Shown here one piece after another: positions 1 to 64,000 of a DNA stretch of 64,000 nucleotides. Below the pieces are notes generated by a model. That model had not been told where the DNA came from. It did not search any database and was given only the letters and a program-made list of their open reading frames with translations. Within the stretch, counting starts at the first letter, position 1, and each line of letters opens with the position of its first letter. Source of the DNA: Minisyncoccota bacterium (GTDB taxonomy: Bacteria; Patescibacteriota; Minisyncoccia; Phycocordibacterales; UBA2100); assembly GCA_036517335.1 (NCBI GenBank), contig DATDWX010000027.1, forward strand, positions 24,192-88,191, given 5' to 3'. A program made the translations under genes and the position numbers.

Positions 1-324
1 GGTGCCCTCTACGTTGGTCTTGATGCACAAACTGGGGTTGCTGATGCTCTGATCCACGTGGCTCTCTGCCGCAAAATGGATTATGTGGGTCGGCTGGTAC
101 TGCTCAAAAATGCTCGTCATGGCTCCCACATCGCAGATATCCGCTTTCTCAAACACATAGTTTTTCTGCTCGTGCACCGTGACATTGTGTACGTCTGCAG
201 CGTAGGTGAGTACATCAACATTGATGAAGAGTTCCCGCGGATATTTCTTGACCGCGTAATTAAGGTAGTTGCTGCCGATGAAGCCTGCCCCGCCAGTCAC
301 AATAATTTTCTTTTTGTGTTCCAT
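1..324 (-). CDS. rfbB: dTDP-glucose 4,6-dehydratase, N-terminal part (gene runs off the window start)
   Basis: Reverse-strand translation from the ATG at 322-324 gives MEHKKKIIVTGGAGFIGSNYLNYAVKKYP...HFAAESHVD. This is the typical Rossmann N-terminus of RmlB-type extended SDR enzymes. Confidence 0.8.
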   Translation of the reverse strand, partial: MEHKKKIIVTGGAGFIGSNYLNYAVKKYPRELFINVDVLTYAADVHNVTVHEQKNYVFEKADICDVGAMTSIFEQYQPTHIIHFAAESHVDQSISNPSLCIKTNVEGT

Positions 325-333
325 ACGCGCCCC

Positions 334-1071
334 TTATCGTTTTGCTCGTTTTTTCATAAACCGTGATGCCTCGTGCAGGCTCTCGATGGTGCCGATGTCA
401 AACCATTCACCACGCAACATATGGGATCGCAGGGTCCCCTCTTCCAGATAGAGTTTATTGACCTCGGTGATCTCGTATTCTCCGCGATCGCTTTTTTGCA
501 CCTTGCGTATTTTATCAAAAACCGAGTTGTCGTAGATGTAGAGACCCGTTGCCGCTAGGTTGCTCCTCGGCTTTTTGGGCTTTTCCTCGAGGTTGGTTAT
601 TTTGCCGCGCTTATTTACCTCAGCGACACCGAAACGCTCCGGATCGTCGACCTTTTTGAGGAAAAGTGTCGCGCCCTGCTTAAATTTTTTTATTGCAGGA
701 GCGATATCGTCGGTAATAATGTTGTCGCCGAGGAATAGCACGCAATCATCGTCGCCGATGTAATCCTCTGCAATATAGAGACCATAGGCGATACCATTCG
801 GCTCATTTTGGATACCATAGACGATCTGGATCTGTCGCGCGCTCGACTGTGTGGGTACAAAGTGTTGCCCGGAGCCGAGCAGCCGCACGAAGGAGTCAAT
901 ATGGGCGGGGGAGGTGACGATCATCACTTTGCCTATGCCGGCGTCCACGAGCTTCTCGATCGCATAGTAGATGACCGGCTTATTGAAAACCGGCAATAAG
1001 TGCTTGTTGGTGACAAGCGTCAAGGGGTGGAGCCGGGTGCCCGACCCCCCTGCAAGTATGACTGCTTTCAT
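334..1071 (-). CDS. rfbA: glucose-1-phosphate thymidylyltransferase
   Basis: 245-aa ORF MKAVILAGGSGTRLHPLT...NKPVIYY...EKPKKPRSNLAATGLY. It carries the canonical nucleotidyltransferase G-loop and the RmlA motifs, and lies directly upstream of rfbB. Confidence 0.85.
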   Translation of the reverse strand: MKAVILAGGSGTRLHPLTLVTNKHLLPVFNKPVIYYAIEKLVDAGIGKVMIVTSPAHIDSFVRLLGSGQHFVPTQSSARQIQIVYGIQNEPNGIAYGLYIAEDYIGDDDCVLFLGDNIITDDIAPAIKKFKQGATLFLKKVDDPERFGVAEVNKRGKITNLEEKPKKPRSNLAATGLYIYDNSVFDKIRKVQKSDRGEYEITEVNKLYLEEGTLRSHMLRGEWFDIGTIESLHEASRFMKKRAKR

Positions 1072-1113
1072 GGTGCGCTTATACTACCCCTCCCGTGGTA
1101 TAGTGTCGAATCT

Positions 1114-1845
1114 ATGGAAAAAAGGGCGATCTGCGCCATCCTTGCCTACAATTGTGCCGGCGTGCTCGAAGATACCTTCCGGCGGATACCCACCGATGCG
1201 GTCGAGCGGATCATTCTCGTCGACGATGCATCGACCGACAACACACTCGAAGTTGCGCGTCGCCTCGGTATCGAATCGTACACACATCCGCACACCGGCT
1301 ACGGCGGCAACGTAAAATATCTGATACGCAAGGGGCTCGAGCTCGGTGCGGAATATGTGGTCGATCTGCACGGCGATGGGCAATACGATCCGGCGGTCAT
1401 TCCGACGGCGCTCGCGAAGGCTCGAGAAGGATACGATCTGGTTCTGGGATCTCGATTTACCGAAGCGGGGCAGCCGCTCAAGGATGGCATGTCGTGGGCG
1501 CGCTATCTTGCCAACATTGGATTGAGCACTATCCAGCGCGTCGTACTTGGATTGCCGCTCACGGAATTTCACACGGGATTTCGCGTGTACTCGCGGCATT
1601 TGGCGGAAGTGGTGAGCTTCGACCACTCGTCCAACAACCACCTTTTTAGTTTTCAGATCATCGTTCAGGCGCACTACGCCGGCCTCAAGGTAGGCGAAGT
1701 GCCGATACGATGCGATTATAGTGGCGAACACACATCCATTTCCATACGCAATTCAACCATTTACGCATTCCAAACCTTTGGGACACTCGCCCTCTACGTG
1801 CTCGCCAAAATGGGATTTAAGGTAAAATTATTCGCGAGCAAATGA
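1114..1845 (+). CDS. family 2 glycosyltransferase
   Basis: Start is the internal Met (MEKRAICAILAYNCAG) of ORF 1000..1845. It shows the GT-A fold signatures (DDASTDNT, DLHGDGQYDP). Confidence 0.7.
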   Translation: MEKRAICAILAYNCAGVLEDTFRRIPTDAVERIILVDDASTDNTLEVARRLGIESYTHPHTGYGGNVKYLIRKGLELGAEYVVDLHGDGQYDPAVIPTALAKAREGYDLVLGSRFTEAGQPLKDGMSWARYLANIGLSTIQRVVLGLPLTEFHTGFRVYSRHLAEVVSFDHSSNNHLFSFQIIVQAHYAGLKVGEVPIRCDYSGEHTSISIRNSTIYAFQTFGTLALYVLAKMGFKVKLFASK

Positions 1846-1861
1846 GCATAACGTTTCAAAC

Positions 1862-3574
1862 ATGAAGAGCATCGTCAAAACACACTGGCTTGCGATCGTC
1901 GTCTCGGTGTTCGTGGGCCTTTTCCATGTATTGCCGAGTGTTTTTTTCACATTTACGCCAGATTATGCGGGCGTGATGATGGTGGGACCAGCAGACGAAG
2001 AGCACTATGTGGCTCGCACGCAGCAAGCCTACATAGGTCACCCGCTCACCACGAACACCTTTTTGCAGAACAAAGACCAGCCGTATTTTCAGCCAGGACT
2101 TGGCGAGTCGATCGTGGCCGGACTTGCACGAATCACCGGTTTGAGTGCGACGCAGATGATCGTTGTATCAAAGTTCCTGTTTCCTTTTTTGGTGGCGCTG
2201 ATCATATACGCATTTGTCTACGCGCTCTTCGCATCAGTGCCGGTAGCGCTTATGGCGGTCTTGTGCGTCTTTTTCGCGGACAATTTGACGAGCAGTGGGG
2301 CGTCGACATGGCTGCGTCTCTTGCAAGGTCAATCCCCAGAGGGCTGGCTGCCCTATGCTCGGCCGGTCAATCCACAAATCAGCGGCCTGCTCTTCTTTGG
2401 CACGCTCTATCTGCTATACCGCACATTTTGGAACCGTGATATCTGGCGTACGGGAGCAGTCATCGGCATTGGCCTCCTTATCGGCGCGGCTTCGTATTTA
2501 AATCCCTACAACTGGACTTTCTTCATCGTATTCTTTGGACTTTTCTTCCTGTGGTGCTTGTATCGCAAGGAGTACAAAGATGCACTCAACACTGTGTACA
2601 TCGGCGCAATCAGCTTATTGGTCTCCATCCCGTTTTTCTTTAATTATTGGCAGCTTCTCGCGCACCCTGATTATGTGGAGAGTGCCGCGCGGTTCGGTAT
2701 TATCGCTACCCACGCGCCGATCATCGGAGCGTGGGTGATCTTGCTCTTCCTTTGCCCACTTCTTTTGTGGCCCAAAGAATATGCCAGAGCCAAATCATTC
2801 TTCATTATATCGGCTATCGCGATCTTTCTTCTGCTCAATCAGCAAGTAATCACCGGCCACTTGATGCAGCAGAATCACTATCATTTCTACGATACGAAAC
2901 CGCTCGCCGAGATCATGTTTGCCATGTACATAATTGTGATCGGAGCGCTGCTGGTGCGGCACGAGAAATTACGTATCTCTCTGTATGCCGCTATCGCGCT
3001 TTTCTTTTTCTACAATGGCGCACTCATTCAGTACCATTCGTACCTATCTTCGTATCCGCTAGCCGCCGCCGCGCAGAAGTACGCGCCATTGCTCAGCTAC
3101 CTGGAGGCCTTACCCCAAAACGAAACAATCTGGGCAGACAGAAATCTCTCGACGTATATCCCGATGTATACCGCGCATAGCGTACCCAACAATTTCTATG
3201 CGTTTGCCTATCTGACAAGTAATAAGTATCTCGAAAAGAGAATTCTTCTAGAATATCGTCTACGCGGCGTGCCACCTTCACAGGCCTACGACACCCTGGT
3301 GCAAGATCGCGCAGATGTGTCAAGTCGGATCTTTCAGTTGTATTGGCGTGAGAAGACGGGGAGTTATGCCGGCATACCGGATTCGTTACTCCGAGACTAC
3401 GCAAAAGATTACGCAACCTTTGTCCGGGCGCCATACCCGACATTGTTCCGTGATATGGGGATCACGATGATAGCGTGGGATAAAAACGCCGAACCCGCCT
3501 GGAATATAAATGCAATGCCGTTCGTGAGCAAAATATTTGAGATTGGAGATATCGTTGTGTTCCGCCTGCAGTAA
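1862..3574 (+). CDS. polytopic integral membrane protein, likely a membrane glycosyltransferase or polysaccharide-processing protein
   Basis: 570 aa with about 12 or more hydrophobic segments and no recognisable soluble catalytic domain. It sits among glycan genes. Confidence 0.45.
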   Translation: MKSIVKTHWLAIVVSVFVGLFHVLPSVFFTFTPDYAGVMMVGPADEEHYVARTQQAYIGHPLTTNTFLQNKDQPYFQPGLGESIVAGLARITGLSATQMIVVSKFLFPFLVALIIYAFVYALFASVPVALMAVLCVFFADNLTSSGASTWLRLLQGQSPEGWLPYARPVNPQISGLLFFGTLYLLYRTFWNRDIWRTGAVIGIGLLIGAASYLNPYNWTFFIVFFGLFFLWCLYRKEYKDALNTVYIGAISLLVSIPFFFNYWQLLAHPDYVESAARFGIIATHAPIIGAWVILLFLCPLLLWPKEYARAKSFFIISAIAIFLLLNQQVITGHLMQQNHYHFYDTKPLAEIMFAMYIIVIGALLVRHEKLRISLYAAIALFFFYNGALIQYHSYLSSYPLAAAAQKYAPLLSYLEALPQNETIWADRNLSTYIPMYTAHSVPNNFYAFAYLTSNKYLEKRILLEYRLRGVPPSQAYDTLVQDRADVSSRIFQLYWREKTGSYAGIPDSLLRDYAKDYATFVRAPYPTLFRDMGITMIAWDKNAEPAWNINAMPFVSKIFEIGDIVVFRLQ

Positions 3575-3637
3575 AACAGAACGAGCGATCGAATTCCTAT
3601 CGTTCCAGCGCAGACAAATTTAATTCAGAGAGGGTGG

Positions 3638-4351
3638 TCATAGTTTTTCGCCTACATAGATCCAATCTCCCCGGATATTTTTGCATGTGTGCTTTGGCAT
3701 GTTAATCACCCGCTCGACATCCGACTTGAGAGGGAAAAAGTGTATGTGCATATCGAGCGTGTAGTAGTAATATCGCTGGCAGGGGACGGCGATGATAACT
3801 TGCTTGCGTGCAACACGCTTCAACTCTTGTACGGCTTTCTCTATATCGACCACATGTTCAAGTATGCAGGTAGCCATGACTATGTCGAATGACCCGTCCG
3901 CAAATGGCAAGTCGGTTATATTGCCCTGTTTGTAATCGGCTCCCTGTATATCTACGTGGTCGTAGACGTCGCACCCGGTGAGCGCTGTCCGCGGCTTGGA
4001 TTCTCCAATACGCCCGAGCACATACCCTCTCCCACATCCAACATCAAGAAGAGAGGTGGTGGATGTATCAATGCTCTCTTGTATCGCACGTATCGCCAAC
4101 TCGCTGATGTCGGTCGGCCGGTCCGTTGCGCGGCTATCGAGCGTTCTGTAGGCGTTGGCGTATTCCTCTGGTGTCATTTCGTGGACCAAAGACTTGAAAT
4201 CCATATACAACTTCAAGTTTTTACCTTTGAACCAAAAATAGAATGCCGGATACATGAACCACCGATTATCACGGATGATGGGAGGGAGACATTCATCCAT
4301 AATGAAGCGGATGACGTTCGTGACTGATCTGTTCATATCCTTAAGCGGCAA
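3638..4351 (-). CDS. class I SAM-dependent methyltransferase
   Basis: LLDVGCGRGY motif I, followed by the acidic loop and the FDIVMATCILEHV motif. Confidence 0.7.
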   Translation of the reverse strand: MPLKDMNRSVTNVIRFIMDECLPPIIRDNRWFMYPAFYFWFKGKNLKLYMDFKSLVHEMTPEEYANAYRTLDSRATDRPTDISELAIRAIQESIDTSTTSLLDVGCGRGYVLGRIGESKPRTALTGCDVYDHVDIQGADYKQGNITDLPFADGSFDIVMATCILEHVVDIEKAVQELKRVARKQVIIAVPCQRYYYYTLDMHIHFFPLKSDVERVINMPKHTCKNIRGDWIYVGEKL

Positions 4352-6212
4352 ACCAATTCTGATACCATAGCTGAAATACCATGAGTGTCCAGAGTTTTTT
4401 GCGGTTGTCGCGCGCCCCTTGCTCGTGCTCGCTCTTTACCTTTGCCACCTTCTCTGCATCAAAGAAGCCACTCTTTTCTATCGCCCTGCGGCCGAGCAGC
4501 TCATCTGAAAGCGGTTTGAGCTCTTTTTTGAGCCAGCGGCCGAGCGGGACGGCGAAGCCCTGTTTTTTGCGGTACACAATATTGCGCGACAACTTATCTT
4601 CCATCAGCCTTTTCAGAATGTATTTTCCTGTGCCGCGATGAAATTTGTAATGGTAGGGGAGACTTTGGAGGAATTCCACAAGAGTATAGTCCAAAAAAGG
4701 CGCGCGTACTTCCAGCCCGTGCGCCATACTTGCTCGGTCCACCTTGACCAGCACCTCGTCCATAAGATAGGTGCGCGCGTAGGACCAGAGTAGATCATTC
4801 AGAAATTCTTCTCGACTCGATTGGGTGGGGAAGAACGCATTGAGATGTTCATACGGTGATGGTTGGGTGCCGCCGCGGTCGAGGAGCTCGCGCGCTTCGA
4901 TGTCGCTAAAAGCGCCGAGCCATCTCTGGTGGCGGTGCCGGGGATCTGTTTCGACGCCCTCCAAAAACCGCTTCAATTTGAAATCAAAGCTAAAGTATGA
5001 ATGCCGCACCGGCAGCGCTTGAATGATCGGTTCGATGAGTTGGCGTCGCAGTGTTTCAGGAATATGTTTGTAATAATTCACGAGTGCCTCTGCCTTAAAT
5101 GTGGGATAGCCTGCCAGAAGTTCGTCGCTGCCGTCGCCGGCGAGTGCTACAGTCACATGCTTGCGGGTAAATTGCGAGAGGAGGTAGGTGGGCATGAGCG
5201 AAGAATCCGCGATTGGTTCGTCAAGATATGAAAACACTTCTGGAATCAAATCCATGCAACGCTCTGGGGAAAAGTGCTCGGTCGTGTGAGATACGCCGAG
5301 CGCGCGCGCGACTTCAGTCGCGTATGCAGACTCATCGAAGTCACTATTGGTAAATCCTATGGAAAACGTTTTTACCTGTTCCTTACTCACGCGTCCCGCG
5401 TAATAGGCGATCGTCGAGCTATCAAGGCCACCACTCAAGAAGACACCGAGTGGTACATCGCTCACGAGCCGCCGAGCCACACTCGCCTCCAGCAGATGAT
5501 CGAGCTGCCGGAGCGCTTCATCAAAGGATAGATTCGATTGAGAGCGGGTGATATTCCAAAAGCATTTCTCTGCAGGCTTCGCGCCCCTCTTGTATACGAG
5601 ATAGCTGCCGGGCGAGAGCTTCCGCACGCCCTTAAAAATGGAAAGAGGAGTGGGGACGTATTCGTAGGTAAGGTAGAGCTGCACCGCCCAAGGATCGATC
5701 TCTTTTTTAAAATCCGGGTGGCACATGAGGGATTTGAGCTCCGAGCCGAAAATGAGCGTGTCCCCAAACACACCCCAATAGAGAGGTTTTTTGCCAAGCC
5801 GGTCGCGCACCAGTATCAGCGACTTTTCTCGTGCGTCCCAGAGAGCAAAGGCGAACATACCATTGAGTCTTGAAAATGCTTCCACGCCGTACCTTTCGTA
5901 TAGCGCGAGTATGACTTCGGTGTCGGTGTTGCTCTTGAAGCGGTAGCCACCGTGCGCTTCGATATCGCGGCGAAGCTCCCCAAAATTGTAGATCTCTCCA
6001 TTGAACGTGATGATCGTATGCCCTGTCGTGCTCTCCATCGGCTGATGTCCGGATGCAGAGAGGTCAATAATAGAGAGTCTCGTGTGTGCAAGCCCAACGC
6101 TGCCCTTGAGATAGCTACCGTGATCATCGGGACCGCGCCGTGCGAGCGCCGCAGTCATCTTGCCGAGCGTCCCCTCGTCTCCCGCTCCGACAAATCCGCC
6201 GATGCCGCACAT
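4341..6212 (-). CDS. asnB: asparagine synthase (glutamine-hydrolysing)-like amidotransferase
   Basis: N-terminal MCGIGG class-II glutamine amidotransferase nucleophile, followed by the SGGLDSS PP-loop of the synthetase domain. 623 aa. Confidence 0.8.
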   Translation of the reverse strand: MCGIGGFVGAGDEGTLGKMTAALARRGPDDHGSYLKGSVGLAHTRLSIIDLSASGHQPMESTTGHTIITFNGEIYNFGELRRDIEAHGGYRFKSNTDTEVILALYERYGVEAFSRLNGMFAFALWDAREKSLILVRDRLGKKPLYWGVFGDTLIFGSELKSLMCHPDFKKEIDPWAVQLYLTYEYVPTPLSIFKGVRKLSPGSYLVYKRGAKPAEKCFWNITRSQSNLSFDEALRQLDHLLEASVARRLVSDVPLGVFLSGGLDSSTIAYYAGRVSKEQVKTFSIGFTNSDFDESAYATEVARALGVSHTTEHFSPERCMDLIPEVFSYLDEPIADSSLMPTYLLSQFTRKHVTVALAGDGSDELLAGYPTFKAEALVNYYKHIPETLRRQLIEPIIQALPVRHSYFSFDFKLKRFLEGVETDPRHRHQRWLGAFSDIEARELLDRGGTQPSPYEHLNAFFPTQSSREEFLNDLLWSYARTYLMDEVLVKVDRASMAHGLEVRAPFLDYTLVEFLQSLPYHYKFHRGTGKYILKRLMEDKLSRNIVYRKKQGFAVPLGRWLKKELKPLSDELLGRRAIEKSGFFDAEKVAKVKSEHEQGARDNRKKLWTLMVFQLWYQNWFAA

Positions 6213-6217
6213 GGTGG

Positions 6218-7156
6218 CTAATAGTGGATCTTTTCGGCGATTCGGAAAGTCGGCTTGTCTTGCATCTCGTGGTACGTACGTGTGAGCATCTCTGCGATGA
6301 GACCGAGGAGGATGAATTGAATACCAATGACTATCAGAAATACCGTGACGAGGGGAAGCGGCGTATTCACGAAATGGACGCTAAAGCCAAACTTGAGAAC
6401 AAGCATCCACAGACCAGTGATACAGCCAAACACGATGCTAACGAATCCAAAACTGCCGAAGAAATGCATGGGCCGAGCGAGGTAGGTCGTCAAAAAAAGC
6501 ACCGAGACAAAATCCAAGAGACCGCGGATCGTTCTCCCCATGCCGTATTTCGACACGCCGGCGTGGCGCTTGTGATGCTCGACCGCGAGCTCGGCAACCA
6601 TAAACCCTCGTTTTGCGGCCAGTAGCGGGAGCAGACGGTGCATGTCACTGTACAGGGGAATATCTTCCAAGACCGCGCGGCGGTAGACCTTGAAGCCGCA
6701 GTTGAAATCATGGAGCGGCACGCCGCTCCACTTGGACACCACGCTGTTGAAGATCTTGGATGGCCAGGTCTTATCGATGGGGTCGTGCCTGATCTTGCGC
6801 CAGCCAATGACGAAATCAAATCCCTCATGCAACTTCGCAACCATGCGTGGGATCTCCGTGGGGTCGTCTTGCAGATCGGCGTCGAGATTGATAAGTATCT
6901 TACCCGTACTCGCTTTAAATCCCGCCGTCATGGCGGCGCTTTTGCCAAAATTGCGACCAAAGCGGATCACCGTGATCCGCTTGTCTGCCTTGGCGAGCCG
7001 CGTGAGATCGGCAAAGCTCGAGTCGCTCGAGCCGTCGTCGACGAAGAGTATCTCCGCGTCTCCTTTCAGCTGCCGAAGGCCCCCCAACAATTTCTCATAC
7101 AGGAGGTCAAGATTGCCCTCCTCGTTGTAGACCGGAATAATGACCGAGTATTCCAT
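6218..7156 (-). CDS. polyprenyl-phosphate glycosyltransferase (GT2, GtrB/ArnC/DPM1-like) with C-terminal transmembrane helices
   Basis: SVIIPVYNEEGNL, DDGSSDSS and the DADLQDDP motifs, plus two C-terminal hydrophobic helices. Start taken at the internal Met MEYSVIIP. Confidence 0.75.
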   Translation of the reverse strand: MEYSVIIPVYNEEGNLDLLYEKLLGGLRQLKGDAEILFVDDGSSDSSFADLTRLAKADKRITVIRFGRNFGKSAAMTAGFKASTGKILINLDADLQDDPTEIPRMVAKLHEGFDFVIGWRKIRHDPIDKTWPSKIFNSVVSKWSGVPLHDFNCGFKVYRRAVLEDIPLYSDMHRLLPLLAAKRGFMVAELAVEHHKRHAGVSKYGMGRTIRGLLDFVSVLFLTTYLARPMHFFGSFGFVSIVFGCITGLWMLVLKFGFSVHFVNTPLPLVTVFLIVIGIQFILLGLIAEMLTRTYHEMQDKPTFRIAEKIHY

Positions 7157-7225
7157 ATATGAGCGCATTCTAGTAGAGTCTTGCCCTCCACACAATCTTT
7201 ATATATTGGTCGACTGCCGAAGGCA

Positions 7226-7295
7226 GGGTACACCCCGTTAGAGGCCTCGCGAAATGTGCACGCGTTTTGCCATGAAGGCCTCTAACGGGGTACAC
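7226..7295. repeat. palindromic element: inverted copies of GGTACACCCCGTTAGAGGCC separated by a 24-bp spacer
   Basis: Arms at 7226-7248 and 7274-7295 are reverse complements. The CCCGTTAGAGGC core recurs at 20678, 35632/35899 and 53515/53619. Confidence 0.7.
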
Positions 7296-7303
7296 TGCTG
7301 CCC

Positions 7304-7726
7304 ATGCCGGACATAGTGATACAACATGCGAAAAAACATCAGCAACTCGGGCGATTCCTGATCGCTGGTGGATCGGCATTCGCCGTCAATATCGTCGTGC
7401 TCTATACGCTCACGGACATTTTGCACGTCTACTACCTCATCTCTACAGTGATCGCCTTCATGGTCTCATTCTGTGTGAGTTTCATTCTCCAAAAATTCTG
7501 GACTTTCAGAGACCATTCGCGCGACCAGATGCATGTGCAAATGTCTCTTTACCTGGGCATGCAGCTCGGCAATCTCGTATTGAACGCCGCGCTCATGTAT
7601 GCGTTCGTGGAGTATCTCCACCTCTGGTACATTCTCTCGCAAGCGATCATTTCGATCGGACTCGCCATCACGAGCTTCTTTATCAACAGAGCCTATATCT
7701 TCAAGCAGCAAGATAGTGAACTCTAA
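7304..7726 (+). CDS. GtrA-family small membrane protein (polysaccharide synthesis, flippase-associated)
   Basis: 140 aa with four hydrophobic helices. FLIAGGSAFAVNIVVLY is typical of GtrA-like proteins. Confidence 0.65.
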   Translation: MPDIVIQHAKKHQQLGRFLIAGGSAFAVNIVVLYTLTDILHVYYLISTVIAFMVSFCVSFILQKFWTFRDHSRDQMHVQMSLYLGMQLGNLVLNAALMYAFVEYLHLWYILSQAIISIGLAITSFFINRAYIFKQQDSEL

Positions 7727-9405
7727 CGTACTTTGCGTACGATGTATGAATAGCCGAGTTGGTCGGAAGCGAGGAAAACGGGCAGCGTATTTACTTCTTG
7801 TGGCGAGAGTCCGCAAGCTTTGGTATTGATCTCAAAACATCTCCCCGTCGATGCCTCCGACTCTGCGCAGCGTGCAGTGCAATCCCTCGAAATGACCCAG
7901 ACGGCGTTGGTAGAGGTGGCAAAACGCGCCAAGGCCGCAGTCATTTGCTCATCTCGGTAGGCGGTGATAGTGAGCGGTTTGAAAGACGTGTCTGCGGCCA
8001 GCTGTTCGCGATTTTGCAGTAGGAACGCAAAACGACTCATCGCTTGTCGTTCTTCGTCAAGCAGCGCGAGTGACGCATAATTGACTGGAAGTGTCATGCG
8101 GCGTGCGGAATGGTCCGTGATGAAGATCGTATCCGGTGAATTAAAGCGCGCCTTGATAGTATCGAGCAACACCGACTCTGATGAGGGTTGCCAATAGAGC
8201 GAGATCGCGTGGACGCCGATGAGAGCGAAAAGCGCTAGAGCGATGACCAGTACACCTCGTGCCACCCCCTTTCCGATCTCACCCAACAGTATGGCTACAG
8301 AGAACGCACCGGCGAGTGTGAGGGGGATGCCGTAGCGCGCAGCGACATCAAAACCGACGATCAGGTGAAAGAATAGATAGGTAAAGACTGGGTAGAGAGC
8401 AATAAGTATGAGGAAGCTGCGTTTGCGTTTTCCGGAGAAGAATTGCTTGTTGCGTGCAGCAATAATGATCAATGCCACGATCACGATTGGAAACAGCAGA
8501 AAGAGCGGGTGCCCTTCAATGGCGTAGATCAAGGGCTTTACGAGGCGTGGAAACCAGTCGATGCTGCCGTCTAAGGTTTTTGCCGATTCGTCTGCAATGC
8601 TCTCGCGTATCATATACAGACGGTAGAGGAACGACACTTGCGTGGCGCACACGAGAGCAATCAGGTACCAATATTTTGCAACGTGTTGCCACACATCGCG
8701 GATCGTGAAGTGTCCGAGCAGGTAGCTATAGAGCATGAGAAGGCCGACCGAGAATGCACCAACGAAGCTCTGGAAAAAAGTCAGAATCACGCTCCACACC
8801 ATAAGCGCCACATACGTGCGTCTCTTGAAGAATTCTTCATTGCGCTCCGCGAGGTAGTATTCTTGCGCGATGAAAAACGCGCTCGTCAGTGCCACGAAGA
8901 TGATGTAGTAAGCCCACATTTTTGCGGTATGCAAGAATTCGATCACGAGTACGTTGCTAAGGAGCAAGAATAGGAAGAGTGTCAAGGTGAGCGCAAGCGG
9001 CTGCGGGACCTTTCTTTTTTTAAAAAGGAAGAAACAAAAGAGAATCGCGCCGAGCGCCGTTGCGCCGCTCACCAGGCGAAGTATGTGGAGCAGCTCTCCC
9101 GTATTGATCGCGACCCAGAGCTTCGCCGCGGAGAGGGAAAAGTGCTCCACGATTACCACGCTTGCCACCACCGGTATCAAAACGGCGGTGTCCACGTATG
9201 TCTGAATGCCGCCGTAGTACGCGCCCGAGGGAGAGAATTCCCAGCCTGGCAGCGTGTGTTTTTCTATCGAAGCAAGCGAGCTCGTGAGGAAGTAGCTCTC
9301 GTCCAAGATAATATCCGGATTATTGCCGAACGGATTGGGGTAGAGAATCACTACTGCAATGAAGAGAAAAAGTGCAGGCGGCAGCGCTTTTTTCACCATT
9401 GCCAT
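7723..9405 (-). CDS. large polytopic membrane protein, candidate lipid-linked-sugar glycosyltransferase (Gtr type-specific or GT-C-like)
   Basis: 560 aa with more than 12 transmembrane segments and a C-terminal soluble region. It is adjacent to the GtrA-like and GtrB-like genes. Confidence 0.45.
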   Translation of the reverse strand: MAMVKKALPPALFLFIAVVILYPNPFGNNPDIILDESYFLTSSLASIEKHTLPGWEFSPSGAYYGGIQTYVDTAVLIPVVASVVIVEHFSLSAAKLWVAINTGELLHILRLVSGATALGAILFCFFLFKKRKVPQPLALTLTLFLFLLLSNVLVIEFLHTAKMWAYYIIFVALTSAFFIAQEYYLAERNEEFFKRRTYVALMVWSVILTFFQSFVGAFSVGLLMLYSYLLGHFTIRDVWQHVAKYWYLIALVCATQVSFLYRLYMIRESIADESAKTLDGSIDWFPRLVKPLIYAIEGHPLFLLFPIVIVALIIIAARNKQFFSGKRKRSFLILIALYPVFTYLFFHLIVGFDVAARYGIPLTLAGAFSVAILLGEIGKGVARGVLVIALALFALIGVHAISLYWQPSSESVLLDTIKARFNSPDTIFITDHSARRMTLPVNYASLALLDEERQAMSRFAFLLQNREQLAADTSFKPLTITAYRDEQMTAALARFATSTNAVWVISRDCTARCAESEASTGRCFEINTKACGLSPQEVNTLPVFLASDQLGYSYIVRKVR

Positions 9406-9435
9406 GCTGGGCAGTATACTGCATACTCTTCGTCA

Positions 9436-10518
9436 ATGAAGCGCAGGGCGTTTATCACCGGTATCACGGGCCAAGATGGCTCGTATTTGGCTGAATACCT
9501 CATCGGAAAAGGCTATGAGGTGTATGGTTTGATGCGGCGCACGAGCCTGGATCCCATGATGCGGCTCGAGAGCGTAATGAAGAGCGGCAAACTCAAATTG
9601 CTCTACGGCAATCTACGCGACGCTGCCTCACTTGCCCGCGCGCTCCAAGAGAGCAAGCCCGATGAGATCTACAATCTCGGCGCGCAATCCGATGTGGGCA
9701 TCTCCTTCAAAATTCCTGAAGAGACGATGGACGTCAATTATCATGGCCTCGGGCGCCTCATCAATGAAGCGACGCGTATCAGCGGGGCGGTGAAGATATT
9801 CCACGCCTCTACCGGTGATTTCTTTCTGCGCGCACATCCGCCGCAAAACGAAGTGGCGGTACGTCACGCCTCGTCTCCCTACGGAGAATCCAAATTGCGC
9901 GCGTATGAAGATTTTGTAAAAGACTACCGCGATCGCCGCCACGTCTTCATTAGTTCGGGTTTCATGTTCAATCACGAATCACCGCGGCGCGGTGAGCATT
10001 TTGTGACCCGTAAAATATCGCGGGCGATGGCAAAAATAAAGCTCGGACTCTCGAAGGATTTTTCGCTCGGCAATTTGGATGCACACCGCGACTGGGGATA
10101 CGCTGGCGATTATGTGAAAGCAATGCATCTGATGTTGCAGGCTAAGACACCCAGCGATTACGTGATCGGCACGGGCGAGGTCAACAGTGTGCGTACATTT
10201 GTGGAGGCATCTGCTCGCGAGCTCGGCATGTCTCTTACGTGGAAGGGCAGTGGGATGAAAGAAGTGGGTCAGGTGAAGGGGAAGACGATCCTCACCATCA
10301 ATAAGGAATTTTATCGCCCACCGGAAGCTGATTACCTCCTCGCGGATATCTCAAAAGTGCGCCGCGAGCTCGGATGGAAACCAGAAGTTGATTTTCAAGG
10401 ACTCGTCAGCATGATGGTGCGAGCGGATGTGGAGTCGCTTCGGCATCTCGCCCGCCCCGCTAGGGGCAAGGCTTCTAAGGGCTCTTCCACTAATAACCTG
10501 AAAGGTATTAGGGGTTAG
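9436..10518 (+). CDS. gmd: GDP-mannose 4,6-dehydratase
   Basis: MKRRAFITGITGQDGSYLAEYLIGKGYEVYGLMRRTS and NHESPRRGEHFVTRKISRA are GMD hallmarks. The start is the internal Met of ORF 9085..10518. The C-terminal 25 aa look like read-through, so the true end may be nearer 10440. Confidence 0.8.
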   Translation: MKRRAFITGITGQDGSYLAEYLIGKGYEVYGLMRRTSLDPMMRLESVMKSGKLKLLYGNLRDAASLARALQESKPDEIYNLGAQSDVGISFKIPEETMDVNYHGLGRLINEATRISGAVKIFHASTGDFFLRAHPPQNEVAVRHASSPYGESKLRAYEDFVKDYRDRRHVFISSGFMFNHESPRRGEHFVTRKISRAMAKIKLGLSKDFSLGNLDAHRDWGYAGDYVKAMHLMLQAKTPSDYVIGTGEVNSVRTFVEASARELGMSLTWKGSGMKEVGQVKGKTILTINKEFYRPPEADYLLADISKVRRELGWKPEVDFQGLVSMMVRADVESLRHLARPARGKASKGSSTNNLKGIRG

Positions 10519-10579
10519 AGCCCTTTGTGCATCGTCCATATACTGTCAATTTATTTATGGACGAGGCCTAAGGGGGCAA

Positions 10580-11272
10580 GTGCCTAGCGCCCTTCCGCAG
10601 CCGCAGTCCTATACAATAGATGCCATGCATGTAGCCATGAGCTCACTAGTGAAAGGAGCGCTATCGGGTAAGACGATCGGACGCACACTTTTCAACGCGA
10701 CCTTGGCGCATCGTGCGAGGGCCCTGCACGGGCGCGTACTCGACATCGCCGGAGGCGCCTCTTCGAGCTATTTGCCCCTGCTGCCGAAAGGAATCGAGCT
10801 TGTGCGTACCGACTTTGCCGCCTCTCCCGGCGTTATTGCCGTCGATATGAATAAGCCACTTCCTTTTGAGGATGGATCATTTGATGCGGTACTCCTCTTC
10901 AATGCGCTTTACGCGGCCGAAGAGCCGCTCGCGCTCGCTCGTGAGATCCATCGAGTGCTCAAGGAGGGTGGCACGTGGTACCTCGCTTCGCCTTTTATCG
11001 CCAACGAAATGCCGGAGCCGCACGATTATCTACGCTTCACGGGAGAAGGACTCGAGCGATTGTGCAGTCGCGCGGGATTTACGGCAGTATCTATAGAACG
11101 CCTCGGCGATCGAGCGAGCGCCGCCGTGCAGCTCATGCACCCCTTTTATCTGTTCAACGCGGTCCGCGCACTCGTGTATCCACTCGCGATTTTCTTCGAT
11201 GGTCTCATCCCAAGGCGAGCGCGGCGAGCGCACCCGGCGCCTCTATCGTATTTTGTCTGCGCGCAAAAGTAA
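10580..11272 (+). CDS. class I SAM-dependent methyltransferase
   Basis: VLDIAGG motif, DGSFDAVLLFNALY, VLKEGG. The start could instead be the Met at 10625. Confidence 0.6.
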   Translation: MPSALPQPQSYTIDAMHVAMSSLVKGALSGKTIGRTLFNATLAHRARALHGRVLDIAGGASSSYLPLLPKGIELVRTDFAASPGVIAVDMNKPLPFEDGSFDAVLLFNALYAAEEPLALAREIHRVLKEGGTWYLASPFIANEMPEPHDYLRFTGEGLERLCSRAGFTAVSIERLGDRASAAVQLMHPFYLFNAVRALVYPLAIFFDGLIPRRARRAHPAPLSYFVCAQK

Positions 11273-11291
11273 TACCGTATACATACTGTGT

Positions 11292-12428
11292 ATGAATACG
11301 CCGAAGCAAAAAATCAAACTCGTCATTGGCACCAATGACTTCACGCTCGGTGGGGTGCAGCGGCTTATCCTCGACATCCTGGATCATCTTGATAGAGAGC
11401 GGTTTGATATCTACCTCATCACACTCATTCAATTTCAGAGCTCCAAGGCGACATTCTACGATCGTGTGCCACCTCATGTGAAAGTAATCAAACATCATTT
11501 CAGGAGATTTCGGGATATACGTGAGTGGATTCGACTCTGGCGCACGCTGCGTGAGATCCGCCCCGATGTCGTTGACGCGAGCCTCTTTTTCAGCAACACG
11601 ATCTTCACCCTCCTGAAGCCTTTTTTTGGGTACGCGGTAATCGCGGGCGAGCACAATTCGGGAGATGCCAAGCCGTTTCTCATGCGTCTCACTGATCGCT
11701 TGCTTGCGCCGCTGCGGTATTCCACCGTGGCCGACTCACAGATGGTCGCGAGTTTTGTGTCTGAAACGGAACACATCCCGCTCAAGCGCTTCACTGTGAT
11801 CTATAATGGCGTGGATCTGAAGACGATTGAAAAGGAGCGGGAAGAGTATATGCGAAAGCGTTCCACCTTGCGTGAGGGGCTCGGCATTCGGTCGCATGAA
11901 TTTGTCTTTTTGAACGTCTCTCGCATGGTCAAGCAAAAAAGGCAAGAGCTCGCGGTCGACGGATTCAATCGCTTCAATGAGCGGCATCCCGGCTACCGCC
12001 TCGTCTTGGTGGGAGACGGGCCTCGAAAGGCGGCCGTGGAAGAAAAAGTGCGCGCGTATGGGCTAGAAGACCAGATCGTACTCTTGGGGGAGAGTAGCGA
12101 TGTGCACCGCTTTTACGGGATCGCCGATGCATTTCTGCTCACCTCGCAGCGCGAAGGATTTTGCATCGCTGCGATGGAGGGACTCGCATTTGGCCTCCCA
12201 CTCATCGCGACCAAAGTGGGTGGCGTAGTGGAATACCTGAAAAACGGCAAAAATGGATATATGATCATGGCACCGACGCCGGGAGCGGTAGCAGAGGCAA
12301 TGGAAAAATTGATTTCCTCCGATATTCACCAGCTGCGGCGCGGCGCCATTGAATCGGCACAGCCGTACACGAGCGAGCGGGCAGCTGCCGCTTACGAAAA
12401 ACTCTTTCTCGCCAGTATCGGGCAGTGA
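11292..12428 (+). CDS. GT4-family glycosyltransferase
   Basis: C-terminal EGFCIAAMEGLAFGLPLIATKVGG retaining-GT4 motif. Start at the internal Met MNTPKQKIKLVIGT. Confidence 0.75.
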   Translation: MNTPKQKIKLVIGTNDFTLGGVQRLILDILDHLDRERFDIYLITLIQFQSSKATFYDRVPPHVKVIKHHFRRFRDIREWIRLWRTLREIRPDVVDASLFFSNTIFTLLKPFFGYAVIAGEHNSGDAKPFLMRLTDRLLAPLRYSTVADSQMVASFVSETEHIPLKRFTVIYNGVDLKTIEKEREEYMRKRSTLREGLGIRSHEFVFLNVSRMVKQKRQELAVDGFNRFNERHPGYRLVLVGDGPRKAAVEEKVRAYGLEDQIVLLGESSDVHRFYGIADAFLLTSQREGFCIAAMEGLAFGLPLIATKVGGVVEYLKNGKNGYMIMAPTPGAVAEAMEKLISSDIHQLRRGAIESAQPYTSERAAAAYEKLFLASIGQ

Positions 12429-12443
12429 TAGACTAACTCTGCC

Positions 12444-13232
12444 ATGGATGAAAAAGATGCAATCATGCGCGCTCGCGCACGGGCCGAAGAATATCTTGCC
12501 ACGTGCACCGAGTACACCGATCCATACGAGCGGGAGAAATTGATCGGCGATTGGGGGAAAAAAGGCAAGGCAGCGCGGGAAGCGATGGATGATTTCAAAC
12601 TCCGCGCGGGCACTGTAGCTGGCGCGCGTATGCTGGATATCGGATTTGGCGGAGGTGAGTACTCACTTGCTTTTGCCAAGGCGGGCGCGGATGTGTACGG
12701 GCTTGAAGTCAATCCGGTCTTGCACCGAATAGCGGAAGCGCACCTGAAAGAGGAGGGCGCGAAAGCGCATCTGCGCGTCTATGATGGCACCCAGTTTCCA
12801 TTCGAGAATGATTTTTTTGACCACGCTTTTTCCGTGAGCGTACTTGAACACGTATCGGATGCGAGGCTCTTACTTCGCGAAGTGAGCCGCGTACTGAAAC
12901 CAGCCGGAAAGTTTTATCTCGCCTTTCCAAATCGCTGGAGGGTGCGTGAGGCCCACACAGGGATTTTCTTTTTGAGCTACCTGCCACGGGCAGTAGCCGA
13001 GCGGCTCACAAAGCGCTTGTGGAAGCGCAATGCGATCGAAGAATTGAATCTGCACTTCTTGAGCTATTGGTCGCTGAAGCGCCTTTTGCGCGGTACGTCG
13101 CTCCACGTGGTGTTTGAATACGGCGGACGGTCCCTACCACGCAGAGTCCTTAAGAGAGTGCTGGGGTTTTTTGGCATGCATCACAGCGCGATACTGGGTA
13201 CGGTCATGGTGATCCTCGAAAAGAAGTTATGA
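12444..13232 (+). CDS. class I SAM-dependent methyltransferase
   Basis: MLDIGFGGGEY motif I and VLKPAGKFYL. Confidence 0.65.
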   Translation: MDEKDAIMRARARAEEYLATCTEYTDPYEREKLIGDWGKKGKAAREAMDDFKLRAGTVAGARMLDIGFGGGEYSLAFAKAGADVYGLEVNPVLHRIAEAHLKEEGAKAHLRVYDGTQFPFENDFFDHAFSVSVLEHVSDARLLLREVSRVLKPAGKFYLAFPNRWRVREAHTGIFFLSYLPRAVAERLTKRLWKRNAIEELNLHFLSYWSLKRLLRGTSLHVVFEYGGRSLPRRVLKRVLGFFGMHHSAILGTVMVILEKKL

Positions 13233-14383
13233 ATCATGGAGGAAAGATCAAAGTGGGGTTGATGTCGTATGCGATGGATGGGCGAGTGGCCAAAGGAGCG
13301 GTCATCTCGACGCACCGTATGATCGAGCGGGTAGTGCGTGATCCGGGGCTAGACGTAACGCTCATTCACTTCGACAAATCGGACGATCCGCTCTACAAAG
13401 AGACACGCGAAATCGTAATGCCCGCGCTCCCCTCTATATTAAATCGTCGGTTTTTTCGCATGCTCTACTTTTTTTGGAAGTATCGCAAAGAGAATTTCGA
13501 CATCATCCAATGGTTTCAGCCGCGGCTCTACCCATTTTTCTGGCTCGCTCCCGCGCGGCACATCATTCTCACCGCGCACGGCGCGGGTGACATCACCGCG
13601 CCGGGAGCTTTCCCACCCTCTCGCCGGATGTTTAATTTCGTGCTCAAGTACTTTAATCACCGCATTACTGCGATCATTGCTGTATCCGAGTTTGGAAGGC
13701 AGGAGATCGTGCAGTATTACGGAGCTTCCCCCGAGCGTGTGATAGGCATGCTGCACTACAACGGCGGTGCCGAAGAGTATACGGCGATGGATCGCACGCT
13801 TGCACAAAAAATTGTTGCAGAGAAATATAAGATCACGGCGCCGTACATTCTCGACGTGTCGCGCCTCGATCCGCAGAAAAACGTGGACACGCTCATTCGC
13901 GCCTACGAGCAACTCCGCGAAGGGCATCCGGAGCGAAGAGAGGGGCTAGTCATCGTCGGCTCGCCTTCGTATCGTGCGGAAGAAACATATGCGCTTGCAG
14001 CTGCCTCACGCCACAAAGACGATATCCAATTTGTACGGTACGTGGCACAAGAGGACATGAACGCACTGTATTCAGGTGCAAGGCTTTTCGCCTTTCCTTC
14101 GCTCAACGAATCATTCGGTATGCCCGTCATCGAAGCCATGGCGAGTGGCACCCCGACCATCACGTCCAACGTAACCTCGCTGCCGGAAGTAGCGGGAGGT
14201 GCCGCGATCCTCATAGATCCCACAGACGTTCATGCACTCGCCGAGGCCATACAGCGCGTGCTTTCGGATAAGGCCCTGCAGCAAACCCTCATCGAAAAAG
14301 GCCTCGAGCGAGCGAGGCCGTTCACGTGGGATCGCGGCGCAGATGAGGTCAAAAAGCTGTATCGCAGCGTTGTGAGAGTGTAG
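13229..14383 (+). CDS. GT4-family glycosyltransferase
   Basis: FAFPSLNESFGMPVIEAMASGTPTITSNVTSLPEV. Confidence 0.75.
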   Translation: MNHGGKIKVGLMSYAMDGRVAKGAVISTHRMIERVVRDPGLDVTLIHFDKSDDPLYKETREIVMPALPSILNRRFFRMLYFFWKYRKENFDIIQWFQPRLYPFFWLAPARHIILTAHGAGDITAPGAFPPSRRMFNFVLKYFNHRITAIIAVSEFGRQEIVQYYGASPERVIGMLHYNGGAEEYTAMDRTLAQKIVAEKYKITAPYILDVSRLDPQKNVDTLIRAYEQLREGHPERREGLVIVGSPSYRAEETYALAAASRHKDDIQFVRYVAQEDMNALYSGARLFAFPSLNESFGMPVIEAMASGTPTITSNVTSLPEVAGGAAILIDPTDVHALAEAIQRVLSDKALQQTLIEKGLERARPFTWDRGADEVKKLYRSVVRV

Positions 14384-14416
14384 ACGACCGTAGAGGTACC
14401 GAATATACTGCCATGT

Positions 14417-14791
14417 ATGGAAATGCCGCTCTCCGACATGCTGGATCGCTATAGTATTTTGCTTTTAAAAAAGGAGCGACTGCCGGAGAATCCCGAGGTG
14501 CAGGCGGAGTGCGCTCGATTTGAAGCCGACCTTCAGGGCAGGAGTGATCAGGAGTATATCACAAAGCATGTCGCGTTACTCAAAGAAGTAAACGCCAAGA
14601 TATGGGACTTGGAGTCCGACATTCGGAAGGGAAAAGAGGGCGCGCTCGGGCTCGAAGAGGTGGGGCGGCGCGCGCTCGCGATCCGCGATCTGAATGCCGA
14701 GCGTGTAGCACTCAAGAATGTAGTTGCAAAAGAGCGGGGAGAATTTGAAGAAATCAAAGTAGACCACGCGAGCGCTGCAGCACAGCCATGA
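14417..14791 (+). CDS. hypothetical protein
   Basis: 124-aa ORF, charged and helical, with no recognisable motif. Its frame is contiguous with the hldD start. Confidence 0.35.
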   Translation: MEMPLSDMLDRYSILLLKKERLPENPEVQAECARFEADLQGRSDQEYITKHVALLKEVNAKIWDLESDIRKGKEGALGLEEVGRRALAIRDLNAERVALKNVVAKERGEFEEIKVDHASAAAQP

Positions 14792-15684
14792 AGGTCTTGG
14801 TGACGGGAGGCACGGGATTTATCGGCTCCAACATCGTGGAGGCGCTTCTCGGACGAGGCGACGAGGTTGTCATCACCGGTCACGACGCCGAGCAGTCGCT
14901 GCCGAATTTCAAAGGGACGCTCTTGTTGCCGAGTTTGATCGGTATTGATTGGAGCGCACTCCCGCCGGTAGATATTCTTTTCCACGAGGCAGCCTACAAC
15001 GACACACGCTCACAAGACCTGCGCGAAATGCTTCATGCCAACGTCGCTGCATCACTCGAACTTTTTAAGCGGGTTGTAGAAAAAGGCTGCAAGCACATCG
15101 TCTATGCCTCCTCGACGGCTGTGTATGGTAACGGCCCTGCGCCCTACAAGGAGGATCAGCCGCTACACCCCCTCAATCCTTACGCGCAGTCGAAGCAGCG
15201 TCTCGAAGAGGAGATTGCTCGGTTTGCCCGGGCGCACCCCGACGTCGTGATTGTGGGACTGCGTTACTGCAATGTCTACGGACCCGGCGAATCCCACAAA
15301 GGTACGCGCGCGAGCATGATCTACCAACTCGCCCAGCAAATGCGTAAGGGAAATCCGAGGCTCTTTAAGAGCGGCGAACAGCGGAGGGACTACATTTACG
15401 TGAAAGACGTGGTGGAGGTCAATTTGCGTGCTGCAGAGGCGCGCTCGAGCGGCGTCCTCAATTGCGGCTCCGGCCGCGCCACCGCATTCAACGACGTAGT
15501 GAAGTTATTGAACAACGCGCTCGGCACTTCTCGCACGCCGGAGTACATTGACAACCCATTCACCAACGCATACCAAGATTACACCGAATGTGATATGTCC
15601 CGAGCCGAAGAAGTTCTCGGGTTCGTCCCTCAATACAGCATTGAAGCAGGTATTGAAGAATACAAAAAAACGGGATCTCTATAA
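14788..15684 (+). CDS. hldD: ADP-L-glycero-D-manno-heptose 6-epimerase-like NAD-dependent epimerase
   Basis: MKVLVTGGTGFIGSNIV, NPYAQSK and GEQRRDYIYVKDVVEVNL match the HldD/RfaD pattern. Confidence 0.7.
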   Translation: MKVLVTGGTGFIGSNIVEALLGRGDEVVITGHDAEQSLPNFKGTLLLPSLIGIDWSALPPVDILFHEAAYNDTRSQDLREMLHANVAASLELFKRVVEKGCKHIVYASSTAVYGNGPAPYKEDQPLHPLNPYAQSKQRLEEEIARFARAHPDVVIVGLRYCNVYGPGESHKGTRASMIYQLAQQMRKGNPRLFKSGEQRRDYIYVKDVVEVNLRAAEARSSGVLNCGSGRATAFNDVVKLLNNALGTSRTPEYIDNPFTNAYQDYTECDMSRAEEVLGFVPQYSIEAGIEEYKKTGSL

Positions 15685-16160
15685 CCTGCCGAGCCGTATT
15701 TTTGCGATGATGCCTGTCGTTGATTTGTTCTTGAGGTAAGGAGCGCGCACCACTTTCCCCCCAGCAGACTCGACCGCCTCTTTCTCCACGATTTGGTCCA
15801 TTGTCCTGTCGGCACCTTTTACATGGATGTGTGGCTTGAGAAGTTTGATCCATGCAATGGGCGTGAGCTCGTCATACATGAATACCGCATCAACTGATCT
15901 AAGCGCGGCGACGATCTCTGCGCGCTCCCGCGCCGGTGTAAGCGGACGCCCCGGGCCTTTATTGCGGCGTACCGAACCATCTGAATTAATGCCGACGATC
16001 AACAGGTCGCCTTGCCCTCTTGCGAACGCGAGGTTGCTCACGTGCCCGGTGTGCAGGATGTCGAAACTGCCGTTGGTGGTCACCACGCGCCGCCCCGCAG
16101 TCTTCGCCTTTTGTACGAGCCTCTGAACGTTCGCAAATGAGAGGACACCTTCCAATCTAA
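15679..16160 (-). CDS. hldC: D-glycero-beta-D-manno-heptose 1-phosphate adenylyltransferase (stand-alone HldE domain II, cytidylyltransferase-like)
   Basis: VVTTNGSFDILHTGHVSNL (the HxGH motif) and the ...AWIKLLKPHIHVKGAD region. The start is uncertain: probably a non-ATG start near 16160, because the long ORF to 16383 overlaps gmhA. Confidence 0.6.
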
Positions 16161-16182
16161 GGCTTTTTGGGGTACTCTGCCG

Positions 16183-16767
16183 TTGAACACTTCGACCCGT
16201 ATGATGCTTAGAAATCCTATTCTTTTTGGGGCGTTTCAGCGTCATAGCGATACGATTGGTAAGAGTATGCAACATATCCTGCCCTCTGTCGAGGAAGGGG
16301 CGCGCCTCATAACGACAGCGATCAAGTCGCGCCGCACGGTTTTTATGTGCGGCAATGGCGGATCCGCCGCAGACAGCCAGCATTTTGCCACGGAATTAGT
16401 GGCCCGCTACAAGAAAAACAGAACGGCGCTGCGCGCAATCGCACTCACCACCGACTCCTCGGCGCTTACAGCGATCGGCAACGATTATGGATTTGAGAAT
16501 ATTTTTAAGCGACAGATCGAAGCGCTCGGGCGCCCTGGGGACGTGCTCGTCGCGTTTTCAACGAGTGGATCCTCACCCAATGTCCTGCACGCGATCCAGC
16601 AGGCAAAAAAACAAAAAATGAAGATCGTCGCGCTCACGGGAGAAAAAGGAGTGAGTCTAAAGAAGATCTCCGACGTGTGTGTCATTGTACCGACAGCAGA
16701 AACAGCGCGCATTCAGGAAGTGCACCAACTCATCTATCATGCGTGGTGCGAGTATATTGACTCATGA
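16183..16767 (+). CDS. gmhA: phosphoheptose isomerase (SIS domain)
   Basis: RRTVFMCGNGGSAADSQHFATELV, DVLVAFSTSGSSPNVL. The true start may be the Met at 16201. Confidence 0.8.
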   Translation: MNTSTRMMLRNPILFGAFQRHSDTIGKSMQHILPSVEEGARLITTAIKSRRTVFMCGNGGSAADSQHFATELVARYKKNRTALRAIALTTDSSALTAIGNDYGFENIFKRQIEALGRPGDVLVAFSTSGSSPNVLHAIQQAKKQKMKIVALTGEKGVSLKKISDVCVIVPTAETARIQEVHQLIYHAWCEYIDS

Positions 16768-17750
16768 ATCCCGCTGAAATTAAAAAAGCGATAGCACGCT
16801 TTCCAAAAAGGCGCATTCTTGTTGTCGGGGACGCCATGATCGACATGTACGTCGAGGGAGATGCTGATCACATATCGGCGGAAGCCCCCGTGCCGGTCCT
16901 TCGCCAACACTCTGTCAACTATATATTGGGCGGATCTGGCAATGTGGCTAATAACGTGGCGGCGCTTGGGGGCGTGGCGACCCTCGTCGCTGTCGCGGGG
17001 CGCGATGATAATGCCGAAATCTTACGGGCCCTGTGCCGGCAAGCGCGCATCCGCCTGAAGTGTTTCGTAGATGCCACGCGGCCGACGACCACGAAGTTGC
17101 GCATCGTGTCGCGCTTACACCAACACCAGCTTGCGCGCGTGGACTCTGAATTGGCGACACCAATTGCAAAAGCGCTTGAGAAGCGGCTTATTGCCGCGAT
17201 ACGAGCTCTCCCGCCGCAGGACATGGTCATTGTGTCCGATTACGCAAAGGGGTGCATCACGAAAAATGTCGTGAGCGCTTTGAAAAAGAAATTCGGCGGA
17301 GAGAAGATCGTGGCCGACATGAAGCCCCCGCATGCCGCCTTCTACAAGGGTATCTACGCGATCACGCCCAATATGAAAGAAGCGCTTGAGCTAACCGGAC
17401 TACACACCACGACCGATGCACTCGCCACGCGCGCGGCGAAGGTGATGGGAAAGCGGCTTTCGACGGCGGTCATTCTGACACGCGCGGAGCATGGCGTGAC
17501 CTTGCGAGAGAGACGGGGCGCGATCTCCCATTTTCGATCTAATATTCTCTCCGTAAAAGACGTGACAGGGGCGGGCGATACATTGATCGCCGCGCTCGCG
17601 CTCGCCTGCGCAGTTGGCACCCCTTTGCCCCATGCTGTCGAGCTCGCGAACTTTTCTGCCGGTATTGTTGTGAGCCAGCGCGGGACGTTTGCACTCTCGC
17701 GCAAAGATCTTGAACAACATATTGATTCACTTGCTGCGCGCACCCTGTAA
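16764..17750 (+). CDS. hldA: D-glycero-beta-D-manno-heptose-7-phosphate kinase (stand-alone HldE domain I, PfkB family)
   Basis: ILVVGDAMIDMYVEG, DVTGAGDT (the PfkB anion hole). 328 aa. Confidence 0.75.
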   Translation: MNPAEIKKAIARFPKRRILVVGDAMIDMYVEGDADHISAEAPVPVLRQHSVNYILGGSGNVANNVAALGGVATLVAVAGRDDNAEILRALCRQARIRLKCFVDATRPTTTKLRIVSRLHQHQLARVDSELATPIAKALEKRLIAAIRALPPQDMVIVSDYAKGCITKNVVSALKKKFGGEKIVADMKPPHAAFYKGIYAITPNMKEALELTGLHTTTDALATRAAKVMGKRLSTAVILTRAEHGVTLRERRGAISHFRSNILSVKDVTGAGDTLIAALALACAVGTPLPHAVELANFSAGIVVSQRGTFALSRKDLEQHIDSLAARTL

Positions 17751-17758
17751 GGGCAGAT

Positions 17759-18316
17759 ATGCCTGAAGCTGTCTTCATTGATCGCGACGGGACCATTGTG
17801 GAAGAGGTAGGGTACGGATCCTCGTTTGACGAGACAAGCCTTATTCCAGGCGCTGCGGGAGCGATTGCGCGCCTCAATGAGCGCGCGATCCCGGTCATCG
17901 TTATTTCTAATCAGGCGGGTGTGGCACGTGGGTATTTCCCGGAATCAAATATTCCGCGCATGCATGAGGGAATCGCTCGCGCGCTCCGAAAAAGCAGCGC
18001 GCACGTTGATGCATGGTACTGGTGCCCGCATCTTCCGGAGGGACAGGTGGATGAATACGCGATCGACTGCGACTGCCGCAAACCAAAGCCGGGCATGTTG
18101 AAAAAAGCTGCGCATGACCTCCATCTCGATCTTTCGAACTGCGCTATGATCGGTGACAAGGCAAGCGACATTGAGGCGGGGGAGCGCGCCCTATGCCGCA
18201 CTGTTCTGGTTCTTACCGGCCATGGTGCGGAAGAGTGGTCATCGTGGAAGCTTCCCATGAAGCCCTCGCACGTCGCTCCCGATCTCGCAGGCGCCGTCGA
18301 TTGGTTGATAAACTAA
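17759..18316 (+). CDS. gmhB: D,D-heptose 1,7-bisphosphate phosphatase (HAD-IIIA)
   Basis: FIDRDGTI (the DxD motif), the Zn-binding CPHLPEG...CDCRKPKPGM, and GDKASD. Confidence 0.8.
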   Translation: MPEAVFIDRDGTIVEEVGYGSSFDETSLIPGAAGAIARLNERAIPVIVISNQAGVARGYFPESNIPRMHEGIARALRKSSAHVDAWYWCPHLPEGQVDEYAIDCDCRKPKPGMLKKAAHDLHLDLSNCAMIGDKASDIEAGERALCRTVLVLTGHGAEEWSSWKLPMKPSHVAPDLAGAVDWLIN

Positions 18317-18334
18317 TGCGATGAGCGCTCGCGT

Positions 18335-19768
18335 ATGATCAAGGATATTGTCGAGACGACAGATTCGCAGCGGGAGGCCGATGTGTGCATTGTAGGAGCG
18401 GGAGCTGCAGGCATCCTCCTTGCGCTCGAATTGATGGAGGCGAGCCGCTCCGTCATCCTCCTTGAAGGGGGCGGTCTCACGCAAGATCTGCACGCCCAGG
18501 CGCTATACGACCTCGAATCACCGCTTCTTCCCGTGGGTAAGGATTCACGCGTGCGCGTATTTGGCGGCACCACAAGCGTATGGACAGGCGGATGGAAGCT
18601 GCTTGAGCGAGACGACCTCACGGTGCGCGATTGGATGCCGCTCTCCGGGTGGCCCGTGTCGTACGCCGAAATGGAGTTGCTTTACGACCGCGCGGCGAGG
18701 CGCGTGTGCGGACCCTCCACCGTCGACATTGCCGCCGTTACCCATGCGCAAGCCGCAGTGGATTTTTCGAAGCGCATTACCGAGAGCGGCGCGCTCGAGA
18801 CGACCGTGCTGTGGGAGCTGCCGGAGCGAGCGCGAGATTTCGGCAAGGTATTTCGGGCTGCGCTCGAAGCATCGCCTGCCGTACGGATCTTTCTCAACGC
18901 CAATGTGACGCGCATAGAGCGAGATGTCTCTCGTGTACGCTCCCTGCATATCAAGACATTGGAGGGCAGGGATTTCAATGTCAAAGCTTCCAAGTATGTG
19001 ATCGCCTGCGGTGGGATCGAGAACGCCCGTCTTCTCCTTGCTTCCGGCATTGGAAATGAACATGATCAGGTGGGGCGTTACTACATGGATCATCCGAAGG
19101 GCACGGTGGGCGCTATTGCCGCCGACGACTACTCTCTCTACAGCCACGTCATCACGCAGCAGCGGCGCGAGGCGGGCACGCTTATCACCGGCTTTCAGCT
19201 CTCCCCCGCTTTTCGCAGTGCGCGTAAGCTTCCTAATTGCTACGTGCAGATGCGTCCCATCTACGGGAAGCAATCCTTACCGAGTCGTGCAATGCACAAA
19301 TTCTTCGGCGTGCCGTACCCTGTCCGCGGCGTGCGTTTGCGTACCTTTATGGAGCAGGTGCCCTCGCCGCGCAGCAGGGTGGTACTCGGGGATGCGAGGG
19401 ATGCATTTGGTAATCCGCTTGCGAGAGTGGAGTGGTCGCTTTCGGAGCTCGACAAAGAAGGCGCGCGTGCGCTGCACCTTGTGGTGCAAGGCGAACTTGC
19501 GCGCGCGGGGCTCGGCACCCTCACCTCTGAAATCGTGGACCACCCCGAGCCGTGGCCCATTACCAAGGACGCATCGCACCATATGGGCACGACGCGCATG
19601 GGCGCTGATCCGCACACGTCGGTAGTCGACCCCGACTGCCGTGTACACGGAGTGAACAACCTCTTCATCGCCGGAAGCTCGGTATTTCCGACAGGAGGAA
19701 ATGCGAATCCCACGGCCACTATTCTTGCGCTCGCCGTGCGCTTGGCCGATCACATTAAAACAATATGA
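18335..19768 (+). CDS. GMC-family FAD-dependent oxidoreductase
   Basis: DVCIVGAGAAGILLALEL at the N-terminus and the C-terminal HHMGTTRMGADP...NLFIAGSSVFPTGGNANPT GMC signature. Confidence 0.75.
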   Translation: MIKDIVETTDSQREADVCIVGAGAAGILLALELMEASRSVILLEGGGLTQDLHAQALYDLESPLLPVGKDSRVRVFGGTTSVWTGGWKLLERDDLTVRDWMPLSGWPVSYAEMELLYDRAARRVCGPSTVDIAAVTHAQAAVDFSKRITESGALETTVLWELPERARDFGKVFRAALEASPAVRIFLNANVTRIERDVSRVRSLHIKTLEGRDFNVKASKYVIACGGIENARLLLASGIGNEHDQVGRYYMDHPKGTVGAIAADDYSLYSHVITQQRREAGTLITGFQLSPAFRSARKLPNCYVQMRPIYGKQSLPSRAMHKFFGVPYPVRGVRLRTFMEQVPSPRSRVVLGDARDAFGNPLARVEWSLSELDKEGARALHLVVQGELARAGLGTLTSEIVDHPEPWPITKDASHHMGTTRMGADPHTSVVDPDCRVHGVNNLFIAGSSVFPTGGNANPTATILALAVRLADHIKTI

Positions 19769-20874
19769 TGGAAAAACTACGCCGATCTCGCGTGCTCGTT
19801 TTTACCGCAGGCGATCACATCACCGCGAGCTCAAAATATCGAGCATTTCTTCTTGGCTCATACCTCACCGAAACGCGTCCGGATATAGAGTGGAAGCTAG
19901 TCGAGCCCTCCACGAAGATCCTGTCGTCGCTGGGCTATCTCACGCAAATGTGCGCTGTATTCTCTCAAGCGCGGCGGCTGTTTTGGCGACCGGAGCACGA
20001 TGTCGTCTTTATACAACGCGCCATCTACAACAAATTCGTTTTCGCCTTGCTTATCTTGCAAAATATTCTCCGCATCCGCCCAAGTATTTTTGATTTTGAT
20101 GATGCCATATTCCGACATTCGGGCTTCAAGACGCGCCTCTTGTGTAAGACGTCCAGTGCCGTGATCGTGGGGAGCCACTTTCTGCAGGAATATGCGCAGC
20201 GCTACAGCAAGCGTGTCATCCTCGTCCCAACGTGCATCAGATTTTCCGACTACGCGTCAATACCCAAGATGGGAGATAGATCTACATTCACAATCGGTTG
20301 GATCGGGAATGGGCCAGCGTCGCTGCCCGAGCTGCGCTTCATGGCCGAGGCGCTGAAGGAGCTGAATACTCGCACCCAGGCGTTCCGCCTTCTCCTCATT
20401 GGTCATCAGGGGCATCCGGAGATCCCGGGACTCTTCGAGTTTCTTCCTGCCGAGCGCAAAGAGCTCATAGATTATGTGAATGCAAAGACAGACGCTGATC
20501 TGATTCCGTATCTCGCGAAGATGGATATTGGTCTCATGCCACTCGAAGAAAGCGAGTGGAACAGGGGCAAGTGCGCATTCAAGGCTATTCAATATATGGC
20601 TACTGGCGCGGCGGTTGTGGCGAGCCCAGTGGGTGAGAATCCTGTTCTCATCACGCATCGCGTTACGGGAATGCTTGCCCCGTTAGAGGCTTCGCCTCTA
20701 ACGGGGCTTGCCGCGACCAAAGAGGAGTGGGCGTCGTGCATACAAGAGCTCATGCAAGATCCCGCGCTCCGGCAGCGCATCACTGTAGCCGCCCGCGACC
20801 ACGTCCGGGCGCACTATTCTTTCGAATCCCAGATCCCGAAACTGACCGAAGTCATCGACTCGCTTATCCATTGA
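19765..20874 (+). CDS. glycosyltransferase (GT1/GT4-like, GT-B fold)
   Basis: C-terminal AIQYMATGAAVVASPVGE motif. It contains an in-frame 29-bp palindromic insertion (see the repeat at 20678). Confidence 0.6.
   Translation: MMEKLRRSRVLVFTAGDHITASSKYRAFLLGSYLTETRPDIEWKLVEPSTKILSSLGYLTQMCAVFSQARRLFWRPEHDVVFIQRAIYNKFVFALLILQNILRIRPSIFDFDDAIFRHSGFKTRLLCKTSSAVIVGSHFLQEYAQRYSKRVILVPTCIRFSDYASIPKMGDRSTFTIGWIGNGPASLPELRFMAEALKELNTRTQAFRLLLIGHQGHPEIPGLFEFLPAERKELIDYVNAKTDADLIPYLAKMDIGLMPLEESEWNRGKCAFKAIQYMATGAAVVASPVGENPVLITHRVTGMLAPLEASPLTGLAATKEEWASCIQELMQDPALRQRITVAARDHVRAHYSFESQIPKLTEVIDSLIH
20678..20706. repeat. 29-bp perfect palindrome CCCCGTTAGAGGC-TTC-GCCTCTAACGGGG inside the glycosyltransferase coding sequence, flanked by the direct repeat GCTTG/CTTGCC
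   Basis: Read directly from the sequence. It has the same core as the other CCCGTTAGAGGC elements and encodes PLEASPLTG in frame. Confidence 0.75.
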
Positions 20875-20943
20875 ACGACTAGCCTGTTGATAACCACAGA
20901 GTGCCACCAGCGATAGTGCTATCGTGCAGCTATAAGCCAGTTC

Positions 20944-23900
20944 ATGAATAGAGTCCCTAAGCGGGCTTTCGTTGTCGTCCTTGCTACGGCTGTTATTGTT
21001 GGTAATGCGGTGTCGGCGTATGCGGTGGTTATTCCTCCCACTGCACCCGGCCAATCCGTTTTCACCATCGGCAATCAAACGCCAAGAGTTGACGGCTCCA
21101 CGGGCGCACTTACAAGGCACATTTCTCTCGATATTCCGCCGGGGCGAAGCGGATTGCAACCTGATATTTCGCTCGATTACAACAGTCAGAACACCGAGCA
21201 AGAAAGCCTGGTCGGGTATGGTTGGACGCTATCGATCCCGTATATCCAAAGGCTCAACAAGACCGGTTCGCAGAACATGTATGGTCCAAATGCGTACTTC
21301 ACGTCCTCCTTCGACGGTGAGCTCGCAATTTCAGATACAGGGACTTCCACCTCTATGACCGTTTTGGTGGTGGCCGGTGGCGGAGGCGGCGGTAGTGATG
21401 GCGGAGGTGGAGGTGGGGGTGGAGTCAAAACAGTCACTATTCCTATTACAACGCCCCAAGCATATTCAGTCACTGTCGGAAGTGGGGGCACTGCCGGATC
21501 TGCCGGTGCCGGAACGCACGGTGGTCAGGGCGGGGATTCAGTTTTCGACAGTACCACTGCGCACGGGGGCGGATATGGCGCTGCACCAAATGGCGACACA
21601 AACCATCCGGCTGCTGGTGGGAGTGGCGGGGGTGCGGGGTATGGCAACAGCACCTCCGTCCCTACAGCAGGTGGTGCGGGTACTGCTGGCGAGGGAAATA
21701 ATGGCGGTGGCGGTTTGAATGGAGTGTCATCGTATGGTGCCAGCGGAGGCGGTGGTGGGGCAGGTGCTGCGGGCGCTGATTCTCCAGGGGGTGACACAGG
21801 GGCAGGTGCGGGAGGCACCGGTACTTCATCATCAATAAATGGCACTGCGACGTATTATGGAGGTGGAGGGGGAGGCGGTGGATTGCAAGGTGCCTACGGT
21901 GGAAATGGAGGCAACGGCGGCGGAGGCGGTGGCGCAAGTGGAAGTGGCACGCAGGGCACCGGCGGTAGCAACGGGGGCGCAAATGGCACGAACAGTTCAA
22001 ATGGTACCGGTGGAGCCGGCGGTACAAACTCCGGCGGAGGCGGAGGCGGAGGAGGTTTTCAATCAGACTACGGACCGGGCGGCGCGGGTGGTTCGGGCAT
22101 CGTCATTATCTCGGCTCCTGTCGGAGCGATCACATCCGCAACGGGCGGAACTCATACGACCGCGGGAGACAATGATGTATGGACGTTCACCGCTAGTGGC
22201 ACATTTACCATTGTCAGTGTTGCCGACGGCGCTTCAGATTCGCCAGCTTCATCAACCTATCGCGCCCGGGTAGACGACGGATCATTTCGCTCATACTCAT
22301 ATGCCACCTCGAGCAATTCATGGACGATGTACGATAAGAAGGGGACTCGATACCTTTTTGGTGCGAGCAGTCAGGGTCAGCAGAGCGCCACCACAAGTCC
22401 GAGCAGTGTATATAAATGGATGCTCGAAGAAGTACGCGACACCAACGACAATTATATTTCCTATACATACTTGAAAGATGAGAATCAGATATATCCGTAC
22501 CAAATCAAGTACACGGGCAATGGCGTTTCCGACGGTCCGAGTACTATTACAATTGCCACATCCACCAGAAGCGACCAGGCGGTAAGCTATAAATCCGGAT
22601 TCAAGGTCTTGACCGCGTATCGCATCTCCCAAATTACCGCGACTTTCAATAGTACAAACGTGCGCCAGTGGGCACTTGGATACGGTACCGGCAACAATGG
22701 CTCGCGCTCACTTCTCACAAGCATTCAAGAAACCGGCTGGAATGACGCAGGCACTCAAACCACGCTCCCTGCCGCGACCTTCGAGTATGTCAGCACCACC
22801 ACGCCGTTCTACGGGCCCAATCTTGGTACCAATGTTGTAGGTTCTGCGTACGTCGTTGCTGATTCCGAGGGGGACGGCATAAATGGCATCAGCATATTGT
22901 ATCTGGACGGGGGGAGTAATAAAGGAAAGATCATAAGTCCTGACGGCAACACCACAACAAATTTGACATCCCCAGCGCCACCTGAAGAGTGGTCGAATAG
23001 TGGGGGAGGGGCCCCGCTACCCACCTATTTGGCTGATGAGCGCGGCGTGCGCTATCTCGACGTTAACGCTGACGGGAAGCCAGACGTGGTGCGCGGCATC
23101 AAAGATGATTATGCGGCCACGACCACCAAGCAAATATATGAAAATACGTATGCCGCAACATCAACCTACGGCTGGACCAATGGGATCTCATGGAGTGGAA
23201 CCATTCCGGAATTCGCATACAAAAGCGATTCCACGCATAGTTGGACGACGGGTATTTTCGGGGATATCAATGGCGATGGCTTGCCCGATTATGAAGAGTC
23301 GCTCAACAACACCGGCGGCGCCATTACCAACGGCGCATATTTGGGCAATGGTACTGCATGGGATGCTGCTACCACCACCATATTCGCAGCCATGAATGTC
23401 ATGCCGGATTCTGTAAGCGGCCCGACAGTCTACAATCCACAACTGATCGATATCAACGGCGACAGTCTCGCCGATTGGGTGTCTTCGGACAGTTCTAATA
23501 CCTACGTACAGCTCAACACCGGGACGGGCTGGGTATACGACACCCGCTGGATCATCGCCACTTCCACGCTCTATCATTCCACTTCACCAGGCAACACCTA
23601 CTACGACCGTGGCATTCGGTTTATGGATATGAACGGCGATGGGCTGCCCGATTTTGTGCGTGCTTATGCCAACGCCCCCTTTACCGGTAGTGTCACCGAG
23701 CCAGAAATTGAGGTGGCAACGATAAGCTTGGTGCTTCTCAATACCGGGTCCGGATGGGCTACCAGTACTGCATACACTCTCGCCCCGATCGCATCCCCGT
23801 ATCATGATTCCGGCACGTCGTGGACAAGCGGGGTGATCGTCTACAACGAATATGCAAATTGGATAGGCAATGGCCAGATGCAACAAGACGTGCTTGCGAC

Positions 23901-26900
23901 CACGACCTCATCCAAGGGGGGTAGTACGACGGTTTCCTACGGATTGACGACGCAAACGAGCGCGAATACACAGCTGCCCTATGCACTGCTGACGGTCAAT
24001 TCAATTACAGATCACGATGGTCGCGGGAGCAATGAACGAACCGATTACGCATATTCGGGTGGGTTGCAATACCTTCCTTCCAATGTGTACGACCGCAAAT
24101 TTGCAGGCTTTGCAAGCACCACCGAAACGCGCCCCGACAAAACGACTGTCCGGTATTACCATCAAGGCACTCTTATGCAAACCGCGCTCGGCGAGCAGAG
24201 CAACGGATACGCCCACATCAATCATCCGTTCCGCGAAGATGTGTTTACTCCCAGCGGTACATCGGTACAAAAGACCTTCTATCGGTGGGACCCGTATACC
24301 AATGCGAGCAGCACACTCATTCTTCTCGGTAGGAAGTTGGAGCAAAACTATGCGAGCAATGGCACGCACCGCGATAAGGATACGGATTATGCATACGCGA
24401 CCAGTACGGGAGATATAATACGCATCAACGATTTCGGCGAAGTGAGCGGCAATTCCAACGGCACATTCAGCGACATTTCAGGCGATTCCCGCACTACGCG
24501 CTTTACCTATGCCGCGAGCAGCTCGGTATTCATGAGTGTCCCTATCCAAAAGACATTGCTCGACAACAGTTCCGCTACGAGTACTGATACGAAACTCTAT
24601 TACGACTCGCTTGCATTTGGGTCGGTGGGGCGTGGGAATCAGACAATGCAGAAAGATTGGATCTCGGGTGATACCTACGCTTCTACCACAAGAGCCTACA
24701 ACACATACGGCCTCGCGAGCAGCTCGACGGATAGGGGTGGCAACCTCACTTCCTACGTGTACGACAGCTTCAACCTATATCCCGCCACGAGCACCAATGC
24801 GTCTTCGCAATCCACACGCTTCACCTACAATTATTCAAACGGCAAGACAGCCACGACGACAGATCCAAATACCGCAATAGCCAAAAATATGTACGATGGC
24901 GTCGGACGACTAACAGAAATGTATCAATCCGACACCTCTAATCCGAGCACACTCGTTACCAAGGCCACCTACACGTTCACCGACAGCACGTCCACACCCT
25001 CTTTGATACGAGTTACGCAATACCTCAACTCCGCGACGACGACCGATACCTACACCTTTTATGACGGTCTGAACCGCCCCATTCAGGAGCGCAAATCCAC
25101 AGAGACCGCCGGCACCTACGCGACCACTGATCGCATCTACCACAGGGTGGGCAACCTGGCCTCGACAACGCTTCCGTATTTCTCATCGGGCACCTCGCTT
25201 ACGACAGCCACGAGTACCACCGCCCTCTATACCGAATTTCTCTACGATCCACTCGGTCGTCCCACGAAGGTCTCCAACTCTGTGGGCAGCACCACGAATA
25301 CATACGGGAAGTGGACGACCACTACGGTTGATCCAAACGGCAGTATCAAAGAGTATCTACTTGATGCGTACGGCAATCTCTCGCAGGTCGTGGAGCACGC
25401 TACCTCCACTGCGACCACGACGTATACATACGACGCTGCGGGCAACCTAGCATTGATCACCGATGCAGCATCGAGCACACGCGCTTTCACCTACGATGGA
25501 TTGGGGAGACGCACGGGCGCGCAGGATCTCCACGCGAGCGGCGATGCAACCTTCGGATCATGGTCGTACAGCTACGACGATGTAGGCAACCTTACGTCGC
25601 AGACCGATCCCAAGGCCCAGGTCATCACGCACACATTCGACGCGCTCAATCGCATGGTAACGGAAGCTTTGAGCGGCTCCGGAGTGCAGATCACCAACAC
25701 CTATGATTCATGTACCTACGGCGTCGGGCGACTCTGCAGCGCATCGAGTACTGCTGCACTCAATGCCTATGAATACGATGTGCTCGGCCGCACCAGCATT
25801 GCCACCAGTACCGTCAACGGTACTGGATATGCGACGGTGTATGGATATGATCGCCAGGGCAACCAAACATCCATTACATACCCGGACAAACGAGAAGTGA
25901 GCTACGTCTACAACGCCGCGGGTCTGATGAACTCGGTCAGTACCAAGCCGGTGGGCGGCGCATACTCGTCCGTTCTATCTGCCACGACGTACGCACCGGA
26001 TGGTAAACCTCTTACGAAACTCTTCGGCAACGGCGTCGAAACCACCTATACCTACGATCCCCTTCTGCAGTATCGTCTAACCCGGATGTTGACGGGCACC
26101 AATGCGGGCACGTCCACGGAAATCGTGCCGCTGGTGAGCGACCCGGTGGCGTACTGGAATCTGGATGAATCAAACGGGGTTGCCTACGATGCCATTGCCT
26201 CCAACGACCTCACCAACAACAATAGTGTTTCCTACGCGACCGGTACGATAAGCAATGCCGCTACCTTCGTAGCTGCCAATTCGCAATCGCTCCAGAAACT
26301 CACCGCTTCTGGCTTACCCACAGGTAGTGAGTCCATCGCCGCGTGGGTGAAATTCACGTCGCTTCCTGTAAGTACATGGTATGGCATCGTGGAGCAGGGC
26401 AACGCCGCGACGTCTTCAAAATTTGGCCTCACGATCACCGATGATCCGGTAGGGGCAGACAACCTCTACTCGTTGGCCATTGATCACTTCGGCGGCACCA
26501 ATGTGTATAGCGATGCCTGGTCTGGCGTGGCGACCGGCACATGGTATCACGTGGCCGCTACCTATGATGGGACCAATTTTCGCTGGTATGTAAACGGATC
26601 GCAGCTCGGCGCGGCAAAGGGCGCAGGCACGCAGACGACCAGCGGCGCGCAGATCGTGGTGGGAGCCATGATAGACAGCTCCTTGGAAAACTTCCTCAAC
26701 GGTTCCGTGGATGAGGTCGGGGTGTGGGACAACGTCTTGACGCAAAGCGAACTCACGGCGCTCTACAACGCGGGCGCGGGAGAGGCATATCCCTTCGGCA
26801 CTACCACGGTCAGCACGTATGGCTACGCCAACCTCATTCAGGATTTGAATTACACGTATGATGCGGTGGGCAACATTACGAATGTCACGAATAATTCCAC

Positions 26901-33888: not shown

Positions 33889-35631
33889 ATGCAGCGCGTT
33901 CGTCATCTTTGGGGTCTGTACCAGAAGGCCTTCGGGGCCTATACCTGGCAAATAGTGCTTATCATGGTGCTCGCGTTTGTCTCGAGCATTGTGGAGGGTA
34001 TCGGGATAAGCGCCATTATTCCGATATTTAGCTTCGTCGGCGGCACGCCGGGCGCTGCGGGCGACACCATCTCGCACATCATCGCGGGGATGTTCTCTTT
34101 TTTCCACATTACCTACACTTTCCGGATGCTGCTCATCTTCATCGGAGTCCTCTTCGTGCTCCGGATCTTCTTTATATTCGGCATCCAGTATGTGACGGGC
34201 TACATCATTTACAACTACGAGCGTGATCTGCGTCTGCGACTTTTCGGCGGGACGCTGGAGAGCCGTTGGTCGTACCTCTCGCAGCAGAAGGTCGGCAATT
34301 TGGAGCAGCTCCTCACTACGAATACCAGCAATGCCTCACAATTCTTCGGCAATATTTCCGCCTCCGCTCTCATATGCACGAAAGTCTTGATCTACATTGT
34401 GATCGCGATCAACATTTCGTGGTGGATCGCGCTGTTTAGTTTGCTCGCCGGATTCTTGATGGTCTTCGTGTTGCGCCCGATCTTCTATAGAGATCGCGCG
34501 ATAGCGACCGACGCGGAGCGCACCAATCGCTCGCTCGCACATTTCGTCAGCGAGCATGTCATCGGCATGAAGGCGATCAAGGCGATGGCGCTTGAAGAGC
34601 CGGTCAAAGCGCGCGGACGTGAGTTCTTCGACCTGACGCGTACGCTGAATCTGCGCGCCCGAGTGATGGGCGGCTATGTACAGGTACTAGTGCAAAGCGC
34701 GGGCATCGTTTTCGTCGCCATCACCTTCGCTATCATGTATCGTTCGCCGGGCTTCACGCTCGCTTCCTTTGCGGTCATCGTGTACGCCATCAATCAGATA
34801 TTCGCGCAGATACAGTCCGGCCAAAATCAGCTCCACACCATTGTGCGGCTCCTTCCCTATATTGGCGAAGCGTTTGCATATGGCGATCGCACGAAGGCGA
34901 ATGCAGAGGCGCGTGGCGGGGGCGCTCCGTTTGCTCTCCAGCAGAGCATTGAATTTCGCCACGTATCGTTTACATACCCAGAGCGCGGGAGTGTCTTGTC
35001 TGATGCGGATTTCCAGATCCACAAGGGTGAGCTACTTGGTATAGTGGGTCCCTCCGGCGCGGGCAAATCCACGCTTGCCGATTTGCTCCTGCGGCTTATC
35101 GAACCCACGAGTGGCATGATCGTCGTCGATGGGCGCGATGTGCAAGAAATATCAGTCGAGGCGTGGAGGTCGCATGTAGGCTATGTGGCGCAGGATGCGG
35201 TCTTGCTCAATGATACGATCGAGCAGAATATTCGCTTCTACAATGCGAAGGTGGGAATGGCGGATGTGGTCGCGGCGGCAAAGCTCGCGAATATTCACGA
35301 ATTCATCGAGACGCTGCCGCGGGGATACGAGACGGTGATCGGGGATCGTGGCATCCTCCTCTCCGGAGGCCAGCGTCAGCGGGTGGCGCTTGCGCGCGTC
35401 TTGGCGCGCAAGCCAGAGCTTCTCGTTTTGGACGAAGCCACCAGCTCGCTCGACCAAGAATCCGAACGCGCCATCCAAGCGGCGGTCGAAGGACTGCGCG
35501 GCGGCATCACGATCGTCGTCATCGCGCACCGGCTCTCGACCATCGAAGGAGCTGATCGTTTCATCGGGATCAAAGATGGAGTTGTTTCCGAATTGTCTCG
35601 CGACGAGGTGTTTGCAACCCGTTCCGTATGA
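33889..35631 (+). CDS. ABC exporter, fused permease and ATPase
   Basis: Six N-terminal TM helices, then Walker A GPSGAGKST, signature LSGGQRQRVALARVL, and Walker B LLVLDEATSSLD. Start taken at the internal Met MQRVRHLWGLY. Confidence 0.8.
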   Translation: MQRVRHLWGLYQKAFGAYTWQIVLIMVLAFVSSIVEGIGISAIIPIFSFVGGTPGAAGDTISHIIAGMFSFFHITYTFRMLLIFIGVLFVLRIFFIFGIQYVTGYIIYNYERDLRLRLFGGTLESRWSYLSQQKVGNLEQLLTTNTSNASQFFGNISASALICTKVLIYIVIAINISWWIALFSLLAGFLMVFVLRPIFYRDRAIATDAERTNRSLAHFVSEHVIGMKAIKAMALEEPVKARGREFFDLTRTLNLRARVMGGYVQVLVQSAGIVFVAITFAIMYRSPGFTLASFAVIVYAINQIFAQIQSGQNQLHTIVRLLPYIGEAFAYGDRTKANAEARGGGAPFALQQSIEFRHVSFTYPERGSVLSDADFQIHKGELLGIVGPSGAGKSTLADLLLRLIEPTSGMIVVDGRDVQEISVEAWRSHVGYVAQDAVLLNDTIEQNIRFYNAKVGMADVVAAAKLANIHEFIETLPRGYETVIGDRGILLSGGQRQRVALARVLARKPELLVLDEATSSLDQESERAIQAAVEGLRGGITIVVIAHRLSTIEGADRFIGIKDGVVSELSRDEVFATRSV

Positions 35632-35912
35632 ATCCCGTTAGAGATGACAAAAGTTGGTATACCTACGTACTTCGGAGTTTGAAGGACGGTAATTGGTACA
35701 CCGGTTTTACGAACGATCTACGGAAGCGCTTCAAGCAGCACAACGACGGGCTTACGTTCTCGACCAAAGGACGTCGTCCGTTAGAGGTGATATATTACGA
35801 AATGTGTAGAAATGAGCATGATGCTCGGTCGAGGGAATTATTTCTTAAATCTGGTATGGGAAAGCGTTATTTGCAAAACCGCTTGAAGCGCTTCCTATCT
35901 CTAACGGGATGA
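35628..35912 (+). CDS. GIY-YIG nuclease-domain protein (94 aa)
   Basis: SWYTYVLRSLKDGNWYTGFTNDLRKRFKQHN is the GIY-x10-YIG motif with the conserved R and N. The ATG overlaps the ABC transporter's TGA, and its own TGA overlaps the next gene's ATG. Confidence 0.75.
   Translation: MNPVRDDKSWYTYVLRSLKDGNWYTGFTNDLRKRFKQHNDGLTFSTKGRRPLEVIYYEMCRNEHDARSRELFLKSGMGKRYLQNRLKRFLSLTG
35632..35910 (+). mobile_element. small element bounded by 12-bp terminal inverted repeats ATCCCGTTAGAG / CTCTAACGGGAT, carrying the GIY-YIG gene and inserted at an ATGA gene junction
   Basis: TIRs at 35632-35643 and 35899-35910. The same termini and the same flanking ATGA...GAAATT context recur at 53515-53631. Confidence 0.6.
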
Positions 35913-37312
35913 AATTATTCTTGATCCAACTCGGGGAGATGGTGCCGGCGCAAGTAGATGTGGCGCGCATGCTCAAGAAAAATCACGAGATCCAATACTG
36001 GGTGCGGATGGAAAATCATTTCGCGGTCTACAGAGAGGAATTCGAGGGGACGTTCTTCCAGGATTATCTCGATGCGATTCAAGGGATTCCGGCTCGTGGG
36101 ATCGATCTGTACAAGTACGAGCCGTGGAGCGCGCACGATATCGCCGCATACGGGGATATCGAATCCGAGTACATGACCATGGCCGACAAATTGCATCCTC
36201 ATTGGTCTGTGAATCAGCGGAAGGATTTGTATTTCGATCTGCTTCGATACTGGGGCGGCATATTGGATGAATTCAAGCCCGATTGCATCGTTATCCTTGG
36301 GGTTCCGCATCACGAGTATGATTTCGTTTTGTACAAAATTGCGAAGCGCCGAGGTATACGTACGATCATCCTAGAGAACACGTTCAGAGGAGGTCGCTAC
36401 GTGTTGTATGAGGACTATACGGTTGGAAGCGAAAAATTTCTGATAGGGAATGGAGCGCGGGAGACAACACTTGAACAGCTCTCCCCTGAAATGCGTGCCT
36501 ATTTTGAACGCGTATCGCTGGGAGAGAACCCGGCGCCGCCCTACGTACAGGCATTCCACGAACGTCGTACGACCATTAACGCTATTCGCCGTTGGAATCA
36601 CGCCATCGTGCGATTCATTAAAGATCGCTCGCTCTTCGAACGTGCGATCTTGAAGGTGCTCAAGATGATGAAGCCATCTCTTAAGGATGAGCACCATGCA
36701 AACGAAAAAGCACCCAATTTCGATAATTCCTACGCGTATTTTCCCCTGCACTACCAGCCAGAATTTACTACGAGTCCCGCCGGAGGGCTCTATGTAGATC
36801 AAATGCACGCCATTAAAACGATTGCCGCGGCACTTCCAGAGGGATGGGAGTTGTATGTTAAAGAACACCCCGGCCAACTCGCCGTGCACGGCGGCAATTT
36901 TACGCCTGCACGCTACAGCGGCTTCTATTCAGCAATTGTCGCTATCCCGCATGTGCGACTTGTTCCGCTTGAGACAAATACGTACAAACTCATTGATCGA
37001 GCTCGGACGACCGCAACGATTGCGGGCACTGCCGGATGGGAGAGTATCTTGCGCGGCAAAACTGCACTCGTTTTGGGTTATCCGTGGTATTTGCAAGCGC
37101 CGGGCGTGCTTCGCGTATCGAGCGTCCCCGAATGTCGTAATGCTTTTGAAAAAATCACAGGTGGGTTTGTACCGCGGCAATCCGATATTCTCAGCTACCT
37201 CGATCGCGTCGACCAGGCGAGTTTGTACGGGGACTTACTTTATATAAAGACCGACACTCCGCAGTATGCGCAGGATATGTACACGGCTATCGAGGAGATG
37301 CTTGCATCTTGA
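35909..37312 (+). CDS. capsule polysaccharide biosynthesis protein (Capsule_synth / KpsS-KpsC-LipA family-like)
   Basis: YFPLHYQPEFTTSPAGGLYVDQMHAIKTIAAALPEGWELYVKEHPGQL is the family hallmark. Confidence 0.6.
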   Translation: MKLFLIQLGEMVPAQVDVARMLKKNHEIQYWVRMENHFAVYREEFEGTFFQDYLDAIQGIPARGIDLYKYEPWSAHDIAAYGDIESEYMTMADKLHPHWSVNQRKDLYFDLLRYWGGILDEFKPDCIVILGVPHHEYDFVLYKIAKRRGIRTIILENTFRGGRYVLYEDYTVGSEKFLIGNGARETTLEQLSPEMRAYFERVSLGENPAPPYVQAFHERRTTINAIRRWNHAIVRFIKDRSLFERAILKVLKMMKPSLKDEHHANEKAPNFDNSYAYFPLHYQPEFTTSPAGGLYVDQMHAIKTIAAALPEGWELYVKEHPGQLAVHGGNFTPARYSGFYSAIVAIPHVRLVPLETNTYKLIDRARTTATIAGTAGWESILRGKTALVLGYPWYLQAPGVLRVSSVPECRNAFEKITGGFVPRQSDILSYLDRVDQASLYGDLLYIKTDTPQYAQDMYTAIEEMLAS

Positions 37313-37313
37313 T

Positions 37314-38318
37314 ATGTATACCATTCCCTTTAATCCTCGGGCGACATCATTGGCGGAGCCGCACGCGGTGGATACAGCGGTCTTCGGCAGTTTGGAAAAA
37401 GACATCACCTACACGTTCGCGGGCAAATCGGCCTTAGCGCTGCTCCTGCGCTATTACCGCGCGAAGGGGTCGCTCCGCGACAGGAGCGACCAGGTCCTTG
37501 TGCCGCAATGGCTCGGCGGACCGGTGTACAACATCATGCAGTATTCGTGTTTTCCAAATGCGTCCTACAACGAGAAAGTGCGCGGGCTTCTGCTCTACCA
37601 TCAGTGGGGATTCCCGCAGGATGTCGACGCTGTGCGCGATTTTTGCGAGCAAAAGAAATTATTCTTGATCGAAGATTGCGCGCACGCGCTCGAAAGCTAC
37701 TACAAAGGGCAACGTGTCGGCACATTCGGCGAGGTCGCTTTCTTCAGTTTGCAGAAATTCTTCCCGAGCGTCGTCGGGGGTGCGGTGTACTCAACGCAGC
37801 GCGACGTACACGATTTCCTCGAAGGAGAATTCAAGAAAGACGACGAAGAGCTAGCCAAAGAAATATTCGCGAACTGTTTTGCCGTCGACACAAATTCCAC
37901 AAAGCGCAACGGGATCAACCTTGAGCGCAACTATATCGTGTATGACAGAATACTGAAGTGTCCGTCCTATGCGCTTGCGGTGGCGCGAGCGCAGATGCAT
38001 GCGGGGGCGCTCGACAAGCGACGAGCCCACTATGAGCTCTATAAGCAGGCATTCGGCGCCGAAAAATATCTTTCGCAATTCATACAGGAGAATGTCGTGC
38101 CGTGGGTGGTTCCGCTTTTCTTCGATGAGGATCGCTGCGCGAGGGTTGCTGCAATGCTAAAGCGCGCGAGCATTGAATCGGGTGTCTACCATTTTGATGT
38201 CAACCGCAACATGCTTGAACCGGACTTCAAATTGTGCGTTCCGGTGCCTTGTCATCAAGGTATGAGCGAAGAGGACGTCGGTCGCGTAATTGGTATTGTA
38301 AAAGAAGCAGTACGCTAA
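37314..38318 (+). CDS. DegT/DnrJ/EryC1/StrS-family (aminotransferase fold) protein
   Basis: LIEDCAHALESYYKGQRVGTFGEVAFFSLQKFFPSVVGGAV carries the PLP-lysine context. It is shorter than typical, at 334 aa. Confidence 0.55.
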   Translation: MYTIPFNPRATSLAEPHAVDTAVFGSLEKDITYTFAGKSALALLLRYYRAKGSLRDRSDQVLVPQWLGGPVYNIMQYSCFPNASYNEKVRGLLLYHQWGFPQDVDAVRDFCEQKKLFLIEDCAHALESYYKGQRVGTFGEVAFFSLQKFFPSVVGGAVYSTQRDVHDFLEGEFKKDDEELAKEIFANCFAVDTNSTKRNGINLERNYIVYDRILKCPSYALAVARAQMHAGALDKRRAHYELYKQAFGAEKYLSQFIQENVVPWVVPLFFDEDRCARVAAMLKRASIESGVYHFDVNRNMLEPDFKLCVPVPCHQGMSEEDVGRVIGIVKEAVR

Positions 38319-38323
38319 TACGT

Positions 38324-39430
38324 ATGGATACTCGTTCATTCGAAGAGATAGAAAAAGCTGGGTGGGACGCTTTCTGCACAAATTCACCAGATGCGTGGTT
38401 TCGGCACACGAGCGACTTTATAAAGCTCGCGCTCGTGCTTGAGGAGGGAAATGAGAACCATTCATTTGCCATTACAAACGGTGAGCAGTTGCTTGCTGTA
38501 GTGCCGCTTGTGAGTCAGACGATCAGCGACACGCAAAGGCGCGAGTATGCTCTCGGAGGTATGACGCCCGCGCCGTACCCGGCGCTCTTGGCCGATCTAT
38601 CTCCTAAAGAACGGGAGAGCGTCAGTAAGTATATTTTTGAGGAGATCGACCGGCGGGCGAAAGAGGATGACATCTCCTGCGCGCGGATGTTCGTCGATCC
38701 GCTTAGTGATCCGATCATCGAGGGTGGCGTACGCTTTAATACGCTGGCAACATACGGATTCCACGACACATCGATGGCAACCGTTTGTATCCAACTCTCC
38801 AGGAGCCATGAGCAGATATTGAGTGGAATGTCCGAGCGCCGGCAGCGTTACATTGCGGCGGCAGAGCGCAAGAGAAACTGTCGGGTTGATATCTTTGATA
38901 GCGATTCCATTACGGATGGCATGTACAAGGAATATCAAACATTATTTTTCGAGGCGGCCGGAATGACCGTCGGCTCTAAAGAACGCTGGCAGACGACGCT
39001 AGAATGGATAAAAAATGGTTTTGCGCTGCTCGCGATAGTGCGAGCATCAGGGACAAATGAATTACTCGCCGGGCATTTAGTGATGTTCTATAAGAAGCGG
39101 GGGTACGACGTGAACTCCGCGATACATCCATCCCAAAGGAATAATCACGAAGTGGGCATGTACATGCAATGGAAGACGATGCTTTATATGAAAGAGCACG
39201 GCTGCACGCACTACGAGATCGGTTGGTTGTGGCCTCCGACCATTTCCGAATCCGTCTACTCACAAAAAGAATTGGCCATAGCGCACTCCAAGTCGCTTTT
39301 TGGGAAATACATTCTACCCGTCTTTCGGGGAGAAAAGTATTATGATATGGAATACTTGCGGGAGCGAAGAGCGGCATTGACCGAACAGTTTATAGCCCAC
39401 TATGGCAATAAGAAAAATATCACTGAATGA
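38324..39430 (+). CDS. FemAB/GNAT-like acyl or aminoacyl transferase (Acetyltransf_6-like)
   Basis: About 370 aa. The C-terminal GHLVMFYKKRGYDVNSAIHPSQRNNHEVGMYMQWKTMLYMKEHGCTHYEIGW resembles FemX/CelD-type GNAT folds. Confidence 0.4.
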   Translation: MDTRSFEEIEKAGWDAFCTNSPDAWFRHTSDFIKLALVLEEGNENHSFAITNGEQLLAVVPLVSQTISDTQRREYALGGMTPAPYPALLADLSPKERESVSKYIFEEIDRRAKEDDISCARMFVDPLSDPIIEGGVRFNTLATYGFHDTSMATVCIQLSRSHEQILSGMSERRQRYIAAAERKRNCRVDIFDSDSITDGMYKEYQTLFFEAAGMTVGSKERWQTTLEWIKNGFALLAIVRASGTNELLAGHLVMFYKKRGYDVNSAIHPSQRNNHEVGMYMQWKTMLYMKEHGCTHYEIGWLWPPTISESVYSQKELAIAHSKSLFGKYILPVFRGEKYYDMEYLRERRAALTEQFIAHYGNKKNITE

Positions 39431-40199
39431 GCTTGGGGCGTATTCGCCATGGATCAGGCGGCTCAAAGAAGGAAAGAAGCTCTTCGAAAAAACACCCGCA
39501 AGTCTGATGCGGGAGTACAATGAAGACAAATACGCGCCGCTTATGGCGTGCAAAACATTTGTTGATGCGATCCAAGCATATCGTGGTCCAAAAGAAGAAA
39601 CTGCATACTCTCGGCACGGTGAGCTTTTTGTAGACGATAAGGATGCCGTATATGAATTGCGCCAAAAAATCATGCTTGAAGCACTTCGCCCGACTCTTGA
39701 AATGGTCGAGATGGTGATCGAACTCGGCGCCGGATTTGGTCAGACCGTTCGGTCCATTCAAGAAGCGTATCCCGCGCTCGCGTATCGTGCTGGAGAATAC
39801 ACGCCCAACGGCGTCGCGCTTGGTCAGAAACTGCTTCCCGGTGTTCAATTCTATCCTTTCAACTTTTACAAAGCGGGCGACTGGGATCGCATATTCGATG
39901 GAGTAGAGAACGCGCTCGTTTTCACCGTGCATGCGGTGGAGATGATCCCGGACGCTACACTCTTTGTGCGGGAAGTACAAAGGCAAAAAAACAAGATACA
40001 CAGCGTTGTCAACTTCGAGCCGATTTATCGCGACGACGGCACTGAATTATCGCGCTATCGTATGAAATACATTGAGATCAATAGCTACTGCCAGAACATC
40101 CTGCAATCAATCCTGAACCCTCGGAAGATCGAAGAAGATTTTTTTGGCGTGAACCCCCTTTTTCCGAAGACGTTTATCGAGTGGGATCTTCATTCATGA
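39402..40199 (+). CDS. putative methyltransferase-fold protein
   Basis: VIELGAGFGQ glycine-rich loop. The frame is otherwise unrecognised. Confidence 0.4.
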   Translation: MAIRKISLNELGAYSPWIRRLKEGKKLFEKTPASLMREYNEDKYAPLMACKTFVDAIQAYRGPKEETAYSRHGELFVDDKDAVYELRQKIMLEALRPTLEMVEMVIELGAGFGQTVRSIQEAYPALAYRAGEYTPNGVALGQKLLPGVQFYPFNFYKAGDWDRIFDGVENALVFTVHAVEMIPDATLFVREVQRQKNKIHSVVNFEPIYRDDGTELSRYRMKYIEINSYCQNILQSILNPRKIEEDFFGVNPLFPKTFIEWDLHS

Positions 40200-40834
40200 T
40201 ACATATTCATCAACTGAAACGACTTCTGCTCGGTCTTGAGGATCGCTATTTTGACTGGGTCAACAACATCGACACGAGCCCGATTGTGAGCGGCGACGAG
40301 CTATATTCACAATTGCAGGATAACGCTCGCGTGTACCATGGAGCGTGGTGTCGCGCCATGCGCCAACTCTTTGCCGAGGCTCGACGATTGGGTGTCTACC
40401 CCCGGATTTTCGTCGACATTGGCTGCGGCAAGGGCAAGGCCTGCTTTTATGCGGCGCGATATAGCGGGTTTGAGCGGATAATTGGGATTGATTTCGATTC
40501 ATTCCTGATCAAAATCGCACAACGCAATTTGGAGAAGTTTGGCATGCCTGCGCATGCAGGAAACGCACAGATAACGTTTGAACACAAGGATGCCACAGAG
40601 TATTTGTTGCCCGAGGAGCAGTCGTTCGTTTTTCTTTTTAATCCATTCGACGATCAAGCGCTGCGCCTGTTCTTGAAGAACAACCTTGAGTCTTTTCAAA
40701 AGAACGCTCATGTCATTGGATATTCCAATGATGTTCACCGTATTGTGATTGAACAGATGGGGTTCCGGAAATTGTACCGCGATGATGCGCGAAAAATGTC
40801 GCTCTGGCAATGGGGCCGCCCGTCACTTTCATAG
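40196..40834 (+). CDS. class I SAM-dependent methyltransferase
   Basis: FVDIGCGKGKACFY motif I, and GIDFDSFLIKIAQRN. Confidence 0.6.
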   Translation: MIHIHQLKRLLLGLEDRYFDWVNNIDTSPIVSGDELYSQLQDNARVYHGAWCRAMRQLFAEARRLGVYPRIFVDIGCGKGKACFYAARYSGFERIIGIDFDSFLIKIAQRNLEKFGMPAHAGNAQITFEHKDATEYLLPEEQSFVFLFNPFDDQALRLFLKNNLESFQKNAHVIGYSNDVHRIVIEQMGFRKLYRDDARKMSLWQWGRPSLS

Positions 40835-40864
40835 AACTACCTGATTTGGTACAGTGCGTTTGGC

Positions 40865-42298
40865 ATGACTCGTACACGAATATCTAGCCGCATCCTTTCC
40901 GAATTCAAGGCATGGCGGAAACAGCCTCCCATTCAGAAAGATTGTGGGATCATTTGGGTATTGAGTGGACAAGACACTGGCTGGGAAAAGGGCTCCGACA
41001 CGAGGCGGCGGCTTGAGGAGGGGATGCGGCTCGCCAAAAAAGTGGCCCGCATGAACCGTGGGAAATTACCCGCCGTATACATCAGCGGTTGGGATGAACA
41101 CAATACCAATCTAAAAAAATGGCGCGCGGAAGGCTTGTTTGAGAAAATATATGGATTTCCGCGTAGGAAAATGCTCATCGGCCCGCAAGAGCGCATCATC
41201 CACACGGGCGATCAATTTCGCCTCTTTCCGAAGAAGTTCTTGCGCGGCAATAAAAAGATCATCGTTCTGACCGACCTCTACCATCTACCGCGCGCAAGGC
41301 GGCATATGGCGCGGTATTTCCCACTGCAGCGTGATCGATTTATTTTTTATCCCGCGGCGCCGGTCTCAATAAGTTCTGCCGAAGTTGCCCGGCAGACGCG
41401 AAAGATCATCGAATATGCGAAGCGAGGCTTCATCCCTCTGTTCCCTGATGTAAAGAAAGTTGTCGTCTCGGGTGCTAGCGGCTTTCTCGGGTCGCGACTC
41501 ATTGCGGAACTATCCAAACGCGATGATGCATCGTCAGTGCCCTTGCCGCGAGAAGCATTTAGAAATCAAAAGCTGCTGCGCTCTAAGGTCCGCGGGGCCG
41601 ATGTCGTGTTCCATCTTGCGGGTGTGAATCGTGCGAATAGTCCCGAGGAATATCAGTTCAACATGAGCTCGACGAAGATGCTCCTTGCAGCGATGAAAAG
41701 TGTCGCGCCGAGCGCCCTCTTGGTCTACACCTCTTCGTTTGCCGTGTATCGGCCACCGCGCAAAGGTCAGACCGTAGACGAGAGATTTCCTCTTCAGCCG
41801 AGAAATGCTTACGGCGCATCAAAATTGGCAGCGGAGAAATTGCTGCGTACAGCTTTGCAGCGCTACGGCATTTCCTCGCTTGCTCTGCGCATTTCAAATA
41901 TGTACGGCCCGCATGCCAAGACCTCACGGGCGATCGTGGACCAGATTCGCCATGCGATAGAAACCGGAAAGCCGATCACGGTACACACCGACATGTCCGC
42001 GACACGCGACTTTGTGTACGTGGATGACGTGGTCTCCGCGCTGATCAGGGTCATGGGGCGCAGGGGTAAAAAAAAGCGTTTTGAAGTATTCAATATTTGC
42101 ACCGGCGATGAAGTCAGCATTGCCGCGATCATACAGATGGCAGAAAAAGTGGCCGGAAAAAAGCTGGATATCGTGAAGCGTCCGGACGCGAACGAACGAG
42201 CGGCCTATTGGCAGGGGAGTTTTCAAAAGGCGAAAAAAGGACTACAATGGCAGCCTAAAGTCAAGATTCACCAAGGACTCCGTAAAACCCTTGTATAA
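40865..42298 (+). CDS. fusion of a DUF218/YdcF(ElyC)-like domain with an NAD-dependent epimerase/dehydratase
   Basis: The N-terminal 160 aa (IWVLSGQD...KIIVLTDLYHLPRARRHMARYF) are YdcF-like. The C-terminal domain has VVVSGASGFLGSRLIAEL, and YGASKLAAEK with the Tyr-x3-Lys. Confidence 0.55.
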   Translation: MTRTRISSRILSEFKAWRKQPPIQKDCGIIWVLSGQDTGWEKGSDTRRRLEEGMRLAKKVARMNRGKLPAVYISGWDEHNTNLKKWRAEGLFEKIYGFPRRKMLIGPQERIIHTGDQFRLFPKKFLRGNKKIIVLTDLYHLPRARRHMARYFPLQRDRFIFYPAAPVSISSAEVARQTRKIIEYAKRGFIPLFPDVKKVVVSGASGFLGSRLIAELSKRDDASSVPLPREAFRNQKLLRSKVRGADVVFHLAGVNRANSPEEYQFNMSSTKMLLAAMKSVAPSALLVYTSSFAVYRPPRKGQTVDERFPLQPRNAYGASKLAAEKLLRTALQRYGISSLALRISNMYGPHAKTSRAIVDQIRHAIETGKPITVHTDMSATRDFVYVDDVVSALIRVMGRRGKKKRFEVFNICTGDEVSIAAIIQMAEKVAGKKLDIVKRPDANERAAYWQGSFQKAKKGLQWQPKVKIHQGLRKTLV

Positions 42299-43346
42299 GG
42301 CCATGGATTATAAGAAACTCTTCACCGGCAAACGTATCCTCGTCTTGGGCGGTACCGGATCTATCGGTTCGGTTATTGTGCACGAACTTTTGAAATACGA
42401 TCCAAAACAAGTCCGCGTCTACTCGCGCGACGAATCCAAGCACCAGGAACTCCTCTTCACCATTCCGGAAAAACAACATGCAAAGATCCGCTCATTGATC
42501 GGCGATGTGCGCGATCGAGAGCGGCTGCACTTCGCCATGCGCGATATTGATATCGTGTTTAATGCTGCGGCGATGAAGCACGTACCGTTCTGCGAATACA
42601 ATCCCTTTGAAGCCGTGAAAACCAACGTGTATGGCACGCAAAATGTACTCGACTCCGCGCGAGAGCACAACGTGGAAAAGGTGATCACCATCTCGACCGA
42701 CAAGGCGGCGGATCCCAACAGTACGCTCGGCGCGACGAAATTGCTTGCCGAAAAATTGACCTCTGCCGCCAACGCCTATCAAGGCAAGGGGCGCACGGTG
42801 TTTGCCTCGGTGCGTTTTGGCAACGTGCTCGGAAGCAGCAACTCTCTTCTGCCGATCATCAAGCGACAATTCCTCGCTGGCAAGCCGATCACCATCACCG
42901 ATTACCGGATGACACGCTTCATTATGCCGACCGAATCTGCCGTCGAGCTCGTCTTCGAAGCAACAGCGCGCATGGAAGGCGGCGAAATATTCGTACTCAA
43001 AATGCCGTCGGTCTCGATAGAAGAGCTCATCCGCGCCTATGTGGAGCTGCTCCAGCAGCACTACCACATCAAGAAAAAGATTACCTATACATTCATAGGC
43101 GCGCGGCCGGGAGAAAAAATACATGAGAAGTTGCTGACCGAGCATGAAGCAAGCTTTGCGGTAGAGAAGGAAAAACTCTTTGTCGTGATGCCGGGTATCA
43201 CGGCGCAAGTGCTGAAGAAAAACGGTCGTTTCAAGGCTACGAGCAAAGCACGAGAGCACACGGGGTATCACTCGGGTACCGCTCCCAAATTAAGCAAGGC
43301 TGAAATTCAAAAAATTATTCTTAATCTCAAAGACACGGCACTATGA
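42291..43346 (+). CDS. pseB: UDP-GlcNAc 4,6-dehydratase-like (PseB/FlaA1/CapD family)
   Basis: GKRILVLGGTGSIGSVIVHELLKYDPKQVRVYSRDESKHQ...IGDVRD...FNAAAMKHVPFCEYNPFEAVKTNVYGTQNVL...STDKAADPNSTLGATKLLAEK matches the PseB-type pattern. Confidence 0.7.
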   Translation: MYKAMDYKKLFTGKRILVLGGTGSIGSVIVHELLKYDPKQVRVYSRDESKHQELLFTIPEKQHAKIRSLIGDVRDRERLHFAMRDIDIVFNAAAMKHVPFCEYNPFEAVKTNVYGTQNVLDSAREHNVEKVITISTDKAADPNSTLGATKLLAEKLTSAANAYQGKGRTVFASVRFGNVLGSSNSLLPIIKRQFLAGKPITITDYRMTRFIMPTESAVELVFEATARMEGGEIFVLKMPSVSIEELIRAYVELLQQHYHIKKKITYTFIGARPGEKIHEKLLTEHEASFAVEKEKLFVVMPGITAQVLKKNGRFKATSKAREHTGYHSGTAPKLSKAEIQKIILNLKDTAL

Positions 43347-44392
43347 CGAATACGATTTCCATCGCTGGCAAAAAAATCGGTCCGGGACAACCCGTCTACA
43401 TCATGGCCGAGGCGGGGGTGAATCACAACGGCTCTCTGGAGCGTGCGTACCAGCATATCCGCGAGGCCAAAAAAGCGGGCTGCGACGCGATCAAATTTCA
43501 GACGTACAAGGCCGAACACCTCACGACGAAAAAAGCTCCGAAGTATTGGAACGTGGGCGATGACGACCTTTCGCAATACGAGACCTTCTCGAAGCTCGAT
43601 GCGTTCCCGATCGAGTACTATCGCAAATGTATGGTGTACGCCAAAAAACAGGGCATCATGTTTTTCTCCACCCCATTTGATCTCGATTCGGTCGACTTGT
43701 TGGAAAAGATAGGCGTCCCCGCATACAAGATCGCCTCGGCCGATATCACCTTCTTCCCCCTCCTCAAAAAAGTGGCGAAGACCAAAAAACCGATGATCAT
43801 GTCCACGGGCGCTTCCACACTCGGTGAGATGGAAGAGGCAGTGGAATACGTGCGATCTTTTGGCAACAAAAAAATTATCCTCCTCCACTGCATCTTGAGC
43901 TATCCCACGGATGCGGAGGATGCAAATCTCCTGATGATCGATGATATTCAGCGCGCCTTCCCCGATATCCCGATCGGATTTTCCGACCACACCTTCGACC
44001 CCCTTACACCCGCCTTCGCGGTGATGCGTGGCGCGCGCATCATTGAGAAACACTACACGGTAGATAAATCACTGCCAGACAGCCCCGACCACAAGCTCGG
44101 TGTGGATCCCGATGAACTGAAGCAACTGTGTACTGCCGTGCGATTGGCCGAAAAAAGCCTGGGACAAACACATCGCAGCCCGCTCAAATCTGAAATGGCA
44201 GCGCGCAAGCTCGCCCGTCGCTCTCTCACCTCTGCCGTGGTTATTCCGAGGGGGGCCGTGATCACGCAGAAGATGCTCATGGGTAAACGGCCCGGCACAG
44301 GCATTCCCACGAAATTCATGGATGCGGTCGTCGGCCGCACGGCCCGTAAGAACATTCCTGAAGACACGACCCTTACCTGGGCGCATGTATAA
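43343..44392 (+). CDS. neuB: nonulosonic acid synthase (NeuB/PseI/LegI family) with C-terminal SAF domain
   Basis: PVYIMAEAGVNHNGSLERAYQHIREAKKAGCDAIKFQTY...PAYKIASADITFFPLLKKVAKTKKPMIMSTG, and the C-terminal antifreeze-like domain. Confidence 0.8.
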   Translation: MTNTISIAGKKIGPGQPVYIMAEAGVNHNGSLERAYQHIREAKKAGCDAIKFQTYKAEHLTTKKAPKYWNVGDDDLSQYETFSKLDAFPIEYYRKCMVYAKKQGIMFFSTPFDLDSVDLLEKIGVPAYKIASADITFFPLLKKVAKTKKPMIMSTGASTLGEMEEAVEYVRSFGNKKIILLHCILSYPTDAEDANLLMIDDIQRAFPDIPIGFSDHTFDPLTPAFAVMRGARIIEKHYTVDKSLPDSPDHKLGVDPDELKQLCTAVRLAEKSLGQTHRSPLKSEMAARKLARRSLTSAVVIPRGAVITQKMLMGKRPGTGIPTKFMDAVVGRTARKNIPEDTTLTWAHV

Positions 44393-45359
44393 AGGAATTG
44401 TCATCGGGTGCGGCAAGATCGGAGCATTGCTCGAAGCCAATGAAAAACGACCGAGGCCTCGCACACACGCGAGCGCGCTCACAGTGAATCCAAAAACCTC
44501 ACTCGCAGCTCTCGTTGACACCAACCCCGAGAATCTTAAACAAGCGAGTGCATTATTTCCTGGCGTTCCAACCCTTAGCGATCTCAAAGAGGTGCTCGCA
44601 CGAGTGAGGCCCGATATTGCAATCGTCGCAACCAATCCTGCAAGCCACGCCTTGATCGTGGAGCAGTGTGTGAAGAGTGGCGTGCCGATTATCATCGGTG
44701 AAAAGCCGCTCGCAGATTCTCTCGAAAATGCGCAGCGAATTCGACAGGCGATAAGGAAAAGCGGCGCGACCTTTGCACTCAACTATCAGCGGCGCTATTT
44801 CCCTCTTTTTGCGCATGCGAAGAAGCGCCTTGCAGCAGATGAGATTGGACGCATCCACACGATCGAGTGCCGCTATGATAATGGGCTTTTCAACAACGGC
44901 GGCCACGCGATCGACAGCATGCAATTTCTCATTGGGAATCGCATAGCCCATGTCTCGGGTACGGTGAATGCCCGCAACCCGACCTATCCGGAGAGCGATC
45001 CGAATATCGACGGTGAGGGAATGATGCAGAACGGCGTGCAGATTTTCTTCAAAAGTTTCGATCAAAAGATTTCACCGATCCATGAGCTGCACGTTTCGGG
45101 CGAAAATGGATCGCTTCACGTACTCGATTACGGGTATAGCTTTGAGTGGAGCGACACATCGGGCAAAACAACCCGCTCTGAACGAGACGAGGTCAGCATG
45201 ACTGCGGGCGCCTTGGAGGACGCCCTCGACGCATATGAGAAGAAACGATCTCCACTAAGCGGCACTCCCAACGGGATCGAAACACTCACGGTTCTTGAGG
45301 CGTTTTCCGAGAGCGCGAAACACAATGGCAAGCGAGTTGAAGTTGCGTATACTGGGTAA
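44385..45359 (+). CDS. Gfo/Idh/MocA-family oxidoreductase
   Basis: MYKGIVIGCGKIGA Rossmann N-terminus, and EKPLADSLENAQ. Start at the internal Met overlapping the neuB stop. Confidence 0.65.
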   Translation: MYKGIVIGCGKIGALLEANEKRPRPRTHASALTVNPKTSLAALVDTNPENLKQASALFPGVPTLSDLKEVLARVRPDIAIVATNPASHALIVEQCVKSGVPIIIGEKPLADSLENAQRIRQAIRKSGATFALNYQRRYFPLFAHAKKRLAADEIGRIHTIECRYDNGLFNNGGHAIDSMQFLIGNRIAHVSGTVNARNPTYPESDPNIDGEGMMQNGVQIFFKSFDQKISPIHELHVSGENGSLHVLDYGYSFEWSDTSGKTTRSERDEVSMTAGALEDALDAYEKKRSPLSGTPNGIETLTVLEAFSESAKHNGKRVEVAYTG

Positions 45360-45360
45360 T

Positions 45361-46647
45361 ATGCAAACACGGAGGGCAGTTCTTGCGATCAACGGCGGCA
45401 AACCCGTTTTCAACGGGAAGCTTCCGGAGATACACAATCATGACCGAAAGGAAGTGGCCGCTGCTACACGCGTCATTATGCACGGTCCGCTCTCGGGATT
45501 CGTCGGGGTGGCGGGGAAGCGTTTCCTTGGCGGAAGGGAGGTGCGCGCGCTTGAAGCGTCATTCGCAAAAAAGTTCAAAGTGAAGCATGCGGTGTCCTTC
45601 AATTCGGCGACCACTGCGCTGCATGCCGCCATTGTCGCGCTCGAGATCGGACCGGGCGATGAGGTGATCGTGCCGCCATATTCGATGTCGGCTTCTGCTA
45701 CCGCAATTCTTGCGAATGGCGCCGTGCCGATATTTGCGGATATCGACGAGCGCACGTTTTGTATCGACCCCAAGTCCGTTCGGCGGCGCATCACAAAAAA
45801 CACGAAGGCGATCATGGTCGTTAATCTCTATGGGCAAGCCGCGGATTTCACCGAGCTTTTGCAAATAGCCAAACAACGCAAACTCAAGCTCATTGAAGAC
45901 AACGCGCAATCGCCCGGCGCGAAATGGAAGGGGAAATTTGCGGGCACCATCGGCGACGTAGGTGTTTTTAGCTTCAACGTCCACAAGACAATGCAGACAG
46001 GCGAGGGCGGCATGCTCGTGACCAACAGCGCGCGCGCAGCACAGCGCGCGCAGCTCTGTCGCAATCACGGGGAAGCGGTCGTAGATCAGATGCCCCAGTA
46101 CGATGCTGGCCCGATTTTTGGTAGCAACTATCGCATGACAGAGCTCATCGCGGCGATCGCTCGTATCCAGATCACCCGCCTCGATCACCTGACCAGAAAG
46201 CGCCAGGCACTCGCCGCGCATCTCACAAAGAGGCTCGCAAAAATTCCGGGTATTACGCCGCCTTTCGTCCATCCAGGCAACACACATGTCTACTACCGCT
46301 ACACAATCAAAGTAAATCCAAAGATCCTCGGTATTTCACGCGATACACTCGCAGAGGCGATGGCAGCCGAGGGATTCCCCATTTCTAAGGGCTACGTGAG
46401 GCCAATCCATCTCCTACCGGTCTTCCAATCCCGCCGAGCGTTCAACAATACTGAATTTCCGTTCAAGAATAGCTACTACGACGGCAACCCTGATTATTCC
46501 AAAGGGACATGCCCGGTGGTGGAGCGATTGGAAGAGCAAGAGATCACACTCACTGACATCTGTCAGCACCCAAATACAAAAAAGCATACTGATCTCTTTG
46601 TACAAGCGCTCCTGAAAGTGCTCGCACACAAAGATGAACTCCGCTAA
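45361..46647 (+). CDS. DegT/DnrJ/EryC1-family sugar aminotransferase (PseC/LegC-like)
   Basis: FSFNVHKTMQTGEGGML, the PLP-Lys motif. Start at MQTRRAVLAINGGKPVF, immediately after the preceding stop. Confidence 0.7.
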   Translation: MQTRRAVLAINGGKPVFNGKLPEIHNHDRKEVAAATRVIMHGPLSGFVGVAGKRFLGGREVRALEASFAKKFKVKHAVSFNSATTALHAAIVALEIGPGDEVIVPPYSMSASATAILANGAVPIFADIDERTFCIDPKSVRRRITKNTKAIMVVNLYGQAADFTELLQIAKQRKLKLIEDNAQSPGAKWKGKFAGTIGDVGVFSFNVHKTMQTGEGGMLVTNSARAAQRAQLCRNHGEAVVDQMPQYDAGPIFGSNYRMTELIAAIARIQITRLDHLTRKRQALAAHLTKRLAKIPGITPPFVHPGNTHVYYRYTIKVNPKILGISRDTLAEAMAAEGFPISKGYVRPIHLLPVFQSRRAFNNTEFPFKNSYYDGNPDYSKGTCPVVERLEEQEITLTDICQHPNTKKHTDLFVQALLKVLAHKDELR

Positions 46648-47695
46648 AAAGATCTTGTTCAGCGCCAACGACCCGGGCGGGTGGAATGCCATCCTACCGG
46701 TCGTGCGCGCACTCGTTGAAAGAGGCGACGTCGCGCAAGGTATTCTAACCGGCCCCGCCCTCGATCAATTTCGTTCTCTTGACTCCTCATCCCAATACTT
46801 CGTTATAAAACGAAGTATTGGGATCATCGATGGCGCGCAATTTTCTGACAATGATCTTGCGCGAGAGATTGCAGCATTCAAACCGGATGTGTATCTCGCC
46901 GCTTCCTCTATTGGAAATTCTATAGACAAACGGATATTCAAATTATTGAGAAATATCACATCCGTGTACGTGGTGGATTTTTGGTCGCACTACGCGCACC
47001 GATTCGTAGAGAAGCAGCAAGACTTACGTCACATGCCCACGCGCATCTGCGTCATCGATGAGCGGATGAAAAAGATGATGCTCGAAGAGAGATTTCCGGA
47101 AGAGCGCATCACGATTACGGGCAATCCACATTTTGATCATTTTGCCGATGCCATCACAAGCGACCACGAAGATAACACCCGCGCCGTATTTATTTCGCAA
47201 CCCATCAAGCAGGATAAAAAGCACGCAGGGTATGCCGACCGAGGGTTCGACGAGTTTGGAACATTCGAAAGCGTCATCCGCTGCCTGCCCGATGATCTGC
47301 ATCTTTCAATACGCCTTCATCCGCGCGAGAAGCGAGCAAAGTTCAACGCATACCTGAATGATCGGATCACGGTGGGAGACGAAGCAACATTGGAAGAAGC
47401 GCTCTCGAAAGCCGGACTCGTCATCGGCATGTTCAGCCCTGTTCTCATGCAATCCGCGCTCGCGGGCAAACCAACCATCAGCTACCAGCCGGGCAATGCC
47501 GAAGATCCCTTGCCGACCAACCCAGTCGGTATCACCAAGCTTGCGAGGAACGAGAGCGAATTGCGAGCACTCATAAAAAAATATCAAGACTGGCAATTTC
47601 CAAAATCGAAGGAAAAAGTCGAGAATATCTGGCCCAAAGGCGCGACAGAGCGCGTTGTCGCCGTCATTGATGAGATAATCACAGGCAAGGTATGA
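46634..47695 (+). CDS. GT28-C/PseG-like UDP-sugar hydrolase or glycosyltransferase
   Basis: Weak resemblance of the C-terminal GLVIGMFSPVLMQSALAGKPTISYQP to MurG/PseG C-domains. Placement inside the nonulosonic acid cassette supports the call. Confidence 0.35.
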   Translation: MNSAKKILFSANDPGGWNAILPVVRALVERGDVAQGILTGPALDQFRSLDSSSQYFVIKRSIGIIDGAQFSDNDLAREIAAFKPDVYLAASSIGNSIDKRIFKLLRNITSVYVVDFWSHYAHRFVEKQQDLRHMPTRICVIDERMKKMMLEERFPEERITITGNPHFDHFADAITSDHEDNTRAVFISQPIKQDKKHAGYADRGFDEFGTFESVIRCLPDDLHLSIRLHPREKRAKFNAYLNDRITVGDEATLEEALSKAGLVIGMFSPVLMQSALAGKPTISYQPGNAEDPLPTNPVGITKLARNESELRALIKKYQDWQFPKSKEKVENIWPKGATERVVAVIDEIITGKV

Positions 47696-48450
47696 TTGAC
47701 GGAAAGAAAGTAGTGGCGACGATTGAGGGGCGGATGACTTCTTCTCGCTTGCCGGGGAAGATACTGCTGCCCCTCTCGGGGAGGCCGGTGATGGCTCATA
47801 TGATCGAACGGCATCGGAGAAGCAAACTTGTTGATGCAGTGGTGGTGGCGACGACTACGAATGCAAGCGATGACCCTGTCGTTGCTTTGTGCGAGGAAAT
47901 GAAGTGCGCCTACTTTCGCGGCAGCGAGAACGATGTGTTTGCGCGCGTGGCGGGGGCAGGGGAGAAATACGGCGCGGAATTTTTGCTGCAAGGCATGGCT
48001 GACTGTCCGCTGGTGGATCATCGGCATATGGATATATGCCTTACGTTGCTCGCAAGCTCGGGCGCCGATGTGGCTGGCAACGAATATCCTGTGACGTTCC
48101 CGCTCGGCTTCAACGTGCGTGCATACAAATTTTCTACATTCAGAAAAGCCGAGCAAGAAGACACCGACCCCGCCTATCGTGAACACGCGGGCTACTCCAT
48201 CCGCTCACAACCGGAGAAATTCAGAGTGGTAAATTGGGAAGCGCAAGGGAGGATGCGCTGGCCCTCTCTTCGTCTCACGCTCGATACTCCAGAGGATTAC
48301 ACACTTATTTCGGCTGTATACGATGCGCTATATCCGAAGAACTCTGACTTCTCCGCAGAAGACGTCGTACAGTTTTTACGGGGACGGCCTGACTTGGTCG
48401 CACTCAACAGCGAGATCAAACAAAAAGTACCGAAGCTCGAACGGGGCTAG
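47692..48450 (+). CDS. neuA: acylneuraminate (nonulosonate) cytidylyltransferase, NeuA/PseF/LegF-like
   Basis: VVATIEGRMTSSRLPGKILLPLSGRPVMAHMIER is the CMP-sugar synthetase N-terminus, with SpsF-like CTP_transf_3 architecture. Confidence 0.7.
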   Translation: MIDGKKVVATIEGRMTSSRLPGKILLPLSGRPVMAHMIERHRRSKLVDAVVVATTTNASDDPVVALCEEMKCAYFRGSENDVFARVAGAGEKYGAEFLLQGMADCPLVDHRHMDICLTLLASSGADVAGNEYPVTFPLGFNVRAYKFSTFRKAEQEDTDPAYREHAGYSIRSQPEKFRVVNWEAQGRMRWPSLRLTLDTPEDYTLISAVYDALYPKNSDFSAEDVVQFLRGRPDLVALNSEIKQKVPKLERG

Positions 48451-49451
48451 ACAATTTCTGAAAGCGCGACGAACCGCTTTTCGGCATGCGAGAGCCGCGC
48501 AGCATCGAGAATGCGCGCCTGCACCAGCAGATCTGCCCCGTACTTTTTGGTGCTCCGAGCGCCGAGCATGATCTCTTTGCAAAAATCATCGATCATTAGG
48601 CGGAAGTGATCCGCTGGCTCGATAGGAATTTCGGTGATCGTGTCATCTTTGTTCAAAAATATTTTTACCGCCCTGTCTTTCGGCACCGCATACGCGCGCT
48701 CCAGCGCCACCTGCGCCTGCGTGCCCAGCACGCGGTAGGTAGATTGAAAGTACGAGCCGAAAATGCTCGACACAAAAGCCGACTTGCCGCCGGGATACGT
48801 GAGCAACATGTCCACTTTTGTATCAATGCCCGTTTGCGCATCAAGAGCGAGCGTGCACGCCACGCTGACGGGCTCCGCATTGAATACAATTCTACTGGCG
48901 GCAATGGGGTAGACGGCCGCATCATTCAATACGCCACCGCCGAGATCGCGCTTCAGAATATTGGCTTCCTTCCCCGGCATGGGCACGGCGAAGCATCCGT
49001 CGAAGGTCAAAAGCTCCCCGAGGGTTCCGCCATCAATGAGTTGCCGTACTTTCGCGTGCTGCGGGTGTGAGAGGAACATAAAGCCCTCCATAAGGCGCAC
49101 GCTATTCCTTTTTGCGGCCTCCACCATGCGCTTGGCTGAAGGGTAGGTAAGTGCCGCGGGCTTCTCGCACCACACGTGCTTGCCCGCCCCCGCCGCCTTG
49201 ACCGCCCATTCTTCGTGCAATGAGTTGGGGAGAGAAATATAGACCGCGTCTATATCGCTTTTTAGCACGTCATCATACGTACCGGTGCTGCAGCCGTATT
49301 CCACTGCAACGCTTTTGACTTGCTCGGGCACTCTACTGCCGATCATCGAGAGGTGCGCGACTGGTGATTCAGCAAGTGCGGGCAACACAGATCTCTTCGC
49401 GATGCGCGAACACCCGAGCACACCAAAGCGGATTTTTTGGTTGTCGTTCAT
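48447..49451 (-). CDS. Gfo/Idh/MocA-family oxidoreductase
   Basis: IRFGVLGCSRIAKRSVLPAL, and EKPAALTYPSAKRMVEAAKRNSV. Confidence 0.7.
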   Translation of the reverse strand: MNDNQKIRFGVLGCSRIAKRSVLPALAESPVAHLSMIGSRVPEQVKSVAVEYGCSTGTYDDVLKSDIDAVYISLPNSLHEEWAVKAAGAGKHVWCEKPAALTYPSAKRMVEAAKRNSVRLMEGFMFLSHPQHAKVRQLIDGGTLGELLTFDGCFAVPMPGKEANILKRDLGGGVLNDAAVYPIAASRIVFNAEPVSVACTLALDAQTGIDTKVDMLLTYPGGKSAFVSSIFGSYFQSTYRVLGTQAQVALERAYAVPKDRAVKIFLNKDDTITEIPIEPADHFRLMIDDFCKEIMLGARSTKKYGADLLVQARILDAARLSHAEKRFVALSEIV

Positions 49452-49460
49452 TACAAAAAC

Positions 49461-49883
49461 TTACTGACTGGGCATCTTGAAATTGGGGTCCCCATGATCG
49501 CCCCTGCCCATCCCAAGGTTCTCGTGCACGATGGGTTTCTCACAATCGTCCCATTTTTTCGTGAGCATGCTCACGAGATTTACGTCGGTGATGCCATACA
49601 ATACGTGCACTGCGCCGGCGGGGATGTGGATGCAATCGCCCTTGCTCACATAGAGAAACGACTCTTTATCTTTCTCTTTCGTCACGATTACGCCCGTGCC
49701 GTCGGTAATGACGTAGTATTCGTCGAATTCCGGATGGTAGTGATTGCCTCGCACCTTCCCCTTGTTGAGAAAGAGGAAGTTGAACTCCACGATGGGCTTA
49801 TCGGGGTAAAAGGTAAAAATACCACCCCTTCCGTCCCGAACGGTGTCGAGATTGCACGCAGGATCAATTTTCCGTATTTTCAT
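49461..49883 (-). CDS. cupin-fold protein, WxcM/FdtA-like sugar ketoisomerase candidate
   Basis: 140 aa; RGNHYHPEFDEYYVITDGTGVIV...GDCIHIPAGAVH is the cupin two-His motif. Confidence 0.45.
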   Translation of the reverse strand: MKIRKIDPACNLDTVRDGRGGIFTFYPDKPIVEFNFLFLNKGKVRGNHYHPEFDEYYVITDGTGVIVTKEKDKESFLYVSKGDCIHIPAGAVHVLYGITDVNLVSMLTKKWDDCEKPIVHENLGMGRGDHGDPNFKMPSQ

Positions 49884-49943
49884 GGCGAGATTCCGATACC
49901 ATCATCCTAACAAAGTATCCCACCCGTGCAATCCGAATGTGGC

Positions 49944-50201
49944 CTATCCATACAATTCGCTGTGAGTCCCTATGCGCATGAACAATACGTCAAAGTTCCG
50001 TTCCTTGAAAATCGCCCTGTAATCTCCTGTCACATTGATGCTGCGACAACCGGGGAAACGTTTGTCCACGGAGTGGTTGTTGAGGAGCGGATGAAATATA
50101 TCGGTACGGAACAAATCAGCACGTTCAAAAAATTTCCGCTGGATCCCCTGCGACAGTTTGTCGAATTCCTTCTCGAACCGACGATGGAAACGAATGATCA
50201 T
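49944..50201 (-). CDS. relE: RelE/ParE-superfamily type II toxin
   Basis: MIIRFHRRFEKEFDKL...HPLLNNHSV...GCRSINVTGDYRAIFK...IGTHSELY matches the RelE/StbE pattern. Confidence 0.65.
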   Translation of the reverse strand: MIIRFHRRFEKEFDKLSQGIQRKFFERADLFRTDIFHPLLNNHSVDKRFPGCRSINVTGDYRAIFKERNFDVLFMRIGTHSELYG

Positions 50202-50482
50202 GTCCTGCTGCGCTTGAGGTATGCCTCCATTTCTTCGACAGTAGAAAAGGCGGGAGAAATGTTCTTCCCCCGCTCGGCATCGCGCAATATTGTGCGAATG
50301 CTACGTGCTGTTTGTGCGTTGAATCTCTCCTCGTTGACGATGCCGACGTCGAATTTGCCCTCCGCGAAGGCTTTTGTGGCAAGTTTCAAAACTGCGGCAA
50401 AAGGCACGCCCTCTCGCTTGGCGCGGCGCATCGCCTGCGCCTTGATCTTGGAATCAACTTTGAATACAACCTGTGAAGTCAT
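50198..50482 (-). CDS. relB: RelB/DinJ-family antitoxin
   Basis: 94 aa with an N-terminal RHH-like segment (VVFKVDSKIKAQAMRRAKREGVPFAAVLKLA). It lies upstream of the toxin and overlaps it by 4 bp. Confidence 0.55.
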   Translation of the reverse strand: MTSQVVFKVDSKIKAQAMRRAKREGVPFAAVLKLATKAFAEGKFDVGIVNEERFNAQTARSIRTILRDAERGKNISPAFSTVEEMEAYLKRSRT

Positions 50483-50572
50483 TTGTATATCTTATAGATA
50501 GCTTAAAGATATGTCAACGCTATAGGCATAGGAAGGGTATCTCTGCGATTTTCGCTATGGTATCGTGGGTGA

Positions 50573-52015
50573 ATGAAATGGTCTGAGCGTGTCTCCACTG
50601 ATTACGCTGTCGTCGCAATTCTTGTTGCGATCGCGCTCTGCGCTCGTTTCTTGTCGTTTGGCTACCTCTCCTCACTTGCGGATATACGTCCGGCAGCATA
50701 TCCCTACCCGATCATTCAGGGGGACTCCATGCGTTATGCGGAGTGGGCGGACAACCTTATCACCTACCATGCGTATCAAGACAATGCGGGGTTGCCGCTA
50801 CGCTCGGTACCACCGGCGTACCCGGGACTGCTCGCTGTGTCAAAGGCGCTCACCGGAAGTTTTGCGCCGCTTGTCTTCATGCAAATACTTTTTGCCGCGC
50901 TAGCGGTCGCTCTCATATACAAAATGGCGCGCACGCTCCTCCCCGTACCGTACGCGGTGGTACCCGCGATCGTTTACGCCCTAGACCCTATGGCCGTTTT
51001 TACCGATTCGGCCGCGCTGACTGACGGGTTATTTAGCGCACTTCTTGTATGCGTCGTCTATCTCACGTTTTTTCAATTGTTCACGCGCGGAAGGGAATTG
51101 GTGCGGTGGGGCTTGATTGGCCTCTTGCTTGGCGTCCTCACTATGATCCGGCCTATCGCGCAATTCCTCGTTGTAGTGTTTCCAGCTATGTACCTGGTGC
51201 GCACATGGATGGATGGACATCAGAGCGACAGCTCTCGCTTGAAGATGATTGCTGTCTGCGCTCTGGCGTTTGCACTCGTTGTTGTCCCGTGGATGGTGCG
51301 CAACAAAATCGTCCACGACTCATTCGAAATATCCATCATCGGCACGCATAATCTCCTGACCAACAACGTAAAAGGTTTTCTCGGGTGGCGAGCGTTTGCA
51401 GAAAGTGGGCACCCTATGCCAGCGATTCTCGCCATGCGGCATTTTGGGGACCCCGTCTTCGAAGCAGTCGAGGAGCGTATTGCGGGGGATTTGGCACGGG
51501 CGACGCCTCCGGGCAAAAGCTACGTGAGCTACGAAGGCGGCCTCGCTATCAATTACATCTTCCACGATCCGATACGATACGCGTATTTTCATGGCGTAAA
51601 TACAATACCGTTCTTCCTCTCAAGTAGCATCGCGTCCTACGGACAGATCGTGCGGCAACTGCGCGACAACGAGGGTTTCTCTGAGTCTGTAACGCTCTCA
51701 CTCCTAGGTACGCTCGGAGAACTTAGGCATCCTTCAAACTTCCATGCGTGGGCCCTCGCCCTGTGGTCGCTCGCGCCCAAGGCGCTCGAGATCTCATGGT
51801 GGTTGCTGGTCGCGCTCTTGGCGCTAATCGCGCTCGTGCTGCGACGCCGTGATAGCACAATACTGTTGTGTGCGGTACTGGTGCTTTATTTCGCCGTGCT
51901 GACGGGCCCAATGTCGAATTCGCGATACCGTATTCCAGCAGAGCCGTATTTGGTGATGCTCGCTGCGGCCGGTGCTCACACTCTCATCGAGCGGCTGAAG
52001 AAACGATCGTCATGA
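50573..52015 (+). CDS. GT-C-fold polytopic membrane glycosyltransferase (GT39/GT83, ArnT/PMT-like)
   Basis: 480 aa with about 11 TM helices. The N-terminal loop carries the acidic/aromatic motif (QGDSMRYAEWADN). It is followed by a DPM1-like GT2. Confidence 0.5.
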   Translation: MKWSERVSTDYAVVAILVAIALCARFLSFGYLSSLADIRPAAYPYPIIQGDSMRYAEWADNLITYHAYQDNAGLPLRSVPPAYPGLLAVSKALTGSFAPLVFMQILFAALAVALIYKMARTLLPVPYAVVPAIVYALDPMAVFTDSAALTDGLFSALLVCVVYLTFFQLFTRGRELVRWGLIGLLLGVLTMIRPIAQFLVVVFPAMYLVRTWMDGHQSDSSRLKMIAVCALAFALVVVPWMVRNKIVHDSFEISIIGTHNLLTNNVKGFLGWRAFAESGHPMPAILAMRHFGDPVFEAVEERIAGDLARATPPGKSYVSYEGGLAINYIFHDPIRYAYFHGVNTIPFFLSSSIASYGQIVRQLRDNEGFSESVTLSLLGTLGELRHPSNFHAWALALWSLAPKALEISWWLLVALLALIALVLRRRDSTILLCAVLVLYFAVLTGPMSNSRYRIPAEPYLVMLAAAGAHTLIERLKKRSS

Positions 52016-52018
52016 AAA

Positions 52019-52726
52019 TTGACCATGAAAATTGAACTGTGCATTCCCGCGTTCAATGAAGAGAGAGTCATTGCAGAGTCCGCTATGCGGGTGCGGGACG
52101 CGCTCCGAACGATCTCATCTGATTCCCGCGTGACCGTTGTCTCCAACGCCTCGACCGACGTGACGGCGGCGCGCGCTGGCAGTGTGGAAGGTATACATGT
52201 CCTCCAGATCAAGGAACGCGGTAAAGGCGCGGCGATTGTTGCCGCAGCGCGAGAATCTCACACTGATTTTTTTGGCTTTATTGATGCCGATCTTTCCGCC
52301 GACCCATCTGATATCACCGTTCTTTTCCGCGCACTTGAGCGGGGAGAATGTGATATTGCGATCGGATCACGACTGATGGACACTGGTATGGTCGAGCGCA
52401 CTTGGATGCGCACCATGAGCTCGCGTGCTTTCAACATGCTTCGGAAATTGCTGCTCGGCATCTCCGCCCAAGACTCTCAATGCGGCCTCAAGCTGATGAA
52501 TGAGAGAGGGCGGAGCATTCTTGCTTCATGCCAAGAGACCGGATGGTTTTTGGATATGGAGCTGCTTTTTTGCGCGGAGCGCGCGGGATTGCGCGTCCAC
52601 GAAATACCGATCCATTGGAACGAGCAGCGATATGAAGGTCGGGCGAGCAAATTGCGCGTCATGAGAGATGGTATCGGCGCGCTCACGGCTATGATGCGGA
52701 TACGTCGGCGATATATGGGACAATAG
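52019..52726 (+). CDS. family 2 glycosyltransferase (polyprenyl-phosphate sugar synthase-like, soluble)
   Basis: LCIPAFNEERVI, FIDADLSADP, QCGLKLM. Confidence 0.7.
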   Translation: MTMKIELCIPAFNEERVIAESAMRVRDALRTISSDSRVTVVSNASTDVTAARAGSVEGIHVLQIKERGKGAAIVAAARESHTDFFGFIDADLSADPSDITVLFRALERGECDIAIGSRLMDTGMVERTWMRTMSSRAFNMLRKLLLGISAQDSQCGLKLMNERGRSILASCQETGWFLDMELLFCAERAGLRVHEIPIHWNEQRYEGRASKLRVMRDGIGALTAMMRIRRRYMGQ

Positions 52727-52731
52727 CATCT

Positions 52732-53436
52732 ATGATGGACCGCGGAGCGTTTGATTTACTCGATAAATTAGAGCGTACCTGGTGGTACCGTGGACGCAGC
52801 GAATCCGTGAGATCGGCACTTCTTCGTACGCACAGCGTACAGACAGAGGCGGTGCTTGATTTTGGCGCCGGGTTTGGCGGAATGTACGATACACTTGCCC
52901 GCTTCGGTACGCATATAGATGCGCTTGAGCCGGATGACGAAGCGAGGGTTGCAGCGAAGGCGCGGGGATATAGGCGCGTCTTTGCCTCAGACGCTGAAGT
53001 ATTCGCCACGCACTACGATCTCATAGGACTCTTCGATGTCGTGGAACACATCGAGCGAGATGGCGATTTCCTCGTGCGCATGCGCGAAGCGCTCAAAGAA
53101 GGAGGACGTCTCGCAATTACAGTACCGGCATTTCCATTTCTCTGGAGTATCCACGATGTTTCCCACGGTCATTTTAGAAGATATACAAAAGCTTCCCTGC
53201 GCGCTGTTGTGGAGGCATCAGGATATACCGTTGAATACATGAGCTACTGGAATATGAGCCTTTTTTTTCCCGCCGCCGCGCTGCGGCTACTTGGAAGGAG
53301 CGGAGAGAGTGCCGCATCTCTACCACGATGGCTCGATAACCTCTTTTTTGCAATTGTCAAAATAGAATCGAGCATCATGCGATTTGTACCGTTTCCTTTC
53401 GGAACGGGTCTTGTGGTGATCGCTCGGAGAAAATAG
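52732..53436 (+). CDS. class I SAM-dependent methyltransferase
   Basis: VLDFGAGFGGM motif I, and LKEGGRLAITVP. Confidence 0.65.
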   Translation: MMDRGAFDLLDKLERTWWYRGRSESVRSALLRTHSVQTEAVLDFGAGFGGMYDTLARFGTHIDALEPDDEARVAAKARGYRRVFASDAEVFATHYDLIGLFDVVEHIERDGDFLVRMREALKEGGRLAITVPAFPFLWSIHDVSHGHFRRYTKASLRAVVEASGYTVEYMSYWNMSLFFPAAALRLLGRSGESAASLPRWLDNLFFAIVKIESSIMRFVPFPFGTGLVVIARRK

Positions 53437-53514
53437 CATGATTTTCATGCCAAGCGGCTACCGATCTAGGGCGTTTGCTTCATACAAATGCTAGTGCTAG
53501 CATTGCAACAATGA

Positions 53515-53631
53515 ATCCCGTTAGAGGCCGCGGTCGCTCAGCGAATATCATTTACATGCATGTGGTCGAAATTACAAGAACGTCTAATCGCAGCTTGCGG
53601 GTAGCAGACCGCGACCTGCCTCTAACGGGAT
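53515..53631 (+). repeat. MITE-like, gene-less derivative of the GIY-YIG element (TIRs ATCCCGTTAGAGGC / GCCTCTAACGGGAT), encoding only a 40-aa ORF MNPVR...LPLTG
   Basis: It has the same 12-bp termini and the same ATGA / GGGATGAAATT junction context as 35632-35910. Its stop TGA overlaps the ATG of the downstream gene. Confidence 0.6.
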
Positions 53632-55909
53632 GAAATTTCTTGAGCAGACATTGCGCTCTATCGTCTTGTGTGGCGTTTTTGCCCTCCCAGTGGTCGCGCT
53701 TATCGTCGCCAACGAGCTTTTCTTCCCTTACATTACGGGCAAAAATTTTGCCTTCCGGATCATTGTCGAGATCATCACGGGCGCGTGGCTCGCCCTTGCG
53801 CTCGTCGTACCGAAGTGGCGCCCACGGCGCAGCTGGATTTTGGCGAGCTTTGCACTCTTTATATTCATAATGGCGCTGGCGGATGCGCTGGGCGCGTACC
53901 CGTTTAAGAGTTTTTGGAGCAACTACGAACGCATGGACGGCTTCATAACGATCGCGCATACGTTTGTGTACCTCGTGGTTCTGACCGCCGTGATGCAAAG
54001 CGAAAATCTTTGGCGCCGTTTGTTCCAATGGTCGCTCGTGGTTTCGGTATTTTTGAGCGTGCTCGGATTGCTGCAAGTAGCAGGTGTGCTCGCGCTTGGC
54101 TCCGGCGGCACGGGGCTCACGGGTCGTGTTGATGCGACGTTCGGCAATCCAATCTATTTTGCCGCCTACATGCTCTTCCATGTCTTCATCGGTATTCTGC
54201 TTTGGTATCAGATGTGGCAAGTACGCGGCAAAGGAAATAGACTCACCCCCTCTATATTTTACGGTTTTGTGATCGCGCTTGATACTGTGGCGCTCCTCCT
54301 CACCGGCACACGCGGCACGATGCTCGGCCTCATCGGCGGCGCATTTCTCACGCTCGTACTGCTCTCGATTGTCCCCGAGGCGCGTCGCTTGCGGCAGGTG
54401 ACTGCGATCGCTCTTGTAGCCCTGATCATCGGAGGCGGGGTGTTGTGGTCTGTGCGTGAAAGCGCGTTCATTCAGCGCATCGCTTTTTTGAACCGTCTCG
54501 CCTCGATCTCTCTGACTGACAACACGACGAAAGCACGCTTTTTCAACATGGGTATGGCTTGGCAGGGGGTAAAGGAGCGACCGCTCCTCGGCTGGGGGCA
54601 GGAGAACTACGCGGTCGTTTTCGACAAGTATTACGATCCACGAATGTACGGGCAAGAGCAGTGGTTTGATCGTGTGCACAATATCATCTTTGACTGGTGG
54701 GTTGCAGGAGGTTTTCTCGGACTTCTCGCCTACATCTCTATCTTTGTCGCAGCACTCTGGGCACTGTGGCGACCGAGCGTCGAGCGAGGAAGTACTGAAG
54801 CAAGCATGCTGAATGTGCGCAGAAGTCCTTCGGGTGTGGCGACCTTCACACACCCCGAGCGTAGCATTTTGACCGGACTGCTCGCCGCCTACACGGTGCA
54901 CAACATGACCGTCTTCGACAATGTGACGAGCTACATCCTCTTCGGAACGATTTTGGGCTACATTGCATACCGCGAGGCAGTGGCGCAAAGCGCGCACTCG
55001 ATTTTTGAGAAAGAATTTTTACCACGCGGCGCGCTCTCGATCGTGGCTGCCCTCGCAGCACTCGTCGTGTGGGGAGCAGCGTGGAGTATCAATACACACG
55101 CCTTCGCGGAGAACGAAAAAATCCTTGCCGCGTTGCAGCAGCGATCAGGTGGTCCCGCACAGAATCTCGCACTTTTCAAAGAGGCCATTAGCTACGGTAC
55201 CTATGGCGATCAAGAGGCACGTGAGCAACTCGCGCAGGTAGCAGCGCAGATCGCGGGAGCAGATGTGCCCGCCGACCTCAAAGCGCAATTTCGGGAGACC
55301 GCGGTACACGAACTTGATCTTCAGGCCGCGCAATCGCCCCTCGACGCACGCTTCCCGCTCTTTGCCGCGATGGTGCTTGGCGCGCACGGTGATTACGCCG
55401 CTGCAGCGACAAAATTGGAGCGCGCTCACGAGCTTTCGCCAAAGAAGCAAACGATACTGTTTGAGTTGGCCCAAAATGCAGGGCTGCGCGGCGATGTAAA
55501 CGCATCTCTCCAATATTTCAAGACGGCCTTTGAGCTCGAACCCGAGTATCTAAACGCGCGCATCTACTATGCCTCGGCATTGATCCGTGCGGGCAAAGAT
55601 GCCGACGCAGACGCCGTGCTTGCACCCATCATCCCCACGGGGGAGGCGGCGGACACACACATCACCGGCGCGTACGTTGCTCGCAAACAATTTGGTAAAC
55701 TGATCCCCATCTGGCAGGCGCGCATCGCCGTGTCTCCATCCGACGCGCAGGCGTATTTCACCCTAGCCGCTGCCTACTTCGAGTCTGGTGATACTGCGCA
55801 TGCGATTGCGACACTGGAGAAAGCAGGATCCCTCGACCCGGCCGTGAAAGAGCAGGCAGACAAGTATATTTTGGATATTCGGAGCGGGGTACTTAAGCCG
55901 GGGCAGTAA
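53630..55909 (+). CDS. Wzy_C-family (O-antigen ligase / O-oligosaccharyltransferase-like) membrane protein with C-terminal TPR repeats
   Basis: About 400-aa polytopic N-terminal region with ...GTRGTMLGLIGG... and the periplasmic loop typical of Wzy_C. The C-terminal 300 aa are Ala-rich TPR-like helices. Confidence 0.6.
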   Translation: MKFLEQTLRSIVLCGVFALPVVALIVANELFFPYITGKNFAFRIIVEIITGAWLALALVVPKWRPRRSWILASFALFIFIMALADALGAYPFKSFWSNYERMDGFITIAHTFVYLVVLTAVMQSENLWRRLFQWSLVVSVFLSVLGLLQVAGVLALGSGGTGLTGRVDATFGNPIYFAAYMLFHVFIGILLWYQMWQVRGKGNRLTPSIFYGFVIALDTVALLLTGTRGTMLGLIGGAFLTLVLLSIVPEARRLRQVTAIALVALIIGGGVLWSVRESAFIQRIAFLNRLASISLTDNTTKARFFNMGMAWQGVKERPLLGWGQENYAVVFDKYYDPRMYGQEQWFDRVHNIIFDWWVAGGFLGLLAYISIFVAALWALWRPSVERGSTEASMLNVRRSPSGVATFTHPERSILTGLLAAYTVHNMTVFDNVTSYILFGTILGYIAYREAVAQSAHSIFEKEFLPRGALSIVAALAALVVWGAAWSINTHAFAENEKILAALQQRSGGPAQNLALFKEAISYGTYGDQEAREQLAQVAAQIAGADVPADLKAQFRETAVHELDLQAAQSPLDARFPLFAAMVLGAHGDYAAAATKLERAHELSPKKQTILFELAQNAGLRGDVNASLQYFKTAFELEPEYLNARIYYASALIRAGKDADADAVLAPIIPTGEAADTHITGAYVARKQFGKLIPIWQARIAVSPSDAQAYFTLAAAYFESGDTAHAIATLEKAGSLDPAVKEQADKYILDIRSGVLKPGQ

Positions 55910-56358
55910 ACGTCCCTGTCAAAAAAGGCGCAATGCGGAGGACGGGTGCGAGCTCCAAAGTGAAAGTCATTGTGAGTGCCGCCGCCCTCCGCGCTGCGCC
56001 CTTCGTAGTCTCGACGAAGTAGGGCTGCGCCCTGCAGTCCAGAGTAGCATACAAACTGAGTGCCGCCCGTAAGGGCGGCACTTCAGCGACTTTCTTCGAG
56101 AGCCACACATTAGTGACACTCACACTAAGATTATAAACCCCGTGCGTTTCTACGCAAGCGTGCGTCGTGTATGGGTGCAAGAAAAATAAAATCAATGGTT
56201 AAAAAATAATTTCAAAATAAAAGATTGCGCGCGAAGAAAAGTTATCCCCATATTCAATGTCGATTCACACAATTCTAGCGCAGCGATGCAATAATTATGA
56301 AAACGCATCACTGACTTGTGCGTGCGGGTCGAGATTACCACCAACAATTTTTTTATCG

Positions 56359-56403
56359 TATGGCAAAAAAGAAAAAGGCGAAGAAGGCAAAAAAGCGCCG
56401 CTA
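56359..56403 (+). other. tiny 14-codon Lys-rich ORF (MAKKKKAKKAKKRR) followed by an intrinsic-terminator-like hairpin
   Basis: ATG...TAG read directly from the sequence. Coding status is unknown. Confidence 0.15.
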
Positions 56404-56432
56404 GTGGTTTTTCCGACTCGGAAAACGAAATG

Positions 56433-56458
56433 ATCCCCCATGAGGGGGATTGTTTCTT
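56433..56458 (+). terminator. putative Rho-independent terminator
   Basis: ATCCCCC-ATGA-GGGGGAT stem-loop followed by TGTTTCTT. Confidence 0.4.
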
Positions 56459-56496
56459 AGCACACATCTGAATAACATCGATGGTATGATGGGATC

Positions 56497-57654
56497 ATGC
56501 CAGTGCAAGGGAGCGATCCAGCACCACATAGCCGAGACATACTTATTGGCAGCACATCTATAGTGGTTCTACTTTTCGTGCTCATCGGAGGCCTATTCCT
56601 TTTGAGAGGAACAACGTTCGTGATAGATGAGCCCGCGCCACCAGCAGAAGATGTATACGAAGCGGCGCTGAACACAGGAGAAGACCTGCGCCCTGATTCG
56701 AACACCCTACAGGTCAGTGCCGACCTAAACTCGAAGCTCGTAAGACAAGAGACGGTCAGACTCCATTGGGGAGATGTAGAAAGGATCAGTTGGTATCAAC
56801 TCGAACGATTGATGGAAGGGAAATTCAAGGATAAGAATCTCACACTCATCATTTTTCATACCCAAGAAGCTTCTATGTTTGTTATTACGGATGACACAGA
56901 AAAAATCGTCGCCTGGGATAAGTCAATGATATTCAACTGCGCGGTAATGGGGGAGTGCGTCTATGAAGATCCAGCAGTTGAAAAGGTACTTGACCTGTCG
57001 AATGCTGAGGAAATGGTCATTACCGATGTTCCGCCTGAATTGCACTTTTGGAAATATTTTCAGTCGCGAGAAAATAAAGCGGACTTTATAACGCTAAGCA
57101 TCTACTACTCTTTAGATGAGTTTCCAACGTTAACAACGAAAATTGACACATCGCCGAGTGGTTTTGGTATTTTTCGGATCCCCTCTGAGATATCAGCTGG
57201 CCACTTCATGGAAGGTAATGGGTATGTAGTCTACCTGCCATTTGGTGCAATTGGAGATTTGCATTTAAATCCATATTTTATATCAAAGAAATATCCATAC
57301 CCATTGAGTATTTCCTGGTTGACAGGAAGCTCCACCGTAGCTTCATACTTGGACCTCGACCAACAGTATTTTGCTTGCGGCAAAGTGACATTCTCACAAA
57401 TCAAAGCATTTCTTGTGAAAACTGGCGAGACGCAATCCGGAGATCCGCTTTATGAAGTGAGTCCATCGCAGAGGGATTTTTATCAATGCCTGTACAAACA
57501 CGCCACTTCATATGCGTCGTGGAACCGTAGCGCGGCATATACCTACGATGAGCTATTGCAGATTCATCCCGTCTTTTTCTGGCAAAATCGCTATGGAGAT
57601 TGGTCCGGATTTGGCAGGGATGACGTGATTTCTTCTACTCTCGGTCATGACTAA
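56497..57654 (+). CDS. hypothetical membrane-anchored protein, compositionally AT-shifted
   Basis: 385 aa with an N-terminal TM helix (IGSTSIVVLLFVLIGGLFLL). No recognisable domain. GC is clearly lower than in neighbouring genes. Confidence 0.4.
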   Translation: MPVQGSDPAPHSRDILIGSTSIVVLLFVLIGGLFLLRGTTFVIDEPAPPAEDVYEAALNTGEDLRPDSNTLQVSADLNSKLVRQETVRLHWGDVERISWYQLERLMEGKFKDKNLTLIIFHTQEASMFVITDDTEKIVAWDKSMIFNCAVMGECVYEDPAVEKVLDLSNAEEMVITDVPPELHFWKYFQSRENKADFITLSIYYSLDEFPTLTTKIDTSPSGFGIFRIPSEISAGHFMEGNGYVVYLPFGAIGDLHLNPYFISKKYPYPLSISWLTGSSTVASYLDLDQQYFACGKVTFSQIKAFLVKTGETQSGDPLYEVSPSQRDFYQCLYKHATSYASWNRSAAYTYDELLQIHPVFFWQNRYGDWSGFGRDDVISSTLGHD

Positions 57655-57706
57655 CTCCTCAGAGTTTTTATCGCAAAGAGGGGCAATTTAGGGTAGGATT
57701 GGCGGA

Positions 57707-60202
57707 ATGAGTTTCTGGAGCGGACTTTTTGGGAACGATAATAGTGGTGCCTTGAAGCGGGCGGAGCCTATTATTGCTGCCACAAATGTGCTTGGGGAGG
57801 AGATGCGCGCGCTGTCCGATGAAGCGCTGAAGGCAAAGACTGCTGATTTTAAAGCGCGGTTAGCGACCGGAGAAGGGCTGGACGCGCTCGCACCGGAGGC
57901 CTTCGCTGCCGTACGCGAAGCCTCGCGCCGTACGCTCGGGCAGCGGCACTTCGACGTACAACTCCTTGGCGGCCTCGTGCTTCACCAAGGCAATATCGCC
58001 GAGATGCGCACCGGTGAGGGGAAAACGCTCGTCGCCACCCTCCCGGCATACCTCAACGCGCTCACTGGCGAGGGTGTACACGTGGTGACGGTCAACGACT
58101 ACCTCTCGCGCCGCGATGCGGTGTGGATGGGGCAGATCTACCACGCGCTCGGTATGAGCGTGGGCGTATTGAATCACGAGTCGTCATTTCTTTACGATCC
58201 TTCGCACGTCTCTACCGAATCCCTGGCGCAGGAGGAAGCTTCGGTGGACATCACGGGAAGTTTCAAGGTGATGCACGATTTCTTGCGGCCAGTTTCGCGC
58301 TCTGAAGCCTACGCCGCCGACATTACGTATGGCACCAACAACGAGTTCGGTTTCGACTACCTTCGCGACAATCTAGAATACGAAAGCTCCAGTCTTCGCC
58401 AAGCCCGCGGGTATCATTTTGCTATCGTAGACGAGATCGACTCTATTTTGATAGATGAGGCACGAACGCCTCTCATTATCTCTGCGCCGGTTTCCGACGC
58501 GGGGGCGCTCTACGGCCAATTCGTGCAGATCGCAAACACACTTACGCCAGAAGAGGACTACACGGTTGATGAGAAGCATAAGCAAATATCCCTGACAGAT
58601 GCGGGCATCGAAAAAGCGGAAAAAGCGCTTGGAGTGGAAAATATTTACACCGATGCCGGTATCAAATACGTCCATCATCTCGAAACGGCTGTGCGCGCCA
58701 AGGCGCTCTATGAGCGCGATAAGGCATATGTAGTACGTGACGGGCAGGTGGTGATCGTGGATGAGTTTACCGGTCGCATGCAACCGGGGAGGCGCTGGAG
58801 TGAAGGCCTGCATCAGGCGATCGAGGCCAAAGAAGGTGTAGCCGTGCAGCAGGAATCGCGCACGTTTGCTTCGATTACATTTCAAAATTACTTTCGCCTC
58901 TATGGCAAGCTCGCTGGTATGACGGGCACCGCGGCCACCTCATCGGAAGAGTTTTACAAAGTGTATGGTCTTAATACCGTCATCATTCCCACCAACAAGT
59001 CCCAGGCGCGTGCCGATCGAGATGATCTGATATTTCAGACAGAAGATGGAAAAATGCGCGCTATCGCGAGGAGAGTGAAGGAACTTCACGACAAAGGGCA
59101 ACCAGCACTCGTTGGTACTGCATCAGTTGAGCGCAACGAACTTCTCTCGTCGTACTTTAGACAAGAGGGGATTCCGCATGAAATATTGAATGCCAAGAAT
59201 CACGAACGAGAAGGGGAGATCATCGCACAGGCAGGTCGCAAGAGTGCAGTCACGATCGCGACCAATATGGCAGGCCGTGGCGTCGATATTAAGCTCGGTG
59301 GCAATCCTGGGAGCGATGCGGAGTATGAGGAAGTAAAGAAATTTGGCGGCCTCTTCGTGCTCGGGACGGAGCGGCATGAGGCACGTCGCATAGACAACCA
59401 GCTTCGTGGCCGCTCCGGCCGCCAGGGCGATCCCGGGGAGACGCAATTCTTCGTGTCGCTGGAAGATTCACTCATGCGCGTCTTTGCATCCGACGTCATC
59501 AAGCGCGTGATGGGCACGTTCAAGATCCCAGAAGACGAGCCCATTCACAATTCGATGATCACGCGTGCTCTTGAAAAGGCACAAACTCGCATTGAGGAAT
59601 TAAATTTCGATGCGCGCAAACACGTACTTTCGTACGATGATGTGTTGAACATCCAGCGTCAGAGTATCTATAGTCGACGGCGAACGTTGCTAACGGGTGG
59701 TACTGCCGATATTGACGCCGAGCTTGATCGGATTTTCGCGGAGAAGGGAATAATGGGCGAAATGGGGGAAAGGGGAGAGCAATTCTATGCCGCGACACGT
59801 CGATTTCTTCTGCAAACGATTGATTCACTCTGGGTCGAGCATCTTGAGGCGATGGAATATTTAAGGAGCAGCGTGAATTTGCGTGCGTATGGCCAACGCG
59901 ATCCATTGGTCGAATACAAAAAAGAAGGCCTCAAGTTGTTCCAAGGAATGGAGGAGACATATAAGCTGCATGTGGTGCAAATGCTCCCCAATGTCCTCTC
60001 GGGGGGTATCTCCATGCCACAGGAGAATAGGGTTATCAACAAGGCCGTACAAGTCATCACCGCCGTGAACTCGCCAGCCGCGAAAAGGGAATATGGGCGA
60101 AATGACCGAGTGCGAATTACCAACGGGATCGAGGAGCAGGAGATGAAATACAAAAAAGCCGAATCACTCCTCAAGAGTGGACAATGGCGCATTGTCGTTT
60201 AG
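57707..60202 (+). CDS. secA: preprotein translocase ATPase SecA
   Basis: LHQGNIAEMRTGEGKTLVATLPAYLNALTGEGVHVVTVNDYLSRRDA, and the DEAD-like motor motifs (DEIDSILIDEARTPLIIS). 831 aa. Confidence 0.9.
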   Translation: MSFWSGLFGNDNSGALKRAEPIIAATNVLGEEMRALSDEALKAKTADFKARLATGEGLDALAPEAFAAVREASRRTLGQRHFDVQLLGGLVLHQGNIAEMRTGEGKTLVATLPAYLNALTGEGVHVVTVNDYLSRRDAVWMGQIYHALGMSVGVLNHESSFLYDPSHVSTESLAQEEASVDITGSFKVMHDFLRPVSRSEAYAADITYGTNNEFGFDYLRDNLEYESSSLRQARGYHFAIVDEIDSILIDEARTPLIISAPVSDAGALYGQFVQIANTLTPEEDYTVDEKHKQISLTDAGIEKAEKALGVENIYTDAGIKYVHHLETAVRAKALYERDKAYVVRDGQVVIVDEFTGRMQPGRRWSEGLHQAIEAKEGVAVQQESRTFASITFQNYFRLYGKLAGMTGTAATSSEEFYKVYGLNTVIIPTNKSQARADRDDLIFQTEDGKMRAIARRVKELHDKGQPALVGTASVERNELLSSYFRQEGIPHEILNAKNHEREGEIIAQAGRKSAVTIATNMAGRGVDIKLGGNPGSDAEYEEVKKFGGLFVLGTERHEARRIDNQLRGRSGRQGDPGETQFFVSLEDSLMRVFASDVIKRVMGTFKIPEDEPIHNSMITRALEKAQTRIEELNFDARKHVLSYDDVLNIQRQSIYSRRRTLLTGGTADIDAELDRIFAEKGIMGEMGERGEQFYAATRRFLLQTIDSLWVEHLEAMEYLRSSVNLRAYGQRDPLVEYKKEGLKLFQGMEETYKLHVVQMLPNVLSGGISMPQENRVINKAVQVITAVNSPAAKREYGRNDRVRITNGIEEQEMKYKKAESLLKSGQWRIVV

Positions 60203-63200
60203 AGGATCCGCTGTTGTACTCGTACTCGTGCTATCCTCTGGCGTCGTGGTCGTCTCGGGCTCCGTTGAGCCGCTTGTGGCGGGCGTAGTCGAACTAGTCG
60301 AATCCGTCGTGGTACTCGTGTCCGTCGGTGTGGGATCGAGGGTTGGATCGGTCTGCGGTAAGCTCGTCGAATCCGGTGCCGGGGCGGGGTTTGGGTCTAC
60401 CACTTCCACTGTACGGGTCGTGGTGCCCACATTTCCCGCAGCATCGGTCGCACTGTATTCAATAGTATGTGTGCCTGCCACAGATGTGTCAATCGTTATC
60501 TGGTCGAGCGTGATCGAAGCTCCTCCATCCACCGAAGCGTGGATGCCGAGGTTTTGGTCTATATCGTCGGAAACGCTCGCGCCCAGATCTACATACGAGT
60601 CGCCGACATTAATGGTGGCTGGGTTGTTGCCGTTGACGGAAAGTACCGGTGGGCTGCTTGCACTGTCGCTTGCGGAGCTCGTCACGCTTGTCGGCGTCGT
60701 GGATGCGGAATCGGCGCTGCTCGAGCTGGCAGCCGAGAGCATCGCCTGCAGTTGGGACTTGGTCACGCAGACGTCATCCAAACAGAGTTTTTTGGCAGTA
60801 ATCGTATCAGCGCTGACGTTAACGGCGGTTATATTCTTCGCGAAAAGATCCTCGATGCCATTGGCCGCACTGGCCAACCATTCTGTGATTCGCGAGAAGA
60901 GGCTCTGGATGAAACCTTGCGCGTACAGATCCGCTGTCGAAGTCGCGGAGGTCGAGGTGGCGTCCGTCGTTGTTGCGTTATAACTTAGGGTGTCGGCCAG
61001 GGAGCCGAGGCGCGACGCGATCGCATTCATCATCCCACCGACAAAGTCTAGCGGACCAGCCTGGTTGGTGGACGTGGCGGAAGTCGCGCTGGTGCCAGAT
61101 AGTCCGACAAAGGCATTCGGCCCTAGGAGGACAAACGCGATAGCATTGATATCGGTCCCTTTTTGCAAATTCATAAAGATCATGACCGTCCCTCCGTCTG
61201 CCTGTGGTGAGCCAGTTGAATCCGTCGAACCAGCGTAATTATCTATTGCAATACCCACGGAATCATCGAATGGCCCTGCCTTCTTGCCCACTCCGGGTAC
61301 GCTCGAGACAGCGATCCGATCGCCGATCGCGATCGGCCCGTTCTCCAGGTTGACCTTCACCGGCACACGGCCGGAGAGTGCTATAGGTCGCTCACCTGTC
61401 GCATTTTGATCGCCGAGTACCTGTCCTGGAAGAGTGGAGATGACACCCGCAAGCGGCGCGCCGTCACTTGCGATAGCCAGCTTCATCGAGACGGGGATTC
61501 CCCTGTCAACTGCCACAATATCTCCCGCGCCCATTAGGGGATTGGAAACGGGGAACATTTCCGCATAGTCATTGCCCGCAGCACTCGGGCTCGAGGTCGC
61601 GTAAATAGTGATGACGATGCCGCCGACTGCACCCGCGCCTCCGGCCAATGTGCCAGCCGCACCACCCGCACCACCCGCACCGACGGCAAGTTTACTCGCC
61701 GTAAGAACGGAAGTACTCGCGACGTTTTGCGAATACGCACCACCACCACCAGAGCCTGCAGAATTGCCATTAGCGGCTCTTGGGCCACTACCACCACCGC
61801 CTGGTGATCCCCCTGTGACACCCGCAGTCCCGGGAACGGTCGGCAGTCCAGCGCCGGCACCACCTCTAGGAGAGTCTCCTCCGCCCCGGACAGCGACGCC
61901 GGGGGTGCCGCCCGTTTCGCCCGCCTGACCGTTTAGGTTCACAGAACCTAAGGATGCAGTTCCCCCAGCGCCCCCTGCTCCGACGCCATCACCCAATGTA
62001 CCACCACCACCACCACCTGCCTTAATAAGCGCGCTTGCACACGCGACCGTACCCTGGGCATAACAGCTGGCAGCTCCGGTCGCGCCATTGTTTGTCGCCT
62101 GTGCGCCCCCGCCCCCGCCCCCGCCCCACCCCTCCACCACATAGTACGCGACGTTGCCCTGAAGGGTGAGTGTGCCTGCACTGAAGCTCGGGTTGCTGTT
62201 CCCTGCACCCGTGAACTGCACGGTAGTGGTACCCGCGGTAGATGTCGCATAGATCGCGGAGAGCTTCGTGATGTACCCGATACAGGCGTTGTTGATAGCA
62301 AAGCACCCCTTTGTGATATTTATGCCACCGCTGAATGTCGTCGTAGCCGCAGCGCCAAATGTGATCGCGCCGTTGGGATCGATCGCTATTGCTGCAGTCG
62401 TGGAGGTGGCGGAGTACGAGGAAGTGGCAACATAGAGAGTATTTCCGATATTACGCAGCGTCCATGCATTTGATGACGCAGTGGTATCAACGAGCGCGAG
62501 CTGCGGACCGGTACTTGAAGCGATGGTAAGGGTCCACTTAGGGGTTGTGGTGCCGATGCCGACATTGCCGGAGGAGTCGATAACAAGACGAGTCGCATTT
62601 GTTCCGGCCGTACGATCAGCGATGGCGAACTTGCCGGCTCCGATAGCAGTATTGCCCGATCCTGTACTCAAAATGCTCCAATCACGGCCGTCGTAACTTG
62701 TATTGCCCGTAAAGAGAAGCTGTGGTCCGTTTGTATCTGTGCTTGCGATCACCGCATGGATCGCGTTGCTGTTGTAGCTCACTCCAGCGCTTTGCACGGC
62801 GAATGTCGCGATTGGACTCGTCGTCCCGATGCCGACATTGCCCCCGCTCGTTATGCGGAATTTTTCCGCATCGCTTCCCGCCGAATCTGTTCGTACGACA
62901 AAATCGCCCGTTGTATTGCCGCCGTTGCGGGCGAATCCGATGCCACCAAGACCGAAGCCATCGACGCTGGGGTCAGAGACGTAAAAACGCAGGAGCGGTG
63001 TGAGTCCGTCCGCATTTGCGCCGGTGCTCTTGGCGTAAAGTTCCTGCGAGCGGACGGTACTGTTGGTAATGGTCGTATTGGTCACGAATTGCGCGGCCGT
63101 CACGTCGGTGGCGCTGCTCACGACCAGGGCACGATTCGGCGTCGTCGTGCCGATGCCGACTCTTTTAAGATAGTCAATGCGCATTGCTTCAGATAATGCC

Positions 63201-64000
63201 CCTGCATTTCCCGTTTGGAAATATAAGGTGCCTTGTTCAGAGCCATCTACTACGTAACTTAGTTGTCCGTTGATGGACGCGGTATTTTTTATGGTGCCAG
63301 CACTATTTTGTGCCTGGAAAAGCATTTGAGCTCCGATACCATTCTCTGCTGTGCCAGTGGTACCGCGCGTGTACACGAGGCTTGGCAGAACGCCTGAAGT
63401 ATCAGCGCTATTGATGAAAACTTGGAAAAGAGAACTCGGTGCCGCCGTACCAATCCCCACATTCCCACTCCCCTGCTGCACCACGAACTGCGAGGAGCCG
63501 ATGGTGAATCCTTGGCCTGTGGCGATGGTGGAGGTGCCGGTGGTAGAAGTAGCAGTAAAGTAAGCGAATGTGGGTCCACTCGTTGCGGTGAGTGTGCTTG
63601 CACTTGCCCACGCGGTGAGCATGCCTGTGGTTCCTCCTGAAAGTGTGGCACTGCTTGAGAGACAAGTGCCCGAGATCGCAAAGCAGCCTGCCGCAAGATT
63701 GAAGCCGTTGGCAGCAGTTGATGTTGCTGCTGCTCCGGAGAGCGCGAGGTACGTCCCCGTCAATCCCCCCGTGAACGTCGTGGTGCCGGTTGCGCCGAAG
63801 GTGGCAGCGCCGGAGATGCCGTTGAAAGCGAGCGCCGCGGTGGTGGAGGTGGCGAGGGCAGAGCTGGTCGCGAGATAGAAGGTGGAGGAAGCGACGCGGA
63901 AGGTCCAAGCGTTGGTGCCGTTGGTGTCAACGAGGGCGAGCTGGGGGCCGGTGGTGGAAGCAGAGGCTCCCACGGTGAGCGCCCAGAAGGGTGTGGTGGT
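60164..64000 (-). CDS. giant secreted Thr/Ala/Ser/Gly-rich surface protein (C-terminal 1269 aa; the N-terminus lies beyond the window) with a glycine-rich module and an Ig-like (DUF5011-type) domain
   Basis: Periodic repeats containing GNVGIGTTSP / TGPQLALVDT. A Gly-rich block at about 61576-62140 (YYVVEGWGGGGGGG...GGIVITIY). An Ig-like segment (VLSVNGNNPATINVGDSYVDLGASVSDDIDQ...TRTVEVVD) near the C-terminus. A Pro/Thr-rich tail. Confidence 0.6.
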   Translation of the reverse strand, partial: TTTPFWALTVGASASTTGPQLALVDTNGTNAWTFRVASSTFYLATSSALATSTTAALAFNGISGAATFGATGTTTFTGGLTGTYLALSGAAATSTAANGFNLAAGCFAISGTCLSSSATLSGGTTGMLTAWASASTLTATSGPTFAYFTATSTTGTSTIATGQGFTIGSSQFVVQQGSGNVGIGTAAPSSLFQVFINSADTSGVLPSLVYTRGTTGTAENGIGAQMLFQAQNSAGTIKNTASINGQLSYVVDGSEQGTLYFQTGNAGALSEAMRIDYLKRVGIGTTTPNRALVVSSATDVTAAQFVTNTTITNSTVRSQELYAKSTGANADGLTPLLRFYVSDPSVDGFGLGGIGFARNGGNTTGDFVVRTDSAGSDAEKFRITSGGNVGIGTTSPIATFAVQSAGVSYNSNAIHAVIASTDTNGPQLLFTGNTSYDGRDWSILSTGSGNTAIGAGKFAIADRTAGTNATRLVIDSSGNVGIGTTTPKWTLTIASSTGPQLALVDTTASSNAWTLRNIGNTLYVATSSYSATSTTAAIAIDPNGAITFGAAATTTFSGGINITKGCFAINNACIGYITKLSAIYATSTAGTTTVQFTGAGNSNPSFSAGTLTLQGNVAYYVVEGWGGGGGGGAQATNNGATGAASCYAQGTVACASALIKAGGGGGGTLGDGVGAGGAGGTASLGSVNLNGQAGETGGTPGVAVRGGGDSPRGGAGAGLPTVPGTAGVTGGSPGGGGSGPRAANGNSAGSGGGGAYSQNVASTSVLTASKLAVGAGGAGGAAGTLAGGAGAVGGIVITIYATSSPSAAGNDYAEMFPVSNPLMGAGDIVAVDRGIPVSMKLAIASDGAPLAGVISTLPGQVLGDQNATGERPIALSGRVPVKVNLENGPIAIGDRIAVSSVPGVGKKAGPFDDSVGIAIDNYAGSTDSTGSPQADGGTVMIFMNLQKGTDINAIAFVLLGPNAFVGLSGTSATSATSTNQAGPLDFVGGMMNAIASRLGSLADTLSYNATTTDATSTSATSTADLYAQGFIQSLFSRITEWLASAANGIEDLFAKNITAVNVSADTITAKKLCLDDVCVTKSQLQAMLSAASSSSADSASTTPTSVTSSASDSASSPPVLSVNGNNPATINVGDSYVDLGASVSDDIDQNLGIHASVDGGASITLDQITIDTSVAGTHTIEYSATDAAGNVGTTTRTVEVVDPNPAPAPDSTSLPQTDPTLDPTPTDTSTTTDSTSSTTPATSGSTEPETTTTPEDSTSTSTTADPLNDNAPLSTLEE

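Follow-up and report, generated by a model that had tools for sequence, protein, structure and literature searches.

A gene-less hairpin element on the start codon of a Wzy_C-like gene probably belongs to a Patescibacteria mobile family with a small GIY-YIG nuclease

The association of a small GIY-YIG nuclease with a hairpin repeat was published only in 2025, in the work on Ssn nucleases and the NTS and SRM repeats (Chenal et al., Nat Commun 2025; PMC11893778). There, SsnA is a 94-aa GIY-YIG nuclease that cuts single-stranded DNA beside the hairpin repeats flanking its gene, and the authors propose that the Neisseria NTS/SsnA pair represents the domestication of an IS-like unit; mobility is raised as a hypothesis only, Rickettsia is among the SRM-rich genera, and the terms 'duplication', 'start codon', 'Patescibacteria' and 'Candidatus' are not mentioned (PMC11893778). 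A review covering classical MITEs (Correia, ERIC, RUP) never uses 'nuclease' or 'start codon' (PMC10969869), and a further paper notes that CPR rRNA genes can have non-intron inserts with GIY-YIG ORFs (PMC11270868). Apart from PMC11893778 and PMC11270868, our literature search returned no prior description of GIY-YIG transposons, of MITEs in CPR bacteria or of start-codon-targeting elements.

In the 64-kb stretch of DNA analysed here (the window), a gene-less hairpin element of 115 bp with T..A termini lies on the forward strand at 53516–53630, between the original ATG (53511) and the rebuilt ATG (53630) of a gene encoding a 759-aa protein with a Wzy_C O-antigen-ligase-like domain and TPR repeats (53630–55909, forward strand). 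The initial annotation had rightly taken ATG 53630 as the start of a Wzy_C-like gene, and its bounds for the element (53515–53631) are refined here to 53516–53630, with TGAA on each side. The left TGAA (53512–53515) forms, together with A53511, the original start codon ATGAA; at the right TGAA (53631–53634), the last base of the element, A53630, joins the TG and the host ATG is rebuilt. The terminal inverted repeats (TIRs) are 13 bp long, TCCCGTTAGAGGC on the left (53516–53528) and GCCTCTAACGGGA on the right (53618–53630), and a 7-bp stem extension adjoins them, with its left arm CGCGGTC at 53529–53535 and its right arm GACCGCG at 53607–53613, the latter followed by an asymmetric bulge ACCT (53614–53617) whose CCT beside the right TIR is conserved across the element family. 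The earlier estimate of TIRs of about 20 bp is refined by folding to 13 perfect pairs, the 4-nt bulge and then 7 further pairs. Single-stranded DNA folding gave z-scores of -5.5 and -5.0 (one per strand), and the folded stem takes in two bases of the rebuilt start codon. The right TIR carries TAA in one frame and, with the flanking repeat, TGA in a second, and its third frame is in frame with the host ATG; the host gene is therefore not destroyed.

The same ends are found on a full-length element of 277 bp (35633–35909, forward strand) that is flanked by TGAA at 35629–35632 and 35910–35913. Its GIY-YIG ORF (35628–35912, forward strand; MNPVRD...SLTG and stop) has no start codon of its own and takes ATGAA from the host; the unit runs from the third base of codon 2 to the last base of the final Gly codon, its 13-bp inverted ends being the first codons N-P-V-R-D and the last codons S-L-T-G. 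The product is a 94-aa protein with one domain (Pfam PF01541, E 7.7e-16, 58.6 bits, cut-off 22.6), and the rebuilt ATG at 35909 opens a capsule-synthesis-like gene downstream. As the initial annotation had stated, termini and junctions are identical between the two elements: they have 11-nt termini in common, the left junction of the 115-bp element (53511–53526, ATGAATCCCGTTAGAG) is identical to 35628–35643 and the right junction (53620–53636, CTCTAACGGGATGAAAT) to 35899–35915, while TIR positions 12–13 read GC in the 115-bp copy versus AT in the GIY-YIG copy. Two further hairpin copies, both of the C..G terminal type and without assigned strand, have a length of 58 bp (7233–7290, intergenic, with TACA on both flanks) and 29 bp (20678–20706, with CTTG on both flanks); the latter forms, together with its repeat, a 33-bp in-frame insert (PLEASPLTGLA) in a GT4 glycosyltransferase ORF (19765–20874). 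In addition, an unoccupied ATGAA start codon lies on the reverse strand at 49879–49883, where a 73%-identical orthologue (L098) bears a 121-bp element. The 9-mer CCGTTAGAG occurs 9 times in the window versus 0.45 expected, a count reached by 0 of 100 shuffles, and the repeat family therefore amounts to more than chance.

Beyond the window, a genome-contig scan with ATGAATCCCGTTAGAG returned at least 120 loci, nearly all in Patescibacteria MAGs, and a metagenome-contig scan with the TIRs alone returned at least 120 further loci; the loci listed in either scan are almost all in Patescibacteria. The initial annotation had made its reading depend on the existence of additional copies, and these were found, with four elements in the window and at least 120 loci per scan. 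Among the matches listed in a size-unselected set, about 85 copies measure up to 135 bp, 13 measure 146–227 bp and about 17 are full length; gene-less copies form the majority, with a length peak at 115–123 bp, and the nuclease gene is present in about 15% of this sample. The right flank, which the genome-contig scan did not impose, reads (A)TGAA in nearly all listed copies, and in most of them an ORF longer than 100 codons begins at the rebuilt ATG. In the flank-unbiased set, T..A copies display A-T-G/T-A/G-A, the element and T-G-A-A; an ORF of 60 codons or more follows in 51 of 72, and the upstream ATG is lost in about 30%; the two flanking 4-mers are identical in 42 of 72 T..A and 32 of 63 C..G copies (74/135 in all). 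The flanking repeat is 4 bp across the family; it may have arisen by true duplication, or it may travel with the element as a cleavage tetranucleotide. Free variation of the base that follows the right TGAA led us to reject a 6-bp duplication with a 10-bp TIR, and a 5-bp duplication with an asymmetric element was rejected as a rule because L258 reads ATGAA/C...G/TGAA. The base at -5 tends to equal the right terminal base of the element. For C..G-type copies, a location on stop codons was also rejected (5/65), and the CCT motif, absent from most of them, was uninformative as an orientation guide against the flanking 4-mer.

The host genes with copies at their starts are unrelated (topA, ssb, rpiB, Wzy_C and others) and have ATGAA alone in common. 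The copy at 53516–53630 is an insertion, since in Wzy_C orthologues (70% and 64% identical) the upstream motif TGCTAGCAT(T/G)G is retained and the gene opens directly with ATGAA, without the element; the deduced element-free junction at this start is ...GCAACA/ATGAAATTTC. Other empty orthologous sites were found between L098 and window position 49883, L129 and L083, L105 and L042, and L087 and L159. Moreover, two or three elements may be stacked with a spacer of exactly TGAA, and gene-less copies with similar interiors stand at different genes of one contig (100% identical in L086, 91% in L098 and 84% in L060, with four such copies on the L191 contig). In-frame inserts within genes represent 11 of 255 surveyed copies, with length plus 4 divisible by 3 in all 11, and two nuclease genes that are 98% identical lie less than 8 kb apart in L111. 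An empty allele was sought through the identical upstream methyltransferase (19 contigs), and 10 of the 10 places listed showed the occupied spacing, hence no insertion polymorphism was seen in the source population. The IMG/VR scan for the nuclease returned no relatives and therefore no sign of phage carriage.

The variation of the ends keeps their complementarity. TIR positions 12–13 show eight different dinucleotides and yet are paired in 95% of 128 gene-less copies and in 12 of 12 full-length copies, whereas at position 14 pairing is down to 31%; compensatory changes are likewise seen at position 1 (T..A to C..G in L258) and at position 11 (L038). Positions that are variable yet complementary therefore point to a DNA hairpin. 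Since G:T (5) and A:C (7) mismatches are equally rare, there is no RNA wobble signature, and an RNA-level structure is not favoured because G:U-compatible mismatches are not in excess. Conservation at third codon positions within the TIR codons was discarded as a circular argument, the loci having been chosen by TIR sequence.

The same ends are imprinted on the protein family. Both TIR-encoded termini are present in 106 of 120 protein-selected homologues, and 100 of the 120 have a length of exactly 94 aa. In this set, residue 2 of the nuclease tracks the flanking repeat (N, S, I or D) and residues 6 and -4 vary in concert, since the codons for them have to pair, so that DNA pairing appears to constrain the protein sequence. 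Across 26 homologues, Y24, R32 and E70 never vary, and conservation reaches at least 90% at Y11, Y13, H38 and N84; by analogy with I-TevI, we take the conserved Tyr, Tyr, Arg, Glu and Asn to be catalytic. The nearest sequences and folds are UPF0213 and Slx1, which are also the top Foldseek matches. With hhalign, as a proxy for the cd10448 placement, the family matched YazA/UPF0213 with E 6e-17 (44%) and the NTS/SRM-flanked homologues with E 2.8e-12 (30%), and BLASTP against an Ssn-type protein gave 33% over 64 aa (E 6e-9); the Patescibacteria family thus appears nearer to YazA/UPF0213 than to the NTS-flanked set. Its C-terminal helix LKSGMGKRYLKNRLKRFLSLTG did not align with the UPF0213 and Slx1 relatives. 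The window protein scored 16 bits against the NCBIfam group I intron endonuclease model (cut-off 56), and a tblastn search of plasmids with it found YazA-like genes only.

The initial annotation had also read, from the upstream ATG, a 40-codon MNPVR...LTG frame. The sequence is as described: on the forward strand, the frame runs from the original host ATG to a TGA overlapping the rebuilt ATG (53511–53633) and translates as MNPVRGRGRSANIIYMHVVEITRTSNRSLRVADRDLPLTG followed by a stop, and its MNPVR and LTG-stop ends arise because the TIRs encode them automatically. As a feature of the element, however, it did not stand, since the same frame has an interior stop in 87 of 120 examined gene-less copies at gene starts (72%), and the exact-product look-up returned no record, no gene caller having registered the product. 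The mini-ORF is apparently a by-product rather than a conserved feature.

A gene-less, non-autonomous member of the family of the GIY-YIG element had been proposed, which our data support together with insertion as seen from the empty Wzy_C orthologues; its origin as an internally deleted derivative of the neighbouring GIY-YIG copy is contradicted. Indeed, when 35628–35912 is aligned with 53511–53633, similarity is present but is confined to the 11-nt core and the flanks, the interiors do not align and TIR positions 12–13 differ. No similarity to the GIY-YIG gene, or to any other sequence fetched, was detectable in the 89-nt interior, and many genomes have gene-less copies, at unrelated genes, whose ends repeat the 22–25 nt and the ACCT bulge of the 115-bp copy; L038 contains two copies of this very subtype. 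As judged from the sequences, the 115-bp copy belongs to a separate gene-less lineage and is not a deletion of its neighbour. The same observations make it unlikely that a full-length element once stood on the Wzy_C start and lost its interior in place without ever moving as a gene-less form; random deletion would also not be expected to give the tight gene-less length cluster of 115–123 bp, nor does it fit the near-identical gene-less pairs at different genes. In favour of such decay, there are intermediate copies (146–227 bp) as well as frame-shifted and degenerate ones (L056, L037, L109), gene-less copies of other lineages share about 25 nt per side with full-length ends, and the rpiB start has a 283-bp copy (L111), a 48-bp copy (L072) and a degenerate full copy (L109). 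Since the same rpiB start bears a full-length copy in L111 and a mini copy in L072, some gene-less copies may be in-place remnants.

Overall, we consider it probable that the element at 53516–53630 is a non-autonomous copy of a small, hairpin-ended Patescibacteria mobile family with a GIY-YIG nuclease. The autonomous form would be a unit of about 277 bp with a single gene for the 94-aa single-domain nuclease, landing between the A and the TGAA of a host start codon so that TGAA comes to stand on both sides. The host ATG and upstream translation signals would then drive the reading frame of the element, and its last A with the repeated TG would restore ATGAA for the host gene. Gene-less copies would retain the ends alone and presumably be moved by a nuclease encoded elsewhere in the genome; the copy patterns suggest this mobilisation in trans, against which it counts that the only GIY-YIG copy of the window has AT at TIR positions 12–13 and the 115-bp copy GC. 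The two ends would pair as a DNA hairpin that the nuclease, by analogy with the Ssn nucleases, may recognise and cut at its foot beside TGAA. GIY-YIG nucleases are hydrolytic and are not known to transfer strands, which counts against this model; the joining step may be performed by host ligation or repair. The start-codon bias and fixed orientation could reflect post-insertion selection instead of targeting.

If, instead, the hairpins were host-serving sites (for transformation or recombination) or 5' translation controls, with the nuclease as a host factor, the stem covering two bases of the rebuilt start codon could affect translation, and the Neisseria NTS/SsnA pair, which modulates natural transformation (PMC11893778), would be a precedent. 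We regard such a domesticated system as improbable in view of the patchy presence among orthologues, up to three stacked copies per start codon, in-frame inserts inside enzymes, decaying copies, loss of the upstream ATG in about 30% of flank-unbiased T..A copies and the pair of nuclease genes in L111 (98% identical, less than 8 kb apart). Hairpin repeats mobilised by Y1 transposases are well known, and the hairpins might be moved by another enzyme, such as an IS200/IS605-type Y1 as RAYTs do with REPs, the GIY-YIG gene being cargo; a Y1_Tnp gene indeed adjoins the orthologous Wzy_C gene in L255. This is very unlikely to be the explanation: of 120 protein-selected homologues, 106 have a GIY-YIG ORF that opens and closes with codons formed by the inverted ends, the 277-bp unit is too small for anything besides that gene, IS200/IS605 elements lack flanking direct repeats and no Y1 gene was seen in linkage with the copies examined. 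Finally, a chance or local structure, such as an inverted repeat, a terminator or a leader belonging to the Wzy_C gene only, has a negligible probability, for it would account for the presence of a stem and nothing beyond, and it is refuted by the 9-mer count (9 versus 0.45 expected) and hundreds of copies elsewhere, while the promoter and terminator scan around 53516–53630 found nothing within the element and no terminator-like T-run after it, and no Rfam family matched anywhere in the 64-kb window.

Returning to the GIY-YIG mobile family, we tentatively suggest that it might form an unrecognised class of minimal DNA transposon: a 277-bp unit with the nuclease as sole product, hairpin movement and start-codon landing. 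If so, a unit without its own start codon or ribosome-binding site could not be expressed until it had reached a host ATG, 'peel and paste' would proceed without an HUH enzyme through single-strand cleavage beside a fixed tetranucleotide, and hundreds of hairpin derivatives would have been seeded on start codons and in frame inside Patescibacteria genes; such a scheme might extend to the IS-like NTS-ssnA-NTS units and possibly to Rickettsia palindromic elements. A selfish element that takes the host start codon and returns an identical one, with a right end safe in all three reading frames, would be harmless and expressed at once. The family offers comparative evidence for mobility (empty orthologous sites, flanking repeats, stacks and multiplying gene-less lineages) and a compact unit suited to experiments. 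It also affects the annotation of Patescibacteria genomes through start sites, short spurious ORFs, N-terminal extensions and 11-aa enzyme inserts, and a 94-aa nuclease reading a defined hairpin could serve as a tool for handling single-stranded DNA.

Compared with known systems, the closest relatives of the nuclease by sequence and fold are UPF0213 (YazA/YhbQ; PDB 1zg2, 1ywl) and the Slx1 nuclease domain, the yazA-type gene being flanked by trmNF, a tRNA methyltransferase gene, and by rsmI at the two loci examined (B. subtilis and Radiobacillus kanasensis). Free-standing and intron-encoded homing endonucleases (I-TevI, Seg proteins) likewise bring the GIY-YIG catalytic domain into a selfish element, but they have extra DNA-binding domains, recognise a single long site in a single gene and spread through homologous repair, whereas members of the Patescibacteria family lack any additional domain and are found at many unrelated genes that have only ATGAA in common. 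Rickettsia palindromic elements resemble the 20678–20706 copy, by description only, as palindromic repeats forming in-frame enzyme inserts; in contrast, 53516–53630 is on a start codon and not in frame within a gene. Classical MITEs (Correia, ERIC, RUP; PMC10969869) are likewise short, multi-copy and non-coding, with TIRs, a short flanking repeat and ends common to an autonomous partner; the 115-bp element has TIRs, a short flanking direct repeat, a small size, no functional coding capacity, many copies at unrelated sites and an empty site, but not a partner of known transposase class, its ends being shared with a GIY-YIG protein of no such class. The family further differs from MITEs in that its partner has no DDE transposase, its ends co-vary and start codons are hit in a fixed orientation. 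With IS200/IS605 and REP/RAYT, it shares DNA hairpins rather than a double-stranded site, many short non-autonomous copies per genome, a fixed tetranucleotide adjoining the putative cleavage point and strand or orientation specificity; however, IS200/IS605 uses an HUH Y1 transposase with a covalent intermediate, leaves no direct repeat and has a subterminal hairpin at each end, whereas the Patescibacteria element has a GIY-YIG hydrolase, the same 4-mer on each side and two termini that would together form the hairpin. Ssn with NTS/SRM likewise pairs a 94-aa single-domain GIY-YIG protein of a homologous family with a short, directional, many-copy hairpin repeat in inverted orientation on both sides of the nuclease gene, and, as a weak likeness, both stems open CCCG after an A/T-rich lead. 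The SRM motif HGTCWYN(0-2)YYVSBRHN(0-5)WNVSBRGN(0-2)RNCYNB matched none of the four window elements, with one unrelated match in the window versus 0.4 expected. In the Proteobacterial homologues examined, complete 28-nt hairpins lie 40–80 nt outside the Ssn ORF, whereas the Patescibacteria element has 13-nt half-sites inside the ORF ends that pair with each other. Altogether, Ssn/NTS (2025), with a repeat motif that does not match, is the closest published system.

The gene-less element at 53516-53630 is real: it measures 115 bp, carries TGAA directly on both sides and sits on the start codon (ATG 53630) of a gene with a 759-aa Wzy_C/TPR product; the sequence at 53511 and 35628 was described correctly in the initial annotation. 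The junctions read ATGAA/TCCCGTTAGAGGC...GCCTCTAACGGGA/TGAAATTT at 53511 and ATGAA/TCCCGTTAGAGAT...ATCTCTAACGGGA/TGAAATTA at 35628, i.e., at the full-length GIY-YIG copy (35633-35909), and they are identical between the two copies over 16 nt on the left and 17 nt on the right. The perfect inverted repeat of 53516-53630 extends over 13 bp and is followed by a right-arm bulge of 4 nt (ACCT) and 7 further pairs, and the single-stranded DNA folds far better than shuffled sequences (z = -5.5 and -5.0 for the two strands). The main idea holds, in that the copy is related to the GIY-YIG element and lacks its gene, but an origin by internal deletion of that neighbouring copy does not, since the interiors do not align and positions 12-13 of the terminal inverted repeat (TIR) are GC in the former and AT in the latter. 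Indeed, when 35628-35912 is compared with 53511-53633, the junctions and an 11-nt core are shared and the likeness stops there. The 89-nt interior found no match in ~1.7 Mb of fetched relatives, and the 22-25-nt ends were found again in many gene-less copies.

Further copies exist both in the window, with two additional inverted pairs, and on a large scale outside it. By the names of the closest proteins, the window derives from a Patescibacteria (Paceibacterota/Kaiserbacteria-like) genome. The first scan (one genome per species, pattern ATGAATCCCGTTAGAG, no selection on size, right flank outside the pattern) returned at least 120 loci, nearly all from Patescibacteria MAGs of many lineages, and the second (metagenome contigs, two TIR cores with a 73-103-nt gap, no selection on flanks) also returned at least 120. 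Among the matches listed from the first scan, ~85 copies are no longer than 135 bp and peak sharply in length between 115 and 123 bp, 13 measure 146-227 bp, and ~17 are full-length (274-283 bp) with the nuclease ORF present; the right flank is TGAA in nearly all of them, and in this set the last A of the element together with TG forms the ATG that opens a long ORF. Two terminal types, named after the first and last base, appear among the matches listed from the second scan: T..A copies (n=72), located on start codons and built as A-T-G/T-A/G-A, element, T-G-A/G-A/G, and C..G copies (n=63), mostly away from gene starts and built as [G/A]-T-N-N-A, element, T-N-N-A-[C/T]. About one tenth of the C..G copies are in-frame inserts within a gene, and the length plus 4 is divisible by three in all such cases. 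In one stack of three elements in L009 (L-numbers denote loci from other genomes or metagenomes), the central one (6019-6154) has deviating ends, TCCCGTAGTAGAAAA...TTTTTCACTACGGGA, and therefore more TIR families exist than were sampled by these searches.

Comparison with orthologous genes identifies the copy under study as an insertion. The closest Wzy_C orthologues (70% and 64% identical) start with ATGAAG or ATGAAA and have no element between an upstream motif and the start, and relative to them the window contains 119 extra nt precisely between A and TGAA; in a third, syntenic orthologue, for which spacing alone is compared, the spacer is 83 nt vs 193 nt in the window. The motif, TGCTAGCAT(T/G)G, is kept 10-16 nt upstream of the Wzy_C start in three genomes (window 53490-53500, L255 1176-1191, L256 1178-1190) and may be a promoter or regulatory site. 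Directly downstream of the unoccupied Wzy_C gene of L255 lies an IS200/IS605-type Y1 transposase gene (3659-4375). Further pairs of occupied and empty orthologues agree, with A-TGAA at every empty site; for example, the window gene start at 49879-49883 (minus strand) is an empty ATGAA, and its 73%-identical orthologue in L098 is occupied by a 121-bp element. The element thus sits on the start codon between two copies of one 4-mer, rebuilds the start and follows the gene in its orientation. In addition, stacks of two or three elements are spaced by exactly TGAA, and therefore the rebuilt site is hit again. Within the source population no insertion polymorphism was seen, as the occupied spacing is present in all 10 places listed, out of 19 contigs carrying the identical upstream gene. 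Gene-less copies with similar interiors occur at different genes of one contig (L086, 100%; L098, 91%; L060, 84%; L151, 83%), four such copies are present in L191, and the subtype of the copy under study is found twice in L038, at two gene starts, a distribution indicating that gene-less copies multiply as gene-less units.

The pattern of substitutions further indicates that the ends of the element must pair and that this constraint acts at the DNA level. Over 128 gene-less copies at gene starts, TIR positions 2-11 are near-invariant, and positions 12-13 show eight different dinucleotides, yet remain paired in 95% of these copies (and in 12/12 full-length ones), before pairing drops to 31% at position 14. 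Compensatory changes were observed at position 11 (GAA/TTC in L038) and at position 1 in L258, which was retrieved via its protein and not via DNA and reads ATGAA/C...G/TGAA, so that the host start becomes GTG. TIR mismatches compatible with G:U pairing (5) are no commoner than A:C mismatches (7), and therefore do not point to selection on an RNA stem. An unpaired CCT adjoining the TIR in the right arm is conserved in gene-less and full-length copies alike and gives the element a direction; the flank of CCT-marked T..A copies is TGAA in 72 and its complement in 3.

The GIY-YIG nuclease (ORF 35628-35912, 94 aa, MNPVRD...SLTG; PF01541, E 7.7e-16) is the sole protein found between such ends and is tied to them by its own sequence. 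Among the best 120 protein homologues, 106 start with M-x-P-V-R-[D/E] and end with L-T-G, and a length of exactly 94 aa is shared by 100. Residue 2 (N, S, I, D) follows the flanking 4-mer (TGAA, TGAG, TGAT, TGGA), and therefore the host supplies the start codon together with the two bases after it; the element begins with the last base of codon 2 and brings neither a start codon nor a ribosome-binding site. The covariation of residues 6 and -4 (D/S, G/P, A/A) follows from their codons being TIR positions 12-13. Y24, R32 and E70 never vary, and Y11, Y13, H38 and N84 hardly do. Both in sequence and in predicted fold (pLDDT 75), the nuclease comes closest, among solved structures, to UPF0213 proteins and the Slx1 nuclease domain.

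The 40-residue peptide read from ATG 53511 in the initial annotation was recovered with the same translation, its terminal TGA overlapping ATG 53630, but no function is evident for it. The upstream-ATG frame runs through the interior without a stop in 33 of 120 gene-less copies located at gene starts (13 and 16 for the other frames) and is closed in 72%; the modest excess of open frames is possibly a residue of coding ancestry or of weak selection. All three length classes modulo 3 are represented, and the right TIR offers TAA in one frame, the ATG-overlapping TGA in the second and fusion to the host protein in the third (as in L013, L028, L089 and L095). Moreover, the upstream ATG has decayed in ~30% of the T..A copies of the second set, often to ATT, and the downstream ATG is retained. 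Closed frames, mixed length classes and a decaying upstream ATG thus make the peptide MNPVR...LPLTG a by-product of the ends.

The elements probably move through a hairpin, the nuclease and host repair, a model based on what has been published for the related SsnA (94 aa; attaches to a hairpin repeat and cuts only single-stranded DNA, a few nt upstream of the repeat and on one strand only; PMC11893778). In single-stranded DNA the ends would fold into a hairpin, the nuclease would recognise it and cut at its foot beside the 4-mer, and host ligation or repair would finish excision and insertion. This could proceed either by staggered cuts 4 nt apart (N^TGAA) in donor and target, with ligation of the matching overhangs, or by a single-strand route similar to that of IS200/IS605, with one TGAA belonging to the element and the other serving as the required target; either variant would explain the uniform 4-mer and the fixed orientation. 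Conventional duplication followed by selection after insertion may also account for these patterns. Because the full-length element depends on a host ATG, its occupancy of start codons would be under direct selection.

Within the window, the core CCGTTAGAG occurs 9 times vs 0.45 expected (0/100 shuffles reach 9), as four inverted pairs and one extra site within the GIY-YIG gene. Two pairs, absent from the initial annotation, are C..G hairpin copies: one of 58 bp with TACA/TACA flanks (7233-7290), in the intergenic spacer of the divergent gene pair 6218-7195 (-) and 7304-7726 (+), and one of 29 bp with CTTG/CTTG flanks (20678-20706), inside ORF 19765-20874. Together with its repeat, the latter adds 33 bp in frame (PLEASPLTGLA) to the C-terminal portion of a GT4 glycosyltransferase, a residence inside genes that resembles that of Rickettsia palindromic elements. 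The extra core (35778-35786, codons RRPLEV) has left-end orientation and would bound, with the right end of the GIY-YIG copy, a 134-bp sub-element; it may reflect chance, a nested remnant or a path towards deletion derivatives. The same gene holds a perfect 15-nt inverted repeat (35722-35736 / 35881-35895) with the palindrome GAAGCGCTTC in both arms, each encoding a K-R-F motif (LRKRFKQ, RLKRFL), and a longer hairpin, GGAAATC...GATTTCC, occupies the equivalent place adjoining the right TIR in many gene-less copies. Elsewhere, a perfect 36-bp palindrome at 46789-46824 (ATCCCAATACTTCGTT-ATAA-AACGAAGTATTGGGAT, termini TCCC...GGGA), within ORF 46634-47695 and with its frame open, may represent a hairpin family with different end sequences. 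Its length misfits the length-plus-4 rule. An unrelated inverted repeat at 32950-33048, whose 22-nt arms are 86% complementary and separated by 55 nt, covers the end of ORF 31919-33022 (3') and the spacer ahead of the ORF at 33065; it may belong to a further repeat family or act as a terminator. A 2929-aa ORF (20944-29733) contains long glycine-rich stretches, present twice, and YD/RHS-like repeats.

The closest published system is Ssn/NTS, whose proteins are homologous to the window nuclease family (hhalign E 2.8e-12); the gonococcal ssnA orthologue was recovered, and seven exact copies of NTS were confirmed no more than 700 bp away from the gene. Membership in Ssn is not established, because the published SRM motif had 0 matches among the elements of the window, the nuclease family is nearer to YazA/UPF0213 (E 6e-17, 44% identity) than to the NTS/SRM-flanked set (30%), and Ssn genes have complete 28-nt hairpins outside the ORF, whereas the window family has half-sites inside it. 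The Ssn paper remarked on an IS-like layout and proposed domestication (PMC11893778); a term search of its main text returned no 'duplication', 'start codon', 'Patescibacteria' or 'Candidatus'. On the Azospirillum lipoferum plasmid AZO_p3 (L265, 283-576), a GIY-YIG gene of the Ssn type, bracketed by SRM hairpins in inverted orientation, lies between sufB and sufC; this unit looks like an insertion into the operon and fits the idea of mobile Ssn units. In the CPR (Candidate Phyla Radiation = Patescibacteria), GIY-YIG ORFs were reported in non-intron inserts of rRNA genes and left unexplained (PMC11270868), and these inserts may be the same elements as the window family. The open-access and bioRxiv literature gave no other description of GIY-YIG transposons, CPR MITEs or start-codon-targeting elements, and the ends within the ORF, the borrowed and rebuilt start codon, the flanking 4-mers, the stacks and the in-frame inserts are undescribed in the literature searched. 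Altogether, the window family is a new variant of a recently recognised kind, in which a small GIY-YIG nuclease is paired with hairpin repeats.

Follow-up and report, generated by a model that had tools for sequence, protein, structure and literature searches.

A secA-linked Wzy_C protein with a predicted extracytoplasmic TPR arm as a candidate protein O-oligosaccharyltransferase of Patescibacteria

Described Wzy_C and TPR glycosylation enzymes

Membrane protein-glycosylating enzymes with an extracytoplasmic C-terminal TPR domain have already been described, namely WsfB, to which tyrosine O-glycosylation is ascribed, and TfpW, the group IV pilin arabinosyltransferase of P. aeruginosa. The TPR domain of TfpW is periplasmic and has OGT as its best structural match, and an analogous arrangement of a membrane enzyme with a non-cytoplasmic C-terminal TPR occurs, on a GT-C/ArnT-like fold, in the eukaryotic O-mannosyltransferases TMTC1-4. 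WsfB of Paenibacillus alvei is a predicted S-layer O-oligosaccharyltransferase (O-OTase) that joins a C-terminal TPR motif to a Wzy_C domain, and in Geobacillus the TPR protein WsaA is encoded beside WsaB (PMC2943079). The O-OTase PglS has 13 helices, after which a periplasmic domain at the C-terminus shapes a cleft above the active site (PMC12800693). Residues R215, R288 and H338, which are essential in the ligase WaaL, correspond to R224, R298 and H349 of PglL, where they are kept (PMC3643930), and one account postulates that WaaL glycosylates a large adhesin in Aggregatibacter.

Here we describe a related enzyme from a Kaiserbacteria-like Paceibacterota genome of the Patescibacteria, encoded in a window of 64 kb, by which we mean the whole stretch of DNA that was analysed. 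The comparison with the described systems involves three genes:

53630..55909, plus strand: Wzy_C/WaaL-fold enzyme with C-terminal TPR, whole gene, 759 aa (ORF, Pfam, AlphaFold2)
57707..60202, plus strand: secA, conserved downstream neighbour (ORF)
4341-6212: asparagine-synthase homologue, island gene

We propose, with a probability of about 0.5, that the Wzy_C-TPR protein is a WaaL/PglL-type en bloc transferase with which surface glycosylation generally ends in Paceibacteria-type Patescibacteria, and that it is likely a protein O-OTase. Like WsfB, and like WsaB with WsaA in Geobacillus stearothermophilus, it pairs a Wzy_C enzyme with a TPR module, which is fused to the enzyme in WsfB and is a neighbouring protein in the case of WsaA. 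Compared by described architecture, it further resembles WsfB-type systems in being encoded with a surface-glycan locus in a host that lacks, or in the present case probably lacks, an outer membrane, and an asparagine-synthase homologue is present in both (wsfA in the WsfB locus). However, wsfB is monocistronic and lies in a strain-specific locus (PMC2943079), whereas the present gene is a phylum-level core gene fixed beside secA with the variable locus upstream, and no S-layer gene was identified in the present locus.

With PglL, PilO (TfpO) and PglS the protein shares the Wzy_C domain and a common catalytic Arg/Arg/His set, and like PglS it has a helix 13 followed by an outside C-terminal domain, although the domain type differs, being a 7-repeat TPR solenoid here. 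As with PglL-type enzymes, a relaxed donor specificity is suggested, in this case by the variable locus; unlike them, the protein leaves the families PglL_A and Wzy_C_2 unmatched and belongs to a monoderm-type CPR host. Genes for PglL-type enzymes lie outside LPS loci and often beside a pilin or target gene; the present gene is in no LPS locus and has no adjacent pilin gene. TfpW is similar in being polytopic, in using a lipid-linked donor and in having a non-cytoplasmic C-terminal TPR that serves a protein acceptor, as the TPR may do here, with OGT as the best TPR match in both. This likeness is one of analogy and not of homology: TfpW and TMTC1-4 carry a DDX motif in a fold of the GT-C/ArnT type and work stepwise from polyprenyl-phosphate monosaccharides, not en bloc.

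Fold, active site and TPR arm of the Wzy_C-TPR protein

The gene divides into the following parts:

53630..54994, plus strand: WaaL-like 12-helix membrane core, aa 1-455 (Foldseek, PDB profile search, model helices, hydropathy/positive-inside analysis)
54269..54736, plus strand: Pfam Wzy_C domain, aa 214-369, with invariant T227-R228-G229 (R228 = nt 54311-54313)
54455..54682, plus strand: large extracytoplasmic catalytic loop, aa 276-351, with invariant R289, R303, P318, G321, G323 and H350 (alignment; H350 = nt 54677-54679)
55025..55135, plus strand: 13th transmembrane helix, aa 466-502 (model helix; hydrophobic segment 469-487)
55136..55885, plus strand: predicted extracytoplasmic TPR domain, aa 503-752, 14 helices forming 7 repeats (Pfam, model, structural matches)

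Pfam detects Wzy_C at E 1.1e-19 (71.1 bits, gathering cutoff 31.7), and more than one of its TPR families matches within aa ~586-738. The AlphaFold2 model (pLDDT 94.2, pTM 0.92) indicates that the two domains are packed with confidence and puts the 14 TPR helices at aa 508-752, beyond helix 13. The initial annotation, which had called the gene a Wzy_C protein with a C-terminal TPR region, agrees with the ORF, Pfam and the model; its figure of ~300 aa of TPR was slightly generous, the model giving a soluble tail of 272 aa of which ~250 aa are TPR. The protein is 100% identical to the NCBI entry 'O-antigen ligase family protein [Candidatus Paceibacterota bacterium]' and has more than 2400 homologues. 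Wzy_C was matched in 59/59 family members scanned, TPR was likewise present in 59/59 scanned members of the alignment, and nearly all of 150 listed family representatives are 700-800 aa long.

When the membrane domain alone was compared with the PDB using Foldseek, a single significant match was obtained, chain 7tpg_B of WaaL (E 3.1e-6, target-normalised TM 0.67 over 478 columns; next match E 0.05), and a profile search of PDB sequences also found WaaL (7tpg/7tpj, E 8.1e-9). An alignment of 77 family sequences shows no variation at R228, R303 and H350; these residues align to R215, R288 and H338 of E. coli WaaL, and R228 also aligns to the Arg in the 'NGTRGAV' segment of the C. metallidurans enzyme. 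Conservation is highest in the catalytic and other outside loops (57% mean pairwise identity) and lowest in the cytoplasmic loop (11%), and the family has two conserved outside loops of its own, 'FFPYITGKN' and 'SNYERMDG', that are extra relative to WaaL. As judged by model and alignment, the protein has a WaaL/PglL-type fold with the corresponding catalytic residues. WaaL of E. coli K-12 and of C. metallidurans (7TPG/7TPJ) thus resembles it in fold, active-site residues and the large outside loop, but identity is ~15%, helix 13 and a 250-aa TPR are added here, no LPS-core genes lie nearby, and the lipid A-core acceptor is probably absent from the Patescibacteria phylum.

The PglL residues G316 and G318, which follow P313, have been described as kept in PglL and not in WaaL (Schulz et al. 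2013). The equivalent P318-x-x-G321-x-G323 is invariant in the present family and looked PglL-like at first; C. metallidurans WaaL carries the same P-x-x-G-x-G motif, which therefore does not separate PglL from WaaL. PglL_A (PF15864) and Wzy_C_2 (PF11846), whose models derive from proven O-OTases, had no match in the protein at E<=1 and were outside the 25 Pfam families matched most often when 59 members were scanned at that threshold. In the loop equivalent to the PglL_A motif region (H400/E404/P406), the present family carries H424...D430, with a different spacing. For the ligase, the NCBIfam model RfaL (NF012031) gave 24 bits against a cutoff of 277. Sequence cannot tell a WaaL-type ligase from an O-OTase for this enzyme and, with WaaL as the only solved or sequence relative detectable, gives no positive support for the O-OTase. 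The candidate O-OTase proposed initially keeps in its favour the WaaL/PglL fold, the catalytic residues, the predicted outside TPR and the precedents; against it stand the unmatched PglL-specific models and WaaL as sole detectable relative.

These same two observations would suit an enzyme of identical en bloc chemistry with a non-protein acceptor, either a glycolipid or lipoglycan anchor or peptidoglycan ('O-antigen on a monoderm'), whose TPR binds glycan, wall or S-layer, WaaL being a lipid-acceptor ligase. We consider such an acceptor unlikely, though a serious alternative. The RfaL score, far under its cutoff, speaks against it, as does the chain length of the reference enzymes, which stop before helix 13 (E. 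coli WaaL at 419 aa, the 7TPG chain at 403-413 aa) and have no outside C-terminal domain.

The TPR arm itself is predicted, from the model and from hydropathy/positive-inside analysis in which 13 helices precede the TPR and the inside loops are K/R-rich, to lie outside the cell, as does the active site. Its membrane-proximal repeats contain the near-invariant residues E529, E532, P570, R574, S603, P604, K606, Q607 and Y647, indicating that the tail is under selection. The best structural matches of the arm are consensus TPRs and the TPR domains of OGT and SPINDLY, protein glycosyltransferases with substrate-binding TPRs, and no OGT-like asparagine ladder was found among the conserved TPR positions of the family. 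Two features of the arm are consistent with a non-protein acceptor: its best NCBIfam TPR similarities are to PrsT, BcsC and PgaA, which function in polysaccharide secretion (all far under cutoffs), and its conserved polar set fits one invariant acceptor across species.

A core gene beside a variable glycan locus

Upstream of the gene lies a glycan island, whose assignment as a heptose, nonulosonate and methyltransferase locus in the initial annotation was borne out by domain matches and by at least six SAM methyltransferase genes:

15679..18316: nucleotide-heptose genes, comprising a nucleotidyltransferase (minus strand), SIS/GmhA-like, PfkB kinase and HAD/GmhB-like genes (domain matches)
33736..35631, plus strand: MsbA/HepA/PglK-like ABC exporter, candidate flippase for the lipid-linked glycan (Pfam ABC_membrane and ABC_tran)
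42291..48450, plus strand: nonulosonic-acid (Pse/Leg-type) genes, comprising PseB-like, NeuB, oxidoreductase, DegT aminotransferase, unknown and CMP-transferase genes (domain matches)

The Wzy_C-TPR gene had been counted as part of this island, which its distribution contradicts. The family spans no fewer than 588 species genomes and 2010 clusters of 50% identity. In 43/48 related loci (~90%) secA follows on the same strand within 6 kb, and it is likewise the downstream neighbour in all five loci looked up singly. Divergence of the Wzy_C-TPR protein tracks that of SecA (Spearman rho 0.83, n=52), with membrane-domain identity of 37-68% across lineages, whereas 12 upstream glycan genes each recur in just 0-10 of 30 loci, against 28 of 30 for SecA, and the glycan clusters of relatives are entirely different in content (five loci looked up). 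The gene is not island cargo: it belongs to the core genome, is inherited vertically and flanks a variable island. A conserved core gene adjoining a highly variable sugar-synthesis locus probably provides the step that attaches the variable surface sugars, and the variable donor locus together with SecA-like divergence is what one would expect of en bloc transfer by an enzyme of relaxed donor specificity and not of a Wzy polymerase.

A polymerase nevertheless deserves consideration. Wzy polymerases are polytopic too, some of them belong to Pfam Wzy_C, and they act with Wzx on Und-PP-glycans at the outer face of the membrane. The Wzy_C-TPR protein would then elongate Wzx-flipped Und-PP repeat units, with the TPR as a chain-length or partner module and another enzyme (e.g. 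LCP) attaching the polymer. Wzy and WaaL have been treated together (PMC4594306), the PDB title of 7TPG reads 'polysaccharide polymerase/ligase', and TfpW has been proposed to polymerise as well as transfer. A divergently transcribed Wzx gene is the immediate neighbour within 2.5 kb upstream in 19/70 loci, and in the clusters of two loci (L001 and L003) it has no other Wzy-like protein beside the Wzy_C-TPR protein. However, Wzy polymerases are encoded by poorly conserved cassette genes that vary along with the repeat unit, are specific to one such unit and have a Wzz partner, whereas this TPR-bearing gene keeps its identity across wholly different clusters in step with SecA, and neither a Wzz/GNVR (PCP co-polymerase) domain nor a second Wzy-like protein was found in the scanned ORFs of the 64-kb window. 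The His equivalent to WaaL H338 and PglL H349 is invariant. An ABC exporter of MsbA/PglK type, as encoded here (NCBIfam HepA 324 bits, MsbA 305, PglK 214, all under cutoffs) and within 2.5 kb upstream in 11/70 related loci, suits complete lipid-linked oligosaccharides; a flippase gene of either kind occurs in 30/70. We regard polymerase activity as improbable.

The same data bear on the simplest reading of the database name, an ordinary island-borne O-antigen ligase whose generic TPR tail has no specific role and whose S/T-rich neighbours are coincidental. This reading has the database name in its favour, and promoter and terminator scans found nothing special. The syntenic core position, the near-invariant TPR residues, the TPR in every scanned member and the uniform protein length all argue against it, and lipid A-core, the canonical acceptor, is not expected in the phylum, making this reading very improbable.

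Proposed mechanism and candidate acceptors

In the mechanism that we favour, the variable neighbour locus would build an undecaprenyl-pyrophosphate-linked glycan at the cytoplasmic face, here with heptose, nonulosonic acid and methyl groups, which would be flipped outward by the candidate MsbA/PglK-like ABC exporter or, in many relatives, by a Wzx encoded beside the enzyme. In the 12-helix core, arginines (R228, R289, R303 and others) would bind the pyrophosphate, and H350 would act as catalytic base. Helix 13 would set the 7-repeat TPR arm by the active site on the outside, where the arm may recruit the acceptor; unfolded Ser/Thr-rich stretches in proteins that are secreted or at the cell surface would be the likeliest targets. 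The enzyme would then be a general protein O-OTase like WsfB of Paenibacillus.

By analogy with WsfB, TfpW and the 13-helix O-OTases, a protein is the best reading of the acceptor, which we hold at roughly even odds. Attachment of wall glycopolymers in monoderms is normally carried out by LCP enzymes and not by Wzy_C proteins, which counts against a non-protein acceptor. The Wzy_C or membrane-GT enzymes with TPR that serve as precedents have protein acceptors, predicted for WsfB and shown for pilin in TfpW, and no lipid A or core genes (waa, GT9, Kdo; lpx, kdt) were found in the 64-kb window. For CPR/Patescibacteria an S-layer and a Gram-positive-like envelope have been described, which makes a lipid A-core acceptor unlikely, although the lipid A question was left open (PMC6146748). 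On the other side, core-gene status suits a structural envelope component, and authors speak loosely of LPS or O-antigen on Patescibacteria (PMC6146748; PMC12911398).

Three encoded proteins are candidate acceptors:

20944..29733, plus strand: SpvB/FG-GAP/RHS/Gly_rich_2 protein, 2929 aa, signal peptide (domain matches)
31127..31930, plus strand: acidic S/T-rich protein, 267 aa, signal peptide (S+T 22.5%, D+E 18%)
60164..64000 (ORF 60164-63973), minus strand: surface protein, at least 1269 aa, Bact_surface_Ig-like domain, tail rich in T, S, P and D at the C-terminus

Two giant Thr/Ser/Ala-rich secreted proteins had been described initially. Both are large and S/T-rich (S+T 23.3% and G 15.5% in the 2929-aa protein, S+T 25.5% and A 13.9% in the protein of at least 1269 aa; background S+T 14%), and the first has a signal peptide, but the ORF of the second is still open at the window edge, leaving its N-terminus beyond and its secretion only putative. 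The acidic Thr/Ser-rich secreted protein was as described; it had no match in Pfam or NCBIfam. The link drawn from the enzyme to the giant proteins is one of adjacency and is circumstantial: the S/T-rich windows of the 2929-aa protein are YD-repeat (RHS) sequence and not mucin-like linkers, and just one of 85 related loci has a homologue, partial at 86 aa, of the 267-aa protein. Both proteins stay candidates by proximity. The best candidate is the surface protein of at least 1269 aa, which has homologues at the equivalent position in four related loci (L003, L030, L031 and L036). Large S/T-rich ORFs lie 6-9 kb downstream in ~20/27 of the closest loci and are rare near the gene in more distant relatives. 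A pilin gene was found in one of 85 related loci and in none of the window's ORFs.

More speculatively, and in our view doubtful, the enzyme could be a core general O-OTase working at or near the Sec translocon, loading any locus-made glycan onto emerging unfolded Ser/Thr-rich proteins. On that reading, the surface of these ultra-small monoderm symbionts would bear a functional counterpart of O-antigen that is anchored on protein, and phage and host interactions would drive its variation at strain level.

A further set of genes, not considered in the initial annotation, lies directly upstream of the Wzy_C-TPR gene:

50573..53436, plus strand: PMT_2 GT-C glycosyltransferase (480 aa), AglJ/DPM1-like GT2 (235 aa) and SAM methyltransferase (Pfam, NCBIfam)

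The PMT_2 GT-C enzyme and the GT2, which resembles polyprenyl-phosphate-sugar synthases, are candidates for a second route of glycosylation outside the membrane, and the trio recurs, whole or in part, upstream of the Wzy_C-TPR gene in a few relatives (L012, L022 and L005/L006).

Family, predicted fold and active site

The plus-strand ORF at 53630-55909 encodes a protein of 759 aa in which Pfam detects Wzy_C at residues 214-369 (E 1.1e-19, 71 bits against a cutoff of 31.7) and many TPR families over residues ~586-738, confirming the position and domain content given in the initial annotation. A protein database search returned more than 2400 homologues of this plus-strand product, among them an NCBI entry of a Candidatus Paceibacterota MAG with 100% identity. 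The antisense ORF on the minus strand (53552-54997, 481 aa), with an R/H-rich, low-complexity translation, was rejected as a shadow ORF. All of the best 120 homologues match over their full length (93-100% coverage, 53-70% identity, 696-810 aa), contain Wzy_C and TPRs, and, where the source is named, belong to Kaiserbacteria, Parcubacteria or 'Patescibacteria group' genomes. When the membrane domain alone was searched exhaustively, 2010 clusters of 50% identity were represented at E<=1e-30; of 150 listed representatives, almost every one is 700-800 aa long. In a scan of one genome per species, at least 588 genomes encode a relative; the top 80 matches are all Patescibacteria (Kaiser-, Campbell-, Lloyd-, Yonath-, Taylor- and Nomurabacteria) and include a complete 752-kb genome (CP011215). 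Databases already name such proteins 'O-antigen ligase/TPR repeat protein'.

An AlphaFold2 model of the full-length protein, built on 77 family members, reached a pLDDT of 94.2 and a pTM of 0.92, with a sole disordered segment (residues 386-402), and has the following layout:

Residues 2-274: helices 1-9
Residues 276-351: helical outside loop
Residues 352-380: helix 10
Residues 408-452: helices 11 and 12
Residues 466-502: helix 13, long
After helix 13, to residue 752: TPR arm of 14 helices, equal to seven TPRs

Hydropathy and the positive-inside rule place the short K/R-rich loops (61-69, 194-208 and 249-256) in the cytoplasm, and loop 276-351 and the TPR tail outside; the catalytic loop and the TPR arm are predicted to share one side of the membrane, the extracytoplasmic one.

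Searches of the PDB with the full-length protein or profile, by Foldseek and by sequence, returned TPR proteins only, a swamping that was avoided with a separate model of residues 1-500 (pLDDT 92.6) and a profile of the membrane domain. By Foldseek, this model had one significant PDB match, the O-antigen ligase WaaL of C. metallidurans (7TPG; E 3.1e-6, TM 0.67 normalised to WaaL, 15% identity; next match at E 0.05). The same WaaL was also matched by sequence with the membrane-domain profile (E 8.1e-9), and the family aligned with E. coli K-12 WaaL in hhalign (E 4.7e-4); residues 1-500 as a single-sequence phmmer query gave no match in the PDB. In both sequence alignments, the family-invariant R228, R303 and H350 fall on WaaL R215, R288 and H338, three residues important for WaaL that are conserved in PglL as R224, R298 and H349 (Schulz et al., PMC3643930). 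Within the family, conservation peaks in the outside loop (57% mean pairwise identity), is lowest in a cytoplasmic loop (11%) and averages 28% in the TPR domain, where the membrane-proximal repeats hold a near-invariant polar cluster (E529, E532, R574, S603, P604, K606, Q607 and Y647). On the strength of the WaaL fold match, the retained catalytic residues and this conservation pattern, we predict that the protein is very probably an active WaaL/PglL-type transferase.

A core gene beside secA and its probable donor glycan locus

In five relatives inspected singly, the Wzy_C-TPR gene is the final gene of a glycan-biosynthesis cluster whose content is different each time: some clusters contain GT4s, UDP-glucose dehydrogenase, a deacetylase and Wzx, one contains rhamnose-type epimerases and reductases, and others contain NeuB sets. 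The gene is then followed by 0-2 small variable genes, secA and usually gatB. Of 48 loci with enough flank, 43 have secA on the same strand and no more than 6 kb downstream (median gap 1.65 kb); gatB and an HTH_17 gene usually come after it in the related loci. Identity to the query correlates with SecA identity both for the membrane domain (Spearman 0.83, n=52) and for the TPR domain (Spearman 0.81), whereas the 12 genes directly upstream in the window each have a homologue in only 0-10 of 30 loci with at least 9 kb of flank on both sides, against 28 of 30 for SecA. This synteny, the divergence that tracks SecA and the poor recurrence of the upstream genes identify a vertically inherited core gene rather than island cargo; together with secA it makes up the conserved border of a hypervariable glycan locus. 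Its earlier description as a gene of the island was not borne out. The synteny may be functional, or it may be mere ancestral gene order; one recent paper on O-OTases raises the speculation that these enzymes work at the Sec translocon.

The heptose, nonulosonate and methylation genes previously ascribed to the island were recovered, the last as at least six SAM methyltransferases, alongside several GT4 and GT2 transferases. Features of the island discussed here are:

4341-6212 (-): AsnB-type glutamine amidotransferase, 623 aa, within the glycan island
9085-10518 (+): GDP-mannose-dehydratase ORF
15679-18316: nucleotide-heptose genes
40865-42298 (+): DUF218-epimerase fusion
42291-48450: nonulosonic-acid set (PseB-like, 324 bits; NeuB, 274 bits; DegT, 317 bits; CMP-transferase)

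The AsnB-type protein, probably a sugar-amidating enzyme, parallels wsfA, the asparagine-synthase homologue of the P. alvei S-layer glycosylation locus. In the GDP-mannose-dehydratase ORF, ~120 extra N-terminal residues run over the opposite-strand gene 7723-9405, and the real start probably lies further in, since the Pfam match begins only at aa 123. The island fills the larger part of the 64-kb window; in comparison, the one complete genome found for a relative (CP011215) measures just 0.75 Mb.

The scanned ORFs of the window yielded no initiating phosphoglycosyltransferase (Bac_transf/PglC- or WecA/MraY-type), and those of the >50-kb island (1-53436) neither Wzx nor Wzz; within the island the sole candidate flippase is an MsbA/HepA/PglK-like ABC exporter at 33736-35631, 18 kb upstream of the Wzy_C-TPR gene. 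In 30 of 70 loci, a recognisable gene for a lipid-linked-glycan flippase stands no more than 2.5 kb upstream: 19 loci have a divergent Wzx and 11 an MsbA/PglK-like ABC exporter. This count is probably too low, given Wzx divergence.

A conserved enzyme beside ever-changing donor glycans points to a ligase or oligosaccharyltransferase with relaxed donor specificity, such as WaaL, PglL and PilO. Wzy polymerases are exchanged together with their repeat unit. The third-ranked reading, in which the protein is a polymerase that bears TPRs, therefore runs opposite to what is seen here, where the protein is conserved while the donor loci vary; neither a Wzz domain nor a second Wzy-like protein was present among the scanned ORFs of the window, and we regard this reading as improbable. 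We favour, with a probability of about 0.85, an en bloc transferase that acts outside the membrane on lipid-linked glycan from the adjacent locus.

The acceptor and known systems

For this transferase, the leading reading is a protein O-oligosaccharyltransferase, which we hold at even odds. The initial annotation had proposed such an enzyme, and its enzyme class and a plausible protein acceptor both withstood analysis; sequence leaves the acceptor undecided, with architecture and precedent favouring protein. Among known systems, the nearest in kind is the Wzy_C-TPR O-OTase of Gram-positive S-layer glycosylation, of which WsfB is the type; the PglL/PglS O-OTases and WaaL come next. WsfB of Paenibacillus alvei, predicted to be an S-layer O-OTase, is described with a Wzy_C domain and a C-terminal TPR motif, and in Geobacillus the TPR protein WsaA is encoded beside WsaB (PMC2943079). 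Characterised O-OTases have a 13-helix core and a C-terminal periplasmic domain, which shapes a cleft over the active site (PglS, PMC12800693). WaaL chains (403-419 aa) end after the core, whereas the Wzy_C-TPR protein continues into helix 13 and the TPR arm. In structure comparison this arm matches OGT and SPINDLY well; no OGT-like asparagine ladder was found among the conserved TPR positions of the family. The pilin glycosyltransferase TfpW, which has an experimentally supported periplasmic C-terminal TPR with OGT as its best structural match, differs from our protein in fold, the TPR arm resembling OGT in both. For Aggregatibacter it has been postulated that a WaaL glycosylates a large adhesin, and CPR cells have been described with a Gram-positive-like envelope and an S-layer, a point that is not closed (PMC6146748).

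The second-ranked alternative is a ligase that transfers the glycan to a non-protein envelope acceptor. TPRs also serve polysaccharide-export machines, which weakens the case for a protein acceptor, as do the missing asparagine ladder and the lack of a nearby pilin gene. Sequence models decide in neither direction: PglL_A (PF15864) and Wzy_C_2 (PF11846) have no Pfam match in the protein, and at E<=1 both fall outside the 25 families matched most often by 59 family members, while RfaL of NCBIfam reaches 24 bits where its cutoff is 277. The large outside loop had been suggested as a means of telling PglL from WaaL, and Schulz et al. (PMC3643930) count G316/G318 as PglL-specific. The discrimination fails: the invariant P318-x-x-G321-x-G323 recurs as 'EHPWTGVGVGQF' in the solved C. 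metallidurans WaaL, and we therefore dropped this motif as evidence for a PglL-type enzyme. Overall, we rate the non-protein acceptor as rather unlikely, and retain the protein O-oligosaccharyltransferase as the leading reading.

Among possible substrates of such an enzyme, the Ser/Thr-richness reported for the neighbouring proteins was confirmed against a background of 14% Ser+Thr, with qualifications. The 2929-aa protein (20944-29733; signal peptide, 23.3% Ser+Thr) is composed of SpvB, FG-GAP, RHS-repeat and Gly_rich_2 and has two C-terminal TM helices; its S/T-rich windows are YD-repeat sequence, and from its domains it looks toxin-complex/Rhs-like. The next ORF (29767-30303; 29% S+T, YD repeats, a 'HPDHLGS' Rhs-core-like motif) is possibly an orphan Rhs module. 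The minus-strand ORF at 60164-63973, open at the window edge with its N-terminus beyond, encodes at least 1269 aa (25.5% Ser+Thr) that are S/T/A/G-rich, with a Bact_surface_Ig-like domain, a mucin-like T/S/P/D tail and at least two copies of a '(T/S)TGPQLALVDT...' segment (residues ~7-45 and ~487-527). Homologues of up to >1800 aa occupy the equivalent position in the related loci L003, L030, L031 and L036, and large S/T-rich ORFs lie 6-9 kb downstream in ~20 of the 27 closest loci, being rare in distant ones. By proximity, this surface protein is the best acceptor candidate. The secreted protein of 267 aa (31127-31930) is acidic, with 18% D+E, contains 22.5% Ser+Thr and has a region rich in S/T/E at its N-terminal end. 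The specificity for neighbouring giant proteins that the initial annotation implied did not hold, as acceptor candidates are tied to the enzyme by proximity only. As conserved partners, the acidic 267-aa protein, a 385-aa protein encoded downstream and the 2929-aa RHS protein were rejected, with 1, 0 and 2 weak matches in 85 related loci, as was an adjoining pilin of the TfpO/TfpW pattern (none in the window, 1 of 85 loci).

The combination of Wzy_C with C-terminal TPRs is already known, and the advance lies in context and scope: the breadth of the family, its core-gene status, its place beside secA and its role as anchor of a hypervariable surface-glycan locus. Patescibacteria/CPR genomes are rich in 'O-antigen-like' sugar genes, which their phages carry too, and recent work speaks of O-antigen sugar genes, even 'LPS', in these bacteria (PMC12911398). 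CPR cells are thought to be without LPS, although some papers assume it, so the attachment point of their glycans is in question; our literature search found no paper on the Wzy_C-TPR family or on the glycan attachment step in CPR bacteria. The family is likely the common attachment step for Patescibacteria glycans, which reduces the question to a single conserved gene. With a protein acceptor, the family would amount to a very widespread O-glycosylation system of an uncultivated radiation, and could be drawn on for broadly donor-tolerant O-OTases in bioconjugate work; with lipid or cell wall as acceptor, it would define a new envelope glycoconjugate.

Second candidate route and the gap before secA

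Additional polytopic and GT2 proteins are encoded in the window:

1862-3574 (+): a third polytopic protein, orphan, 570 aa
6218-9405 (-): second GT2/polytopic pair, a GT2 (325 aa, two C-terminal TMs) and an unannotated 560-aa 13-TM protein
50573-52015 (+): PMT_2 GT-C enzyme, 480 aa, directly upstream of the Wzy_C-TPR gene
52019-52726 (+): AglJ/DPM1-like GT2, 235 aa, partner of the PMT_2 protein

The PMT_2 protein and its GT2 make up a further candidate system for extracytoplasmic glycosylation, one absent from the initial annotation; each pair joins a GT2 resembling polyprenyl-phosphate-sugar synthases to a polytopic GT-C-like protein. The polytopic orphans at 7723-9405 (-) and 1862-3574 (+) have no Pfam match even at E<=1 and were rejected as a second Wzy or ligase, having no similarity to the family profile. 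One of the two shares a short motif with the PMT_2 protein and, judged by this motif, is more likely GT-C-like. The GT2/polytopic pairs and the orphan could serve in glycan decoration or direct protein glycosylation, outside the membrane.

Scans for promoters/terminators, tRNAs and Rfam families, near the Wzy_C-TPR gene and throughout the window, produced no signal above chance. Between this gene and secA, the segment 55910-57706 is low in GC (0.471 vs 0.53-0.57) and holds a unique, N-terminally anchored 385-aa protein (56497-57654), which has no Pfam or NCBIfam match and no homologue in the 85 related loci. The relatives have different small genes at the same position (PaaX_M, DUF817, tRNA_bind), and in the window the segment also contains a GC-rich hairpin with a perfect 10-bp stem at 56059-56082.
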